From a bacterium (GTDB lineage Bacteria > Hinthialibacterota > Hinthialibacteria > Hinthialibacterales > Hinthialibacteraceae), in contig CAXXMV010000006.1 in the NCBI GenBank assembly GCA_963662285.2, positions 256,001 to 320,000 of the forward strand: a stretch of 64,000 bases of DNA. Reading direction: 5' to 3'. The translations under genes were made by a program, and so were the position numbers. This document shows positions 1-64,000 of this stretch, piece after piece; the stretch's first letter is position 1; each line of letters opens with the position of its first letter. The notes under the pieces were generated by a model. The model searched no databases and was not told where the DNA came from. It was given only the letters and a program-made list of their open reading frames with translations.

Positions 1-266
1 GAACATGGTTTTAGAATCGCTTTGTATGTAATATGAATTAAACGTATATATTAATATTTTAATTTTATTTAGCCTATTATGGGCTGTTAGGGTTGAGGAA
101 CAGTGTGACTTGATTGATTTCCTATTGTCTTAGTAGGAAATAACGGGAGAGATATCTCCCGCAATCCGTCTTGCTTCCTGATTTACCTCCTTAATCCCTT
201 TCATATATTCTTTTTTTTACCGGGAATCCCGTATATTTTTCTATTTCTGGAAGGAGGTAGTTTGAA

Positions 267-605
267 ATGGTTATGACTGTAGCCGCATCATCGGATATTC
301 CCAGATCGAATCGTTCATATATATATACTATTACGCTTTGGTGCATCCCGATTATTACCTGGGCGCTGATAATTGCCGTCTTTCTGCTTAATTCAAAGCC
401 CAAAATGGTTAATCTGGTTCAGTTGGATAATCCAGCGCAGTTTTCCCGCATCACCCAAAAACTTGATAAGAATGGCATTAACTATGAAACTCTTAACCAA
501 AATACCATCCTGGTTGAAAAATCGCAAAAACCACGTGCGGTAATAAATCTAGCCAGTGAAAAATTGCCGGGCGACAATTCTGATAATAATGAAACTGCTG
601 AATAA
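267..605 (+). CDS. Short FliF N-terminal paralog (one TM helix plus first ring-building motif)
   Basis: AGGAGG RBS upstream; PKMVNLVQLDNPAQFSRITQKLDKNGINYETLNQNTILVEKSQKP closely matches PQMVTLVRMDNPAKLARIIEKLDADGIKYETPNENTILIDKSQKP in the next gene. Confidence 0.65.
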   Translation: MVMTVAASSDIPRSNRSYIYTITLWCIPIITWALIIAVFLLNSKPKMVNLVQLDNPAQFSRITQKLDKNGINYETLNQNTILVEKSQKPRAVINLASEKLPGDNSDNNETAE

Positions 606-639
606 GTCTTGATTACTTTTTGCTGTTAAGGATAGGGAA

Positions 640-2244
640 ATGAATGAATTTTACCAACAACTTCGAGAACAGGTTACCCGTATTTGGGAAAACATCTCTA
701 TCCAGCAGAAAATCCTGTTTGTTGCGGCGCCGGTTGTTCTTCTTTTAGCTATGGGATTCGCAGTTTATCTGGCTAGCCGTCCTCAAATGGTTACTCTGGT
801 AAGGATGGATAATCCCGCTAAACTTGCCCGAATTATAGAAAAACTGGATGCTGATGGCATTAAGTATGAAACTCCCAACGAAAATACTATCCTGATTGAT
901 AAATCTCAAAAACCACTGGCGATTATGAACCTGTCCGGCGAAAGTTTGATAGGAACCGATACAGGCGCCGGGTGGAGCCTGTTCGACAAAACCAGCCTGG
1001 GCATGACCGACCGGCAGTTCGATGTAAAGAGCCAGCGCGCCCTGCAGGATGAATTGGAATATACTATTGTTTCCGGTTCAGATGATATTACTGACGCCCG
1101 CGTCCATTTTGTTAATCCGCCTGTGTCTCTGTTTTCAGAGGACGCCGCAATACCTAAGGCTTCAGTCAAACTGAATGCTTATGGTTCCATATCCAAGAGC
1201 CGTGTTATCGGCGTGCAGAATCTGGTTGCTGCCAGCATCCCGCGTCTTGAGCCTGAGAATGTCAGAGTTTTAGATAAAACCAATAAACTTCTCAGCGAAG
1301 CGTCCAGCGAAGAAACCGGCGTTGGAATGAAAACCAAACAGTTGGAAGTTCAACTTTCGATAGAGAATATTCTACGCGGTAAACTAGAGGATGCATTGTA
1401 CACTTTGGTAGGTGAAAATAATTTTCAAGTCACGGTAAACGCCATCCTCGATTGGACGAAAGAGCGCGTCGAGCAAACCGATATCCAAAGCGACAGTCAG
1501 GCTGTAATCAGTGAAAAGTCTTATGAGGAAGAGAATAGCAGCCCATCCATCTCCGGCCCTCCAGGAGTAGATGCAAATGTTCAGGGACAGGATACCGGCA
1601 TAGGCGCCCAAACCTCAGTCAACAATACCATTGCAGAAACCATCACCAACTATCAATATCCCTGGCTCAAACGTTTCGTTGAGGAGCCTATCGGTGAAGT
1701 AAAAGAAATTTCCGTCGCTATTGCGCTTAATTATGTTGAAGATCCAGACACTGGTGAAAGGGTGACGCGTCCGCCCGAGGAACTGCAGAAGCTGACTCGA
1801 ATGACTCGCACTAGTGTGGGGCTGCCGCCATTAGAAACAGCGGATTCTATTCATAACTTTGTTATCGAAGAGATTGCCTTCGATGAATCCGAAGCGAATG
1901 CATTGGCGAGAGAACAACTTTGGAAGAATATAACATCAATTATTAAAACAATACTGCCGCTGGTGTTGCTCTTCGCGTTGGGATATTTCGTTTATATCTT
2001 CTTCCAGAGTGCATTTGCTCCACCGGAAATAGATATGGAAGAAGAAGAAGAAATACCTATCGAGCCAGTGACCGAGGCCAAGGAACTCACTCTTTCGCAA
2101 CTTGGTCTGGCGGAGTTTGGCGATATCGCCAGTCTGCCTGCTGAAGAACAGCGGCGTTTGAAAATGCAGGAGCATGTTATCAATTACGCAGCTGAGAAGC
2201 CGGAAGAAGTGGCGGCTATTATAAAAGCCTGGTTGAGCGCGTAG
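640..2244 (+). CDS. fliF: Flagellar MS-ring protein FliF
   Basis: Two TM helices, LFDKTSLGMT..F, ARVH, ASVKL, LVAASIPRL.PENV motifs, C-terminal PEEVAAIIKAWL; directly upstream of fliG. Confidence 0.95.
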   Translation: MNEFYQQLREQVTRIWENISIQQKILFVAAPVVLLLAMGFAVYLASRPQMVTLVRMDNPAKLARIIEKLDADGIKYETPNENTILIDKSQKPLAIMNLSGESLIGTDTGAGWSLFDKTSLGMTDRQFDVKSQRALQDELEYTIVSGSDDITDARVHFVNPPVSLFSEDAAIPKASVKLNAYGSISKSRVIGVQNLVAASIPRLEPENVRVLDKTNKLLSEASSEETGVGMKTKQLEVQLSIENILRGKLEDALYTLVGENNFQVTVNAILDWTKERVEQTDIQSDSQAVISEKSYEEENSSPSISGPPGVDANVQGQDTGIGAQTSVNNTIAETITNYQYPWLKRFVEEPIGEVKEISVAIALNYVEDPDTGERVTRPPEELQKLTRMTRTSVGLPPLETADSIHNFVIEEIAFDESEANALAREQLWKNITSIIKTILPLVLLFALGYFVYIFFQSAFAPPEIDMEEEEEIPIEPVTEAKELTLSQLGLAEFGDIASLPAEEQRRLKMQEHVINYAAEKPEEVAAIIKAWLSA

Positions 2245-2290
2245 AAGAACTTGATTTGGGCGCTTCTCGTGGGCGCCCGATTACATAGGC

Positions 2291-2513
2291 TTTTGGGAAA
2301 AGATGGGACACGCTTTCGCTTTGTCCCATCCTACGATGCTGCGGTTTAGTAGGTGGCTTTGGTGGGCTACGCTGTCGCTTTTAGCCCACCCTACGGATGT
2401 TTTTGGGGGAAAGATGGGACATGCTTCGCTTTGTCCCATCCTACGGATGCTGCGGTTTAGTAGGTGGCTTTGGTGGGCTACGCTGTCGCTTTTAGCCCAC
2501 CCTACGGATGTTT
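2291..2513 (-). repeat. Tandem duplication (about 111-bp unit) of paired GTAG-type REP palindromes
   Basis: Each unit contains, on the minus strand, GTAGGGTGGGCTAAAAGCGACAGCGTAGCCCACC and GTAGGATGGGACAAAGCGAA-GCRTGTCCCATC. Confidence 0.9.
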
Positions 2514-2544
2514 TGCTTGCCCTAAGAGGGTATGAGGTTGAGGC

Positions 2545-3567
2545 GTGCGCGATAATCAGAAAAGAGACATCCCTGTTACCGGCCGCAAGAAGGCCGCTCT
2601 GCTGCTTTTGGCTATTGGACCGGATAGCGCGGCGGAGATATATCGTCATCTGTCGGATACGGATATCGAACAGATTACGCTTGAAGTCGCCAATAGTGGA
2701 AACATATCTCAAGAACAGACGGCCAAGGTCATCGAAGAGTTCTATCATACCGCGATGGCCAAACAATACATCAGTCATGGCGGACTCCAGACGGCGCGTG
2801 AAATTCTGGAAAAAGCGCTTGGACCCGGCAAGGCTATGGAGATTATCGAACATCTTCAGGGTATGCTGACCGGCAATCCATTTGATTTTCTCAAGCATGT
2901 TGATCTTAATAATCTGCTCAATTTCCTACAACATGAACACCCGCAGACCATAGCTCTTATTCTATCTCATCTCAACGATGATGCGGCGGCGGGGATTTTA
3001 TCTGCGCTTGATTCTGAGATTCAAAAAGAAGTGGCGTTGCGCATTGCTACCATGGATCAGACCAATCCAGAGATTATCTCTGAAATTGAACGCATCCTGG
3101 AAAAGAAGATGGCAACTATGCTGTCGCAGGAATATACACCGTCCGGCGGCATTGATTCGCTGGCCGAACTGCTAAACCGGGTGGATCGCAGCACCAGCCG
3201 CTCCATCCTGGATTCGTTAGAAAATGAAAACCAGGAATTGGCCAGCGAAATCAAAAAACAGATGTTTACTTTCGACGATTTGACAATGCTCAACGACCGC
3301 ACTCTGCAAAAGGTGTTGCAAGGCGTCAATATGAAGGATCTGGCGGCGGCTTTGAAAGGCGCCACCGATGAAGTTCGAAGCCAGATTCTTGGCAATGTCT
3401 CCTCGCGTATGGCTCAAACGCTGATCGAGGATATGGAACTGATGGGGCCGGTGCGCATTCAGACGGTTGAAGAGTCGCAGCAGAAGATTATAAATCTGAT
3501 CCGCACTATGGAAGAAAACGGCGAGATCGATAGCCTGCATGCTAGTGATGAAGAATATATTGGATAG
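2545..3567 (+). CDS. fliG: Flagellar motor switch protein FliG
   Basis: TGRKKAALLLL, PFDFL, EHPQTIALILSHL, GG linker, MFTFDDL, GPVR motifs. Confidence 0.97.
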   Translation: MRDNQKRDIPVTGRKKAALLLLAIGPDSAAEIYRHLSDTDIEQITLEVANSGNISQEQTAKVIEEFYHTAMAKQYISHGGLQTAREILEKALGPGKAMEIIEHLQGMLTGNPFDFLKHVDLNNLLNFLQHEHPQTIALILSHLNDDAAAGILSALDSEIQKEVALRIATMDQTNPEIISEIERILEKKMATMLSQEYTPSGGIDSLAELLNRVDRSTSRSILDSLENENQELASEIKKQMFTFDDLTMLNDRTLQKVLQGVNMKDLAAALKGATDEVRSQILGNVSSRMAQTLIEDMELMGPVRIQTVEESQQKIINLIRTMEENGEIDSLHASDEEYIG

Positions 3568-3571
3568 ACAG

Positions 3572-3665
3572 TCCCCTCTCCCGGCGGGAGAGGGATGTTG
3601 AAGATATAAATTGTTGGATATACATTCCTCTCCCAAGATTGGGAGAGGTTAGGAGAGGGTTGATA
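3572..3665. repeat. CCCTCTCCC..GGGAGAGGG palindrome family (two copies)
   Basis: Hairpins at 3572-3595 and 3622-3665; related copies at 4081-4110, 9511-9554 and 11196-11229. Confidence 0.8.
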
Positions 3666-3674
3666 GTAATACCT

Positions 3675-3756
3675 GATGGGATACGCTATGCTTCTACTGG
3701 TTGGTGTTAGTAGGTGGCTTTGGTGGGCTACGCTGGCGCTTTTAGCCCACCCTACG
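3675..3756 (-). repeat. GTAG-type REP pair (one copy degenerate)
   Basis: GGTGGGCTACGCTGGCGCTTTTAGCCCACCCTAC, same family as 2361-2394. Confidence 0.8.
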
Positions 3757-3808
3757 GTTTTATACAGCGGTTTTTTGCATGTTTTGTGAAATTTCGCCCT
3801 CACCCTAG

Positions 3809-4027
3809 CGGGCGCCAAGGGCAGTGTATTTTCTGCCCTTGATTGAGTTTGCCTCTTTTATTTCAATAATTTGTATCAACGTTTTACTCAACAAATTGAA
3901 TTATGATTAACGTGCAATTATTAATTGTTGGATTGAATTCATTATAAAAACGTGAATATCATAGTAATTCTTCTGCTTTTCAATAGTTTTCGATCAAGGG
4001 CAGAAAGGACGCTGCCCTTGGCACCCG
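3809..4027. mobile_element. REPIN/MITE-like element with 38-bp inverted palindromic termini
   Basis: CGGGCGCCAAGGGCAGTGTATTTTCTGCCCTTGATTGA (3809-3846) matches the reverse complement of 3990-4027 at 33/38; AT-rich core; related single units at 11121-11162 and 15198-15241. Confidence 0.65.
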
Positions 4028-4183
4028 TATCGCAGTCTTCATAGCCATGAATCAAAGCAAAACTTTTGGGTAAAGATCAGCCCGGCGGGAGAGGGTTAGG
4101 GTGAGGGGGGATTTGAATCAATTAAGTTGATTGTTACAGATGGGACGCGCTATCGTTTGTCTCATCTACGGGATATAGAAAAT

Positions 4184-4669
4184 ATGAAAATATTCATTGC
4201 TTCTCCATTAGGATTTGCTGAAAGCAGCCGGGCGTTTATGACTGTTCTGGCTGATAAATTGCGCGAATTAGGATTTGAACCAGTAAATCCCTGGGATGCA
4301 TCCGCTGACCTGGAAGAAGAACTGCATCAGGCTGATTTGATTACTGAACGCGACGCAAGACAACAAACGCTCAACCTTATTTCAATGCGTATTGCGGAAC
4401 GCAACGCGTCTCTGCTGAAAAGCTGCGACGCTGTTCTGGCCGTACTGGACGGCTGCGACGTCGATTCAGGAACTGCATCTGAAATTGGCTACGTCTTTGG
4501 CCTGGGAGGCAAGGTTATCAATGGCTACCGGGGTGATTTCCGGCAGTCAGGTGAAAATGATGGCGTACAGGTTAATCTCCAAGTACAATATTGGATAGAA
4601 AGAAGCGGTGGATTAATAGTCTCTTCGCTTGGAGATATTGGAATGCTTAAGTTCGGGAAGAAGGATTAA
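4184..4669 (+). CDS. Nucleoside 2-deoxyribosyltransferase family protein
   Basis: KIFIASP.GF and CDAVLAVLDG.DVDSGTASEIGY signature; start moved from 4127 because the extension is REP-derived. Confidence 0.88.
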   Translation: MKIFIASPLGFAESSRAFMTVLADKLRELGFEPVNPWDASADLEEELHQADLITERDARQQTLNLISMRIAERNASLLKSCDAVLAVLDGCDVDSGTASEIGYVFGLGGKVINGYRGDFRQSGENDGVQVNLQVQYWIERSGGLIVSSLGDIGMLKFGKKD

Positions 4670-4675
4670 CCTATA

Positions 4676-5401
4676 GTGGCGCGAATTATAAAAGCTCCTA
4701 ATGTCAAACAGGAAAAGCCTTACCGCATCGTTGAAACAGAGAAGGTCTTGCGCCACGCTGATGATGATGCGGCGGATATCATAGCAAAAGCTCATTCTCA
4801 AGAAGAAGAAATTCTCAAATCCGCTGTGGAGCAGGCCGATGGGATTATCGCCGATGCAGAAGGTCAAATAGTTGAAATGCACAGCCAGGCGCAAGCCGAA
4901 GCTGAAGTGATTAAAGAACAGGCCAAACAACAAGGGCATCAGGAAGGTTTGGTTCAGGCGACTAAAGATGCCAAACAGCAGGTTTCGGGCGTGGTTCAGG
5001 AACTAAAGAACATGATTGCCCAAGGACAGAGTATACTTGAAGGCATGATTTTGGATCAGGAAGAAGATATTCGCAAGTTAACGGTGGAAATTGTGGGACG
5101 CGTTATCCAACAAAAGATCGAGACCGATGATGAAGTAGTGGTGCGCGTTGCGCAGGAATGCATCCGGCAGGCTGCTGATAGACAGAAACTACGCATTCTG
5201 GTTCACCCGGATAATCAGCAGAAAATTGAAGAATGGGCCCCGGAATTCTCGCGTATGTTTGATGACATAGAAAAATTATCCATTGAAGCCGATCCACGGG
5301 TTCAGCCGGGCGGCGTTATCATTGAATCGGGCGCCGGTGGAGTTGATGGGCGCATAGATAAGCAAGTCGAAATACTAAATGACGTTGTAACTAACTCATG
5401 A
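4676..5401 (+). CDS. fliH: Flagellar assembly protein FliH
   Basis: Coiled coil with AxxxGxxxG repeats, VHPDN, DP.V.PGGVIIES..G.VDGRI; overlaps the fliI start. Confidence 0.92.
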   Translation: MARIIKAPNVKQEKPYRIVETEKVLRHADDDAADIIAKAHSQEEEILKSAVEQADGIIADAEGQIVEMHSQAQAEAEVIKEQAKQQGHQEGLVQATKDAKQQVSGVVQELKNMIAQGQSILEGMILDQEEDIRKLTVEIVGRVIQQKIETDDEVVVRVAQECIRQAADRQKLRILVHPDNQQKIEEWAPEFSRMFDDIEKLSIEADPRVQPGGVIIESGAGGVDGRIDKQVEILNDVVTNS

Positions 5402-6852
5402 CGTTATCTCCTCATCACGTTGATTGGGAAGCAATACATTGGTCGTTGCAAGCGACTCATGCCATACGTCAACGTGGATATGTTGATGAACTGGTCGGCG
5501 TCGTCATCATGGCGCGTGGACCGGGCGGCGCCATCGGAGATCTGGTCTATATCCACCCCGCATTTGGCCAGGAACCTATCCCTGCGGAAATTGTGGGTTT
5601 TCGATCTGGACGCGTTATTCTGATGGCATTCGGTGAAATGACGGGCATCCGCCCCGGCTGTGAAGTTATCTCTTCGGGCGGACCACTTAAAGTCAAATGC
5701 GGTGAAGGTCTTTTAGGGCGCATCCTTGACGGTATGGGTTACCCTATCGACGGTAAAGGTCCGGCCAAAACCAATACTCTGCTTTCGATTTACAACCGTC
5801 CTCCAAGCGCGATAAACCGGCAGCGCATCAAGGAGCCGCTATCTACCGGCGTTAAGGTGATTGACTCAATTCTCTCATGGGGCAAAGGTCAACGCATCGG
5901 AGTATTCGCGGGCAGCGGGGTGGGGAAGAGCACCCTGATGGGCATGATCGCCCGTTCCACCGAAGCCGATGTAAACGTTATCGCATTAATCGGAGAACGC
6001 GGGCGCGAAGTGCGCGAGTTTATCGAGAAGGACCTGGGAGAAGAGGGTTTGAAGCGCAGCGTCCTGGTGGTCGCCACGGGCGATAATCCACCTTTGTTGC
6101 GCGTTAAAGGCGCACTATCCGCTATGACTATCGCGGAGTATTTCCGCGATCAGGGCAAGAATGTTTTGTTTATGATGGACTCGGTCACACGTATGGCCAT
6201 GTCGCAACGCGAAGTTGGTTTGGCTTCGGGTGAACCTCCTACCACGCGTGGTTATACGCCTTCGGTTTTTTCCATGCTGCCCTCGTTTCTGGAGCGGGCG
6301 GGAACCACTCCCGGCGAAGGAACCATCACCGGATTGATTACCGTCCTGGTCGAAGGCGATGATATGAATGAACCGATCGCCGATGCAGTGCGCGGCATCC
6401 TGGATGGTCATATCGTATTATCCCGCGACCTGGCGCATCGCAATCACTATCCCTCAGTGGATATTCTGCAAAGCGTCAGCCGCGCTATGGTTGATATCGT
6501 TCCTGAAGATCATTATACTGCGGCGCGACGTATTTCTGAAATTACTTCGGTTTACCGTGACGCAGAAGATTTGATTAATATTGGCGCTTACCAGAGGGGC
6601 AGTAATCCAGAAATTGATTTGGCAATCGATATGATCCCTACTATAAACGCTTTCTTGAAACAGCGAATTAATGAAGCATTTCCCTTTGAAGATTCGTTGG
6701 ATCAATTGATGAAAATCTTCGCTCAATGCGCTCCCCGTAAAGTTGCGCCTCCACCCAGGCCAACTCAACCGCAACAGAAACAGCAAACCCAACAGCAAGG
6801 TCAGCAGCTGAGGCGACCGCAACAACCTAATGGCGCCGGAGCGCAGCGATGA
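5398..6852 (+). CDS. fliI: Flagellar export ATPase FliI
   Basis: Walker A AGSGVGKS, IGERGREV, Walker B MMDSVTR, GEPPTTRGY, LDGHIVLSR. Confidence 0.97.
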   Translation: MTLSPHHVDWEAIHWSLQATHAIRQRGYVDELVGVVIMARGPGGAIGDLVYIHPAFGQEPIPAEIVGFRSGRVILMAFGEMTGIRPGCEVISSGGPLKVKCGEGLLGRILDGMGYPIDGKGPAKTNTLLSIYNRPPSAINRQRIKEPLSTGVKVIDSILSWGKGQRIGVFAGSGVGKSTLMGMIARSTEADVNVIALIGERGREVREFIEKDLGEEGLKRSVLVVATGDNPPLLRVKGALSAMTIAEYFRDQGKNVLFMMDSVTRMAMSQREVGLASGEPPTTRGYTPSVFSMLPSFLERAGTTPGEGTITGLITVLVEGDDMNEPIADAVRGILDGHIVLSRDLAHRNHYPSVDILQSVSRAMVDIVPEDHYTAARRISEITSVYRDAEDLINIGAYQRGSNPEIDLAIDMIPTINAFLKQRINEAFPFEDSLDQLMKIFAQCAPRKVAPPPRPTQPQQKQQTQQQGQQLRRPQQPNGAGAQR

Positions 6853-8252
6853 GAAACTTTCGATTCCGTCTGGACCCGGTTATGCGGTTGAAGGAATATA
6901 AAATCCAACAGGTCGAAGATGAAATGTCCCGCATTGAGCAGGAAATTCAGCGTTTACTGCGCGAGAACGAAGCCGGGCGGGTGGCGGTGCAAAACCTGAG
7001 GCGTCATATTATGGAAGAGGTTCAGGATCATAATCTGGTGCAGAGTGAATTGCAACTAGTGCTGTTTACAGAATTTAGCGTAAAAGAAGAACTGCGCCGT
7101 GATGGTGAAATCGCTAAACATAAAGAAGAAAAAGAACTAAAACATCAGGAATTGATTAAACTATATCAGGAGCAGAAGGCTCTTGAACGATTAAAAGAAC
7201 GCCGTAAGACAGAATGGGAAACGGAAATGCGTAAAGAAGAGAGTGCTATTATGGACGAAATCGGTACGCAAAAATATGTTCGCCGCGATAACGAGTTCGG
7301 TGGAGTCATCCTCTATCTGCTGGTTCCGATAGTGTTAGTCGGCGCCATCGCCGCCGCTGGAATCTATACCGGAGTTATCGATCAGGAGATGTTGAACAAA
7401 TTGCCTTTCTTCGGAGCTACTCCGCAAAGCGCAACGGCGACAATTCAAAGCGTGACCGGGCCTTTGGAAGAAGATTATCTGACTCTGGAACAGATGATTG
7501 GCGACCCTGATACGCCGATGCCCGAACTGCTTAAAAATATCGCCGCCATCAAGACTCAGCTAGATAAAAAATCGCAATCCTTAGCTGAACGTGAAAGACT
7601 TCTGGCGGAACAGGAAGCGCGAATTGGAAATATGCAGAACATGTTGGCGGGAGAGACCAAGCGGGCGTCTGATTACCTGATGGCCTACCAGGATTTAAAA
7701 CGTCAGTTGGAGGAAAGCAAAACCAGCGAACTAAGCCAGTATGAAGTTGACCTGGCCAAAACGCTTTCCTCAGCTAAAGGAAAAGAACTGGCGGGGATTT
7801 TATCAGAATTATACGGTAAACCCAATGTACTCGACAACCTGCGTACTCAGGAACGAGCTCTTTTAATAAATGAGCCTATAATTATTAAAGAACTGGCGGA
7901 TTTGAAACAAAAACTTCAAACCGGTCAGGCGACCCCTGCTGAGGTCGCCGCAAAAGAGGATGAGATTGCAGCGAGTAAATTAGAATTGGAAGACCTTCAG
8001 GAACAAATTAAGAAAATCCGCGATAGTCAATTGCTTTTATTGAGGATTCTGCACCGATTCCAACCGCGAGGACAAAAAGACCTTTTTGTTGCGCTGGGTA
8101 AGTCCGATCCGCAGACCGCTGCACAAATTATCGCTGATTTCGCTACTACAGACAGCTTCGAACTGAACAATATCCAGCCTACTCCGACGCCCTTGCCTAC
8201 TGCGGCGGATGATGGAATCGGGAGCGGTACAGGGCCGCTTGGGTCGGGATGA
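6849..8252 (+). CDS. fliJ: FliJ fused to a TM helix and a MotE/FlbB/YlxF-like coiled-coil region
   Basis: N-terminal MRNFRFRLDPVMRLK...KALERLKERR...E...MDE typical of FliJ; hydrophobic helix near aa 152-175; long C-terminal coiled coil; follows fliI. Confidence 0.75.
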   Translation: MRNFRFRLDPVMRLKEYKIQQVEDEMSRIEQEIQRLLRENEAGRVAVQNLRRHIMEEVQDHNLVQSELQLVLFTEFSVKEELRRDGEIAKHKEEKELKHQELIKLYQEQKALERLKERRKTEWETEMRKEESAIMDEIGTQKYVRRDNEFGGVILYLLVPIVLVGAIAAAGIYTGVIDQEMLNKLPFFGATPQSATATIQSVTGPLEEDYLTLEQMIGDPDTPMPELLKNIAAIKTQLDKKSQSLAERERLLAEQEARIGNMQNMLAGETKRASDYLMAYQDLKRQLEESKTSELSQYEVDLAKTLSSAKGKELAGILSELYGKPNVLDNLRTQERALLINEPIIIKELADLKQKLQTGQATPAEVAAKEDEIAASKLELEDLQEQIKKIRDSQLLLLRILHRFQPRGQKDLFVALGKSDPQTAAQIIADFATTDSFELNNIQPTPTPLPTAADDGIGSGTGPLGSG

Positions 8253-9393
8253 CTTTGTCCCAATCGTAAACTGTTTTAACCAATTCATAGGCGTTGAGGC
8301 GCAGGCGACTTCGTTGGTCGGCGTCAGTGGCCAGCTGGATTACTGCTTCAGCGAAATCCTTGGATAGATCGGCGATTAATAAATGTTGATCATGCAATCC
8401 ATCCAGGCCTTCGCATCCCACTGGAGTGCTGACGATAGCGCGTCCTGAGGCCATGGCTTCCAGAATCTTCAACCTGATGCCCCCGCCGACGGTTAAGGGG
8501 ACGATATAAATTGCGGTCTGCTTCATGTATTGATCAATGCTGGGAACTCGTCCGGTGACATGAATTCCATCTCTACCATCATAATCCAGTATATCCTGCG
8601 GGGGATTGGCGCCGACTATCCAGCATTCAATCTGCGGCAGTGCGGCTCGTATGATCGGCCAACTGCTGTGCAGGAATGCCAGCATTCCCGTAACATTGGG
8701 GTAATATGACATGGTTCCGGTAAAAAGAATTGAGGGTGGTCCTTCCGGTTCATCAAGAAACGGATAACTCTTCAGATCAACTCCGGGACGCTGATGAATG
8801 GCTGGCAGGGCGCTATTGTAATGCAGTAAGACGTCTCTGTCATGGGGTGATATGGTCAGGATTTGGTCGAAGCGACGGCATAGTTTTATCTCATACCTAC
8901 GGGTGCGCCATCCTTCCAAACGGGCAGCGATTTTTACCAGGGGATTGGATGAATACTCGCTGTAACGCTGTAAAATATTACCTTCGATATTCTCCTTATA
9001 ATGCACTTTGAAGCAAGGTTCCGAGCCATTAACGTAAGCGGCGGTGTAGAAATTCTGGGCGTGAATCACATCGAAGCGGCGCCGTTTGAGCAGCCGTTGG
9101 ATGTATTGCGCCATTTCCCGGTTCCAGAATCGATGCGCTTTATAAGGCGAGGTGGAGCACATTGATCTGAGCAGAGGCTTGAACGACCATTTGCCGTTAG
9201 CGGGAAAGGCGGCGACTTCGCGGCAGATTTTTTTTACTTCATTTAGATATTCCAATTCAGAGGGATGATGATATAGGCAAACCAGGCTGACATCACATTC
9301 AGCAGCAAAGCGTTTGAGAGTATTCCAGGTTACAATACGTCCTCCGCTATGGGGAGGATAAGGAATTTGGGGAAGGATAAAAAGAATGTTCAT
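8197..9393 (-). CDS. Glycosyltransferase family 4
   Basis: PYPPHSGG, FTGTMSYYPN, GGGIRLKILEAMASG..IVST..GCEG; likely start MNILFIL at 9393. Confidence 0.92.
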   Translation of the reverse strand: MNILFILPQIPYPPHSGGRIVTWNTLKRFAAECDVSLVCLYHHPSELEYLNEVKKICREVAAFPANGKWSFKPLLRSMCSTSPYKAHRFWNREMAQYIQRLLKRRRFDVIHAQNFYTAAYVNGSEPCFKVHYKENIEGNILQRYSEYSSNPLVKIAARLEGWRTRRYEIKLCRRFDQILTISPHDRDVLLHYNSALPAIHQRPGVDLKSYPFLDEPEGPPSILFTGTMSYYPNVTGMLAFLHSSWPIIRAALPQIECWIVGANPPQDILDYDGRDGIHVTGRVPSIDQYMKQTAIYIVPLTVGGGIRLKILEAMASGRAIVSTPVGCEGLDGLHDQHLLIADLSKDFAEAVIQLATDADQRSRLRLNAYELVKTVYDWDKVIPTQAALYRSRFHHPPQ

Positions 9394-9510
9394 CGGTTGT
9401 TGTTTTATCCTTAAAACGGTGGTTATAGCGGTTAACAAAAATTTTTAATGATTGTGTTACACCCGTAAGGTGAAACGCGTATTCTGTTATTTCATTGCGA
9501 AGGAGGCTTG

Positions 9511-9554
9511 TATCAACCCTCTCCTAACCTCTCCCAATCTTGGGAGAGGAATGT
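9511..9554. repeat. Palindromic repeat, exact inverted copy of 3622-3665
   Basis: 44/44 identity to the reverse complement of 3622-3665. Confidence 0.9.
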
Positions 9555-9725
9555 TAAACCAACGTGTTTTGTATGACTAAGTCAAAAAGATATAACTGGT
9601 TATATCTCCAAAATCCCTATCCCCCAAGTTGGGGAGAATTCAAGAGGGGGTTGTTATCTAGCGCCTCTGATTATTTTATTAAACTAATAATCATAATCTA
9701 ATTGCCTTTTTTAGGTTTATGCGCA

Positions 9726-11012
9726 TCAAACAATTCTGCTGACTAGAGAGAGGCATGATAACGCTGTCTTGCGAACTGATTCAGTCTTCTCATGTTCGTT
9801 AAATTCAGGATGGATATATGGATTGCGTAAATGCTGCAGCAGAATCAAAAGACTGGATAATTGAGTTACCTCTTCATCAGAAAGACCTTTGATACCTAAG
9901 GGATTTTTGATTTCAATGGCGCCTTTGCGGTTGGAGAAAGAATGATTTCTGCCCCAGGCGAAGACGATGACTCCCAGTGCTTTTAAGCCATCGGGTTTGT
10001 ACTTGCCGCAATGTTTTATAATACGTTCCATGACCTGCCGGGTGATATCCGAGTTAAGTTCCAGGTTGAATTGCTGCACCATACGGATCAAATATTGATT
10101 AAAAAACAAGTCAAGATTCCTGAGTGATGAGTCATACAGTTGATCGGCCAGTTGATTGATGTTGGCTTCACTCAAAAGCCGGTTGATTTTCTTGCCTATC
10201 CGCAGTTTAACTTCATTCTCAACGGCGAATGAATAAGAGAAACTGACGTTTCTGGCGACCGAGAGGGTGGCGGCTGAGCCGGATTGCTGCATGCTCTCGG
10301 CAACGGCGAGCATGGTTTTTGATTCTGCATCAAGTGCGCCGATATCAGGCAGTTCTTGTTTAACTCCGCTTAAAACGGATGTTTCATCCAGGTCGCTCAT
10401 CCAACTTTTTGAAGAGGCGGCGCTTTGATCGAGTTTATCAATTAACTCGTAGACTTTGCTTTTTAATCCAGCGTCCAGATAATCATCCCGCAGCATCATT
10501 TCAAGTTGGTTGCGGATCTTATCCTGTGAAGCATTTTCGGCGCCCAGCAGTTTTTCGACTGTATCGTTCAACTTATCGATCTGATCCAATATGGAATAAA
10601 TCCGGTTGAGCCGCTGGTATAGAGTATCTATCTCGGCGTCGATGCGCGACTTGCTCAGTACGAAGGTTGCCCCGTATTGCCGGGCTAAAGCGCCTTCATC
10701 AAATGTTCCTACTGCAGATATCATGATAACCGGCAAATGTGGATAACGTTTTTTTACATCAAGGATAAATTGCAACCCTTCATCGTGGGTGCGCATATCC
10801 AGGTCGGTGATAATCACTTGTGGATCATCGGTCTGGATTTTTTCCATGCCCTCTATAGAATCTTCCGCTTCGATCACGAAATACTCTTGCAGGGTGAGAT
10901 TTCTGGTCACTGCCGACCGGTATTGAGGGTTATCATCCACCAATAAGATTCGTCTGCCCACGAATAATTCTCCTGTGTATTTGTCGAAGTGTGTTTCTTG
11001 TTGCGCCCTCAT
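9726..11012 (-). CDS. Response regulator (receiver domain plus uncharacterised C-terminal domain)
   Basis: ILLVDD, IITDLDM, PVIMISA, VLSK receiver motifs; start uncertain (track gives 11072). Confidence 0.85.
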   Translation of the reverse strand: MRAQQETHFDKYTGELFVGRRILLVDDNPQYRSAVTRNLTLQEYFVIEAEDSIEGMEKIQTDDPQVIITDLDMRTHDEGLQFILDVKKRYPHLPVIMISAVGTFDEGALARQYGATFVLSKSRIDAEIDTLYQRLNRIYSILDQIDKLNDTVEKLLGAENASQDKIRNQLEMMLRDDYLDAGLKSKVYELIDKLDQSAASSKSWMSDLDETSVLSGVKQELPDIGALDAESKTMLAVAESMQQSGSAATLSVARNVSFSYSFAVENEVKLRIGKKINRLLSEANINQLADQLYDSSLRNLDLFFNQYLIRMVQQFNLELNSDITRQVMERIIKHCGKYKPDGLKALGVIVFAWGRNHSFSNRKGAIEIKNPLGIKGLSDEEVTQLSSLLILLQHLRNPYIHPEFNEHEKTESVRKTALSCLSLVSRIV

Positions 11013-11251
11013 CCTGGTTGGAGAGGGGACTTTTTTTATATCTATTGCTGCTGCGTTTTGCCGGGCGCCCACGAGGGCAATGTCATTAAGTTAAGGAATT
11101 TCATCCTATCAGTGGTGGCTTGATCAAGGGCTGAGCGCAATGCGCTCTTGCCCTTGCCACCCAGCGATATCAATAACTTAAGTGATCCTTATTTACCCCT
11201 CACTCTAGCCCTCTCCCGCGGGAGAGGGGATGAGGTAGTTTGATATAATAA

Positions 11252-12247
11252 TTATAGAGGAAGCGCAACCGGGGCTTTGGTCTCAAGCGATTTGTATGCT
11301 CCCAGAGCGGTTTCCATAGCTTTTAATCCATCATGGCCGGTGATGGGTGATGGTTCATGGTTGGCTATAACATTCAAAAAAGCGCGGAGCATGCCGGTGT
11401 TGAGATCATCAGCCCAGCTAGCCCATTCCGCCTGTACGGCGTCGTTGTTATAGACATTAATGCGTTGCTTGAATGCATCGACGTTGAGCGATCCTTTTTC
11501 GCCGATAATTTCCATGGTTACATCACCCCAGGTGGGGAAAGACTGATTGGGTCGCGACCATGAGGTATCCAATGTGGCGAAGGTTCCACCTTCAAATTCC
11601 AGCGACAAGAGACCGGAATCGTCGATATTGATATCTTCATAGAATAATTGACCTGATTCGGCGTAAACCGAAACCGGGTCTTTATCAAGCATCCAGCGCC
11701 AGGCGTCGACTACGTGAACCGTATGATCCATAACCGCTCCGCCGCCGGCCATATCTTTATTAATGAACCAGCCGCCGGGCATGGTGCCGCGATTGGTTCC
11801 TTTCATGGCCAGAATCTTACCCAATTTCCCCTCGCGGATTATATTGCGAACCCGAAACAGTGGAGCGCTGTAACGGCAGGGGAAGGCGATCATCAATTGA
11901 ACCTTATTATCTTCACAGGTTTTGATCATTGATAGGGCGTTGGCCACTGAAACTGAAATGGGCTTTTCGCACAGGATATGCTTTCCGGCCTGGGCGGCCA
12001 GTTCGGCGTATTGTTGATGTTTGACATTTTCGGTGCAGATCACGACGCCTTGAATATCCTGGTTCAATAATGCATCGCAGGATTCCATGAAAGGCGCCCC
12101 GAACTGTTGCGCCGCTTCTTTGCCGCGTTGTGGATCATCATCAAACACTCCGGCAACTTCGACTTTATCAGAGAACTGTTGTAAACATGCAGCATAGCTA
12201 TATGCATGTAGATGGGCGAATGAAATCATTCCTAATCGGATAACCAT
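11252..12247 (-). CDS. Gfo/Idh/MocA family oxidoreductase
   Basis: AGKHILCEKP and GGGAVMDHTVHVVD motifs. Confidence 0.93.
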   Translation of the reverse strand: MVIRLGMISFAHLHAYSYAACLQQFSDKVEVAGVFDDDPQRGKEAAQQFGAPFMESCDALLNQDIQGVVICTENVKHQQYAELAAQAGKHILCEKPISVSVANALSMIKTCEDNKVQLMIAFPCRYSAPLFRVRNIIREGKLGKILAMKGTNRGTMPGGWFINKDMAGGGAVMDHTVHVVDAWRWMLDKDPVSVYAESGQLFYEDINIDDSGLLSLEFEGGTFATLDTSWSRPNQSFPTWGDVTMEIIGEKGSLNVDAFKQRINVYNNDAVQAEWASWADDLNTGMLRAFLNVIANHEPSPITGHDGLKAMETALGAYKSLETKAPVALPL

Positions 12248-12287
12248 GGTCGTTTCCTTTCTTCACTTGAGTCATATCCCTACTGGA

Positions 12288-13271
12288 TTACTCGATTGTC
12301 ACGGGCTGGCGCGTTTTAACTGATTCAAGCGCGGCGTGAGCTATTTTGAGCGCTGTTAAAGCATCTTCGGGTGGAGCGGGATTCTCTCCTTCACCCCGGA
12401 CAGCGTTGAGAAATCCTTCCATGATTTTGTAATGCGCAGGTTTGATGACCGGGCTTTCAGTGAAGAAATGCCGCGTACCTTTTTCCGGGTCGATTAATGA
12501 AACATACATAGGAATGGATTCTTGATTATCATATTGAATCAATCCTTTATCTCCCGCTACCTCGACATCCAGATGGAACTGTCCATAATGGCACCATGAC
12601 GATTCAATATGTGCGATTGCTCCGCTCTTGAGTTTCAGCGAAGCCAAGGCGTAATCGATAGATTCGGTATTCATGCGTCCCTGAAGGCTGTTGCAGAAAA
12701 CCCTTTCGACCGGGCCAAAGCACCAGGAGAGAAAATCGAATTCATGGATCATGGCGTCAAGGATGACGCCGCCGCTGCTCTCCGGATTTGAATACCAACG
12801 GCGGGGATGCGGCGTTCGTCGTCCCAAGCGGATCATGCCCGGATTGCCGACCGCTCCGTCCGCCACTCTCTGTTTGATCATGGCGTATTCCTGATAGCCG
12901 CGCAGAGCATGCCCGATGGTCAGAACGGTATTTGATTGACTGGCCAGGGCTGTCAAATCTTCTGCTTCCTTGATTTGGCGAGTTATAGGTATTTCCAGAT
13001 AGACGTGCTTCCCCATTGACAACGCGCGGTGCGCCTGCTGGTAATGCAAGGGCGTTGGAGTGGCGATAACCACCACGTCTATTTCACTTGAGTCCGCTAT
13101 TTGATCAGCGTCCATCGCGACGGCGTCATTAGCCCACTGTGTTTTTGTGGTTTGGATCGCTTGTGCATCAATGTCGGCAATCGCCGTCAGCTTTACATCC
13201 GGGATATGAGCGATAGACTCGGCGTGCGCTTTGCCGAGATTTCCCGCGCCTATTAGACCGATTCGCAGCAT
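12288..13271 (-). CDS. Gfo/Idh/MocA family oxidoreductase
   Basis: IGLIGAGNLG, ATPTPLH, GKHVYLEIP, SGGVILDAMIHEFD. Confidence 0.92.
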   Translation of the reverse strand: MLRIGLIGAGNLGKAHAESIAHIPDVKLTAIADIDAQAIQTTKTQWANDAVAMDADQIADSSEIDVVVIATPTPLHYQQAHRALSMGKHVYLEIPITRQIKEAEDLTALASQSNTVLTIGHALRGYQEYAMIKQRVADGAVGNPGMIRLGRRTPHPRRWYSNPESSGGVILDAMIHEFDFLSWCFGPVERVFCNSLQGRMNTESIDYALASLKLKSGAIAHIESSWCHYGQFHLDVEVAGDKGLIQYDNQESIPMYVSLIDPEKGTRHFFTESPVIKPAHYKIMEGFLNAVRGEGENPAPPEDALTALKIAHAALESVKTRQPVTIE

Positions 13272-13363
13272 AATAATTCCCTCCTTGTCAAGTCTATCCT
13301 ATCAGTAAATTACGGATGTGTGGATGGATAGATGCGTTTGAAAATAATTTAATAATAATTACA

Positions 13364-15037
13364 TTACATGCGATTGGGCGCCGTGACATTAAGCAGCGCT
13401 AAACCGTTGCGCATTACCTGGCGGACGGCTAAAACCAGATGAAGACGCGTGATGCTGCTGGACTGGTCGTTTTCATCCAATACTCTCTGCACCTGATAAT
13501 AATTATGAAAGGTTTTGGCCAGATCTTCGAGGTAATGGGGTATCAGATTCGATTCCAGTTTCTCTGCTGCGTCCATAACCACTAATGGATAATAGAATAC
13601 TTTCAGCAGCAGCAGCCGTTCCCGTTCACCGCTAAGCAGCGTGGGATCGAAATCAAGTTCAGTTGAACATGTGATGCCGCGTTCTATGCCTTTTTCTTCC
13701 ATGCTGCAAGCGCGGGCATGGACATATTGAAGATAGTAGACCGGATTATCCATCGACTGTTTTTTGGCCAGGTCCCAATCGAAGATCATCTGGCTTCGAT
13801 AATTGCGCTGGGCGAAGAAGTAACGCGTAACGTCGGCGCCTAAATCTTCCACCATCTCCATCAGAGTCATGAACTGACCTTCGCGGGTGGAGAGTTTTAT
13901 CTTTTCTCCGCCGCGTTCAATGCTCACCATCTGGTTGAGCAGGTAATGCAGACTTGATAAATCGTAATCGAACATCGACAAAGCAATCCTGACCCGTTCG
14001 CACTGGCTGTGGTGATCATGCCCCATGACGTTGACCAGTAGATCAAACTGTCGTCCATATTTTTGGCAATGATAGGCGATATCCGGGGTGACGTAGGTTG
14101 GTTCGCCGTCGCTTTTTACCAGCACCCGGTCTTTTTCATCACCGTGTTCAGAGGTTTTGAGCCAGACCGCGTCATCTTTGAGGTAAGTGGCGCCTTTTTG
14201 GGCTAACTGATCCAGGGTTTTCTCGACGGCGCCGGATTCATGCAGAGAGCGTTCGCTGAAGGTGGTATCGAATTTGACCCGCAACTTGCGCAGGTCATCC
14301 ATAATGATGCTCATCAGGACATCGGCGGCGAACTCGGTGAAGGGCTGCCAGGATTCTTCTTGTAATAATGCATCGCCCTGAGCGGTTTTTAATCCAGAAG
14401 CGATATAGCGGATGTAGTCGCCCTTGTAGCCGTTTTCGGGGAATTCTGATTCAATGCCGTAGAGTTGTTTGTAGCGCGCCTGGACGGATCGTCCCAGCAT
14501 CTGCATCTGCACCCCGGCGTCATTATAATAATACTCGCGGGTAACGTCGTAACCGACGGCGGAAAGCAGTTCGGCGGCGGTATCTCCTACAATGGCGCCG
14601 CGTACGTGACCGACATGCAATGGACCGGTTGGATTGGCGCTGACGAATTCCACCAGGGCTTTTTTACCGCAATGTTTATCTGAACGTCCATATTGTTCTG
14701 TGCTGCTCAAGGCGCTTTTCATGGCATCCAGCAGCACTTGATTGGTTAAAGAAATATTGACAAAACCGGGGCCGGCTATGGATGCGCTGGCCACCAGGGG
14801 ACATTCTTCCAGTTTCTTGACAAAAATATCAGCCAGTTCGCGGGGAGGTTTTTTAACGATTTTGGCCAATATCATGGCGGCGTTGGTAGCCAGGTCGCCA
14901 TGCGATGAATCGCGGGTCGGCGTAAACGTTAAAAGTGACGCCTTTTCCTGAGCTTCCGGCGACAATTCCGAAGCGGCGTCCATTAAAATCTTATTCAACT
15001 TGTCAATAACATCAAAATACACTCGATTTTCCTCCAC
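13364..15037 (-). CDS. argS: Arginine--tRNA ligase
   Basis: VEFVSANPTGPLHVGH (HIGH), HGDLATN, KLSTREG, NPVYYLQYVHAR, C-terminal APNRM. Confidence 0.97.
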   Translation of the reverse strand: MEENRVYFDVIDKLNKILMDAASELSPEAQEKASLLTFTPTRDSSHGDLATNAAMILAKIVKKPPRELADIFVKKLEECPLVASASIAGPGFVNISLTNQVLLDAMKSALSSTEQYGRSDKHCGKKALVEFVSANPTGPLHVGHVRGAIVGDTAAELLSAVGYDVTREYYYNDAGVQMQMLGRSVQARYKQLYGIESEFPENGYKGDYIRYIASGLKTAQGDALLQEESWQPFTEFAADVLMSIIMDDLRKLRVKFDTTFSERSLHESGAVEKTLDQLAQKGATYLKDDAVWLKTSEHGDEKDRVLVKSDGEPTYVTPDIAYHCQKYGRQFDLLVNVMGHDHHSQCERVRIALSMFDYDLSSLHYLLNQMVSIERGGEKIKLSTREGQFMTLMEMVEDLGADVTRYFFAQRNYRSQMIFDWDLAKKQSMDNPVYYLQYVHARACSMEEKGIERGITCSTELDFDPTLLSGERERLLLLKVFYYPLVVMDAAEKLESNLIPHYLEDLAKTFHNYYQVQRVLDENDQSSSITRLHLVLAVRQVMRNGLALLNVTAPNRM

Positions 15038-15277
15038 GTTGGTGGTTTTCTGTAAATATTGTTTTTAGCAATCATTAATATTATCAGTGGGATTCAATAC
15101 GGCGAAGGGATATGCCGGAACATGTAGATTGGAACCGGGATTAAATTTGCCTTCAAGGTGGATTGTTGCTAAAAATTATTAAATAAATGAGGTAAACTCA
15201 ATCAAGGGCTGACCGCAATGCGGTCTTGCCCTTGGCACCCGATACTGTCAAATTCTCAACTTATAAAATATTATAAA

Positions 15278-15311
15278 ACAATGTCTCCATCAGTAACGAT
15301 GGAGACATTGT
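15278..15311 (-). terminator. Intrinsic terminator of the prepilin-like gene
   Basis: 14-bp stem ACAATGTCTCCATC/GATGGAGACATTGT followed by a T-rich tract on the minus strand. Confidence 0.7.
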
Positions 15312-15337
15312 ATGTTTGGATCTCTTTTTGGGGGAAA

Positions 15338-15964
15338 CTACTCAACCATAGCGCCAGGTCCGAAAACAGCCAGGTCGCCCTTGCTGATTAAGCCATTGCT
15401 GGAATCATAACGTAGAGTAAAGTCATCTCCATTATCGCCGCCAGTTGTACCAACAGTACCTACATTCGGGCCGAATGATTTGATCAGCCATACAGTGTTG
15501 CAACCATTGGCTGCCAAAGCTTCAGCCTGACTGCGTTGTGCGAATGGAGCAAAATAGGCGTAGTGATCGGCGCATTGAGCTGTTCGAAGACTGGCGCTGC
15601 CGCCCCAATTATCAGGAGCTCCATATACATAACGATACCAGGTAAACTGCGCGCCTGCTTCACTATTAGCGTTTGCTATCATATATTGAGAAGGAAATAC
15701 ATCTTTGGGAACAGATGAAATGTAACTCAATGGACTGGTCAGTGGATGAAGTTTGAATGGATAGGTGTAGCGGTTATTGTCCAGGTAATACATTTCTTCC
15801 GCTGTGCCAAGCGCCTTCAAGTCAGATTTGCATCTAGCAACCTTTGCCCTGGTTTGGGCATTGAGGAAGTTAGGAACTGCGATAGCAGCCAGGATGCCAA
15901 TAATGGCTACAACGATTAATAATTCAATCAGGGTAAAACCTTTACGATTTTTTAGAAAAGTCAT
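15338..15964 (-). CDS. Prepilin-type N-terminal cleavage/methylation protein (pseudopilin-like)
   Basis: KGFTLIELLIVVAIIGILAAIAVPNF type III signal; GGAGG RBS. Confidence 0.92.
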   Translation of the reverse strand: MTFLKNRKGFTLIELLIVVAIIGILAAIAVPNFLNAQTRAKVARCKSDLKALGTAEEMYYLDNNRYTYPFKLHPLTSPLSYISSVPKDVFPSQYMIANANSEAGAQFTWYRYVYGAPDNWGGSASLRTAQCADHYAYFAPFAQRSQAEALAANGCNTVWLIKSFGPNVGTVGTTGGDNGDDFTLRYDSSNGLISKGDLAVFGPGAMVE

Positions 15965-16249
15965 TTAATACCTCCCGAAATATTTACATCCTATATTTAA
16001 GATTCATATATGTGTATGGTGTATGCGTGTTGTGAAAATGATTCTATTTTAATCCGCTAATACGATGTATTTATGAATACATATTGTAGTATATCTCAAA
16101 TTTTCCAAAATCCACCCTCTATATATCGCGTCAAATCACCCAAATGCCTGTTTGCGCCCTATCACTCAAATATGACTGATGCAACAATATGTTTTTTCCT
16201 CAATAAATACTTGAAATGTTTGAGTTTCTATAAATCATGGGAGAAATGG

Positions 16250-16918
16250 ATGAGCCGTAAAAAATTATGTCTGATTTTCACTGGCGACTTTCTTCTGGCT
16301 ATTGTGGTGGGAGTAATTCTTTTTCTTCCCGCAGCCTTTTTTGTACGCGAAACGGAATTTGAGTTGTTTACGGCGGCTTTAGCTACTCAGGCTGGTTTTG
16401 TTGCGGTATGTTTGTATAGGTTGTATCGCTTTAGGCGTATTGGCTTCTTGTTGCCCTCTTTTTTTGCGGGATCAACCAGAGAAGCGGTTCGCTGGGGAGT
16501 GATAACCGGGTTGGTTTTGTTCGTGCTGAACATTACTCATGGCATGATTCTGCAAAGCCTATCGGGGATTGATCTGGCGGAATATAATCCCTGGGTTCGG
16601 ATGGAAGAATTCTCTTTTTTCAGCTGTTTGCTGACTTTCACAGCGGGGGGATTACTCGCTCCAGTGGTGGAAGAGTTCTTCCTACGCGGTATTATGTTCG
16701 GCGCCTTTATTGCGGCGGGATGCACTAGAACCGGAGTTATATTTACTACTATATTATTTGTCGGGCTTCACTTGGATCCGCTCAATAGTTTCGCCTACGC
16801 CATGCTTGGTCTGGGCTTTCTCTGGGTGTATTACCGGACGCGCAACCTGCTGGCGCCGATTATTGCGCATGGCATTAATAATGTAGTCGGCTTTATCTTT
16901 ATTCTAATACCGTTTTGA
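16250..16918 (+). CDS. CPBP (CAAX-like) intramembrane metalloprotease
   Basis: APVVEEFFLRG, FVGLH, AHGINN motifs; multiple TM helices; start refined from 16073. Confidence 0.9.
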   Translation: MSRKKLCLIFTGDFLLAIVVGVILFLPAAFFVRETEFELFTAALATQAGFVAVCLYRLYRFRRIGFLLPSFFAGSTREAVRWGVITGLVLFVLNITHGMILQSLSGIDLAEYNPWVRMEEFSFFSCLLTFTAGGLLAPVVEEFFLRGIMFGAFIAAGCTRTGVIFTTILFVGLHLDPLNSFAYAMLGLGFLWVYYRTRNLLAPIIAHGINNVVGFIFILIPF

Positions 16919-16927
16919 TGTTAGGAA

Positions 16928-17482
16928 TTATCTCTCTTTTCCATCTATGATGAAATGAGGATTTCCATGATGGTCTAAATTTAGATTGATTTTCTCATTG
17001 TTGTTGTTATCTATAAACAACATTTCTATGGATTCATTATCTCCTAGGTTATCCATCCGAATTATAAATCGATCATTAAATTGCTTCCCATTAAACGCAA
17101 TATAAGAACTGTATTGCATACCATGAAAAGCCATGCGGCTTTCATAACCTCCAAGAACAAGTGATCCTTCTCCACTAACAGTTGTCGTTAATCGAAGACA
17201 GTTTCTTTCATTCTTATCAGCCAGGGTTAAGACAGCATTGTCTTTCTGGTTCACTCCCAGAAAAGCCCGTTTGGCGCCCCAGGCGTCATGAATTTCAATT
17301 TGTTTGGCGATGATTTTTTTAGGATAGAACTGATCCCAGGCCATATAAGCGACCATTAGCAGGAACAACAGAATAAAAGAATAACGCGTGTAGCGAAGTT
17401 TTCTACGATTGTTTTGTTCCATAATCACTAAGTTATCTATTCGATCCAGTAATTGGTTATATTTCTTTTCATCGAGTTCCAT
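16928..17482 (-). CDS. Hypothetical single-TM membrane protein
   Basis: GAGG RBS, one hydrophobic helix, beta-rich C-terminus. Confidence 0.7.
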   Translation of the reverse strand: MELDEKKYNQLLDRIDNLVIMEQNNRRKLRYTRYSFILLFLLMVAYMAWDQFYPKKIIAKQIEIHDAWGAKRAFLGVNQKDNAVLTLADKNERNCLRLTTTVSGEGSLVLGGYESRMAFHGMQYSSYIAFNGKQFNDRFIIRMDNLGDNESIEMLFIDNNNNEKINLNLDHHGNPHFIIDGKER

Positions 17483-17748
17483 TGGCGATATCCTCTTAAA
17501 CTGATTTGAATTTTAGCCATATTTTATTATGTTACAGCGGTTTACGAAAGAATATTCGTATTGAAAACGCTGGATTGGTTAAAGTCATATCTTTTAGGAA
17601 CTTTGAACAATCGCATGAACGCATGTAATATTTAGAATCGATCTAGTGATCATAGAGAATCATTAAAATTTGCTGAAATTTTGGGTGTATAAATATATTT
17701 CTAAGTGAATTGCATCTTTCGCCATTTGTACAGGCAGGAGTATTCAAT

Positions 17749-18339
17749 ATGGATTTCGTCCAATGGATCGATCCAGACATATTGCCATGGGTATTACCGG
17801 TTATTATCTTTTTTGCGAGGATATTGGATGTCAGTATCGGAACGATACGTATTGTTTTCATAACGCGGGGAATGAAAATCCTAGCTCCTATCCTGGGTTT
17901 TATGGAAGTGTTGATATGGTTGATCATTGTCAGTCAAGTGATCCGAAATGTTAATAATTTCGCCAATTTAATCGCCTATGCTTCCGGTTATGCAATTGGC
18001 AACTATGTGGGGATGTATCTGGAAAACAAATTGGCATTCGGATTATTAATCGTACGAATCATAACAAGAAAGGATTCGTCTGAACTCATTAAATTTTTGA
18101 AGGAACATCAATTCGGTATTACCAATGTACCGGCTTTCGGAAATGAGGGACAAGTAATAAACGTGATATTTACGATAATTAAGAGGCGGGATTTGTCCTT
18201 TGTTATTGAACATATTCAGCGGTTTAATCCACGCGCTTTTTACTCTATCGAGGATGTCCGGGCAGTTAGCGAGGGGAACTTTCCGATTAACAAAACGTCG
18301 GATTATCTGAATATTTTCCGATCCATGAAGAAAGGATAG
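17749..18339 (+). CDS. DUF2179/UPF0316 family membrane protein
   Basis: ARILDVSIGTIR, GF.EVLIWL, YASGYAIGNYVG, P.AFYSIEDVR; AGGAG RBS before 17749. Confidence 0.88.
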   Translation: MDFVQWIDPDILPWVLPVIIFFARILDVSIGTIRIVFITRGMKILAPILGFMEVLIWLIIVSQVIRNVNNFANLIAYASGYAIGNYVGMYLENKLAFGLLIVRIITRKDSSELIKFLKEHQFGITNVPAFGNEGQVINVIFTIIKRRDLSFVIEHIQRFNPRAFYSIEDVRAVSEGNFPINKTSDYLNIFRSMKKG

Positions 18340-18535
18340 TAGGTTGTATTGCTTTTCATCAAGTTTCATCGCCAATATCCCCCTTAAATAGATTTACTTT
18401 CACGCCCTAATAAAATAACGCGTGTTTATGTGGTTTTGTTACACAAGAAATAGATTTTTAGTATTTCATGGTAATACCCAAAATAACATGATAAGATAAG
18501 TAAACTTGCAGAGATGCCGCGAAAGGAGAATTAAC

Positions 18536-19534
18536 ATGACCAAACCAATAAACCGCAGGAATTTCTTACGCAAATCCGTCGTTGCATCTACCGCTCTTGG
18601 ATTAAGCCTTGAAGAAAAAGTGCTGCTGGCGGATGAGAATCGTCAGATTGCCGCCAATACTGAACAATCTGACGCTAAGGATTTCCCGATGGGGAAGATC
18701 GGAAATCTGAAAATATCGCGTATGATCGTCGGCGGAAATTTAACCAGCGGGAATGCGCATAGCCGCGACCTGATGTATGTATCGCCATTGCTGAAAAATT
18801 ATTTTACCGATGATAAGGTCTTTGAAACCTGGGAGATCAGCGAGGAATGCGGCTTGAACACCGCAATCCTGCGACTCGATGATAAAGTTATCCGGTTGAT
18901 AAACCGTTACTGGGACGAGCGGGGCGGTAAACTGCAATGGATTGTTCAGATCAAACCCAAAACAATGAGCCTGGAATACTTTAAAACCGATATACAGCGC
19001 GCCATTGATAACGGCGCGGTGGGCGCCTATCTACAGGGTAATGTGATGGATGCTTTGGTGCAAAAGGGCGAGATTGATTTGATCGGGGAGGCTTTGCAGT
19101 GCATCAAGGATCATAAAGTGATCGCCGGGATTGGAGGCCATTCCATTGAAGTCCCTATGGCCTGTGAAAAAGCCGGTTTTGATCCTGATTTTTATATGAA
19201 GACGCTGCATAGCCCCAAGTATTGGACCTTTAATCCCGCTAACGATAAGTGGGGTAAATTTCATGTAATCAATGGTGAAGCGCATGACAACGTCTGGTGC
19301 ACCCGGCAAGAAGAGACCATCGAATTTATGAAGACCGTCAAAAAACCCTGGGTGGCTTTCAAAGTTATGGCCGCTGGCTCAATCCATCCCAAAGATGCTT
19401 TCAAGTACGCCATAGAAAACGGCGCCGACTTCATCTGCGCGGGGATGTTCGACTTCCAGGTTCGTGAAGATGCCATCATCGCAAGGGAAATACTAAAAAG
19501 CACTGGAAAACGGGAACGGTCATGGCTGGGGTGA
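18536..19534 (+). CDS. Tat-exported aldo/keto-reductase-like (TIM barrel) protein
   Basis: Twin-arginine NRRNFLRK; GKIGNLKISRMIVGGN; KPWVAFKVMAAG; AAAGGAG RBS. Confidence 0.7.
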   Translation: MTKPINRRNFLRKSVVASTALGLSLEEKVLLADENRQIAANTEQSDAKDFPMGKIGNLKISRMIVGGNLTSGNAHSRDLMYVSPLLKNYFTDDKVFETWEISEECGLNTAILRLDDKVIRLINRYWDERGGKLQWIVQIKPKTMSLEYFKTDIQRAIDNGAVGAYLQGNVMDALVQKGEIDLIGEALQCIKDHKVIAGIGGHSIEVPMACEKAGFDPDFYMKTLHSPKYWTFNPANDKWGKFHVINGEAHDNVWCTRQEETIEFMKTVKKPWVAFKVMAAGSIHPKDAFKYAIENGADFICAGMFDFQVREDAIIAREILKSTGKRERSWLG

Positions 19535-19618
19535 AATAGTAGGTTGAAATTTTTTGACATCTTGATGAAATCTCATTACAATCAACTAAATCTTAACATT
19601 TATCGCAATGGAAGAAAA

Positions 19619-19894
19619 ATGATGAATAGTATTGGATTGCAAGAGGCTAAATCAAGGTTATCTGAACTTGTTGTCAAAGCAAGCAAGGGAGAGCGTTTTA
19701 CGATTACCAAACGCGGTGTTCCCCTCGCTCAGATTGTTCCTATGCAGACAATTAATTCTCAAGAAGAAAGGGCGAAAGCCGTCCAAGAGATTCGTAGACT
19801 TCGTAAAGATGTAACATTAGGCGATATTACGATTAAAGAATTAATTGAAGAAGGCCGAAAGGTTGAACTTGGTGGGCTACGCTGTTGCTTTTAG
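19619..19894 (+). CDS. Phd/YefM-type antitoxin (orphan; C-terminus runs into a REP)
   Basis: IGLQEAKSRLSELV..ASKGERFTITKRGVPLAQIVP signature. Confidence 0.85.
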   Translation: MMNSIGLQEAKSRLSELVVKASKGERFTITKRGVPLAQIVPMQTINSQEERAKAVQEIRRLRKDVTLGDITIKELIEEGRKVELGGLRCCF

Positions 19895-19904
19895 CCCACC
19901 CTAC
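19871..19904 (-). repeat. GTAG-type REP
   Basis: GGTGGGCTACGCTGTTGCTTTTAGCCCACCCTAC, one mismatch to 2361-2394. Confidence 0.85.
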
Positions 19905-19974
19905 CTGCTGAAAAATCGGCCTTCCAGAGTTGGAAGGCCGATGGTGATCAAACTGAGTTATCAATAGACGATGT

Positions 19975-20679
19975 TTATTTCTTCTCTCCCCAAACTTTGA
20001 AAGTCTTAATGTTTCCGATGTCGTCGAATGAACCAACGCCGACCTGTCCTGAGGTGAAGGTTTTATCCTGGGCGGTCAGGATCGGAGTTAGCAGGTTATC
20101 GAAGAAGACCTGGATTGATCCGGTTTCCACATCGCGGATCAGGCGTATTGTGTGGTAGGTTCCATCTTTCCATTGGGTGCCATTGTTGCGTTTGTCAGCG
20201 ATGGAGACGCGCGGCGCCCCGTTGACGATAAAGATCGAGTTGGCGTGGGGATCGTTATTCTTGGCGGGAGCGATATGGGCGTAATAGAAATGCGAGGCAT
20301 CCTGATAACCGAAGAATAAGCACATATCCCGATGGGGGTATTGATCTTTGGTCGAGCGGATCACTGATTCAATCACGAAACTTTTGACTGATAGTTTTTT
20401 GACTACTGACCGGTTAATCGGCGAACGTACGGGCGCTTTATATTCGCTCTGCTTGAATAATGAATAGACCGGGACTCCTGCGTCTTCAATGACTTTCCAG
20501 GCATTGGCGTCGGTCGGCTGCCAATCATCAGAACCTTTTGAGAAATCGGCGTTATAGATCAGAGGCAGGCCATTCATTAACTGGGGCGTCTCTATATCTG
20601 AGGCTGAGGTCAAACCAACTGTCAGGAATATCGCGGCCAATCCTATAACTATAGATAATGCTAATTTTGTTTGTTTCAT
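19975..20679 (-). CDS. Secreted beta-sandwich (lectin/DUF1080-like) protein
   Basis: Signal peptide, beta-rich sequence, C-terminal GQVGVGSFDD. Confidence 0.65.
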   Translation of the reverse strand: MKQTKLALSIVIGLAAIFLTVGLTSASDIETPQLMNGLPLIYNADFSKGSDDWQPTDANAWKVIEDAGVPVYSLFKQSEYKAPVRSPINRSVVKKLSVKSFVIESVIRSTKDQYPHRDMCLFFGYQDASHFYYAHIAPAKNNDPHANSIFIVNGAPRVSIADKRNNGTQWKDGTYHTIRLIRDVETGSIQVFFDNLLTPILTAQDKTFTSGQVGVGSFDDIGNIKTFKVWGEKK

Positions 20680-20861
20680 TATTGCATTCCTCCTTGGATT
20701 ATTTATTCAACTACAGATTACCACTAACCGAAAACTTAATGTAAGAGATGCGAATGGTTGAGTTGAGGAATTGATGAAATTAAGTTAGATTGATATCACG
20801 CATAATAAGGCTAATATGCGTGATATCATAAATCTTATAAATATCAAAGAGAGGGAGAATA

Positions 20862-22022
20862 ATGTTTAAAACAGCCATTAGATTTTTCTGTGCGGCGGCG
20901 TTGATCTGTCTGGCCGTTGGTAATGTATTCGCTGAAGAGGAACATGGTTTTAACGGCCTTAATATGAGCATGGGTAATTTGTATAAATTATCCGATGCCG
21001 AAACCCGCTCTATCTGTCCTGAAAATTTCACCGGTGAAAAGGGTAAAGGCGGCATGGCGACCGATGGAACGGGCGCCAAGGCATCGCGCGATTTGGGGCA
21101 GGGGTGGAAGGTTTCTCCTTCGGTGGACGTCAAAGCCGAATCAACCTTGAAACTGGCGGAGATCGAAGGCCCCGGCGCTATCCAGCATATCTGGCTGACC
21201 CCGACCGGAACCTGGCGTTATTCTATTTTGCGCATTTATTGGGATGGCGAAGAAACCCCGTCGGTCGAATGCCCGCTGGGCGACTTCTTCGCCTGCGGCT
21301 GGGGAGAGTACGCCCAGATTAATTCGTTGGCCGTCTGCGTCAATCCGGGCAGCGCCTTCAACTGTTATTGGACTATGCCTTTCAGAAAGAAATGCAAAAT
21401 TACGCTGGAAAACATTAATGACAGCGATATGCGGGTTTACTACCAGATCGATTACACCCTGACTGACGTTCCTAAGGACGCTGGTTATTTCCATGCCCAG
21501 TTCCGCCGCGTCAACCCGGTTCCCTACAAAGACGTCTATACCATCCTGGATGGCGTAGAAGGCCAGGGGCATTATGTCGGAACATACATGTGCTGGGGCG
21601 TCAACAACAACGGTTGGTGGGGCGAAGGCGAAATCAAGTTCTTTATGGATGGCGACAAGGAATTTCCCACTATTTGCGGAACCGGCGCCGAAGATTATTT
21701 CTGCGGCTCTTATAATTTCGAGAATAAAGCCGAAGGACGCTATCAGGAATTTTCAACGCCTTATTCCGGTCTGCCGCAGGTTATCAAACCCGATGGACGT
21801 TACAAATCACAGCAACGTTTCGGTTTGTACCGCTGGCATATCGTTGATCCCATCCGCTTTAAGGAAGACCTGAAAGTTACTATTCAAGCCCTGGGGTGGC
21901 GTTCGGGCGGACGATACTTACCATTGCAGGATGATATATCATCGGTGGCTTATTGGTATCAGAAAGAACCGCATGGTGAATTCCCCCAATTGCCGGATAA
22001 GGATTATCTGGAGATTCAGTAA
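20862..22022 (+). CDS. DUF2961 / glycoside hydrolase family 172 protein
   Basis: ENFTGEKGKGG, GPGAIQHIW, PLGDFF, WWGEGEIKF, GTGAEDYF, SSVAYWYQ. Confidence 0.9.
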   Translation: MFKTAIRFFCAAALICLAVGNVFAEEEHGFNGLNMSMGNLYKLSDAETRSICPENFTGEKGKGGMATDGTGAKASRDLGQGWKVSPSVDVKAESTLKLAEIEGPGAIQHIWLTPTGTWRYSILRIYWDGEETPSVECPLGDFFACGWGEYAQINSLAVCVNPGSAFNCYWTMPFRKKCKITLENINDSDMRVYYQIDYTLTDVPKDAGYFHAQFRRVNPVPYKDVYTILDGVEGQGHYVGTYMCWGVNNNGWWGEGEIKFFMDGDKEFPTICGTGAEDYFCGSYNFENKAEGRYQEFSTPYSGLPQVIKPDGRYKSQQRFGLYRWHIVDPIRFKEDLKVTIQALGWRSGGRYLPLQDDISSVAYWYQKEPHGEFPQLPDKDYLEIQ

Positions 22023-22055
22023 TAGCGCAATATGATAAATTGAGAATGTAATTCC

Positions 22056-22179
22056 GTAGGGTGGGTCGCGTTTTATGACCCACCGAATCAATAAACTAAT
22101 TATTATCGGTGGGTCGGAAAAGCGCGACCCACCCTACTTTGATTTCGATGGGACACGCTGGCGCTTGGTCACATCCTAC
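22056..22179. repeat. Cluster of three GTAG-type REPs (an inverted pair plus one)
   Basis: GTAGGGTGGGTCGCG..GACCCACC (22056-22084), GGTGGGTC..GACCCACCCTAC (22108-22137), GATGGGACACGC..CATCCTAC (22147-22179). Confidence 0.85.
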
Positions 22180-22181
22180 TT

Positions 22182-23450
22182 TTATTTTTCAATCAAGGCC
22201 TGATAAACCAGGTTCTTTAGTTTTAACTGTATACCGTCATCGCATGGCATACGGTGGGTCATCAGCAGAATGGCGATCCCTGTTTGGGGATCAACCCGCA
22301 TGTAGGTTGACGCCGCGCCATCCCATCCGAAATCTCCTACTGAACCCATGCATTGGCTCTTGGATAAATCGGTTAAAACCGACACACTCAGGCCATAGCC
22401 ATGTCCTTGCAGTTTACCCCACGGCAATGATATTCCATCTTCTAAATGATTGCGCCCCATCATTTGGATGGTTTGGGGAGAAAGCAGCCTTACGCCGTTA
22501 TACTCTCCGCCATTAGAAAGCATCAACAGGAATTTTAAGTAATCCGATGTGGTTGAAAGCAATCCGCCGCCGCCCGATAACATACGGTTTTCGCCTTTTG
22601 TATAACGTGTAATAGAATGGTCTGGAACTAGTTCTTTTGATTGGTTATATCTATAAAGGGTGGTGATTCTGTCCCGGTTTTCTTTGGAGAGAAAAAAACC
22701 GCTGTCTTTCATTCCCAATGGTTTGAATATGCGTTGCTGGAAAAATTCATCCAGCGTCATGCCCGAAACCACCTCTATCAAGCGGCCGATAACATCTATG
22801 GAAAGGCTGTATTGCCAGTCAGCGCCTGGTTGGAAATATAATGGAAGAGTCGCTAGTCCATCGACCATCTCTTCAAGCGTGGGTGATTGATTAGGATTAG
22901 ACTTTTGGGCTTCCTGGTATATCTTGCTAACCGGATCGTTTCCCCAGCCGTAACCCAGGCCGGATGAGTGAGTCAGCAGATGGCGGATGGTAATCTCTTT
23001 TTTGCAGTCTTCCAGTTCAGGCCCATTGTCGGTTTCTTTGACGAATACTTTGGCGTCCTTAAATGCGGGGATGTATTTTGAGATCGGGTCATCCAACAGG
23101 AACTTGCCCTCTTCAAAAAGCATCATGGCCGCCGCTCCGGTGATTGGTTTGGTCATCGAGTAAGCCCGGTAGATGGCGTCATCAGACAGTTTCTTCTTGC
23201 TTTCTATATCCATATAGCCGTATCGTTCAGAAAAGATTACTTTGCCATGACGGGCTACAGTAACGCACATGCCGGGGAATTCCCCGCAGTCAACATAATC
23301 CTGCATAACCGTGGAAATGCGTTGCAGTCTCTCACTAGAGAATCCCTGACCTTCGGGATTAACGGTCGCTGGTTCGCTCGATGCCATAAAAGATGCTGAT
23401 AGCAATAATACGAGAGTGACAATGGTGATGCGCTGGATCATGGTTTTCAA
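22182..23450 (-). CDS. Serine hydrolase, beta-lactamase (class C-like) family
   Basis: SxxK (SMTK), LLTHSSGL, WQYS, GGGGLLST, FGWDGAA; signal peptide. Confidence 0.92.
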   Translation of the reverse strand: MKTMIQRITIVTLVLLLSASFMASSEPATVNPEGQGFSSERLQRISTVMQDYVDCGEFPGMCVTVARHGKVIFSERYGYMDIESKKKLSDDAIYRAYSMTKPITGAAAMMLFEEGKFLLDDPISKYIPAFKDAKVFVKETDNGPELEDCKKEITIRHLLTHSSGLGYGWGNDPVSKIYQEAQKSNPNQSPTLEEMVDGLATLPLYFQPGADWQYSLSIDVIGRLIEVVSGMTLDEFFQQRIFKPLGMKDSGFFLSKENRDRITTLYRYNQSKELVPDHSITRYTKGENRMLSGGGGLLSTTSDYLKFLLMLSNGGEYNGVRLLSPQTIQMMGRNHLEDGISLPWGKLQGHGYGLSVSVLTDLSKSQCMGSVGDFGWDGAASTYMRVDPQTGIAILLMTHRMPCDDGIQLKLKNLVYQALIEK

Positions 23451-23553
23451 TTTTTTATGTCCTTTTCTTTTTTTTTTGAAAAAGAATTCACTGGGTAATG
23501 ATATACTATAATCGCATAAAATGACAAATACTATTTATTCAGGAGAGTAGATC

Positions 23554-24180
23554 ATGAAGATTCGTTATTTGCTGGTATCAACCTTTCTTTTAGTTTGCTT
23601 GAACGCTGTAGCGCTTTCACCCCCGCAGTATATATTGCATAACAAACTGGTAAATTCCATCGGCGCCAGCCCCTGCGTGAATGTGCAGGAAATACGAGAA
23701 GAAAACGGCGTCTGGCTGATCGACGTGGTGGGCTGTGATGAAGCGGTATGCGCTGGATTGGCTTATGTATTGATTCCTGAATACAATTACGGCGGCATCC
23801 AGGTTCAAGTGCGGGTATTGGATAAGAATGGCGCCCTGGTTGAAGCGCAGGAATCATTGGGTGAAGATCCGATGAGTGAAATAAAAAAAATATTTCAAGA
23901 CGCTTTAAAGGATAATCCCTATTTCTCTAGGGTTATTGATAGCGAACAGGGCTTTTTTATGCCAACCCTGTGGCTGGAATTCAAGGCGGAAGTGATTCAG
24001 TTTTTTGCTGATAATATCGGCGATTTTTATGGCAATGGAAATTACGTGGCGGCGGATGTCTTCAGCGAAATTATGATAAATTCTTTCGTGCAAGAAGAAG
24101 ATATGATGTATTCCATTTTTTATTCAACCAAACTCAAGCAGGCTGGTTCCAGCGTTCAATTATTCAAGTCGTTCCGCTGA
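23554..24180 (+). CDS. Secreted hypothetical protein
   Basis: AGGAG RBS, signal peptide, LSPP N-terminus, VIQFFADNIGDFYGN motif. Confidence 0.75.
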   Translation: MKIRYLLVSTFLLVCLNAVALSPPQYILHNKLVNSIGASPCVNVQEIREENGVWLIDVVGCDEAVCAGLAYVLIPEYNYGGIQVQVRVLDKNGALVEAQESLGEDPMSEIKKIFQDALKDNPYFSRVIDSEQGFFMPTLWLEFKAEVIQFFADNIGDFYGNGNYVAADVFSEIMINSFVQEEDMMYSIFYSTKLKQAGSSVQLFKSFR

Positions 24181-24216
24181 GTATGATTGACGTCCGGTTC
24201 AAAGAGATTTAATCCC

Positions 24217-24246
24217 ATAGCCCCGTGTGTTCAGCGCGGGGCTGTT
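24217..24246 (+). terminator. Probable terminator hairpin
   Basis: ATAGCCCCG...CGGGGCTGT stem just after the stop codon; weak U tract. Confidence 0.5.
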
Positions 24247-24373
24247 ATCAAAAATATTATCTGCAAAGAAATTGTCCAGAGCTTTTATGCTGAAGCAGTT
24301 TATCTGCTACTATATCATAAGCATCATTGCGTATTTATAGGATCGTTATTATTAATTGCAGAGTGAGGATGGT

Positions 24374-25522
24374 ATGGCGTCGAAGGTGGTTTTGTTATGT
24401 CGGGTGGATGGCAACTTCGGAGGAGTTGAACGCAATATCCTGACTTTGGCGCATGGTTTCGATCAAAGCCGGTATACTCCGGTTATTGTGGGCTTGGGTA
24501 AATCAGGCGAATTGCTTCGGCAGGGCAGGGCGGCGGGATTTGAGACGGAATTTATCTCCATGAAGAGCCGCTTGCAGATGGGGCGCGCAGCTGGTCAATT
24601 GGCTGAGATCGCCCGACAACGTAAGGCTGATTTGCTGCATACATTCGGCTTGCGATCCAATATGATAGCCGGTTGGATGCGCCGTTTTCATAATATTGCC
24701 TCAATCCCCTGGATGGTTCGTTTGCCCAATATCAATTCAACTGATTACCAGAATCCACTTAGATCATGGTTTTCGCATGGGCTGAACAATGCCTTGATCC
24801 GCAGAGCCGATGCATTGCAGGTCATATCGCCTCAACTTAAGGATTATATGCAATCATTAAAGAAATGCCCGGCTCATATTTTTACCATTTTTAATGGAGT
24901 TGATCCGGAACGCTTTGATCCAGCGTTGTTTGATCGCAGTGTCCGGGCCGACTATAAGTTAAAAGAGGAAACCATTCTATTAGGCAGCGTCGGGCGGCTC
25001 GATGCAATCAAAGGATATGATATCCTGATCAATGCTTTAGCCGATTTGAAGAGTGAATGTGGTTATATAGAATTGATGCTGGTGGGCGATGGTCCGCAGC
25101 GAACCGCATTGCAGCAATTGATTGATGATAAAAACCTGCAAGATAGAGTATGCATAACAGGATTCAAAGAAGATGTCCGTCCATATCTGGCGGCATTTGA
25201 TATATATGTCTGTTCTTCGTATTCCGAGGGCGTACCTATGGCAATGTTGGAAGCCATGTCGATGGCCCTGCCGGTTGTCAGCACCCGTGTGGGTGGTATT
25301 GAAAGCCTGATCGATGAAGGCGTAACCGGGGTGTTGATTCCAGCGGGAAACCTGGCGGCTTTGAGCGACGCTATAAAGAGTTTTATTTCTGACCGGGATA
25401 AAATGCAGGTTTTCGGCAAGAATGCAAGACAAAGCATCATCCAGAATTTTTCCACACAGAGAATGGTTGAGAGCGTTGAGCAGATGTATGATGAAATGAT
25501 CGGGAAGAAAAGTCATGAATAA
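24374..25522 (+). CDS. Glycosyltransferase family 4
   Basis: GGVE, VGRL...KG, VGDGP, SYSEGVPMAMLEAM...PVVSTRVGG. Confidence 0.93.
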   Translation: MASKVVLLCRVDGNFGGVERNILTLAHGFDQSRYTPVIVGLGKSGELLRQGRAAGFETEFISMKSRLQMGRAAGQLAEIARQRKADLLHTFGLRSNMIAGWMRRFHNIASIPWMVRLPNINSTDYQNPLRSWFSHGLNNALIRRADALQVISPQLKDYMQSLKKCPAHIFTIFNGVDPERFDPALFDRSVRADYKLKEETILLGSVGRLDAIKGYDILINALADLKSECGYIELMLVGDGPQRTALQQLIDDKNLQDRVCITGFKEDVRPYLAAFDIYVCSSYSEGVPMAMLEAMSMALPVVSTRVGGIESLIDEGVTGVLIPAGNLAALSDAIKSFISDRDKMQVFGKNARQSIIQNFSTQRMVESVEQMYDEMIGKKSHE

Positions 25523-26573
25523 TCACAATAATCAGGAAAACAACCAGGATGGTTTTTCCATCATTATCCCGGTCTACAACGGTGAGGAGACGTTGCCCGA
25601 TACGCTGCGCAGCGTAAGCGGTCTGGATTATGAGCGCTATGAACTGATTGTGGTTGATGATGGTTCTACCGATGACAGCGCCGCTATCGCCCGTTCTCAC
25701 GGCGCCAAGGTGGTTTGCCTGGGCGACAACGCCGGACCGGCCAATGCGCGTAATCAGGGCGCCAAGCACGCAGTTTATGATAAACTGCTTTTTACCGATA
25801 GCGATGTCCTGGTTCCCAAGATGTTATTGCAGCAATTGGATGAACAGTTCCGCTTGAGTAAAGCGGATGCGGTTCAGGGAACTTTTTCGGAGGTTTGCCC
25901 CTTCGCCAACTATTTCTCGCAATACAAAAATCTCTATAACCGTTTCGTACTCAATCAATTGCCCGATTGGATCGATACAACTTTTACTTCGATTACCGCC
26001 GTGCGCTGCGAGGCTTTTATGGAATGCGGTGGTTTTGACGCCAATATCCGCACCGCATCGGTGGAAGACCGCACCTTGGGGCGGAATCTAGTGCAGAGTA
26101 ACTACCGCATTCGTCTGGATCGATCATTACAAGTTATCCATAACAAAAAACTGACGTGCCGGGGTTTTATCCGTAATCAGTTCCGACGTTCACGCGATCT
26201 GGCTAAATTATTACTTCGCAGCCGATCTGAAGCTGAAACCGAACTGACTGAAACGATTGACTTATCTACGGTTGATGAATCAGGCCGTTTCGGCACAAAT
26301 TCACTGTCGACTATGGTTCGCATACCTTTTGCTTACTCAATACTGGGATTGCTGGTTTTGGCGCCATTCGCTTCCGTCTTCGGGATTATGGCTGCCATAT
26401 TCTTTTTAGCTTTTATGGCCTTGATCTGGCGCTTTGAAAAAGAACTATTATTGCGCCGGGGAGTTAAATTTGCGTTGTCGGGCATTATGGTTAATTTCAT
26501 GGATGCATTAGTAAGTGGAGTGGGCGTAGGGCTTGGAATGGTTGAATTTATCTGTTTTCGGCGTAAATATTGA
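25515..26573 (+). CDS. Glycosyltransferase family 2
   Basis: SIIIPVYN, VVDDGSTD, GPANARNQG, FTDSD (DxD), GGFD, ED; C-terminal TM helices. Confidence 0.93.
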   Translation: MNNHNNQENNQDGFSIIIPVYNGEETLPDTLRSVSGLDYERYELIVVDDGSTDDSAAIARSHGAKVVCLGDNAGPANARNQGAKHAVYDKLLFTDSDVLVPKMLLQQLDEQFRLSKADAVQGTFSEVCPFANYFSQYKNLYNRFVLNQLPDWIDTTFTSITAVRCEAFMECGGFDANIRTASVEDRTLGRNLVQSNYRIRLDRSLQVIHNKKLTCRGFIRNQFRRSRDLAKLLLRSRSEAETELTETIDLSTVDESGRFGTNSLSTMVRIPFAYSILGLLVLAPFASVFGIMAAIFFLAFMALIWRFEKELLLRRGVKFALSGIMVNFMDALVSGVGVGLGMVEFICFRRKY

Positions 26574-26767
26574 AACAATAATTAATTTCAGTCGTAATAT
26601 ATAAGTAAATAAATAAAATCATGGGATTTATCGTCTATCAATGATGTAATGCTTGATTTAAAGATATCCGGCTTGTTTTTTATTGGTGGATCGACCAAAA
26701 TTAATAGTCAAAATATATGATAAATAATAAAAGATTAAGATAAAAATGATAAAAGTGAGGGAAATTC

Positions 26768-27727
26768 ATGGAAAACGTTAACGAATCACAAGCCAATAAT
26801 GAGCCGACCAATGGCGCTGCTCAAGAAGCGCCGAAGGATGTTAAACCCAAAGGACCGCCCAAGCCTGAGGTGATAATTATACGCATGTGGCCCAAGACGC
26901 CAACCTTGTATCCCATGGCTATTTTGGCGCTGATATGCGCACTGGTGGGAGTCTTCGTCGGCAGCGCACCGCATGTGAATGCGCTGCACAAAATTTATCA
27001 ACCTGCTGATCAGGCAGTGCAAGCCGATGTCAGCGGTGATCCAGTAGCAGCTATCGATAAGGTTGAAGCAGGCGTTGATGCCGCAATCAAGACGGTTAAT
27101 GAATTGGCGTCAGGCGTAGTCGATCAAGCTGTAGTATTGGAACAATCAGAAAAACTAGTAGATGGATTGTTTTGGGATCGCTTGTTAGGGGCCTTATTCT
27201 TGCTGGTTTTTGCTTTCTCTTTGTTTACTTTGAGCGTCGATCTGGAAGTTCGTTGGGCGCTAGTTAGTTTTGCTTCGCTGCTGATCGTATGCTTATTGTT
27301 GATACTGATTAATCAGCGCTATGAGTTTATGCCGGGAGTTTTTTCCAGCATCGCCTCGTTATCTCCCATGGCCAACCCCCAGTTTTATATGCTGATTTGC
27401 CTGATCTGGATAATATTAATGGTAATCAGCCTGTTTGTCGTACGTTTTCATTACGTGCGGGTTGAATCAAATGAGATATTGGTAGTGGGCGGATTGCTGG
27501 AGCGTCAGCAGCGCTTTCCAACCATGCGGATGCGGTATACCCGTGATATCCAGGATGTTTTTGAGTATTACTTACCTTTTGTACGTTCCGGACGCCTAAT
27601 CCTTTCCTTCGCAGAACAGAATGAATCAATCGTGATCGACAATGTTCTTAATATCGATAAGGTGACCAAACAACTGGATCAAATTAGCGGAGTAATGAAA
27701 GTAAAAGAGCAAAGTCAAGATAATTAA
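26768..27727 (+). CDS. Hypothetical integral membrane protein
   Basis: About 4 TM helices and a C-terminal soluble domain. Confidence 0.75.
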   Translation: MENVNESQANNEPTNGAAQEAPKDVKPKGPPKPEVIIIRMWPKTPTLYPMAILALICALVGVFVGSAPHVNALHKIYQPADQAVQADVSGDPVAAIDKVEAGVDAAIKTVNELASGVVDQAVVLEQSEKLVDGLFWDRLLGALFLLVFAFSLFTLSVDLEVRWALVSFASLLIVCLLLILINQRYEFMPGVFSSIASLSPMANPQFYMLICLIWIILMVISLFVVRFHYVRVESNEILVVGGLLERQQRFPTMRMRYTRDIQDVFEYYLPFVRSGRLILSFAEQNESIVIDNVLNIDKVTKQLDQISGVMKVKEQSQDN

Positions 27728-27826
27728 GAAAAAACATCGTTGTCTGCATCCATCAGGTTTCACAGGCGTCGATGTGGAGATATAATCTCACTCATTGTTT
27801 TGTTAGTTAAATATGAAATTAAAAAT

Positions 27827-27900
27827 GCGCTCATAGCTCAATTGGATAGAGCATCTGCCTTCTAAGCAGAGGGTTGCAGGTTCAAGTCCTGCTGGGCGTA
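27827..27900 (+). tRNA. trnR: tRNA-Arg (anticodon TCT), CCA not encoded; probable integration site
   Basis: Acceptor GCGCTCA/TGGGCGT, D-arm GCTC..GAGC, anticodon arm TCTGC-CTTCTAA-GCAGA, T-arm GCAGG-TTCAAGT-CCTGC. Confidence 0.96.
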
Positions 27901-27972
27901 CTTTGATTTTACTTGAGTTACGATATACTCCTCAACTGTATTTTTTCCTAATCGTGCAATGATCGTGCAATC

Positions 27973-29148
27973 TTACTGGTTCACTACCAATCTTGGACCC
28001 GGTAAAATGGTCGTATCCGTAGGGGCTTTCCAAGATGATATCTCTTTCTCAATGTACTTGATTACATTGTCCCTAAGCAACGGAATCAAACGCTCTTCAT
28101 TATCGCAGAAATAGTGTTTTCTGCGTACCGTGTTTGGAGCGTGTCCAACATAACGGTCAAGAAAGTATGAATCCCATCCTCCATCAATAGCAGATGTCTG
28201 AATCGTATTGCGAAAATCTTTGGGTTTTATTTCTGATTTTGGGTTCCATTCATCCAACACTCTTCTAAGCGCTTTTCCATATTGCTCGTTGTCCGAATAC
28301 ATGGACACTACCCCGTTTTTCCGAATAAGCCATGAAACCACTTTAGGAATGGGGATCTTTCGAATTCGATAATCATTCTTTACAACACCATCAATGATAA
28401 TCGTTCCTTCCTCTCCATTGAATTTATCTATTGTCAATCGTATTGCCTCGAGCATCTGAAGCCCTGCCAAACCTTGAAGAGCGACACCGATGATAAGACT
28501 GACAGGTTTATTGTTACGATCCATCCAGTCCATAAAATCAAGGATTTCATGAATAGGCATGTAAGGATTCCTGTTGCTCTTGTAGGTTTTCTTACTGACA
28601 TCTTTTTGAGATATTCTCAATGCTTGGCAGATATTTATGTAACGATTCGGCCAATTTGCTGCCATCCAAACAGATGTTCGTCGGATTGGTTGAAAATATA
28701 GCCTCACAGTATCATACGCGTATCCTTTATCGATAAGGTATTTTTTGTACTCAAGCATTTGCTCATACCGCAGTTCATGCCAGTAAGTTAACCCTTTATG
28801 ATCAACCCAATTGAGAAAATAACCACAATTAAATTCATCTTTCTTTCGGTTTTTATCCGTCCAAGTACGATCTTTCGCTGCTCGCAGCAAAGCATCGCTG
28901 ATTTGTATATGCTCGACAGTCTCGGATTGCCATGGGATATTAGCCGGTGTGGCTTGTTCCTCCAAGACATCGTTCGCGAGAGTCATGGCCTCATTCAAGT
29001 CTTTGGCATCAAACCGAATCCGGCGATACTTGCCGTTGGAATCTCTGCCGCTGACTTTCCACCGCCCCGGCTTTTCTTGATGGAGTGTGAACTTGTCTGT
29101 TTTGTATTTGTTTGCTTCGTTTTTCAAAGAACTCGGGTTCTTTATCAA
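27973..29148 (-). CDS. Tyrosine recombinase / integrase (atypical catalytic residues)
   Basis: GLQMLEA..L (box I), VKN, KDFR (box II), VGH, KHY; next to the tRNA; AAAGGAG RBS before TTG at 29148 (track gives 29196). Confidence 0.85.
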   Translation of the reverse strand: MIKNPSSLKNEANKYKTDKFTLHQEKPGRWKVSGRDSNGKYRRIRFDAKDLNEAMTLANDVLEEQATPANIPWQSETVEHIQISDALLRAAKDRTWTDKNRKKDEFNCGYFLNWVDHKGLTYWHELRYEQMLEYKKYLIDKGYAYDTVRLYFQPIRRTSVWMAANWPNRYINICQALRISQKDVSKKTYKSNRNPYMPIHEILDFMDWMDRNNKPVSLIIGVALQGLAGLQMLEAIRLTIDKFNGEEGTIIIDGVVKNDYRIRKIPIPKVVSWLIRKNGVVSMYSDNEQYGKALRRVLDEWNPKSEIKPKDFRNTIQTSAIDGGWDSYFLDRYVGHAPNTVRRKHYFCDNEERLIPLLRDNVIKYIEKEISSWKAPTDTTILPGPRLVVNQ

Positions 29149-29365
29149 GGTGATTCTCCTTTCTGACCACCTTGCCCGTTCCACGTTGACGAGCAAGATG
29201 TTGACATAATATGGTTAAAGAGTCAATAACGTTCTGTCCCCAATACCCTTTTCCAGGCAGTCCAACCAATCCAAATTCCCGCAACGACTCCAACTTAACG
29301 AAACCGCGAAGGATTTCATTAAGTTCTTTGGAGTCGTATAGCGTATGAGGATCGATCTTTATCAT
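29009..29365 (-). CDS. Putative excisionase-like small DNA-binding protein
   Basis: IDPHTLYDSKEL.EIL...KLESLRE.GL....GYWG..VI resembles a winged-HTH Xis; lies upstream of and overlaps the integrase. Confidence 0.5.
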   Translation of the reverse strand: MIKIDPHTLYDSKELNEILRGFVKLESLREFGLVGLPGKGYWGQNVIDSLTILCQHLARQRGTGKVVRKENHLDKEPEFFEKRSKQIQNRQVHTPSRKAGAVESQRQRFQRQVSPDSV

Positions 29366-29386
29366 TATTGATTTCTTGAACCGTTG

Positions 29387-31333
29387 TTATTTCGCATCAG
29401 CCCAGTTATCCCCAACGTTTGCTTCTACTAATCCATTGGTTGCGGCATCCGGAAATATCTTCAACATACCGTCAATCATGGCTTTTTGGAGAATCTCTTT
29501 TGTCTGCTCTGAAACCTCTTTGGCCGCCTCTAATACTATTTCATCATGTATTACGTTGACCAATTTTACATCAATACCAGTTTCATTAAGCGAATGCTCT
29601 AATGCTGCCAGCGCAGCCAACATTATTTCAGCAGCACCGCCTTGAATAGGAGTGTTTAAGGCTTCTGTATACCTGTAACCCTTTGTTTCCTTACGAAAAT
29701 CTCTCACTCTCCCGCCTGGAGTAATTACCTTCATGTCTAATTCTGCTCTCTTGGCTGTCTTCTGCTGCCAATTTCGTAGATCGGGGTATGTGGAGAAAAA
29801 GGCTGTTCGTGCTTTCTCCGCCTCGCTTTCAGACATTTCAACACCGTAGTTAGCCCTTGCGTATGCGGCCAATCCTTTGGCTCCCTGACCATATAACAAC
29901 CCAAAGTTTACGGCTTTTGCTAACCGACGCTGTTCGTCAGAAACTTGTTCTATCGATAGTCCTGCGATGGCAGCCGCCGTTTTTCGATGCAAATCGATCT
30001 CCTGTGTATACGCCGCCAACATGTTTTGATCGTTAGAGACCAGAGCAGCGACGCGAAGTTCAATCTGGCTGTAATCGGCAACGACTAACACATGGTTCTG
30101 TGATGCACAAAACAGTGACCGGAATTCTTTGCCTCGTAAGGGGTTTTGAATATTTGGTTTTGAGCAGGACAAGCGTCCACTAACAGTTCCCCCTAATTTA
30201 AAATTAGCGTGAATTAAATTTGTTACTGGATTAATATATGTGGAGTATTTCTCTCCGTATGTTGAGATTTTTTTTGAGTATTCCTTATAGTTACGGAGAG
30301 GTTGAACTAAAGGTTGATTAGAAAATTGTGCTAAGGTCGCTGCATCGGTTTTTAATTGTCCAGAGTTAGTTTTGGGCCATTTCGCTGATGTCTCAACACC
30401 CAAATTTTTCAATAACCATTCAGAAACTTGTTTGGGACTTGCTAAATTAATTTCAGCGCCGACGATCATGCGTAAATCTGTTTCGGCGGTTTTTTGTTCG
30501 GTTGTCCATTGATTAAGAAGAAGGTTATGTGCCGCACTGTCGAATCCAATGCCATTGAGTTCCATTTTGGCGATGGAAGGCAATGCGTTCAGCATAAGCC
30601 GGTATACTTGATCCTTATTCTCATGCTTCAGTTTTGGGTTTTGTATGTGGTAGATTTTAAGCGCTACCACAGCATCCAACGCTGCATAAGCAATTTGTTC
30701 TGGCGTGAGTACTGCGGCTCCCCAGTCGGATGTTTGCAATTCTTTATCAATATCCCAATCTAATAGAGACCTGGCTAAATCCGAAAGTTTCGGTAATGCT
30801 CCAGCCAAGGCGTTGGTTTGAAGCATCGTGCAGTCGATGTTTTGAATATTGATCCCAGCGTGGATCAGATGTTTGATTTCAAATTTGGCATTATGGGCAA
30901 CCAGATTCAAATCCCATATTGGAGATAAAATGCTTATACCGCCTAACGCTTTCACATCGAAAACATATACAACGTCACCACCCCCATACAATTGAACCAA
31001 TCGGATTTCGGAGAGATGGGGTTCTAGTCCTGTTTGGGCGTGTTCTGCGTACTGCGCTAATTTGGAGGTTTCGATGTCGAAACCCATAAAGCCTTTATGT
31101 TCCACCAATTTTAAGACAGAATCATCCGCCGATTGCTTGTCCGTAATATACAGGATTTCAATATTATCATTAACTAAGAGTTTTGAGGCACTTAGTAAAC
31201 TTATAACATCGTGCGGGCTTATCGGAACTACTGTTTTATCAAGACAGTCTGGATTGAAAGAATCGCAAATTCGATCCTCTGAGAGTTCTTTATGCCTTCT
31301 TAATACATTGTTTGCTAGATCTTTTAGCGACAT
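29387..31333 (-). CDS. Family A DNA polymerase with 3'-5' exonuclease, no 5'-3' exonuclease (MGE type)
   Basis: Exo FDIET / HNAKFE / YAALD; motif A ADYSQIELR, motif B RRLAKAVNFGLLYG, motif C IHDE. Confidence 0.95.
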   Translation of the reverse strand: MSLKDLANNVLRRHKELSEDRICDSFNPDCLDKTVVPISPHDVISLLSASKLLVNDNIEILYITDKQSADDSVLKLVEHKGFMGFDIETSKLAQYAEHAQTGLEPHLSEIRLVQLYGGGDVVYVFDVKALGGISILSPIWDLNLVAHNAKFEIKHLIHAGINIQNIDCTMLQTNALAGALPKLSDLARSLLDWDIDKELQTSDWGAAVLTPEQIAYAALDAVVALKIYHIQNPKLKHENKDQVYRLMLNALPSIAKMELNGIGFDSAAHNLLLNQWTTEQKTAETDLRMIVGAEINLASPKQVSEWLLKNLGVETSAKWPKTNSGQLKTDAATLAQFSNQPLVQPLRNYKEYSKKISTYGEKYSTYINPVTNLIHANFKLGGTVSGRLSCSKPNIQNPLRGKEFRSLFCASQNHVLVVADYSQIELRVAALVSNDQNMLAAYTQEIDLHRKTAAAIAGLSIEQVSDEQRRLAKAVNFGLLYGQGAKGLAAYARANYGVEMSESEAEKARTAFFSTYPDLRNWQQKTAKRAELDMKVITPGGRVRDFRKETKGYRYTEALNTPIQGGAAEIMLAALAALEHSLNETGIDVKLVNVIHDEIVLEAAKEVSEQTKEILQKAMIDGMLKIFPDAATNGLVEANVGDNWADAK

Positions 31334-31353
31334 AGCATATTCTCCTTTATAGC

Positions 31354-31393
31354 GTTCACTTGTTCACGGCCCTATAGGTTTGTACAAATGAAC
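31354..31393. other. Iteron-like palindrome A (candidate replication cis site)
   Basis: GTTCAC-tt-GTTCAC-N12-TTGTAC-aa-ATGAAC, directly downstream of the primase-helicase. Confidence 0.6.
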
Positions 31394-31409
31394 GGGATTT
31401 GATGATGTT

Positions 31410-33092
31410 TTATGCTGCGATTTTTCCTTGAGCACGGGCTTCCTGGCACAACTTATTAACTTTACCAAGACTTATACCCAGTTCTTTGGATATCTCTCTC
31501 TGTGATTTGTCTTCTTGTAGTAATTCAATTATTGTTTCCATTTCACTCGGTCCCGCCTCTTTACGTGTCCATAAAATGGCGTTATCAACAACTGACATTT
31601 GGGCTTCAAATGGAACAATGTCATCCCCATGAAGATGCCGTGCTTTATCAAAATGGATTTCAAATCGGCATCCTTCTTCGGCTATATAGTCCGGAGGGTT
31701 ACGGAGGGATATGACTGTATCTAAGACATCTTCACGCTTTGATGTACCACGCTGATTTCCCGCTTTCCCCGCATGATGAACCATTAACATTGCGATTCCC
31801 TTGCGGCGTAAAGACAGAATCCACTCCTGAATAGGAGCCCAACTTTCTGCATCATTCTCAGCCCCTCGTCGGAAGAGAGTGCTCAAGTTATCGAGTATCA
31901 ATAGATTAATGCCCGCCAAGTTGTTTTCTATGACACGCTGACCTTCAGGAGAGGCTAAATCGGGGATACCGCATTCAAACATATCCGATGAGAGAATTTG
32001 AAGATAATCTCTGGACGGTGGTTCTTTCTCGAAACCCTTAACAATCAGTGCCAGACGCTTCTGTAACACAGATGCTGGCATTTCACCATCCACGAGCAAG
32101 ACCCGATGAGGTTTCTTCACCTGCCAGCCTAAGAATTCATTTCCGGAAGCAATTGCGTATGCCATGGTGTCGCATAAAAAAGTTTTTCCACGGCCTCTTG
32201 GACCGTAAATCATGGCCAAACCCTTTTCTTGCAGCCATGGATCTAAAATGCTTTTGATATCTGGAAATTGAATCTGCAAAAAGTCTGCGATATTACAAGG
32301 CTTAATAATCGTCCGTGAATGATAAAGAGGTGTAGCAGTGGCTATTTCAATGAGTTTTTCAGCTGTCCCGCCTATGTCAAACCAATCACTCACATCTCCT
32401 TTTTCCAGCAGATTTGGCAAAGAGAGGATTTTTATGCTTTTTGCGATTCCTGAAAGTGATGAGGCTATCAATTCGGCGTGCTTCTTACCCGAAGGATCAT
32501 TGTCCGGCAAGATACAAATATCTTTGTTCCTGAAATATCCGTTATATTCCTTTTCCCACTTACCGGCGCCGCCAGCATTGCATGTTGCAGTTAAGTCGTG
32601 GGATTGTAGCCTCAGTACATCCTTTTCACCTTCAGGGATGAATACCGGTTTATCGGGATCTGATGATATCAATTCAGGTAATTGATAGAGAGGTTTATTG
32701 GTTCCCTGAGTGTTCCATATCCATCCACTCTTCCCGTCAGGGCGGCGCTGGCGGAAATCTTTTGGTTCTCTTCTAACTACTTGGAATACCAGTTCACCCG
32801 CGCTGTCTCGATAATCGTATATTTCTTTAATAACCGGAGCGGGAGTATTTGGAAAAAGATCCGATTGCTGGATCACAAGAGACCCGCAAATCTGGTTAAG
32901 ATCACAGCCCGCATGACATTTCAAAAGTATATTTCCGCTTTCTTTGCTTATCCCTATTGATAAACTTTCCGTTTGATCGTCATGAGAGAGGCAGTAACCA
33001 CTCCATTGATTGTCGGATACCCAATGGGCCTTAGTTTTCTCTACGATAATATCAAGAGTTTGTTTATTGTATTTTTTCATATTTTTCCTCAT
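31410..33092 (-). CDS. Primase-helicase: Zn finger + TOPRIM + RecA-like AAA_25 helicase + C-terminal HTH
   Basis: CLSH..CHAGC, PEGEKD, DND, KGDVSDW, Walker A GPRGRGKT, DGEM, LILDNL, VHHAGK..QRGTS, SQREISKELGIS. Confidence 0.9.
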   Translation of the reverse strand: MRKNMKKYNKQTLDIIVEKTKAHWVSDNQWSGYCLSHDDQTESLSIGISKESGNILLKCHAGCDLNQICGSLVIQQSDLFPNTPAPVIKEIYDYRDSAGELVFQVVRREPKDFRQRRPDGKSGWIWNTQGTNKPLYQLPELISSDPDKPVFIPEGEKDVLRLQSHDLTATCNAGGAGKWEKEYNGYFRNKDICILPDNDPSGKKHAELIASSLSGIAKSIKILSLPNLLEKGDVSDWFDIGGTAEKLIEIATATPLYHSRTIIKPCNIADFLQIQFPDIKSILDPWLQEKGLAMIYGPRGRGKTFLCDTMAYAIASGNEFLGWQVKKPHRVLLVDGEMPASVLQKRLALIVKGFEKEPPSRDYLQILSSDMFECGIPDLASPEGQRVIENNLAGINLLILDNLSTLFRRGAENDAESWAPIQEWILSLRRKGIAMLMVHHAGKAGNQRGTSKREDVLDTVISLRNPPDYIAEEGCRFEIHFDKARHLHGDDIVPFEAQMSVVDNAILWTRKEAGPSEMETIIELLQEDKSQREISKELGISLGKVNKLCQEARAQGKIAA

Positions 33093-33110
33093 TCTGATGG
33101 GTGCAGGTAT

Positions 33111-33524
33111 TTATAAAAACAAATACCCGTTTTTGAATTCATCACGTAGAAAGTTTTGTCTGTAAGTAGGTTCAACACATTTGAACTTGAAGGAACCGTA
33201 GGGATCATCCATGGATGTAATAAGATCCATAGTAACCTCAATCATATATTCAGAAATTAATAATTCTCTGTCATTTAACTGGGTGAGATATCTCATAAAG
33301 TTCTCGACGTTACCGTGATTTAACATTGATAGAGAAATAATTTTATTCCCTGTATCAATAACAAGTTCTATTACTGTGGTTGTTGGCTGGGGTAATCTAC
33401 CGAAATTGAGGAAACAAATTTCTCTAGATATAACTATTCCTTTAAATACCATATGTTCCTGACCCACTTCATCAAAACAATAATCAGTTATACTTACTTT
33501 TTCTGTTTGTCTTTCTAATTTCAT
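33111..33524 (-). CDS. Hypothetical protein, first gene of the leftward operon
   Basis: GAGGAG RBS, co-oriented with the primase-helicase. Confidence 0.7.
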   Translation of the reverse strand: MKLERQTEKVSITDYCFDEVGQEHMVFKGIVISREICFLNFGRLPQPTTTVIELVIDTGNKIISLSMLNHGNVENFMRYLTQLNDRELLISEYMIEVTMDLITSMDDPYGSFKFKCVEPTYRQNFLRDEFKNGYLFL

Positions 33525-33569
33525 AATTTATACTCCTCTATTTATTTTTTGTAATTCATACATATATTG

Positions 33570-33586
33570 AGCAATTGCTATGCCAA
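33570..33586 (-). promoter_or_regulatory. sigma54 (-24/-12) promoter
   Basis: Minus strand TTGGCATAGCAATTGCT = GG-N10-GC consensus, about 45 bp upstream of the 33524 start. Confidence 0.7.
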
Positions 33587-33916
33587 TATAACAACATGGC
33601 TTATTATGCTGATATTCATAGACTTATATATTTTTTTATTTAACTTGCATATAGTGTGTATTTAGGTTGCGTAGTAGGGTAATCTTATTAAGTAATATTT
33701 TTACAAATCTAATTTTTTCTGATGGTTATATAGTTTGCTTGGATACAGTTTATTACATTTTTACCGCACTAAGTTGTTCTATATATTGTATTTACAATGT
33801 ATATTCGCATGGCTGACTTATAATTAGGTTTCATAAATTCTAGTATTGATGTAGTTATGTTTCGTATAGTGGCGTAGGAGTACGAGTCGGCAAAAAGTGG
33901 ACGGAAGACAAAGATC

Positions 33917-33965
33917 ACACTATATCTTGTATATCAAACTTTATAATAATCACTAGATATTGTGG
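33917..33965. promoter_or_regulatory. Tandem NrdR-box-like operators
   Basis: ACACTATATCTTGTAT (14/16) and TCACTAGATATTGTGG (13/16) versus acaCwAtATaTwGtgt; 33 bp start to start. Confidence 0.6.
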
Positions 33966-34019
33966 TTATGAAAACTGTTTTGATTTTTTACTGTTTCGTT
34001 ATTTAGATTTTGCATATCT

Positions 34020-35876
34020 GACGCACCAGTAAAAAGTCCTATTCGTGATTTATCCCGAAATTCAATTTCCTCATCCACGGTGGAGCATGTAAGTCAGGCT
34101 TGATGAAGAACCGGATTGTAAATGTATGCTTTATCAGAATCCAGAGTGATTGATACATCGAAAATGGCGAAAAACGGGCGTTTTTACGCTCTCGCCGCCT
34201 GAAAGATGTTCCAGCCCAGCACTTTTAACGTCACCGCCAGGCGCACTCTTGCCAGCCCTCTCACTCTCAAGCGCCCTATTCCCAACTTTCGTTTCAGTTT
34301 CGCGTTTACCGCTTCGATTCCCGAACGCATCCGGTATTTCTCCCGGAACTCTTTCGACTCCTCCGACACCCGCCGTTGCGCTAATCGCAATTGCTTCGGG
34401 GTATATTCCAACTTATGATCATCACTCAAGCCCACGCAGCAATAGTCCCGATGATCGCACGCTTCACAAGTCGCCGGATCAAAATAGATTTTCAATTTAT
34501 CGTTTTTCCCTCTGCGGATTTCGCACGGGGCTTCTCCGCCGGGACACTTACATATTTCACCCGTTTCTTCATCCTGCCAAAAATCATCCAGGATCAGCAT
34601 GCTCTCTTTACTTTTCGGTTTACCCAAGGTGGGAGCGATTAAGTCAATCCCTGCCGCCGCCGCTTTTTGTACATTGTCATCACTGCCATATGAACTGTCG
34701 GCCAACAATTCGTCTGGAGCGCAACCGCGTTTTTTCATATCTTCAATGGCAGGTTGCAACGCATCGCTGTCGCTGCAATTGGCCGATTCAACCTCAATGT
34801 AAGTAATTAAATTCGGTTGTGTTGGTTCGCCTTCGTCCTTGGCATCCTGATGTGTTTCTACCAACTGCACTTGATAGCCCTCTCCCTTGTGGCCGCTATA
34901 TCCCGCATCGGGATCGGAAGGATTTTGCAGACTGTCGGCTGAAACATTTTTGGTTTCTTTGAGTTCAACCTTCGCGTCATCCGCCTCGCCGCTTACATCG
35001 CATTGTTCGTTCAGCACACGTTGCAACAGACCGAAAACGCCCATGCCGCGCACCTTGCGGTGGGTGCGAAAAGTTTCCACCAACACTAATAAATCTGCCG
35101 CCGCCTGCTCTAACGCCGCCTTGGATTCTGAAGGTTTGACCTGGGCGAAATAACCGTTTTTCTCTCCCAGATAACGCTCGACCAGTTCGCCGTCAATTTT
35201 ACTTTTTAATATCCGGGAATGTTCGCGACGCATGACTTTCAAAAATTTCTCAATGGTTCTTTGGAACAAACCCAAGCGGTTCAAGCGCTGCATATCGGAA
35301 CGAATGTGGGTAGAATCCAAACGCTGTTTGTTAGTAGGGATGTTAAATTGTCTGAGCAGATTGTCAGTCAGCAATTGAAAAAGAATTACATCAATTTTAT
35401 GATTTACCATCAACAAACGATAGGCGCGTAATGTTCGTTCACATACATATTTCGTTTCATCACCTTCCGAGCGAAGGTTTAAGGCGAAATGCCATTCGAT
35501 GTTGAATGCAAATTGGCGAATAGTCTCATCATCAGTGAGATCGAACATGTGTTGTAAAATCAAAACACTGAGAACAGTCCGTAATTCTTTGGTAGGACGT
35601 CCCATAGTCTCATGAAAATATTTCTTGATCTCATCTACAGGGATTTTGTGAAATAAGTCATCTCTGAATAACAGGGCCCAACCACCTCGAAGAAGGTCTT
35701 TCCGTTTGTCGCCCAGAAAATAAAATGGATCAATCAAATAGTCTTGTTGGGGGGAATCGATGCGTCTCATAATTCGACCTTACACGCTGTATTTACACAA
35801 GTTAAGTATAGCGCAATATGATAGTTCAGTCAAGAAAAAACTGCCTTTTTAACCGCTGACTTTTTGCCGGAGCGGC
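34020..35876 (-). mobile_element. Complete insertion sequence (IS1182/IS5-like DDE), 1857 bp
   Basis: TIRs GACGCACCAGTAAAAAGTC / GCCGCTCCGGCAAAAAGTC (15/19); 6-bp TSD ATATCT at 34014-34019 and 35877-35882. Confidence 0.9.
34184..35770 (-). CDS. DDE transposase (DUF772 N-terminus, IS1182-like)
   Basis: MGRPT, RLDSTHI, SDPDAGY, LLADSSYGS, C..C....C, YRMRSGIEAVNA.LKR..G..RLRVRG. Confidence 0.93.
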   Translation of the reverse strand: MRRIDSPQQDYLIDPFYFLGDKRKDLLRGGWALLFRDDLFHKIPVDEIKKYFHETMGRPTKELRTVLSVLILQHMFDLTDDETIRQFAFNIEWHFALNLRSEGDETKYVCERTLRAYRLLMVNHKIDVILFQLLTDNLLRQFNIPTNKQRLDSTHIRSDMQRLNRLGLFQRTIEKFLKVMRREHSRILKSKIDGELVERYLGEKNGYFAQVKPSESKAALEQAAADLLVLVETFRTHRKVRGMGVFGLLQRVLNEQCDVSGEADDAKVELKETKNVSADSLQNPSDPDAGYSGHKGEGYQVQLVETHQDAKDEGEPTQPNLITYIEVESANCSDSDALQPAIEDMKKRGCAPDELLADSSYGSDDNVQKAAAAGIDLIAPTLGKPKSKESMLILDDFWQDEETGEICKCPGGEAPCEIRRGKNDKLKIYFDPATCEACDHRDYCCVGLSDDHKLEYTPKQLRLAQRRVSEESKEFREKYRMRSGIEAVNAKLKRKLGIGRLRVRGLARVRLAVTLKVLGWNIFQAARA

Positions 35877-36233
35877 ATATCTTAGAATTGCTTATTTCAG
35901 TGATTTGAATCCCAGCGGTATAGGTAGGTAGCATTATCGCGGATTCTGTAAGTTGGAGAGCGCAAAAATAGGAAAATTGATTCAACGTTGGTGTTAAGGA
36001 GCTGTCATGTAAGCGTTATAACTAAGCCAACGAACATGTTGCCTGGATTCCATAGGATTATTAGAAGCCTGATGGAGATAAGCCTTTATTACCATAGGGC
36101 CGACGTGCTGGGAATTCTCAACCATCTACGCGGACAATGGATTTCGTGCGCCCAACAAATTCATTATCCTGAGGAAACGTAGAATCAACGTTGATTTTGA
36201 TTTATGCGCTAATTATATACCCAGTATAACCGT

Positions 36234-36273
36234 GTTCACACGTTCATGTCCATATGAATATGAACACGTGAAC
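36234..36273. other. Iteron-like palindrome B (candidate origin)
   Basis: GTTCAC-ac-GTTCAT-N12-ATGAAC-ac-GTGAAC; outer perfect 12-bp IR AACCGTGTTCAC/GTGAACACGGTT. Confidence 0.65.
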
Positions 36274-36336
36274 ACGGTTGAAGATATACGTTGTTTGATA
36301 TTTTGCTCTACAACGTTATTTTTTATAAACAATGGA

Positions 36337-38574
36337 TCAGCAGGCGTATGGTTCATCGTTTTCTTTCATATTCTTTTTCGCCCATGAAGCCATAGTTTGT
36401 CGTTTCATATGATTTCCCGTTTTTTTCTTGTAAAGATCAGCAGCTTTCTGTGGATTTTTATTTGCACTTATCCAGCACTCTTTCCTGATATTATTCTCTG
36501 TATCAGACAAAGAGCGTGGACGGCCACGCTTTTTACTATCAGGATTATCAAACACATTGGGATTAAGCAATAACATGGCTGCCATAACTGTTGTCGCTTC
36601 TGGGATTATCTCTCTAGATTCAGGTAGTATATTACGGACATATCTCCCATCAATTTCCTGCATATTATCAATCTCCATCTGATCCTTGAGCGCCTCTATG
36701 ATTTTCAGACTAGCACGAATATTACTGTTCTTTAATTCTACCTCTCCCAACAACGCAAGGGCATAAGGGTGGATTGAGATAGATTTATTTTTGATAAATT
36801 CATATGGAATTCTTAAACGATCCCATCCTCTATCTCGTAGCGGGGGGACGACTATAGTGCTGTATGGATTTAATCGGTTAATTAAATCAGGAAGGAACGT
36901 TGTGTGATCTTCTGCATTTAACAATTCTTCTTTAGTTTTTGTTGTAGCAAAAACAACTTTAACATTTATCTTGTCCGGTTTTGTTGCACCAATCTTCATA
37001 ACTTCCATTTTATCCACGTCATTAACTGCGCGGAGTAACATACCTTGGACATGTAAAGATAGTAAGTGAAATTCATCGAGGAACAAAACTCCTTTGTCTG
37101 CTGCTTGAAAAAAACCGCCTGTAGTCTCGTTAGCACTGTTATGTGAACCTTCTTCATAACCGAAAAGCTGAGATACTGCCAATGTCTCAGTAAATGTTTT
37201 ACAATTCACCATTACAAACGGAGTTTCGGGATAGTGAATTTCATGGATTGCTTCAGCGACAAATTCTTTACCTGTGCCTGATTCACCAGATACTAATACA
37301 AGTTCTTTGTCTTTACTTCGTTTCAACGTAGATTTCATTAATCGATGTATTATATCTGATTCACCTAACCATTTTTTGAAGCAATCATCTGTTTCTTTGA
37401 TTTTTTCAATCTCTTTGTTTGATTCCATAACTTTTTTAGACTTTTCATATTGTCTGATTAAACTATTTGTCTCATTTTTATATAATTTTTCCTGGTGTTG
37501 TGAGTATTGTTTGTTGTTCTTTGGATTATATATTACTTCTTTAATAATGTTTTCGGCTGACTTACATTCTCCAATCTTTAACAACAAAAAACTTTTTCTA
37601 TTTTTTAATGCATACAAATAAAAAAGCATTGCTTCGTTCCACGTTAATTCAGGCTCAGTTTGAATGTGCACTCCATGCATCTTGAGAATTTCTATCTTTT
37701 CTTGAGGTAAAGGTATCTTTGCTTTAGTCAGGTTTATGGATTCCTTAAATGCATCAAAAAGTGGATTTGTTTCTTGTGCTACATAATCGACAGATCTATT
37801 TAATAGATACTTACATTGTTCCATTTTGAAATTACAATAAGCAATATCAGTTTGAATGTCGATGATAATATCATGTCTGGACTTTTTAGCCTCTTCTTCT
37901 TTAGAAATTAAAGTAACATTGGATAAATCACTAATATAACAACGATGAATTGGCATTCGCTCTTGTTTCTCATTCTCTAAGAATATCAATATTTGTTTGC
38001 CTTCTTCATATGAATATGGGATAACAGAATTTGTATTAAAATCAAATGATAACCATTCTTTAGAGAGTTTAATTATTTTGTTCGATAATTCATGATGATT
38101 AATATCACTAACAATACAACGTAGAATTTCTTTTTTATCAGATTTAATAAAAAGACGGAATCTATTATTATATTTGCTTAGAAGAAAGATTTTGCATCTA
38201 TACGGATGTTTATTTTTTAGGGGGTCTTTGTTAGTTATGAATTCGCGAAAAACATGGTAGATAATATTATCATAGTGAAATATTTGATTTGCATCTTTTG
38301 AACGAGAATCTATCAGCAGGCGCTCCTCAAAAAAATTCTCATCAGGTAGAAAACGACTATGAATATTATCATAAAGGAGTTCTTGATCCTTTGTTTCCAA
38401 TAAAGACCATGCTTGCTTTTTTGATTCTACTAGTATTTTTCCATTTTGGGTTGTGGGATTTTTTTCATATACTGCTGGGGGATATTCATTACTTCGCTCA
38501 AATACGATTACACATTCTTTATCCTTGATATTTGGACTATTAAGGTTCTTTGGTAGAACTAATTTCATTATCAA
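36337..38574 (-). CDS. sigma54-interaction-type AAA+ transcriptional regulator with degenerate GAFTGA loop
   Basis: GESGTGKE, FVMVNC, LFGYEEGSHNSA, FLDEF, VPPLRDR; C-terminal KRGRPR plus HTH-like helices. Confidence 0.85.
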   Translation of the reverse strand: MIMKLVLPKNLNSPNIKDKECVIVFERSNEYPPAVYEKNPTTQNGKILVESKKQAWSLLETKDQELLYDNIHSRFLPDENFFEERLLIDSRSKDANQIFHYDNIIYHVFREFITNKDPLKNKHPYRCKIFLLSKYNNRFRLFIKSDKKEILRCIVSDINHHELSNKIIKLSKEWLSFDFNTNSVIPYSYEEGKQILIFLENEKQERMPIHRCYISDLSNVTLISKEEEAKKSRHDIIIDIQTDIAYCNFKMEQCKYLLNRSVDYVAQETNPLFDAFKESINLTKAKIPLPQEKIEILKMHGVHIQTEPELTWNEAMLFYLYALKNRKSFLLLKIGECKSAENIIKEVIYNPKNNKQYSQHQEKLYKNETNSLIRQYEKSKKVMESNKEIEKIKETDDCFKKWLGESDIIHRLMKSTLKRSKDKELVLVSGESGTGKEFVAEAIHEIHYPETPFVMVNCKTFTETLAVSQLFGYEEGSHNSANETTGGFFQAADKGVLFLDEFHLLSLHVQGMLLRAVNDVDKMEVMKIGATKPDKINVKVVFATTKTKEELLNAEDHTTFLPDLINRLNPYSTIVVPPLRDRGWDRLRIPYEFIKNKSISIHPYALALLGEVELKNSNIRASLKIIEALKDQMEIDNMQEIDGRYVRNILPESREIIPEATTVMAAMLLLNPNVFDNPDSKKRGRPRSLSDTENNIRKECWISANKNPQKAADLYKKKTGNHMKRQTMASWAKKNMKENDEPYAC

Positions 38575-39268
38575 TACTCCTGGTAATGGATAATATCTTT
38601 TTTATCCAAAGCACGGATCAAACCATAAATCAATATCCGAGATTAATCCATTCTCCACAATTTGGTTGTATGGTAAAGTTCAGTGTATTAATGATCTAAT
38701 AAATTGTTGATCTCTACGATAATACCAATTGATGTCAATAGAATGCTTCGAAAGTAACCAATATTTTGAGTGATCCCATCTTCGCTGACCTGAGTTCTAA
38801 TATCCAAGAGTTTGACTTGATATCCATAAGTTGGTAGATTTCTATATCCTGTACTGCCCAACCTATTGTTATCACCAGTTTTACTCTATCAAAATCTATT
38901 TATAGATCAACACGTCTGATAACGTCTATCATTCGGAAATACTGAAGATATCGCGTTGGAAACGGTAAGTATCAACCTAAAATCGGGGTACATGAATCAA
39001 ATATTATCCAAAGTTGGGCTATTAAGTAGCCTGCCCTTTTTTTGTCTTTTTCTGAAATAATACCAAAAATCTCCATAATTCCATATATTTCACACTCCAG
39101 ACTTCATTCTGACGGCGCAATTCTTATGTTTTGATTTTAAAAACACAATAAAGTATAAAGAAGTAATGAACTGTTAACCCTCATTGCGGTGATGACCTTG
39201 GTTTATCTCCCCAGTTGGCGCCGCCGCACTACTCCTTTTTTTAATCCCCAACCAACAATTCAGGAGAA

Positions 39269-42200
39269 ATGCTTATGAACAAAATCAGTATTACACCCAA
39301 GGACTGTCTACGCCAAAATGGCCCTTATCAACCAGTCGACAGAGATGATTACATCAATCACTTAGAACAAAGTAAGCCTCAGTTGCATTCTGGCGATACC
39401 GCGATTTATATCAAAAGAGAAATCCTAATAGACAATGATCCGGCTTATTTTCTTTATATGGATATTGATGGCGAGGGTAATAACGAGCGTGAGAAAATTA
39501 AGAGCGCAATCAGCCAGGCGTGTATGGTCACGAGAATTTTGAAAAAAATAGCTGTATACGGCAATTGTATGTATATCGCAACTGGTGGAACAGGATTCAG
39601 AGTTGTTTCTAATCTGGTCGTCAGCAAAGAATATTATGATGCGTACATTAACTTTCTAGAAGCAGAGATGAGTTTTTTGGATTTCAAACCCATCCGTGAC
39701 ATAAAACAGCCGCATCAGTTATTCGCTTATCGAGGAAACATTAACCAAACCTCAAAGCCGCCAGTAGATCGTCACTCAATGATTGTTAACCCAAGCCGTA
39801 TTCTAGATAATACTTTTACGGTTGACGATTATTTACGGGAGACTAACAGTAATCCTGATCCAGTCGATTATATCTTTTATTTAGAAACATTTTTGCGGTT
39901 TATAAGATTGAATACAACTCACGGAAATCTTCTTAACACACTTAATCAATACCTTTCGCCCTCATCAAAATTCAATTTTCATCTGACCGATCTTACCTTT
40001 ATCCATAAATATCAAAAATCAATGGCGTTAGAAGAGATGTCTGAATTACTCACAGAGAATGATATTAACCACAAGATCGAAAATCGTGGGAGTCGAATGG
40101 CTATATCTTTTAAAAACATTGAATGTCCTGTTTGTGGAAAAAGAACGGTCAACGCATGGGCTTATCCTCCCCATTACACGTTGCGTTGCCATGGCGGCAA
40201 TTGTCCGGCGAATCAGGGTATGCCGTTCCATGAATGGTCAAAAATCGATTTACAGATATCCAATCATGCAGGCCAATGGAGTTCACCGCTTTGGATGAAT
40301 CCTACAGATTACGTCGATATGGCTGTGGCCCAGAATGCTATCACTGACGAGTTAAATAAGGCCGCTGACAGTATCATATCAGCGACGCCGGGATCAGGGA
40401 AAACTTATCTGGCATGTAAATATCTTGCGCAGATATCAGAATCCAAACTGGTACTTTATAGTTGCCGCAACCGAGACCAAAAAGAAGAAGCCTATCAGCA
40501 ATACATAAGTATGAATCCAATCCTGCCTGGTCATCTGCTCAGTTCCCGTGATGAATTATGCTCACAGAAAGACAAACTCAAGAGTGTAGCCAATCGGGGG
40601 TATCCACCGGCTCAATACGTATGCAACTCGTGTCCTGATAGAGATGGTTGCCAGTATTATCAAGAGCGTAGCAACATTAAAGCGGGCGTCTACTTTTGCA
40701 CCCACGCAATGTTGCCGTATCTGAAGAAACAATTCAAAGATGTGGATCTGGTTATATTGGATGAAAATCTCCAGGAAGGTCTCTTGAACAAATATACATG
40801 CCGTATGACAGATATGCAAAAGTTACTTGGAGTGTTATCGAATAAATGTTTAGCGACGGTTACCGCAATTATCGATTTGGCCAATGAGATCGTGAATCAC
40901 TATTTCAAATCAGGCTCCCAGTATACCAAACTTTTGCTGGGGGACGATATCAAGATGAATTCAAGTGAAGTTAAGCCGGATACCATTCTGAATATATTGG
41001 CTAAGTCATTCAATGAGACTGTAGATGAAACCAAAGATCGAATCAAACAGGTCATTAAGCAACTGTCAGCATCAACGCTGTTTCGTAAAAATATCGATTA
41101 CAAAACAAAATACTGGCTTAAAGGATTAGTTGAAGATGGCATTTTTTCATATTTTCAGGTTGGCGAACAGGGGGCTGCATTTTCATATAAGAGCATATCG
41201 ACATTCCCATTTACTGGCGCTACGGTCAAAGTTTTGGACGCAACCGCCGTCACTCAGGTCGTGAACCGATTATTAGCCAGAACAATTGTACCAACTACCA
41301 TCCATGTTAAGTGGGAGGGTGAGCGCATTCATTTCAAAAGAAGCGCCAGCAGAGTCAGTATGCGGGGAATGACGGATAAAGAGTTGAAAGCCTTGCTAAC
41401 AAAAATGATTGCAACAATATCAAGTCAAAAAGTAATGGTGCTGACTTATGATTTCATGAGAACGAAAATAATGGAGATGTGCAGCGCCATTGATCCAAGT
41501 AAAGAGTATGTTGGGTTTTATTACCACGGCCCAAGAGGGATTAACGAGTTCGAATCATGCAGTGCTGTTATGGCAATTGGCTTACCCTATGAGAATCCCA
41601 ATGAGTCGATACAGGATTCTTTGATACTGCTGGATTCAGACGAAGCAGAAGATTTATCATGTTACTGGACTGAAATGCGCATGGCAAGTGAGTTGTATCA
41701 ATCCATTCATCGCATACGTCCAATTCGCACAAATAATCCAGAAATTGTATTGGCGTCAAAGATATGGCCAAAATGTTTAGGTCAACCAACAAACGTTATT
41801 GATCAGTCAAAAAGAATGAATCGGGTAGAATCCTGTGTGCAGCGTATCAAGTCAATCATTGATAAAGTCGGCTTCTTTAACCAGGACATTGGGTTTGCTC
41901 TGAATATGTATGTGAAGACAAAAGTAGCGCAATACAATAAGTTTCGTAGTAAAGTACTTGGATTTGTTGAAGATACAACATGGTGCAAGGTTAATTCCGA
42001 TGCAGTCCATGGTAAGATAATCAGGTCTTCATTCTGTGCTGATGTAAATATAAATGTTCTGTACATGATGGATATAGACAAAAGGTTAATCATCCCTATA
42101 TATAATACTAAAAGGGATGATTACCCCTTTACTAATGTGTTACCAGACTTGAAAAACATTATCTCCAGTCATAACAATGATACCACAATAACCCTGACGT

Positions 42201-43813
42201 CTAATCAATGGTCTTCCCTATTATTAACTGTTCAAACTGATTATCCAACTTTTGATTTATTTGAAGTGAACCTGTCTCATTATGGAAACCAGAAAATTAA
42301 AGGTGTTGGACTCAAACATCGCGTCATCCAGTTTTACACAGTCTTAGCAGCATCAAAAATTATAAAAACGTTCATCCCGGATAAATACAGTCTGCTTCAA
42401 CCGTCCTCATTTGAATTACCATCAATCCCGGACAATTGTTTTCTTGCTTACTACCCGGATAGAAAAAAAGACTCCAATCAATATACATCCAATACCATGC
42501 CCTGCTCTCATACAATGGACGGTGTTCAAGATGATATTAAAACCAAGGAGATCGTATTAACCAATGATTCATGGCCACTGATTGATTCACTTAACCACAA
42601 CGCGCAGCTGCATCAACTACAATTCCATGACATAACATTGATCGAGCGTATCATTCAAAACAAAAAATATCGTCCAAAGATAACCTGGAAATTACTTTGC
42701 GATGTATACAGTCTGCCATTCCATAAGCTGCCATCATCCGACATATATCAACTCTTGCCAATTTATGAGAAGCAATTAGACCAGATTCAAAAACAGGGGT
42801 TACAAAAGATCGTTAACCTGGAAAAACAGGCAACCCGCGTATTAAGCAAGATCGATCATCACGGGTTGACTATTGATGCTGATAAAATCCCTGATGATAC
42901 AAAGCAAACAACCATTGTGGGTATCAAGAAAGCCCTGCAAACAAAGAATGGAGTGACCAAGTACTTTTATCGAAGCAAGGTGATTGGTGCTCATACAGGA
43001 CGCATACAGACTCCTATTTCAAGTTTGCTAAAAAAACCTGAGATTCGTGCAATGATCAAAGCGCCAAAGGGATACAAATTGATTGAAGCCGACTACAAAG
43101 CGTTTGAACCTCGTATTCTCATGGGGTTAGCGAATGATGAAAGAGGCATTGAATTATTCAATAATGGCAAAGATTTATACAGAGAATTGGCAGCAATGAT
43201 GGGAGTTGCAACGGATCAATTGAGTTTGTATCGATCTGTATTCAAAACGGTGGTTAATGCCATTCATAACGGAGGCAACGAATATACTATCCGTAATATT
43301 CTCAGAGCAAACTATCCTGACCTTGAAGCGCAAGCCCAACAAATTTACGACGTGTATTTTCAAATGTTCGCCAATATCCGACCTTGGTTTATTTCAACGA
43401 TTTCTCAAGCAAGGTCATCTTGTGAGATTCGTACTCACATGGGGCGACGGTTACTTGTTGATGAAGCAACCAGAGATGGAACGATTGTTAACTTCCCGAT
43501 TCAAGGTAATGCTTCAGATATTTTCAAATTGGCGCTGATTGAACTGGATAAGCAACTTGATGAATCGAATGCCCGTATAATCCACACTCTGCATGATGCA
43601 ATTCTGTTGGAAGTGAGATCTGATCTGGTATATGAAACAGCTCGCATAGTCCGTACTACCATGAACAATGCTTTTGCAGAGATAATTTCCAATATTAAGT
43701 CTGATGTTGAAATTATATGTGGTGATGACTGGGGGCATTGTACAACGCTGACAACTCCATCCTTAACAGACCATCTTCTTCCTTATGTAACTCAACTCAA
43801 GATTAGTGCGTAA
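39269..43813 (+). CDS. Multidomain replicase: AEP-like primase + Zn finger + Fe-S SF2 helicase + family A polymerase
   Basis: YMDIDG / TGGTGFRV (AEP-like); CPVC..CHGGNC; TPGSGKT, C..CNSCP....C.Y, ILDE, QSIHRIR; TGRI, ADYKAFEPR, NFPIQGNASD, LHDAIL; CAGGAG RBS. Confidence 0.85.
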   Translation: MLMNKISITPKDCLRQNGPYQPVDRDDYINHLEQSKPQLHSGDTAIYIKREILIDNDPAYFLYMDIDGEGNNEREKIKSAISQACMVTRILKKIAVYGNCMYIATGGTGFRVVSNLVVSKEYYDAYINFLEAEMSFLDFKPIRDIKQPHQLFAYRGNINQTSKPPVDRHSMIVNPSRILDNTFTVDDYLRETNSNPDPVDYIFYLETFLRFIRLNTTHGNLLNTLNQYLSPSSKFNFHLTDLTFIHKYQKSMALEEMSELLTENDINHKIENRGSRMAISFKNIECPVCGKRTVNAWAYPPHYTLRCHGGNCPANQGMPFHEWSKIDLQISNHAGQWSSPLWMNPTDYVDMAVAQNAITDELNKAADSIISATPGSGKTYLACKYLAQISESKLVLYSCRNRDQKEEAYQQYISMNPILPGHLLSSRDELCSQKDKLKSVANRGYPPAQYVCNSCPDRDGCQYYQERSNIKAGVYFCTHAMLPYLKKQFKDVDLVILDENLQEGLLNKYTCRMTDMQKLLGVLSNKCLATVTAIIDLANEIVNHYFKSGSQYTKLLLGDDIKMNSSEVKPDTILNILAKSFNETVDETKDRIKQVIKQLSASTLFRKNIDYKTKYWLKGLVEDGIFSYFQVGEQGAAFSYKSISTFPFTGATVKVLDATAVTQVVNRLLARTIVPTTIHVKWEGERIHFKRSASRVSMRGMTDKELKALLTKMIATISSQKVMVLTYDFMRTKIMEMCSAIDPSKEYVGFYYHGPRGINEFESCSAVMAIGLPYENPNESIQDSLILLDSDEAEDLSCYWTEMRMASELYQSIHRIRPIRTNNPEIVLASKIWPKCLGQPTNVIDQSKRMNRVESCVQRIKSIIDKVGFFNQDIGFALNMYVKTKVAQYNKFRSKVLGFVEDTTWCKVNSDAVHGKIIRSSFCADVNINVLYMMDIDKRLIIPIYNTKRDDYPFTNVLPDLKNIISSHNNDTTITLTSNQWSSLLLTVQTDYPTFDLFEVNLSHYGNQKIKGVGLKHRVIQFYTVLAASKIIKTFIPDKYSLLQPSSFELPSIPDNCFLAYYPDRKKDSNQYTSNTMPCSHTMDGVQDDIKTKEIVLTNDSWPLIDSLNHNAQLHQLQFHDITLIERIIQNKKYRPKITWKLLCDVYSLPFHKLPSSDIYQLLPIYEKQLDQIQKQGLQKIVNLEKQATRVLSKIDHHGLTIDADKIPDDTKQTTIVGIKKALQTKNGVTKYFYRSKVIGAHTGRIQTPISSLLKKPEIRAMIKAPKGYKLIEADYKAFEPRILMGLANDERGIELFNNGKDLYRELAAMMGVATDQLSLYRSVFKTVVNAIHNGGNEYTIRNILRANYPDLEAQAQQIYDVYFQMFANIRPWFISTISQARSSCEIRTHMGRRLLVDEATRDGTIVNFPIQGNASDIFKLALIELDKQLDESNARIIHTLHDAILLEVRSDLVYETARIVRTTMNNAFAEIISNIKSDVEIICGDDWGHCTTLTTPSLTDHLLPYVTQLKISA

Positions 43814-44310
43814 TAAATTTCTTGACGATACCTCATATTCTGTATTTGCCGCCATGCATAATGTGATCGTCTCCAGCCAGAACGTTCAATACAGGTGATT
43901 TATAGACGGTTTACGGGTGCTTGCGGGAGATGCTCTATAATACCAAATTATTAGCAACATCGCCATGCCGGTTGATTTTTGAGTCTCTGATACATGGGCT
44001 GAATAATCATCGTTATCGCCAACCAACGCCGCCTCTCCACCCCTGACATCCAACCGCAATATCTCATTCTCACCTGTCAATTGATCTGTTTGTTTCTGGT
44101 TAAAGACGGATTTTATTCTGGAATCTAAACTGGTTTCTTTGTCGTAATTTTTTTTAAGGACAAATTAAAAAACAAACAACACATTACGAATTGATACTCA
44201 TTCAGCAGCCAAACTGACCATACGGTTGGTATGGAATATCAAACCATTATTTTTTTTGAGGACAAATAAGAAATACTTAATAATGCATCAATAAAAGGAG
44301 GTGATTTTAA

Positions 44311-44472
44311 TTGAAACCAAAGATTCATACAGTAGGAATCACTTTTTATACATCACAAAAGCTATATGACATGGTCAAAGAATACTCAGATTTGAAACTG
44401 ATCAGTAATTCTGAGTTAATTCGTATTGCTATCGAGTATTACTTTTCAGCGATAGACAAAAATAATAAGTAA
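44311..44472 (+). CDS. Small ribbon-helix-helix (CopG/Arc-like) regulator, 53 aa, absent from the ORF track
   Basis: AAAGGAGGTG RBS then TTG; MKPKIHTVGITFYTSQKLYDMVKEYSDLKLISNSELIRIAIEYYF. Confidence 0.7.
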   Translation: MKPKIHTVGITFYTSQKLYDMVKEYSDLKLISNSELIRIAIEYYFSAIDKNNK

Positions 44473-44486
44473 AGAGGAGATACAAA

Positions 44487-45185
44487 ATGGAAGCAAGCAG
44501 TTTCGAACAAAAAATGGGATTGATGGATGTTAACGAAGGCGCTGAATATTCAGAGGAAGAATTATTTAGTAATCAAATTGAGGATAATAAAATGATGAAT
44601 ACAAAAATCACAGAAGTATTAGAAACGAAGGATAACAATGGCGCCAGCGCAGTTACTGATTTTCGCTATGACAAAGATCATATAGCGGCAGTGCTTGAAT
44701 ACTGCGCCAAAGGCCTTCGTGAAGGTGGAATCGTCATAAATGATAGTAAGTCTGCTTCCCAAAAGATAGTTCAGGACGCATCGGTTCAATCGAAAGCGCT
44801 CGTTAATAACAGTGGGATAGTACAAAACACTAATATCGAAGCAGCGGCAAAAAGGCAACCATATCGATTGAAAGCAGAAATTTTTGATGTTCAAGTTAAA
44901 CTGGATACAAAATCCGGGAAAGAATATGTTCAGTGGGGTTTGATACCTATTGATCTTGATGCTCCTCAGGATAAATATTGGCAAATAACAAGGGTTGATT
45001 GCAAAGATAACAACAGTTATCTGAAAGATAATTTATCCATCTGCGGTTATCCTAATGCAACAGTGGATGATTTGAAAAAACCAGATTTCGTACAGCAATT
45101 GATTGGAATTCAGGTTTGTATAAAGGTCAAACCAAGTATTGGAGATTATTGGAATACATGCATCGAAAGGAGATTCTATAAATAA
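44487..45185 (+). CDS. DUF669-like phage protein (putative OB-fold ssDNA-binding)
   Basis: AEIFDVQVKLDTKSGKEYVQWGL...YLKDNLSICG...DDL......LIGIQVCIKVK; paralog of the next gene. Confidence 0.55.
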   Translation: MEASSFEQKMGLMDVNEGAEYSEEELFSNQIEDNKMMNTKITEVLETKDNNGASAVTDFRYDKDHIAAVLEYCAKGLREGGIVINDSKSASQKIVQDASVQSKALVNNSGIVQNTNIEAAAKRQPYRLKAEIFDVQVKLDTKSGKEYVQWGLIPIDLDAPQDKYWQITRVDCKDNNSYLKDNLSICGYPNATVDDLKKPDFVQQLIGIQVCIKVKPSIGDYWNTCIERRFYK

Positions 45186-45357
45186 TGCTTGAAGATCCGA
45201 GAGAGAAAATCTTTCGATACAAGACTCAAGCGCAAATAGCCAGCATTACCCAGAACCGGGATAAGTTAGTAAAAGTACGCACCACTTTGAAGACGAAGAT
45301 AAATAATATTTTTGTCAACTCATGGTGGTGCGTATACTTATTATAGGAGATTAACAA

Positions 45358-45891
45358 ATGAATAAAGAATCAGATAGTACTTTACTTAATCTAAGCGATA
45401 GTACATCAAATGCGAATGATCAAATTATTTTCTACGAAAGCCATTGTTCATATAATAACAATGATAATTCAATTGAAAGGAGTGACTTGATAACTTATCG
45501 AGAAGAATTAGCGAATGTTGATGATTTCTATCAAAAATTGAAGGAAAGAATGACAATTTCTTCTGTTGTAATCCCAAATGGAAAATATACCGTATCGGTT
45601 GTTGCCATGAAACTCAAAAAAACTACTGAGGGATATTTACAATTAGTGTGGACGCTTAAGATCATCGGAAAATTGGAAGAATTAGTGATAGAGCATAAAA
45701 ACAATATAGTTGTTACTTATAAACCCTTAAAACGGCTGATAAAGGATCTCGCAATATTTGGTGTTTCAATAAATAATATTACTGAATTGAATGATCCGAA
45801 ATTCTATAAACAATTTATTGGAAGAAAACTAGAAATAAAAACCAAACAAAAAATTGTAAGTTACAGCACTAATTTCTTGAAAATTCTGTAA
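45358..45891 (+). CDS. DUF669-like phage protein (putative OB-fold ssDNA-binding)
   Basis: IPNGKYTVSV..MKLKKTTEGYLQLVWTLKII...LKRLIKDLAIFG....EL......FIGRKLEIK. Confidence 0.6.
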   Translation: MNKESDSTLLNLSDSTSNANDQIIFYESHCSYNNNDNSIERSDLITYREELANVDDFYQKLKERMTISSVVIPNGKYTVSVVAMKLKKTTEGYLQLVWTLKIIGKLEELVIEHKNNIVVTYKPLKRLIKDLAIFGVSINNITELNDPKFYKQFIGRKLEIKTKQKIVSYSTNFLKIL

Positions 45892-46830
45892 TAATTGACA
45901 ACAAAAATTCTGTGGATCGAGGCATCGAAAGGAGAATAATGTAAGACGATGCGCAAAGTTCAAATTGAAGAAGGCCAGAGTCGTTTTTATTGAAATAGTT
46001 CTGGTTTTTTTCAACTTTGATATTTCAAATATATTCTCATGCATTTATTCTGTTTGCAGCCAATGGAAAACCCACTTGTTGACCTGTGGGTTTATGCGAC
46101 AATAGTATTGAACAGCATCAGGAACCTTACTACGGGCTTGTATCGTTGCACAGAGGGCGGTGTGGATTCGTTCGCCACAGGCATTACGACAGCGTAAAAA
46201 AAATGGAATTTCAACTTCATGATCCTCTTGTCGGCCAAAAGTGTTTCGTAGTCTTCAGATAAGAGTCACTCCTGCCAATCGTGACGACAAGATAAAATCT
46301 TTTAAAAAGAGAGGATCGCGGCTTGAATCACTTTTATAACGGCTCCTAAGATGACTATTGATTGGGGGAGTAAGATATGGTATAAAGTTAATATCGTCAA
46401 GTTCTTATAGGTGGTCGGATGACATTTGACAGATACAGATGAATTCACCTTGTGTATTCATAAACAGCATCTGTCTATTTTTTCAATATTGTTAATCCAT
46501 TTCAATTGCAATTCATCATAATCTATGTTACCTTTATGTTTGAAAGACATGATAAGTCTCTCTAGATAAATCCTTTAGAGTAATTCTGTCAAATAAAAAG
46601 ATTGTTGAAATGGAATTTCATGGAGATGGTGAATACAACCAATACATCAAGAATAAATGGTCAATTGCATACCTGCCCAATTCTAATAGATGAGTTCAAT
46701 TATAGGTTCAAAGTATCCTAAACTAATAGAAATTTGGTCACACATTTATTGCTCAGTTAAAGGCAGAGGGATTAATGGATTCCTATCTTCTGGAATTACT
46801 CATAAGTCCGTCAAGTCGCAAGGAGGGAAG

Positions 46831-47490
46831 ATGTTATTTAGATTAAACAAACGAAGCAAATGCTCTATGAAAACTCTAGAAGCATTGTTCCGTGACTTGC
46901 GCAACCAGAGTGTTAAAGGTCTTCTGTCACAACAAACCGATATGCTTCGAACCTATATGAAGCATGTTGATGCTACAGACGTAGCAATGCAGATGCCAAC
47001 GGGAAGTGGAAAAACCTTAGTCGGGCTTCTTATTGCCGATAACAACACTGACGAAAATGCTGGTCCAGATCCATGGTGGGTTCTTGGAGAAGATAAGAGA
47101 ATCGTATTTGAAGATTATACTGACTGTAAAGAAGATGCAGATATCTCTGCAAGAAAAGTTCGACAAGCAACTGGACATCCTACTTTGTTAAATCAACAAG
47201 AGGCATATCAAATTATCTTATTCCATCCAATCATATTGTCACCTGCTCGAAGTCTAAGTAAAAGTGCTAGACCACTTTCGTCAGAAATATATTACCGGGA
47301 GAAAGACGATTTTACAAATGGGCACAGGATGCAATTGCAGTTGTTCGAGAACTCTGAAGAACATTCCCTGGTCAAGGTGATGTGGAATGACGCTCAGTAG
47401 CTAAAGAATCATATACTCAGAACAAGATTGATCCGGAGGGCATATTAGCAAAAGCCATACAAACAGAACTCTCCTCTCTGCTGCCTGATT
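46831..47490 (+). pseudogene. Internally deleted, frameshifted DEAD/DEAH helicase remnant
   Basis: Walker A MPTGSGKTLVGLLIA joined directly to a C-terminal PDPWW..FED segment with no Walker B; tail continues in another frame with stops (WAQDAIAVVREL*RTFPGQGDVE*R). Confidence 0.7.
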
Positions 47491-47537
47491 AAGAACACAA
47501 GCAGGAGTGTTATTCAGAATTTGATACGGAGAAAAAC

Positions 47538-50500
47538 GTGATGGACGTATTTGAATTGCACAAAGGCTTAATTGCTGATTACGCTGCATATACTAAGAGT
47601 TTTATTCGAATTGCAGATAAACGAATCAGTGATTCAGTAGACCAGGAAATACGTGGAGGCTTGTTATGGCCTGAACCACTTCTTCAATTAAATCCTTCGT
47701 TTGAACCAGGGGCAAATATTGATGACTTGATTAAGGAGGAAATCCTCCATGAAGACTGCGGGAAGATTTTCCGAATTAAAAAAGACGAAAATGATTTCGG
47801 AATTCCTTTGAGGCTTCATCGTCACCAAGATACGGCAATTCGAATCGCTTCAAGAGATGAACCATACGTTTTAACGACAGGAACGGGATCGGGGAAAAGC
47901 CTGTCTTATATAATTCCTGCAGTTGATTACATTCTTAAAACCGGATCAGGAAAAGGAATCATAGCAATCGTAGTCTATCCTATGAATGCACTGGCTAACA
48001 GTCAGCGCGAAGAACTCGATAAGTTTTTGAGTCGTGGTTTCGATGCTGATTCTATTCCAGTGACTTATGCGCGATATACAGGTCAAGAAGGAGAGCAGGA
48101 ACGCGAACGTATTCTTCAGCATCCACCAGACATCCTACTCACCAACTATGTGATGCTAGAACTCATCCTCACGCGCATTGAAGAACGAAAACTTGTAGAA
48201 CACGCTGGGAATGTTCGATTTCTTGTTTTTGATGAGTTGCATACCTATCGAGGGCGTCAGGGCGCTGACGTTGCTATGTTAATCAGACGTTGCCGAGAAT
48301 CATTTCAGAGTAAATCAATGCATTGTGTTGGAACCTCAGCGACAATGGCATCTACTGGTTCATCATTAGAACAAGCCCAGATTGTCGCAGAGATTTCTTC
48401 AAAAATTTTCGGTGAATTAGTACCTGTACAAAATGTAATCGGCGAAACATTAAGACGAACGACACAGGAATTCAATTTTTCTGATGAGTCCATAATATCT
48501 TCACTTCGTAATACAATGTTACTGCAAACAATACCAACGACACAATATGAGGATTTTCAAAATCTTCCGTTAGCGTCATGGATCGAAGAAACATTTGGTC
48601 TATGTCGAGAGCAAGATACAAATAAACTAGTTCGACAAACTCCTCAGCCTGTCAGAGGAGAAGAAGGGGCATCATCCCACTTAGCGGAACTTACGGGGAC
48701 AGAGACAACGTTATGTGAAAAAGCGATTCAGAAATATCTAGACGCAGGGAGCCATTGTCGCCATCCTGAAACAGATTTACCAGTCTTTGCTTTCCGCCTT
48801 CACCAATTTATTAGTCGTGGAGATACGGTCTGGGCATCACTGGAGCCTGAAGACAACCGTATTATTACCTTAAAAGCACAACAATATGTTCCAGGTGATC
48901 GTAATAAAATTCTTCTTCCATTGGTATTCTGCAGACACTGTGGTCAACCATACTATCGAGTTGATCGTCCTGCCAGGGGACAAGAAGGACCAATTATTCC
49001 CCGCGAAGAATATGCAATAAGTGTTTCAGATGATCTTGAATCTGGTTATCTCTACATCTCAGATGATCACCCATGGACCGGTGAAGCCGATGATGTACTA
49101 GACCGAATCCCTGAAGAATGGATTGAGATTCATCGTGGCGAGAGACGAATCAAGAGAAATCAACCAGTCCCGGAAGTAATGAGAATTGGAACAAATGGTG
49201 AAGAAGACGCACATGGATTAGTCACAGCTTTTGTTAAAGCACCTTTTCGCTTTTGTCTGAATCCGGCTTGTCGTGTAACTTATAACGCACGTCAAAGATC
49301 CGATGTAACTAAACTTGCAACAATAGGTGTTGATGGCAGGAGCACAGCAACAACGATTCTTGCCTTATCAACAATACTTAAATTGCGCATAGATGAATCT
49401 TTAGAGCCTACAGCAAGAAAACTACTAAGTTTTACAGATAATCGCCAAGATGCCTCTCTGCAAGCAGGCCATTTCAACGATTTTGTTGAAGTTGGGCTGA
49501 TTCGTTCCGCACTTTATCGAGCGATGAGTAAGATGGGGCCAAAAGGGCTCAAATATGACGAATTAGTACAGCATGTTGAACAAGCAATTAATCTCCCTAC
49601 TTATCTCTATGCAAATGATTCCGAACTACGAGGACCAGCATTGGAAGAAACACGAAGAGCATTACGCTCAGTTCTTTCATACTATGTTTACAGAGACCTT
49701 CAACGAGGTTGGCGAGTTACATCACCGAACTTAGAGCAATGTGGCCTTCTCGAATTTGAATATCTTGGAATTGATGATCTAGTAAACGATCAACAGTATT
49801 GGCAAGAAAAAGAAGCGCACCCAATGCTTGTTGCCGCGACTTCTGAACAGCGAAAAAATATTATTCGAATATTACTTGATCATATACGTAGAAGTCTTGT
49901 AGTCAAAGAAGATGCGTTGAACTCAAATTATCAAGAACGGATATGCGAACAAAGCAGACAACGTTTATGTGAACCTTGGGTCATTGAGGATTCGCGTGAC
50001 ATGGTTCAATCTGGTGTTGCTTGGCCACGTGGACGAATTGATCGAGAACGCTCAGAGGATATTTGTATATCTTCTCGAAGCAATTTTGGATTACTGCTTC
50101 GAAAAAGAGGCATCTTACCCGATTTAGGTGATCCTTTGTCACTTGAAACTATAGGGGAAATTATTCCCGATTTATTCCGCTGTTTGAAACCATGGGGTTT
50201 AGTTGAAGAAGTTCGTTCAGCTCCAGATAAAAGTGATGTCCCAGGTTATCAATTACCTGCTTCTATTATGATATGGAAACCTGGAGATGGTACAAATCCA
50301 ATGGTTGATCCTCTCCGAATAATTCAGCAGAGTGAAGTTGAAACAGAGGGAAATAAGTACTTTGTCGAATTTTACAAAACATTTGCGGATATTGGGGCAG
50401 GGCTTGAAGGTCGTGAGCATACGGCACAAGTGCAATCTGATGCACGGTTAGATAGAGAAGAACGTTTCAGGAAGGCAGAACTGCCTATTCTTTTCTGTTC

Positions 50501-52718
50501 TCCAACCATGGAATTAGGTGTTGATATTGCTCAGCTTAATGTTGTCAATATGAGAAACGTGCCCCCAACACCAGCAAACTACGCTCAACGCAGTGGTAGG
50601 GCCGGTCGAAGTGGACAACCTGCTCTTGTTTATACCTATTGTTCTGGATTTAGCCCGCACGATCAGTATTATTTTCGAAATCCTGAGCGAATGGTATCAG
50701 GAGCTGTTACTGCACCACGTCTTGATTTATTGAATCGAGATCTACTAGAAGCTCACATCCATGGTATTTGGCTTTCTGAGGTCTCGCTGAACTTAGGTTC
50801 AACACTTGCAGATATTTTAATTGTTACGGAAGATGATCTCTCTCTTCCTTTAAAAGAACAAGTTCAAGAGAAACTAGCAGATGCCAGTTCAAAACTCAAA
50901 GCAATGCAACGAGCCAAACATCTTATAGATAGTATTGGTCCAGAACTCAATGAGACATCATGGTACAGAGATGATTGGTTGGACGATGTCTTTCGAAGGC
51001 TGCAACAACGATTTGATGATGCATGCAACCGTTGGCGTAGTTTGTACCGAGCAGCCGTACAACAGCGGCAATTGCAAAATCGAATCATCGGTGACCATTC
51101 ACGACAGCAGGCGGATCGTGATCGAGCAAAGAGACTTCGCGCACAAGCAGAATCTCAAATAAGTTTGTTAACAAATCCTCAAAACGCCCGAGAGGGAGAT
51201 TTCTATAGTTATCGCTATTTTGCCAGTGAAGGTTTCTTGCCAGGATATAACTTTCCTCGATTACCTCTATCTGCTTTTATTCCCGCTCGTCGTGGTAGGC
51301 GTGGTAGGGACGAATATTTATCACGACCTCGATTCTTAGCCATTGCAGAATTTGGACCACGTGCGATGGTATATCATGAAGGATCGCGGTATCGAATCAA
51401 CAAAGTCAACCTCGCATTTGATGAGGAAACCCAAGAATTAACACAATTCGCAATGAAGGTTTGCTCTTTATGTGGGTATGGGCATTTTGTTGCGAATGGA
51501 CCAGGACCAGATAATTGCGAGAGTTGCGGGAAAGCATTATTGCCAACGGATGAAATACGTGAGATGGTACGTTTGCAAAATGTTACAGCAAAACGGGCAG
51601 ATAGAATAACATCGGAGGAGGAGGAACGGCAACGAATTGGTTATGAAGTTGTAAGTACATTTGAGTTTTCAAAAATAAATGGAGAAGTTGATTTTCGTCG
51701 TGCTGAAGTAACAACAGGCGGGCAAAGGATCGCCACAATGCGTTATGGCGATGCAGCAACGATATGGCGAATCAATCTAGGTTGGCGAAAGAGGCGACAT
51801 CAATCAGAACATGGTTTTTTGCTTGATGTAGAACGAGGATATTGGGCAACAAATCGAGATGCAGATGATGCTGATCAAGAAGATCCAATGTCAGGACGTG
51901 TTAGAAGAGTGGTTCCCTATGTCCAGGATAGTCGTAATGCCATGACCTTTGAACTTGAGGGCAAACAAGACCTTAAAGTAATGGCGACTCTTCAGGCAGC
52001 ATTAAAACAGGGAATTCAACTACTCTACCAACTTGAGCCAAATGAACTTGCTGTAGATCCTCTCCCTAATACCGATAATCGTAATCAACTCTTTTTTTAT
52101 GAAGCATCAGAAGGTGGCGCTGGTGTTCTTCGTCTGATTGCAGAAGAACCTCAGGCTATTTCTAATATTGCGAAAGCGGCGCTTGCTATTTGTCATTTCA
52201 ATCCTGAGACTGGTGAAGACCTTGCTACGGATGCCTGCGCAGCTGCGTGTTATGACTGTCTGTTAGAATATGGTAATCAAATGGATCACCGTAACATTGA
52301 CAGACAGTTAGTCCTTCCACTTTTACAAGCACTAACCACTTCTACAACGGCAATTTCAGGTTCGCGACGTAGTCGAGTGGATCACCTGGATGAATTGATG
52401 CGCCTTTGTGACTCAGAATTAGAGAGAAAGTGGCTTAAGCGTGTTCATGAATCACAACTTAGACTTCCCACACACGCCCAATACCTTATTTCATCATGTT
52501 CTACTCGACCTGACTTTTTCTACGCGGATGCGAATGCGACTGTGTATATCGACGGTCCAATTCATGATGAGCCAGATGAAAAGATAAATGATGAACAAAT
52601 CACAGGGCGGCTTATTGATGCAGGATACTTAGTAATCCGGTTTCATCATGCCACTGATTGGAACAAGATATTTGATGACTATCGCGATATATTTGGCCAA
52701 AGAAAGGAAACCGTATGA
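47538..52718 (+). CDS. DEAD/DEAH helicase with DUF1998 and C-terminal DUF559/Vsr-like nuclease (DrmA+DrmB-like fusion)
   Basis: TGTGSGKS, YPMNALANSQ, DELH, SPTMELGVD, QRSGRAGR; EASEGGAG, C.AACYDCL..Y.NQ..H; SELE...PDFFY...IDGPIH. Confidence 0.9.
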   Translation: MMDVFELHKGLIADYAAYTKSFIRIADKRISDSVDQEIRGGLLWPEPLLQLNPSFEPGANIDDLIKEEILHEDCGKIFRIKKDENDFGIPLRLHRHQDTAIRIASRDEPYVLTTGTGSGKSLSYIIPAVDYILKTGSGKGIIAIVVYPMNALANSQREELDKFLSRGFDADSIPVTYARYTGQEGEQERERILQHPPDILLTNYVMLELILTRIEERKLVEHAGNVRFLVFDELHTYRGRQGADVAMLIRRCRESFQSKSMHCVGTSATMASTGSSLEQAQIVAEISSKIFGELVPVQNVIGETLRRTTQEFNFSDESIISSLRNTMLLQTIPTTQYEDFQNLPLASWIEETFGLCREQDTNKLVRQTPQPVRGEEGASSHLAELTGTETTLCEKAIQKYLDAGSHCRHPETDLPVFAFRLHQFISRGDTVWASLEPEDNRIITLKAQQYVPGDRNKILLPLVFCRHCGQPYYRVDRPARGQEGPIIPREEYAISVSDDLESGYLYISDDHPWTGEADDVLDRIPEEWIEIHRGERRIKRNQPVPEVMRIGTNGEEDAHGLVTAFVKAPFRFCLNPACRVTYNARQRSDVTKLATIGVDGRSTATTILALSTILKLRIDESLEPTARKLLSFTDNRQDASLQAGHFNDFVEVGLIRSALYRAMSKMGPKGLKYDELVQHVEQAINLPTYLYANDSELRGPALEETRRALRSVLSYYVYRDLQRGWRVTSPNLEQCGLLEFEYLGIDDLVNDQQYWQEKEAHPMLVAATSEQRKNIIRILLDHIRRSLVVKEDALNSNYQERICEQSRQRLCEPWVIEDSRDMVQSGVAWPRGRIDRERSEDICISSRSNFGLLLRKRGILPDLGDPLSLETIGEIIPDLFRCLKPWGLVEEVRSAPDKSDVPGYQLPASIMIWKPGDGTNPMVDPLRIIQQSEVETEGNKYFVEFYKTFADIGAGLEGREHTAQVQSDARLDREERFRKAELPILFCSPTMELGVDIAQLNVVNMRNVPPTPANYAQRSGRAGRSGQPALVYTYCSGFSPHDQYYFRNPERMVSGAVTAPRLDLLNRDLLEAHIHGIWLSEVSLNLGSTLADILIVTEDDLSLPLKEQVQEKLADASSKLKAMQRAKHLIDSIGPELNETSWYRDDWLDDVFRRLQQRFDDACNRWRSLYRAAVQQRQLQNRIIGDHSRQQADRDRAKRLRAQAESQISLLTNPQNAREGDFYSYRYFASEGFLPGYNFPRLPLSAFIPARRGRRGRDEYLSRPRFLAIAEFGPRAMVYHEGSRYRINKVNLAFDEETQELTQFAMKVCSLCGYGHFVANGPGPDNCESCGKALLPTDEIREMVRLQNVTAKRADRITSEEEERQRIGYEVVSTFEFSKINGEVDFRRAEVTTGGQRIATMRYGDAATIWRINLGWRKRRHQSEHGFLLDVERGYWATNRDADDADQEDPMSGRVRRVVPYVQDSRNAMTFELEGKQDLKVMATLQAALKQGIQLLYQLEPNELAVDPLPNTDNRNQLFFYEASEGGAGVLRLIAEEPQAISNIAKAALAICHFNPETGEDLATDACAAACYDCLLEYGNQMDHRNIDRQLVLPLLQALTTSTTAISGSRRSRVDHLDELMRLCDSELERKWLKRVHESQLRLPTHAQYLISSCSTRPDFFYADANATVYIDGPIHDEPDEKINDEQITGRLIDAGYLVIRFHHATDWNKIFDDYRDIFGQRKETV

Positions 52719-55552
52719 CAACGTTGTTTCAGCCAGGAGTGCTAGTTAAAGCCCGTGGCCGCGAATGGGTTGTATTACCGGATTCAAGTAACAATGTCCT
52801 CATGGTCAGACCCATAGGAGGTCTCGACGATGAAGTGATTGGGATTTGTACATCAATTGAAGATGTGCAGTCCGCATCGTTTACGCTACCGAATTGGGAT
52901 ATCCCAGGTGATTTTAATTCTTGCCGGTTGCTTAGAGATGCTGCAAGAATATCAACTCGTTCCGCCGCTGGGCCATTTCGTAGTTTTGGAAAAATTGCCG
53001 TCGAACCAAGACCCTATCAACTCGTTCCCTTGTTGATGGCTCTTCGGCTTGATCCTATTAGGCTTTTAATTGCCGACGATGTGGGAATTGGAAAAACAAT
53101 AGAGGCGTGCCTAATAGCAAAAGAACTTATCGAGCGGGGTGAAATTGTACGGATGGCGATTCTTTGCCCACCGCATTTAGCAGAACAATGGCAAAAAGAA
53201 CTGTCAGAAAAATTCCACATCGAAACAGAAACAGTCCTTAGCTCAACTGTACAACGACTTGAACGAGGACTCCGTCCAGGAGAATCACTTTTTCAACGAT
53301 ATCCTCACGTCATTATTTCAACTGATTTTATAAAATCCACACGACACAGGGATGATTTTCTACGAGAATGTCCAGAGCTGGTGATCGTTGACGAGGCCCA
53401 CACATGTACTCTTGCAGGACAGATCGGACGAGCTCGACAAGCAAGATTCGAACTAATAAGACAAATTGCATCTAATGAAGACCGACACTTGATTCTAGTA
53501 ACGGCAACTCCGCATAGTGGAAACGAGGATGCGTTTCGATCACTTCTTTCATTGGTCGATACAAAATTCGCCGATTTGCCTCGCGATATAGAATCTGAGA
53601 GCCGTTCAGCGCTTCGGATTGAATTAGCCAAACATTTAGTCCAACGACTTCGCGGGAACGTGATTGCGATGGACGAGGAATTGAATATAGAAACTTCTTT
53701 TCCAGAGCGTGAAGATGCGGAAGAGACTTACACGCTTTCACCAGAATATAAATCATTGTTTGCGAAAATATTAGATTTTGCAAGCGAATTAGTAAGCGAT
53801 GAATCGGGCAACAAGCGCAACCGTAGAGTCCGATGGTGGTCGGCATTAGCACTCCTTCGCGCTATGGCTTCAAGTCCGGCTGCTGCTGCCGCGACGCTTC
53901 GAAACCGATCTGTAACAGCCAAAACCGAAAACGATGAGGATATAGAAGAACTAGGGCGTCGAGCGGTGCTTGACCAGGAGGAACTTGAGATTACCGAAGT
54001 CTTCGACATGACTCCTGGCAGCAATCCGTCGGAGGAAGAAGAAAGCCAAGTAAGCCAACGTCTGAAACGGCTCGCTCGTGAAGCGGAAAAACTAGTTGGA
54101 GCCAAAGACGCCAAATTGCAAAAAGCGATCAAACTTGTAAAGAACCTTGTAAAAGACGGATACAGTCCAATCCTATTCTGCCGTTTTATCGATACGGCGG
54201 AATATGTCGCCGGTCAACTTCGTGAAGCATTAAACAAAGTTGAAATAATGGCTGTAACGGGCACTCTGCCGCCGAAGGAAAGAGAAGACCGGATTGCGAC
54301 ACTTTCAGAATTTGATAAACGTGTTTTGGTTTGTACGGATTGCTTGAGTGAAGGTATCAATCTTCAGATGGCATTTAACGCAGTAATCCATTACGATCTA
54401 TCTTGGAATCCTACGCGGCACGAGCAGCGAGAAGGCCGTGTGGATCGTTTTGGTCAGGCCAAAAAGACTGTTCGCGTTCTAACATATTTCGGTGTCAACA
54501 ACCAAATCGATGGAATCGTTCTGGATGTACTATTGCGCAAGCACAAGAAAATTAAGAGCGATCTAGGTATTTCTATTGCTGTTCCTGGTGGAAGCGAAGA
54601 TGTTATAAAAGCTTTATTTGAAGGCATGCAATTGCGCGGAGGACAAAAACAGAATTATGAACAGTTCCTTCCTGGTATGGAACCTATCAAAGAGGATTTG
54701 CATTCCCGCTGGGAAGATGCGAGGGAAAAAGAAGTACGTTCGCGTTCTCGGTTCGCTCAGCACGCCATAAAAACAGGTGAAGTAAAAGCGGAATTAGATT
54801 CAGTAAGTGAGGCCATTGGTACTGGCCCAACTATCCAACAGTTTTTCAGTAATGTCCTCCATCTAGCTGGAGTACCAGTAACAAAGAAGGCTAATGAAAT
54901 AGTTGAGGCTTCGATTTCAAACGAAACCAGTCGAGCCCTTCGACATGCGATTGCGCAGGAAAAGCCATTCATGGGGCGATTCAACCTTCCTGTTGAAGAC
55001 AATGTTCTATACCTCAGTCGTACTCATCCAATAATTGAGGGACTAGCAACCTACACGTTAGAAACTGCTTTGGATGATGTTCAAGCGGAAGGCGAAGCAA
55101 CCATTGCCCGGCGATGCGGCGTAACTAAAACAAAAGATGTATCAGAGAAAACATCTATTCTTGTTGTTCGCTTTCGATATCAGCTTCACGTACAACGCAG
55201 GGGAGAGTCCAACGATCCGCTATTAGCGGAGGAAGTTCGTACGCTTGCGTTTACCGGCTCATTTTCGGAACCGGTTTGGCTGCCTGAACACGAGACAAAA
55301 CGCCTTTTGGATATGAATCCAAGTGGAAATCTTCCCATCTCGCTGGTTAAGCAGCAACTTCAACACTTTATCGGTAATGTGGATTCTTTTCGTAATCAAA
55401 TTAACGAGATTGCGAAACAACGTTCTAAAATCCTGCAAGATTCCCACACTAAAGTCCGGCGTAGCGCAAAAATGGCGGGGCGCGTTCGTGTTGAAACCAT
55501 GCTGCCAGTGGATATTCTCGGTTGCTTTATTTTACTGCCAGACAGTAATTGA
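52715..55552 (+). CDS. SNF2-family helicase (DrmD-like)
   Basis: PRPYQ, ADDVGIGKT, DEAH, TATPHSG, SEGINLQ, WNP..EQREGRVDRFGQ; 4-bp overlap with the upstream gene. Confidence 0.92.
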   Translation: MTTLFQPGVLVKARGREWVVLPDSSNNVLMVRPIGGLDDEVIGICTSIEDVQSASFTLPNWDIPGDFNSCRLLRDAARISTRSAAGPFRSFGKIAVEPRPYQLVPLLMALRLDPIRLLIADDVGIGKTIEACLIAKELIERGEIVRMAILCPPHLAEQWQKELSEKFHIETETVLSSTVQRLERGLRPGESLFQRYPHVIISTDFIKSTRHRDDFLRECPELVIVDEAHTCTLAGQIGRARQARFELIRQIASNEDRHLILVTATPHSGNEDAFRSLLSLVDTKFADLPRDIESESRSALRIELAKHLVQRLRGNVIAMDEELNIETSFPEREDAEETYTLSPEYKSLFAKILDFASELVSDESGNKRNRRVRWWSALALLRAMASSPAAAAATLRNRSVTAKTENDEDIEELGRRAVLDQEELEITEVFDMTPGSNPSEEEESQVSQRLKRLAREAEKLVGAKDAKLQKAIKLVKNLVKDGYSPILFCRFIDTAEYVAGQLREALNKVEIMAVTGTLPPKEREDRIATLSEFDKRVLVCTDCLSEGINLQMAFNAVIHYDLSWNPTRHEQREGRVDRFGQAKKTVRVLTYFGVNNQIDGIVLDVLLRKHKKIKSDLGISIAVPGGSEDVIKALFEGMQLRGGQKQNYEQFLPGMEPIKEDLHSRWEDAREKEVRSRSRFAQHAIKTGEVKAELDSVSEAIGTGPTIQQFFSNVLHLAGVPVTKKANEIVEASISNETSRALRHAIAQEKPFMGRFNLPVEDNVLYLSRTHPIIEGLATYTLETALDDVQAEGEATIARRCGVTKTKDVSEKTSILVVRFRYQLHVQRRGESNDPLLAEEVRTLAFTGSFSEPVWLPEHETKRLLDMNPSGNLPISLVKQQLQHFIGNVDSFRNQINEIAKQRSKILQDSHTKVRRSAKMAGRVRVETMLPVDILGCFILLPDSN

Positions 55553-55570
55553 TTTCTGGAAGGATCGGCG

Positions 55571-58500
55571 ATGGCTAAAAGCATCAATCAATTTCAAACA
55601 ATTCGCTCAGAGGGCGCGGTGTTGCCTCCTGATATATTACAGAAGATCGCTTCCTTAAAAGCTGAGGGAGCCACGGCTGAAACCTATCATCTCCCCCCTG
55701 AAACCAAGATATCAGAAGCGATTAGTCAATCGTGGAACGCATTGCGCAGTCATTGGGGGCTTTTTCAGGAAATTCGATCTTCGATTTCAGATGACGATAC
55801 TGGAACCAAAGAAACCAATGAAAGATGGCTTTTACCTTTATTCAAGGAACTCGATTATGGCCGTTTGCTGACCGAAAAATCTCCTGTAATCGAGGAAAGA
55901 GTTTATCCCATCGAACGGTTTTACAACCATACTCCCATCCATTTAATTGGATGTAACTTGCCGCTTGACCGACGCACGAAAGGGGCGCGCGGCGCTGCCA
56001 CAGCCAGCCCTCATTCCATGGTTCAAGAGTTTTTAAACCGGAGCAACGAACATCTCTGGGCGTTTCTCAGCAACGGTCTTCAACTTCGCATCCTAAGAGA
56101 CAACGTCTCTCTTTCGCGCCAAGCCTACGTCGAGTTCGACCTGGAAGCCATGATGGAAGGCGAGGTTTATGCAGATTTTGCCCTCTTATGGCTGTTGTGT
56201 CATCAATCTCGCATCGAAGCGGAAAAAGCGGAAAATTGCTGGCTTGAAAAATGGAGTCATCTTGCACGGGAGCAAGGAACGCGTATTCTGAACAATCTGC
56301 GCAATGGCGTCGCCAGCGCAATCGAAGCGCTTGGCCAGGGTTTTATTGGTCACCCCAGAAACGACCGTCTTCGGCGGAAATTGCAGGAATCCGGCGAGTT
56401 ATCCAAAGAAGATTTTTATCGGCAATTGCTTCGCATTGTATACCGTTTGCTTTTTCTGTTTGTGGCGGAGGATCGTGAATTGCTCCATTCTCCCGATTCG
56501 CCTGAGGAAGCGTCTGATTTGTACGACAAGTATTACTCTATGCGCCGTTTACGGGATATGGCGTTGCGGATTCGCGGCTCCAAACATTCCGATCTTTGGC
56601 ATGGATTATCTCTTGTGTTTAACGCGCTAGGGCAAAAAGAAGGGTGTCCTGAATTAGGCCTTCCTGGACTCGGTTCATTTCTCTGGAATGAGAATAGCAC
56701 AAAAGACTTACTTGGCCCCTACCAGATTAATACAACCGAGAATAAGGATGAAGAAGTAGAACCTGTTTTTATTACAAATGACGATCTGTTACTTGCGATA
56801 AGAGCGATCGCTTATGTCGAACAAGACCGGGTTCTCCGAAGCGTGGACTATCGCAACTTGGGCAGCGAAGAACTTGGGAGTGTCTACGAATCGCTTTTAG
56901 AACTTCATCCCTCGATGCATGTTGAAGCAAAAGAATTCAAACTGACTACGGCGGCAGGCAATGAACGGAAAACTACTGGATCGTATTATACGCCGGACTC
57001 ACTTGTGCAATGCCTGCTCGATTCGGCATTAGACCCAGTAGTCGAGGAACGGTTGAAAGGGAAAAAAGGAGAAGAAGCAGAAGAAGCCTTACTTTCTCTT
57101 AAAGTCTGCGATCCCGCTTGCGGCAGTGGTCATTTTTTGATTGCGGCTGCTCACAGGCTTGCGCATCGTCTGGCGCGGGCGCGAACGGGAGAGATAGAGT
57201 CAAGCCCTGAAGATTACCAACACGCGCTTCGAGATGTGATTGGGCATTGTATTTATGGCGTGGATATTAATCCCATGGCGACCGAATTATGCAAAGTCAG
57301 CCTTTGGATGGAAGCGCTCGAACCAGGAAAACCCCTATCCTTTCTCGATCACCGTATTCATTGTGGTAATAGTCTGCTCGGAACAAGTCCACGATTGTTA
57401 TCTGAAGGAATACCGGACGATGCTTTCAAAGCAATTGAAGGCGATGATAAAGATATCTGTAAAACATATAAGCAGAGGAATAAAGAAGAAAAAGGCGAAA
57501 AGGGGAAAACAGGTGGACAAGAGTTCTTGTTTTCGGATGACGAATCCACATGGATAGATTTAGGAAATTTGGCCGCCAGTTATATGCAAATTGATACGAT
57601 CCAGGATGACGATATTGAGGGAATTCAAAAAAAACAAAAGCAATATGAGGATATGGTCAAATCAGACCAATATCTATTTGGCCGACTCCTAGCTGATGCA
57701 TGGTGCGCTGCGTTTGTTTGGGAGAAATCAAACGCTAAACGGGAAGCAGGATTTTATCCTATCACCCAAAGTGTCTTTGTAAATATTAAAAATAATCCTT
57801 ATTCATTATCTCCCGTTTACCAAAATGAAATAATAAAACTTGCTGATCAATACCAATTCTTTCATTGGCATTTAACTTACCCTGATGTATTCCATTTACC
57901 TGGAAAAAATCAATTACCTGAGAATGAACAAACTGGCTGGGATGGTGGATTTGATGTGATTCTAGGTAATCCACCATGGGAACGCATAAAGATGCAAGAG
58001 GATGAGTGGTTTGCATCAAGCCAACCCGACATCGCTAAGGCAAAAACAGCAGCCGCAAGACAAAGACTTATCGAGAATTTGGAATCAGAAGATCCATCCC
58101 TGTACAATCTATTCAAATTTCAAGAGCGACAAATCCAAGGGACAAACCATCTTATACGTTCTTCTGGACGCTATCCGCTGTGTGGTTGTGGTGAAATTAA
58201 CACTTACTCAATTTTTGCTGAGTTAAATACGTTTATTCTCGATAATCAAGGTATGCTAGGTTGTATTCTTCAAGCAGGCATTGCGACAGACAATACAACC
58301 CGATTCTTTTTTGAGAGTATTGTCAAGCGGAACCTACTTCATTCTCTTCTTTCTTTCGATAACATGGAAAGAATTTTCCCCGCTGTGAAGCCTTCTACGC
58401 GTTTTTGTCTCATCACTATTGGTGGCATCAATTGTCAGAATCTAAAATCCATTTCAATGGTCTTCTATGCACGAAGCATAGAAGAGGCATTTGACCCTAA

Positions 58501-59752
58501 ACGACGTTTTTTTCTTACTGCTGCTGATATATTTAACTTAAATCCCAACACACGTACGTGTCCTGTATTTCGTTCAAACCAAGATGCATCTCTAGTGGCT
58601 TCGATTTATAGACGCATTCCTGTTCTTGTCAACGAAGTTAGTAACACAAACGATTGGGGACTCAAAGTTAGGCGTATCTTCGACATGAATAAAAAAGTGA
58701 ACACTGACGCATGTACTTTATCAGAAGATTATCCACAACCTGACGATAACCTGTCTATGTATGAAGCAAAATTGGTAGATCAATTTAACCACCGAAAGCA
58801 ATACTACGAGCACAATAAAACAGTAAAATTCACCGTAAGTGAATTAGAAAATCCCTCGGAAGTTGTTAGACCAAGATATTGGATTCCGAAAGTATTTGTG
58901 GAATCACGTTTACCTTCGGAATGGCCATATAAGTGGTTGCTGACTTGGCAGGATGTGACTGATGTAAACACGATGGCTAGAACGGTGAGTTCCACTATAA
59001 TTCCTCGTGCTGGTTCTGATTTCACTTTAAGAGTTGGATTCCCTTATAACTACGGAATTCAAGGTGGATTATCTTTTGTTTCTGGCCTTAACTCATTCGT
59101 TTTCGATTATGTAAGTCGCCAAATGATTGGTGGGATTCATCTCTCAGACTATATTCTCAAACAACTTCCATTACCATCACCAAATTCTTACTCGGTATGT
59201 CCACACTGGCATACTAATATACCAGTTCTAAAGTGGATTCTTCTCCGTGTACTTGAACTGATATATACAGCATGGGATTTGGCACCGTTTTCCTCAGACT
59301 GCGGATACAAAGGGCCACCGTTTCGTTGGAATGAAGAGCGTAGATTTCTGCTTCAATGTGAATTGGATGCAGCCTACTTCTATATATATCTAGGCATTCC
59401 AAAAGAGTGGGATTCAAATAATCTTCAACTGATCGAAATGTTTCCATCTCCGCGCGAAGCAATCGATTACATTATGGATACCTTCCCTATCGTTAAACGC
59501 AAAGATATTGCCCGCACTGAAATTAAAAATGAGTCCGGAGAAATCATTCAAGAAGGACGTTATATTACCAAAGACACGATCCTAGAAATCTACGACGAGA
59601 TGCAAGCCGCCATTGATACTGGAAAGCCCTATCAAACTCGTTTAGATCCTCCCCCTGGTCCGCCAATTGATGATGAAGGAAATTTCATTCCTATGTCTCA
59701 ATGGGATAAAGATAACTGGCCATCACACATCCATCTTCCGAAAGAGCAATGA
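55571..59752 (+). CDS. Large N6-adenine DNA methyltransferase (DrmMI / type IIG-like)
   Basis: ELGSVYESLL, RKTTGSYYTP, DPACGSGHF (motif I), GVDIN, GNPPW (motif IV), C-terminal TRD region. Confidence 0.92.
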   Translation: MAKSINQFQTIRSEGAVLPPDILQKIASLKAEGATAETYHLPPETKISEAISQSWNALRSHWGLFQEIRSSISDDDTGTKETNERWLLPLFKELDYGRLLTEKSPVIEERVYPIERFYNHTPIHLIGCNLPLDRRTKGARGAATASPHSMVQEFLNRSNEHLWAFLSNGLQLRILRDNVSLSRQAYVEFDLEAMMEGEVYADFALLWLLCHQSRIEAEKAENCWLEKWSHLAREQGTRILNNLRNGVASAIEALGQGFIGHPRNDRLRRKLQESGELSKEDFYRQLLRIVYRLLFLFVAEDRELLHSPDSPEEASDLYDKYYSMRRLRDMALRIRGSKHSDLWHGLSLVFNALGQKEGCPELGLPGLGSFLWNENSTKDLLGPYQINTTENKDEEVEPVFITNDDLLLAIRAIAYVEQDRVLRSVDYRNLGSEELGSVYESLLELHPSMHVEAKEFKLTTAAGNERKTTGSYYTPDSLVQCLLDSALDPVVEERLKGKKGEEAEEALLSLKVCDPACGSGHFLIAAAHRLAHRLARARTGEIESSPEDYQHALRDVIGHCIYGVDINPMATELCKVSLWMEALEPGKPLSFLDHRIHCGNSLLGTSPRLLSEGIPDDAFKAIEGDDKDICKTYKQRNKEEKGEKGKTGGQEFLFSDDESTWIDLGNLAASYMQIDTIQDDDIEGIQKKQKQYEDMVKSDQYLFGRLLADAWCAAFVWEKSNAKREAGFYPITQSVFVNIKNNPYSLSPVYQNEIIKLADQYQFFHWHLTYPDVFHLPGKNQLPENEQTGWDGGFDVILGNPPWERIKMQEDEWFASSQPDIAKAKTAAARQRLIENLESEDPSLYNLFKFQERQIQGTNHLIRSSGRYPLCGCGEINTYSIFAELNTFILDNQGMLGCILQAGIATDNTTRFFFESIVKRNLLHSLLSFDNMERIFPAVKPSTRFCLITIGGINCQNLKSISMVFYARSIEEAFDPKRRFFLTAADIFNLNPNTRTCPVFRSNQDASLVASIYRRIPVLVNEVSNTNDWGLKVRRIFDMNKKVNTDACTLSEDYPQPDDNLSMYEAKLVDQFNHRKQYYEHNKTVKFTVSELENPSEVVRPRYWIPKVFVESRLPSEWPYKWLLTWQDVTDVNTMARTVSSTIIPRAGSDFTLRVGFPYNYGIQGGLSFVSGLNSFVFDYVSRQMIGGIHLSDYILKQLPLPSPNSYSVCPHWHTNIPVLKWILLRVLELIYTAWDLAPFSSDCGYKGPPFRWNEERRFLLQCELDAAYFYIYLGIPKEWDSNNLQLIEMFPSPREAIDYIMDTFPIVKRKDIARTEIKNESGEIIQEGRYITKDTILEIYDEMQAAIDTGKPYQTRLDPPPGPPIDDEGNFIPMSQWDKDNWPSHIHLPKEQ

Positions 59753-59767
59753 TCAAAGGAAATCAAA

Positions 59768-60595
59768 ATGCTGGAAAAAGATCAAATATATTCAACAAAT
59801 AATGTACTTGAAGAATGCCGACAACAATATCTAAATATGCACCCGAATTCAGATATTTTAGATGTGAAAGGTGAGCGCGGCCCGTTCGTTCATTTCTATG
59901 ATCCAAATGATGGATTAGTGGTTATCGGTAGCAAGTTCAATCCCAAAGATCAAGAGAATATTCCAGATAACATCGAATGCTCGTCACCCAACAATAGTCA
60001 CTATTTCGAATGTTTTCATCAACAAAATAGACCTATTCCATTTTTTCTGTATGAAGGAAAAAAGAGTTGGAAATATATTGGAATGTTTAAGCCTAATGGT
60101 GAAATTTCAAAAATTACTGAAAGAGAAATCTATTTGATCGAAGAAACACTGGAGGATGTACATGAATCGGATGAAGATAACGAAGTTGTTGTTTCGGATT
60201 TCGGTGCCGGTTTTGGTCACCCAACCAATAATAAGGAAGTAGAAGAAGCAGCTATTAATGTTGTGACAAATGAAATGGAAAGGAACGGCTGGACAGTTAT
60301 TTCTCGTGAATCAGATAGATGTGGTTACGACTTGGAGTGTTCAAAAGATGATGCTGTTAAACATATAGAAGTCAAAGGATGCAGTGGATCAAAACAATCA
60401 TTCTTCATAACCAGCGGTGAAGTCAAACGAGCAGAAACCGATCCCCTATTTGAATTAAGAGTTGTTACATCAGTATTGGCCAATCCGACTATTCATGAAT
60501 ATACGGGTGAGGAGTTTTTGAACCAATTCAATCTTAAACCAACACTATTTAATGCAAATCTAAAAATTGATAACAAAAACGGTTGTAAATCATGA
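59768..60595 (+). CDS. DUF3883 (NO VEIN C-terminal) PD-(D/E)xK nuclease domain protein
   Basis: VEEAAI..V.......GW.V...E....GYDL......HIEVKG.......IT.GE. Confidence 0.85.
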   Translation: MLEKDQIYSTNNVLEECRQQYLNMHPNSDILDVKGERGPFVHFYDPNDGLVVIGSKFNPKDQENIPDNIECSSPNNSHYFECFHQQNRPIPFFLYEGKKSWKYIGMFKPNGEISKITEREIYLIEETLEDVHESDEDNEVVVSDFGAGFGHPTNNKEVEEAAINVVTNEMERNGWTVISRESDRCGYDLECSKDDAVKHIEVKGCSGSKQSFFITSGEVKRAETDPLFELRVVTSVLANPTIHEYTGEEFLNQFNLKPTLFNANLKIDNKNGCKS

Positions 60596-61293
60596 ATCCA
60601 GAACTGACCATTAACGGAGGAGAAATAAACAGAAAACGAGTAGGTCCTTTTGGTCCAGCAAGCGCATTGCTGCCATATAACCAAGAACCACTGATCCTAA
60701 ATGAATTAACTCCATCTAGCGATACGCTTGAGCTTATGATCGATAACCGTTATTCGCAAATCCCCGTTAAGAATGATGAAGGCACTATAACAGGTGTTTT
60801 TACTTGGCAATCATTTGGGAAGCGTGTTGCCGATCTTCAAGCAATCAAAATAAAACCAACAGATCTACCGATCCGCGATGCAATGGAACCAGCAAACTTC
60901 ATCGATCCTGATGTTTATATCGATACGGAAACGGATTGGGGAAATCTTGATTATGTTCTTGTTGGAACAGCAGATGATCTTATCGGAATACTATGCATTT
61001 CCGATGTTCTTGGAAGACTGAATGATTTCGCCGAAGCCTTTGTTCTTTTATATGAGTTAGAACATGAAATTCGCGACTTGATACGGGATGTGTACAACGA
61101 TAACGAGTTGAGCGACGTATTAGAATCGTTAACCGAATCCGTAAATCGAGATGCAATAGAAATTGAAAAAGATCTACGAAAACTAATTGAAGAAGGACAA
61201 AAAAATAAGGCCATTGGAAAAGCCATAAAAGTTTTACGTAAATACAAGCGGGAAAACTCCAGAAACCACCATGAATGCCCAGTTGGTCACTGA
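60592..61293 (+). CDS. CBS domain protein, probably C-terminally truncated
   Basis: LELMIDNRYSQIPV......GVFTW, VLVG.....GIL..SD; the last residues read through Mrr-derived DNA. Confidence 0.7.
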   Translation: MNPELTINGGEINRKRVGPFGPASALLPYNQEPLILNELTPSSDTLELMIDNRYSQIPVKNDEGTITGVFTWQSFGKRVADLQAIKIKPTDLPIRDAMEPANFIDPDVYIDTETDWGNLDYVLVGTADDLIGILCISDVLGRLNDFAEAFVLLYELEHEIRDLIRDVYNDNELSDVLESLTESVNRDAIEIEKDLRKLIEEGQKNKAIGKAIKVLRKYKRENSRNHHECPVGH

Positions 61294-61858
61294 GATCAAA
61301 CGGGCCAAAGCTAGTGGTGACCCAGGACGTTTTATACGTTTATCTCCCGGTTTTTATGGCCTTATAAAATGGATAGGTACAGGACTTCCATATCAGATAT
61401 CAAATCATAATCGTGAGGTACGTAAAAAACTAATCTCTCAACTTATGGCATTAAATCCATCTAAGTTTGAAGAGATTATCGGGCAGTTATTGGCTGAAAT
61501 GGGCTTTGAAAGCATTGAGGTAACCAAATACGGCGGCAATGGCGGTATTGATGTTCGTGGTACTTTGCAGATCGGTGATGTTATCCGTATAAAAATGGCA
61601 GTTCAGGTAAAACGATGGAAAAATAATATTCAGAGTCCAACTGTTCAGCAGGTTCGTGGTAGTCTTGGTGCACACGAGCAAGGTTTGATTATTACCACGA
61701 GCAAATTCAGTTCAGGCGCCGTCAAGGAAGCTAATCAATCAGACAAAACTCCAGTAGCACTCATGAATGGAGATCAGCTGGTTACCCTCCTAATGGAATA
61801 CTGTATCGGTGTAAAACGTATGACTCATGATTTATTTGAACTTGATAATGGTTTTTGA
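61271..61858 (+). CDS. mrr: Mrr-family restriction endonuclease with truncated N-terminal HARE-HTH
   Basis: FEEII..LL..MGF, GGIDV, VQVKRW, GLIITTSKFS..A, LMNGDQL; upstream in-frame TSGKTPETT. Confidence 0.8.
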   Translation: MNAQLVTEIKRAKASGDPGRFIRLSPGFYGLIKWIGTGLPYQISNHNREVRKKLISQLMALNPSKFEEIIGQLLAEMGFESIEVTKYGGNGGIDVRGTLQIGDVIRIKMAVQVKRWKNNIQSPTVQQVRGSLGAHEQGLIITTSKFSSGAVKEANQSDKTPVALMNGDQLVTLLMEYCIGVKRMTHDLFELDNGF

Positions 61859-62018
61859 CATACTAAAGCGTAAGAATAAATTGAGATTTAATCAAACTAT
61901 ATCTGATCCGGTCAGTTCTCTGCATATTCCAATGAAATCCTTATATTCGTTCTCGATAATCCAATCGTTCGTTCTCACCATTTCAGTGATAGTTCATCCA
62001 AAAAGTGAACAGATGGAC

Positions 62019-62075
62019 AAAAAAAAGGGCTATCCACTGCGAATAGCCCTAAAAAACGAACGGCGTTCGTTTTTT
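62019..62075. terminator. Double hairpin, probable terminator between convergent genes
   Basis: A-tract + AGGGCTAT..ATAGCCCT, then AAAAAACGAAC-GGC-GTTCGTTTTTT. Confidence 0.7.
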
Positions 62076-62077
62076 GA

Positions 62078-62857
62078 TCAAGCAACAACCTTAGTTTTCG
62101 TTTTGGAATTGAGACGTTCTTGAAGAAGATAGTTATAGTATAAATTTACAATTTGAGCGTTACTTTCATTATTGACAATATCTTTTTTCTCAAACTGAAA
62201 AGTATCCTTCAAGAATTTTTCTAATTCCGTCTTAAACTCAAAGTTACTAAATTGAATCAGTTTTTCGTCTGGGTCATCTCTTTTACCCAAATTAACTACA
62301 TGTTTTTTTTCTTGATGCCAAAATAAAATGTTCCCATATTTCGCAGAATGAGAAAATCCGGCTGAATCGGCTGAATCGGGTTGGCAATCATTAAGCAGTT
62401 CTTCATCTAACGTTCCAAATAAGTGAATTTTAACATTTGGGTATTCTGTTCGCGATTTTTCACAAATCTCCTTCATCGCTTTCACATTGGATCCAATTGC
62501 TACGTATTCATACCCTTTGTCCGCATATATCTTGAATTCTTCATAGGATTTATCGAAACTGTGAAGAACTGGGATCAACTTTTTACCAGAATTTTCAACA
62601 ATTTTTTCAATAAAGCGAAGATTTTTCTGGTTATGCTCTGTATCCTCGAAGTCGTCATCCAAATTGAAATAGTGATCAAACTTGCTTCCAAATAGTTTTA
62701 AGTATTGAGCATATTCACCAACTTTCACACGGCATTTATTCTGATTGACTGAATATGCTCCAGAATCAAGGTACAGTTCATTCATCATTTTTCGATAATC
62801 ATCAACTAACTTCGATGCATTCCCCTTCAAGTACGGATACGAGATCAAATAATTCAT
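62078..62857 (-). CDS. TGT/DpdA-like base-exchange (transglycosylase-fold) protein
   Basis: YLDSGAYS, YFNLDD, IPVLH, YVAIGS, IHLFG, DSADS motifs in the order seen in tRNA-guanine transglycosylase-like proteins. Confidence 0.65.
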   Translation of the reverse strand: MNYLISYPYLKGNASKLVDDYRKMMNELYLDSGAYSVNQNKCRVKVGEYAQYLKLFGSKFDHYFNLDDDFEDTEHNQKNLRFIEKIVENSGKKLIPVLHSFDKSYEEFKIYADKGYEYVAIGSNVKAMKEICEKSRTEYPNVKIHLFGTLDEELLNDCQPDSADSAGFSHSAKYGNILFWHQEKKHVVNLGKRDDPDEKLIQFSNFEFKTELEKFLKDTFQFEKKDIVNNESNAQIVNLYYNYLLQERLNSKTKTKVVA

Positions 62858-62859
62858 TT

Positions 62860-64000
62860 GTAACAGGTCAGCCGTATGAAGTAAATATTGGATATTTTGC
62901 TTCTTTCAGTAAGAGAGAGAGGCGAATTCAGAAATAAATTACACTGACCGTTACTTCCATAGGGTCTCAGAAGTTAGTTAAATATGGAAGTGACACGAAA
63001 CGATACAGCCCATCAAATCATCCTCGAGCTGCTGAGTTTAGGAACAGCACTCCCGGAGGAAAAAGCGAGATCACTCGCGAAAAAGCTTTTAGCCGAGGGC
63101 GAAGAAGCAGTAACATTTCTTTTGCTCGAAATCGCGATGCGAGTGAAGGAAACCAAACCGTCCCCTTCGACTCCCTCCGGAATGATTCCTCCTTACGAAA
63201 AAGAATCTCCCAAAACGAATAAGAAAAAGAGGAAGAAGAAACCTGGTGGTAAACCCGGTCATCGAGGCTCACACCGTTCCCTACCCGAAAAGATCGACCA
63301 CCAGAAAGCGCATCGGCTGGATCGGTGTCCCGATTGCGGTGGCTCTCTCCAGCGATGCGACGGCGAGCAGAGTACCCGCTCGCGCTTCATCGAAGACATC
63401 CCCGACAACATACAACCAGAAGTGACGGAACATATCATTCATCGGGATTATTGTCCTCACTGCCGGAAACACGTTGAACCCAAAATCGAGACCGCCTTGC
63501 CAAGGGCGGCTATCGGCAATAGATTACTATGCCTGACGGCCTATTGGCATTACGCTTTGGGAATGACGATTTCACAAATTCTGGACACCCTCAATTTCCA
63601 CTTACATTTCAAGTTGAGCAAAGGAGGTTTAATTCAAAAATGGCATCAACTCCGCCTCATCTTGTTGATCTGGTATGAAATCTTGGCCGAAGAGATTCAA
63701 AACTCGGCCGTGTTACATGCCGATGAAACCGGCTGGCGGGTGGATGGGAAAACGCATTGGCTGTGGTGTTTCACCAACGATCACACGACATTTTACATGG
63801 TGGATCACAGCCGGGGCAGTCCGGCCCTGAAACGATTTTTCAAGGAGGCGTTCGACGGAATTTTGGTCACCGATTTTTGGGCGGCTTACGACGCAATTGC
63901 GTGCGGAGAACGACAGTTCTGTTTGGTGCATCTCCTTCGCGAATTGGAAAAGGTTAACGTTCGCAATTCATCGGAGGCGTGGAAGGCGTTTTCCAAAAAG
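62860..64000 (+). mobile_element. IS66-family element, left part (runs off the window)
   Basis: Starts GTAACAGGTCAG (IS66 ends begin GTAA) and is followed by an IS66 transposase ORF. Confidence 0.75.
62984..64000 (+). CDS. IS66-family transposase (partial, absent from the ORF track because it has no stop in the window)
   Basis: Open frame from ATG 62984: PSTPSG, KPGGKPGH.G, CPDCG..CPHC, LHADETGW, LVTDFWAAY, QFCLVHLLREL. Confidence 0.9.
   Translation, partial: MEVTRNDTAHQIILELLSLGTALPEEKARSLAKKLLAEGEEAVTFLLLEIAMRVKETKPSPSTPSGMIPPYEKESPKTNKKKRKKKPGGKPGHRGSHRSLPEKIDHQKAHRLDRCPDCGGSLQRCDGEQSTRSRFIEDIPDNIQPEVTEHIIHRDYCPHCRKHVEPKIETALPRAAIGNRLLCLTAYWHYALGMTISQILDTLNFHLHFKLSKGGLIQKWHQLRLILLIWYEILAEEIQNSAVLHADETGWRVDGKTHWLWCFTNDHTTFYMVDHSRGSPALKRFFKEAFDGILVTDFWAAYDAIACGERQFCLVHLLRELEKVNVRNSSEAWKAFSKK

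Follow-up and report, generated by a model that had tools for sequence, protein, structure and literature searches.

The 64,000-nucleotide stretch of bacterial DNA analysed here (the window) carries an island that begins at a tRNA-Arg gene and an integrase and contains a long open reading frame, P0001. From the N-terminus, its product is made up of a primase-like domain, a zinc finger, a helicase, a linker domain, a dead exonuclease fold and a family A DNA polymerase (PolA) domain (Table 1). A separate PolA, P0002, is encoded nearby. Downstream of P0001 lie genes for a DruE/DpdJ-like helicase, DpdE (E = 5.9e-243), an Eco57I-type methylase and Mrr, and 18 kb from P0001, on the opposite strand, a putative DpdA-like gene of the TGT superfamily that we call X. 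Within the window the 3' end of tRNA-Arg does not recur as a second att copy, and the repeats flanking the fused gene are short two-copy matches only.

Table 1. Positions of P0001, its domains and motifs, and other features in the window.
Feature	Position	Strand	Basis or remark
PolA P0002	29387..31333	-	neighbouring PolA
P0001, whole ORF	39269..43813	+	1514 aa; ORF list and translation
Putative primase-like N-terminal domain, aa 1-250	39269..40018	+	invariant alignment columns
DIDG	39461..39472	+	N-terminal domain invariant
ATGGxGFR	39578..39601	+	N-terminal domain invariant
Four-Cys zinc-finger-like motif C286/C289/C307/C312	40124..40204	+	invariant in 17 full-length members
XPD/DinG-like SF2 helicase, aa 349-848	40313..41812	+	Foldseek, VIA-align, invariant columns
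Walker A TPGSGKT	40385..40405	+	helicase motif
Putative Fe-S insertion, Cys 431/452/455/461	40559..40651	+	four invariant Cys between Walker A and B
DE 498-499	40760..40765	+	helicase motif
QxxHRxRP	41699..41722	+	helicase motif
Vestigial 3'-5' exonuclease-like fold, about aa 1054-1189	42428..42835	+	catalytic acids gone; superposition, alignment
Thumb remnant, GLTID to TGR	42863..43003	+	39 residues between; sequence and AlphaFold2 model
GLTID, aa 1199-1203	42863..42877	+
TGR, aa 1243-1245	42995..43003	+
Motif A DYKAFEPR, aa 1275-1282	43091..43114	+	catalytic D1275, K1277, steric-gate E1280
Motif B (O-helix) RSVFKTVVNAIHNG, aa 1322-1335	43232..43273	+	HMMER alignment, family rows
Motif C HDA, aa 1442-1444	43592..43600	+	D1443 kept, Glu replaced by A1444
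Putative DpdA-like (TGT-superfamily) gene X	62078..62857	-	phrog_887, E 6.6e-27 over 225 residues

Architecture, N-terminal domain and helicase

P0001 is collinear with P0004, P0005 and 14 other full-length proteins at ∼ 30% identity, and the order primase-like domain, zinc finger, XPD/DinG-like helicase, dead exonuclease and PolA is fixed in the family. Residues 1-250 gave no match in Pfam, PDB-sequence or PHROG searches, and two fold searches with a 1039-residue N-terminal model returned helicase matches throughout. The ESM Atlas gave AEP-TOTE as a lead for this domain (0.93, 146 shared features, rank 16). In addition to the two motifs in Table 1, D167-x-H169-S170 is invariant. DIDG is present, but an Arg (in ATGGxGFR) takes the position of the motif II His of archaeo-eukaryotic primases. 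The domain is possibly an archaeo-eukaryotic primase.

The helicase gave its best Foldseek matches to XPD (8rev, E = 4.3e-13) and DinG, with CasDinG also among the top matches. VIA-align placed 450 residues on CasDinG (8e2w) with a Z-score of 19.6 and an rmsd of 6.0 Å; the fold matches ranged from Z 17 to 19.6, and the longest alignments (428-473 residues) were with XPD, DinG and CasDinG. The residues GxGK378, DE498-499 and Q811/R815/R817 are invariant in the 17 full-length members. We assign this part of P0001 to the XPD/DinG-like SF2 helicases. The preliminary description of the locus mentions neither the helicase type nor the dead exonuclease fold, nor a Ser to Lys change in motif A that is specific to one subclade (see below).

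Structure of the polymerase domain

Residues 1178-1491 of P0001 (positions 42800-43740) had been described as a fused polymerase lacking most of the thumb and having a rewired O-helix. The Pfam profile DNA_pol_A (PF00476) matched residues 1239-1489 with 131.9 bits (cut-off 34.3), over profile positions 114-380 of 381. An AlphaFold2 model of residues 1040-1514 (pLDDT 87.4, pTM 0.88) superposes on KlenTaq with a Z-score of 33.5 and an rmsd of 2.7 Å (408 of 538 residues), and in Foldseek it matches apPOL chains best (E = 2.7e-23, TMq 0.72). The thumb length, given earlier as about 39 residues compared with about 119 in the neighbouring PolA, was recounted and is exactly 39 between the D of GLTID and the T of TGR in P0001 and 119 from GIGFD to SGR in P0002. 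In the model, the long thumb helices of Pol I are replaced by one 8-residue helix (model residues 175-182) and a β-hairpin (184-193), both at pLDDT 83-94, so that most of the thumb is indeed missing.

The O-helix was aligned by HMMER to Taq RRAAKTINFGVLYG. Both the Phe (B3) and the Tyr (B4) are replaced by Asn: N1330 is at the position of Phe762 and N1334 at that of Tyr766, while R1322 and K1326 are retained; the motif B aromatics typical of PF00476 polymerases, Phe, Tyr or Leu at B3 and Tyr at the Klenow 766 position, are thereby absent. Motif C reads HDA, not His-Asp-Glu. Both catalytic Asp residues (D1275, D1443) and the steric-gate Glu (E1280) remain. All of these observations bear out the preliminary description, as does the lack of intact exonuclease motifs: P0001 gave no Pfam exonuclease match (P0002 does), and the alignment of the fused family shows no ExoII acid and a deletion of the ExoIII stretch, so that P0001 is not a proofreading polymerase of the Pol I type (PF01612 exonuclease plus PolA). 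The exonuclease fold itself persists, model residues 15-150 superposing on the N-terminal domain of KlenTaq from residue 301. Since all of these peculiarities sit in an uninterrupted 4.5-kb frame and recur in ∼ 30%-identical relatives, they go beyond chance.

Conservation within the fused family

An exhaustive profile search gave ∼ 30 cluster representatives of the fused family. In a quick tree (28 of 65 forks unresolved), 32 family rows form one clade (SH-aLRT 99), in which P0001 belongs to a subclade of seven rows (support 95). At the O-helix Tyr position, the 34 family rows have N in 27, Y in five, F in one and a gap in one; among 119 other PolA matches the tally is Y 103, F 12, N 2 and gap 2, with 115 given as conserved. 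The motif C Glu is kept in 26 of the 34 family rows (A 4, G 2, S 2); the alignment tally as it stands for the 119 other matches is E 112, A 3, S 3 and Q 1. Twenty of 30 family members have a short thumb. On the tree, the thumb state requires at least nine changes and the loss of the motif C Glu a single one; a deletion of 62 thumb residues distinguishes the sisters P0051 and P0057 (support 99).

The subclade of P0001 has A, S or G for the motif C Glu and Lys for the motif A Ser (K1277 in P0001) in all seven rows, and Asn at the O-helix Phe position in six. HDA is common to P0001 and P0047, which is 81% identical. R1245, D1275, R1322, K1326, D1443, Walker A/B and eight Cys are invariant in the 17 full-length members (26-33% identity). 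Among the five full-length subclade members (26-30% identity), D1275, K1277, R1322, K1326, N1330, Q1412 and D1443 are invariant. The steric-gate Glu is kept in all family rows listed except P0059. Two subclade members carry further motif changes: in P0062, TGR is replaced by SAR and HDx by RDG, and in P0078 motif A reads FDIK...T and motif C YDA.

Substitutions private to one copy would have meant decay. Decay of the single copy in P0001 is ruled out, because the odd O-helix, the short thumb and HD[A/S/G] recur in relatives. The proposal of a specialised polymerase also finds support: the non-aromatic O-helix and short thumb are family traits and the catalytic residues are invariant. A single-protein scan returned no close relatives of P0001 in genomes, none of 19 genomes of the same taxonomic family carries the fused gene, and we found no prior description of the fused family in the literature (supplementary lists excluded).

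Comparison with known polymerases

P0001 has the same fold as the Pol I large fragments (Klenow, KlenTaq, Bst) and shares with Pol I the motif A Asp and steric-gate Glu, TGR, the motif B Arg and Lys and the motif C His-Asp. As in KlenTaq, its exonuclease-shaped domain is devoid of activity motifs. It differs in its thumb (39 residues compared with 104-119 in Pol I types), in having Asn at Phe762 and Tyr766, Ala for E883 and Lys for S707, in its low identity (∼ 22%) and in the position of the polymerase behind a fused helicase. A review of Bst names the O-helix Tyr and the motif C Glu as conserved residues involved in substrate binding or catalysis, and counts E883 as catalytically active. Klenow Y766A/S are reported to be mutators that close poorly on A/T templates, F762A is reported to broaden the acceptance of modified nucleotides (PMC13369328), and Klenow and Taq variants engineered at these positions serve for modified nucleotides.

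In Pol θ the two O-helix tyrosines and HDE are kept, and the thumb is full and bears inserts. The enzyme resembles P0001 in having an SF2 helicase N-terminal to an exonuclease-dead PolA in one chain, and its polymerase domains are among the top structural matches of our model. However, the helicase of P0001 is XPD/DinG-like with four conserved Cys, whereas that of Pol θ is of the HELQ/Hel308 type according to a published table; P0001 is bacterial and island-borne, Pol θ eukaryotic. The 'Hot Spring 1' PolA (cluster #8 of Czernecki et al.), to which the apPOL chains matched by our model belong, also has N-terminal primase and helicase fusions, but its Phe is reported to be canonical and its exonuclease to be kept in ∼ 93% of members; P0001 has neither, with Asn at B3 and no Pfam match for exonuclease or Prim-Pol. 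P0137, with NFGLLYG, HDE and a 106-residue thumb, is a canonical fusion of Prim-Pol, exonuclease and PolA in which Pfam detects both accessory domains, and it falls outside the fused-family clade.

A further comparison is with the CCPol-MP-Cch2 system of staphylococcal SCCmec (Bebel et al., 2020), where a mobile-element PolA without exonuclease activity and with a shortened thumb helix works with a helicase in element replication. CCPol has no exonuclease domains, primes when its small partner is bound, and has a last thumb helix whose shortening was likened to T7-type RNA polymerases (PMC7581432). Unlike P0001, CCPol is a separate small protein without an exonuclease fold; its priming needs the MP partner and its helicase is a separate gene. 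In one chain, the 'four-in-one replicase' GP55 of lactococcal phage 1706 unites a helicase and a DNA polymerase with an AEP primase of unusual type, but it is a phage protein and its polymerase belongs to family B. A DpoZ-like, aminoadenine-incorporating polymerase was rejected (NCBIfam phage_DpoZ_1, 58.3 bits against a cut-off of 500). An RNA polymerase-like activity, which a short thumb without motif C Glu might suggest, is not favoured because the steric-gate Glu is kept in all family rows listed but P0059.

Genomic setting and the DpdA-like neighbour

The fused gene is carried by integrating genetic elements. The island in the window starts with an integrase, integrases lie near the fused gene in locus L015, and BLAST homologues of the L015 integrase occur in L018 and L039. 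Cultured carriers of the family include Desulfosarcina variabilis, D. widdelii and Desulfatibacillum alkenivorans; the Desulfosarcina protein of L015 and L018 is a member with a long thumb and HDE. Homologues of P0001 residues 101-896 that lack PolA were found on two Desulfovibrionales plasmids, pDRET01 (E = 3e-51) and pDCAR2. Of the 10.5 kb of pDCAR2, 9.1 kb were viewed; no other gene there approaches the homologue in size, and none is annotated as Rep. The N-terminal two thirds are thus able to stand alone. IMG/VR contained no family member (14 weak PolA-only matches) and a phage collection gave no match to the fused family; on these two results a phage origin was rejected.

Among the ten other non-redundant loci with enough upstream flank, seven have a TGT/DpdA-like gene at most ∼ 2.5 kb upstream on the same strand. 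The X family accounts for L015, L019 (identical to L039), L036, L040 and L055, and X of the window matches these fused-gene neighbours by BLAST and HMM. A second TGT-like type occurs in L018 (Pfam TGT, 26.3 bits, at the cut-off), with a homologue in L021. HMMs of both types found no TGT-like gene in L016, L053 and L054; L053, a locus of the P0001 subclade, has only a second neighbour, X2, for which Pfam and PHROG gave no family match. Elsewhere the trio of X2, X and the fused gene is a conserved unit. An X2-like ORF past the end of the window (64541-65581) gave one BLAST match at 1.5e-4 and was not recovered by the X2 HMM. Radical SAM genes adjoin the fused gene in L016, L017, L018 and L021. 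Homologues of DpdE and DruE were not found by BLAST within 10 kb in the other loci.

The window copy of X is ∼ 35 residues shorter at the N-terminus and adjoins a multi-copy insertion-like ORF. The likeness of X to DpdA (bDpdA, DpdA1-4) consists of its match to phrog_887, a phage 'queuine tRNA-ribosyltransferase' (3.7e-20 and 2.7e-19 for the two neighbour copies scanned), and of a weak DUF6610 match of the L015 copy (7e-5, below cut-off); DUF6610 has been equated with DpdA4 (Hutinet et al., 2023; PMC10516641). The nearest named Atlas cluster (0.94, 209 shared features) has PF23859 DpdA in 29% of its members. Unlike DpdA, X gave no Pfam TGT/DpdA match above cut-off (the window copy no Pfam match at all) and its alignment no PDB match, and its neighbourhood yielded no preQ0 pathway genes. 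We found no published link between DpdA and PolA fusions.

Discussion

We favour, with moderate confidence, a model in which residues ∼ 1190-1493 of P0001 form a competent, remodelled family A polymerase, the synthesis module of a single-chain replication protein of integrating elements. The helicase and the other fused domains would hold the DNA and make the thumb dispensable; such reliance on the fused helicase, already proposed in the preliminary description, is plausible because the thumb was lost repeatedly within a fixed helicase-PolA architecture. Without proofreading and without both O-helix aromatics, nucleotide selection would be loose, and low fidelity is plausible by analogy with the Klenow Y766A/S mutators. 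The enzyme would probably make limited stretches of DNA and extend primers at the element origin, rather than copy long genomes accurately. In the subclade, the replacement of the third carboxylate by Ala, Ser or Gly together with the Ser to Lys change two residues after the motif A Asp may be a compensated rewiring, and from the alignment we read the metal site as rewired, not inactivated. The motif damage in P0062 and P0078 and the Arg for His in N-terminal motif II count against this model. Moreover, because E883 is catalytic and Y766A/S are mutators, the natural Asn/Asn/Ala combination could be very slow or dead.

An alternative is that the subclade polymerase is catalytically dead and retained as a DNA-binding or scaffold module of a primase-helicase. 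The loss of the motif C Glu in all seven subclade rows and of both O-helix aromatics is what such a domain would show, as are the extra damage in two members and the PolA-less plasmid homologues. However, D1275, D1443, R1322, K1326, R1245 and Q1412 are invariant in the five full-length members, and such invariance at 26-30% identity would hardly be expected of a domain that no longer binds nucleotides or carries out metal chemistry. K1277, which co-varies, looks compensatory, and the motif C Glu is also absent from single-subunit RNA polymerases, which have the same fold. We regard a dead domain as distinctly unlikely. That the PolA domain itself primes de novo like CCPol-MP, leaving the N-terminal domain another role, is most improbable: CCPol is an exonuclease-less PolA that primes with a small partner and has a shortened thumb helix (PMC7581432), and P0001 likewise has a reduced thumb, no motif C Glu and a putative primase motif II without the usual His, but it keeps the steric-gate Glu, no MP-like partner was identified, and no entry under the name CCPol is listed among the PDB sequence matches.

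Two further alternatives draw on the neighbouring genes. As P0001 lies among defence genes in the window, it could belong to a Dpd-like modification or defence system, for instance resynthesizing DNA around base-exchange sites or attacking invading DNA. The DruE/DpdJ-like helicase, DpdE, methylase, Mrr and DpdA-like genes that follow P0001, the conserved X2-X-fused gene trio of other loci and a match of residues 1236-1477 to the PADLOC model 'RTasPolA', filed under DRT (1.4e-29), fit this idea. Yet DpdE and DruE homologues are missing around the fused gene elsewhere, integrases and plasmid-borne homologues indicate replication of mobile DNA, and the dpd cluster literature consulted mentions no polymerase; we consider it very unlikely. 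Less improbable, though still unlikely, is a polymerase adapted to 7-deazaguanine DNA with a DpdA-like partner, which would copy heavily modified templates or take up a modified analogue of dGTP; with no aromatic residue on the O-helix and no thumb tip, there would be space for bulky base groups. The DpdA-like gene upstream in seven of ten loci, its homologue in the island of P0001 itself (6.6e-27), the DpdA content of the Atlas cluster, the adjoining radical SAM genes and the behaviour of Klenow F762A (PMC13369328) agree with it, and from this context use of modified DNA by P0001, raised as a possibility in the preliminary description, is plausible. However, all known 7-deazaguanine marks are described as proposed to be post-replicative (Hutinet et al., 2023; PMC10516641), so any adaptation would concern the template and not the nucleotide, and earlier work reports that 7-deazaguanines do not inhibit polymerases. 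An adjacent DpdA-like gene was found at none of the P0001-subclade loci examined (L053 carries X2 without X), X of the window is 18 kb away, shortened and beside an insertion-like ORF, and three of the ten loci have no detectable TGT-like gene.

Under the favoured model of a competent element replicase, the repeated loss of the thumb within a fixed helicase-polymerase chain is a natural experiment on how processivity might pass to a fused motor. A natural clade without the O-helix Tyr and the motif C Glu, with the rest of the active site under selection, offers a test of the roles assigned to these residues, and the family is a possible source of polymerases tolerant of altered substrates or templates. 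The association with DpdA-like genes points to integrative elements of a class not yet described, mainly of sulfate-reducing Desulfobacterota, that would bear their own replicase and a DNA base-exchange enzyme. A doubtful but specific extension is that the remodelled-site clade (Lys, no third carboxylate, no O-helix aromatic, no thumb tip) is the replicase of 7-deazaguanine-marking elements, forming a primase-helicase-polymerase plus DpdA module. If so, it would be a natural PolA whose catalytic centre consists of two carboxylates and a lysine, and the first polymerase specialized for deazaguanine DNA.

Polymerase domain of the fused protein

The fused helicase–polymerase P0001 carries a family A polymerase domain at aa 1239–1489 (Pfam, 131.9 bits against a cut-off of 34.3); the match begins at profile position 114 of 381 and is the only one above cut-off, a sub-threshold DEAD match lying at aa 355–499. 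The motif features given in the preliminary description were all recovered. The thumb is shortened, the GLTID-to-TGR interval being 39 residues compared with 119 in the neighbouring PolA, P0002. Motif B, RSVFKTVVNAIHNG, aligns to Taq RRAAKTINFGVLYG and has Asn at both the Phe and Tyr positions, motif C is HDA to the residue, and the catalytic Asp and the steric-gate Glu are retained in motif A (DYKAFEPR). An intact exonuclease is absent, as had been proposed: Pfam found no exonuclease domain in P0001, and the alignment has the ExoII acid lost and the ExoIII segment deleted. Residues 1236–1477 also match 'RTasPolA', a PADLOC model classed under DRT, at 1.4e-29.

An AlphaFold2 model of aa 1040–1514, built from the 34-row family alignment (pLDDT 87.4, pTM 0.88), superposes on KlenTaq with Z 33.5 and an rmsd of 2.7 Å over 408 of 538 residues, KlenTaq 301–832 corresponding to model residues 15–454. 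By this superposition, the segment upstream of the polymerase is shaped like a 3'-5' exonuclease domain. The best Foldseek matches were the Plasmodium apicoplast polymerase, Pol theta and KlenTaq. Within the model the GLTID–TGR interval forms one 8-residue helix and a β-hairpin (pLDDT 83–94).

Features in and around the island (window coordinates)
Feature	Position	Strand	Remarks
tRNA-Arg	27827–27901		Island start; then integrase, P0002, AAA_25 protein
First polymerase-bearing part	27827–33092		tRNA-Arg, integrase, P0002 (exonuclease and PolA), AAA_25/HTH protein, in this order
P0002, neighbouring PolA	29387–31333	-	648 aa; full exonuclease and polymerase Pfam domains
DDE transposase	34184–35770	-	DDE_Tnp_1_6, DUF772; between the island's two polymerase-bearing parts
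Sigma-54-activator-type AAA protein	36337–38574	-	745 aa; divergent from fused gene; PADLOC RtcR_PspF2 CARF_AAA_HTH, 5.1e-46
P0001, fused protein	39269–43813	+	One open frame, 1514 residues; altered polymerase in last fifth
DUF669 protein	45358–45891	+	Pfam 2.8e-5; shortly downstream of fused gene
236-aa ORF	46690–47400	+	Downstream of fused gene; N-terminal part of helicase motif only; PADLOC PDC-S28, 4e-17
Defence island	47538–61858		Downstream of fused gene
X homologue (DpdA-like)	62078–62857	-	phrog_887 at 6.6e-27
486-aa ORF, weak X2-like ORF	62984–65581 (window-equivalent, G000:C6)		486-aa ORF lies between X and the X2-like ORF; stretch beyond window, L059

Conservation of the substitutions

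A word-index search gave only two fused relatives, each ∼30% identical to P0001 across the whole length. An exhaustive HMMER search with aa 1101–1514 against 1.84 billion representatives yielded 15,637 matches at E ≤ 1e-3 and 26 at E ≤ 1e-30; the top matches were 1236–1639-aa proteins with a C-terminal polymerase, or their fragments, one of which (P0047) is 81% identical to P0001. We defined the family as 34 rows (P0001, P0004, P0005, P0047–P0075, P0078 and P0185) and compared it with the other 119 listed matches. The substitutions recur in the family and are not unique to P0001. Among the 119, Asn at the Tyr position occurs in P0083 and P0129 only, and P0083 is evidently a family fragment.

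Residues at the altered motif positions
Position	Family (34 rows)	Others listed (119)
Tyr766	N 27, Y 5, F 1, gap 1	Y 103, F 12, N 2, gap 2
Phe762	L 20, N 8, V 3, I 1, S 1, gap 1	F 94, L 13, Y 10, gap 2
Motif C third residue	E 26, A 4, G 2, S 2	E 112, A 3, S 3, Q 1

Thumb length, taken from the D of GxxxD to the T of TGR, was measurable in 30 family rows, where it is 37–56 residues in 20 and 78–114 in 10; eight canonical references have 104–119. A tree of the polymerase core minus thumb (IQ-TREE quick search, LG+G4, 68 rows) was calculated from 33 family-labelled rows (at least 230 aligned residues, plus P0129) and 35 non-family rows (every fourth of those reaching 250 aligned residues, together with eight selected ones). 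It unites 32 family rows in a single clade (SH-aLRT 99), with P0129 outside. P0001, P0047, P0055, P0059, P0062, P0063 and P0078 form a subclade (support 95) in which all seven have thumbs of 37–46 residues, A, S or G for the motif C Glu, and Lys two residues past the motif A Asp, a position where the remaining family rows have S 20, K 2 and A 2. Asn at the Phe position is found in six of the seven. Loss of the motif C Glu requires one change on the tree and the thumb state at least nine, a number that is approximate given 28 unresolved forks out of 65. The sisters P0051 and P0057 (support 99) are set apart by a clean deletion of 62 thumb residues. The original interpretation thus stands in part: the recurrence of these traits across the clade of 32 rows argues for a specialised polymerase, not for decay.

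Is the active site kept?

R1245, D1275, R1322, K1326 and D1443 are among the columns invariant in 17 full-length members (26–33% identity), and D1275, K1277, R1322, K1326, N1330, Q1412 and D1443 are invariant in the five full-length members of the subclade. These are the nucleotide- and metal-binding set, and from their invariance we infer that catalysis is retained, with a subclade metal site that would be re-wired (K1277 with A1444). A less likely alternative is a dead enzyme. In its favour, E883 is listed as a catalytically active residue in a Bst review, and the Klenow Y766A/S substitutions confer a mutator phenotype with poor closing on A/T templates (PMC10520511 and PMC3715850). The additional motif damage in P0062 and P0078 also counts against retained catalysis.

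The N-terminal part

For the model of aa 1–1039 (pLDDT 81.8), XPD/DinG helicases rank first (Foldseek 8rev, E 4.3e-13; CasDinG, Z 19.6 with 450 residues aligned, VIA-align). Four invariant Cys (431/452/455/461) lie between the helicase Walker A and B, and four further ones at 286–312 form a zinc-finger-like motif. The first 250 residues hold invariant DIDG, ATGGxGFR and DxHS; they gave no match in Pfam, PDB or PHROG, and AEP-TOTE was the only lead (Atlas). These motifs, together with the strand–helix–hairpin order in the model, suggest that the N-terminal part may be a primase. Kazlauskas et al. (2018) described AEP families in which the motif II His is less strictly conserved.

Two Desulfovibrionales plasmids bear PolA-less homologues of aa 101–896. 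That of pDRET01 has 1102 aa (E 3e-51); that of pDCAR2 (10.5 kb) has 1131 aa and is by far the largest gene in the 9.1 kb viewed, within which no Rep is annotated. These homologues support a model where the primase-like and helicase part serves replication and PolA is an add-on.

Carriers and the surrounding island

Of 19 genomes from the bacterium's taxonomic family, none carries the fusion. Chromosomal members occur in Desulfosarcina variabilis, D. widdelii, Desulforhopalus singaporensis and Desulfatibacillum alkenivorans, and further members come from several MAGs, metagenome contigs and a single-cell genome of KSB1. Locus L015 has a tyrosine integrase close to the fused gene, and L018 and L039 have BLAST homologues of this integrase. 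In D. variabilis a tblastn family match (L015:10001–11545) begins ∼1.5 kb before the intact ORF of 1585 aa, which points to a remnant or a partial duplication of the 5' end. On one MAG contig (L055:3788–6698) two ORFs of 392 and 524 aa, separated by a gap, stand in for the fused gene; a frameshift, natural splitting or misassembly may be the cause.

In the window, most 2-kb bins before 16 kb have a G+C of 0.45–0.49, and those across 36–48 kb, which include the fused gene, one of 0.34–0.41. The tRNA-Arg-to-AAA_25 part resembles an integrated replicative element in its own right. Four PolA genes occur in the 7.29-Mb genome; one on contig C1 (691-aa frame) is similar to P0002. The defence island includes a 1726-aa DEAD/DUF1998(MZB)/DUF559 helicase (best PADLOC matches DruE and DpdJ), a full-length DpdE match (E 5.9e-243), a 1393-aa Eco57I-type methylase, NOV_C and CBS proteins and an Mrr nuclease.

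A DpdA-like neighbour

The fused family is often linked to a DpdA-like gene. In other loci the fused gene is immediately preceded, on its own strand, by X2 (∼340–415 aa) and X (∼300 aa), as a pair in L015, L019 (identical to L039), L036, L040 and L055, and by X2 alone in L053. X matches phrog_887 'queuine tRNA-ribosyltransferase' at 3.7e-20 and 2.7e-19; PF23859 DpdA occurs in 29% of the members of the Atlas cluster that is nearest, among those named, to the window's homologue, and the L015 copy has a weak match to DUF6610, which has been equated with DpdA4 (Hutinet et al., 2023). L018 and L021 have a different TGT-like gene at the position of X (L018, Pfam TGT at 26.3 bits, at cut-off; L021, by homology only). 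Seven of the ten non-redundant loci with enough upstream flank have a TGT/DpdA-like gene, and L016, L053 and L054 have none. Radical SAM genes adjoin the fused gene in L016, L017, L018 and L021; one such neighbour has a B12-binding domain followed by a methyltransferase, another a weak DUF5131 match.

The window's own X lies 18 kb downstream of the fused gene on the opposite strand, beyond the DruE/DpdJ-like helicase, DpdE, methylase and Mrr. Because it is ∼35 residues shorter than its homologues and adjoins the 486-aa ORF, which has 68%-identical, insertion-sequence-like copies on contigs C1 and C8, X and its DpdA module may be disrupted here. In the published view 7-deazaguanines enter DNA after replication, and so we speculate that any polymerase adaptation would concern modified templates.

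Comparison with known PolA

Czernecki et al. (2023) classified PolA into 19 clusters, with the Phe position (F/Y/L) as the most variable conserved position and AEP fusions reported for cluster #8 only. Unlike the present family, cluster #8 keeps Phe and mostly the exonuclease, and the canonical AEP–PolA fusions P0137, P0087 and P0077 fall outside the present clade. We found no published description of this helicase–PolA family in the literature, the Czernecki cluster membership lists lying outside the comparison. The fused proteins, whose function we infer, constitute a separate subfamily of PolA in which the O-helix is non-aromatic, the thumb dispensable and the primase-like/XPD-like helicase/PolA architecture fixed; one of its subclades would, judged from its residues, have a two-carboxylate-plus-lysine active site.
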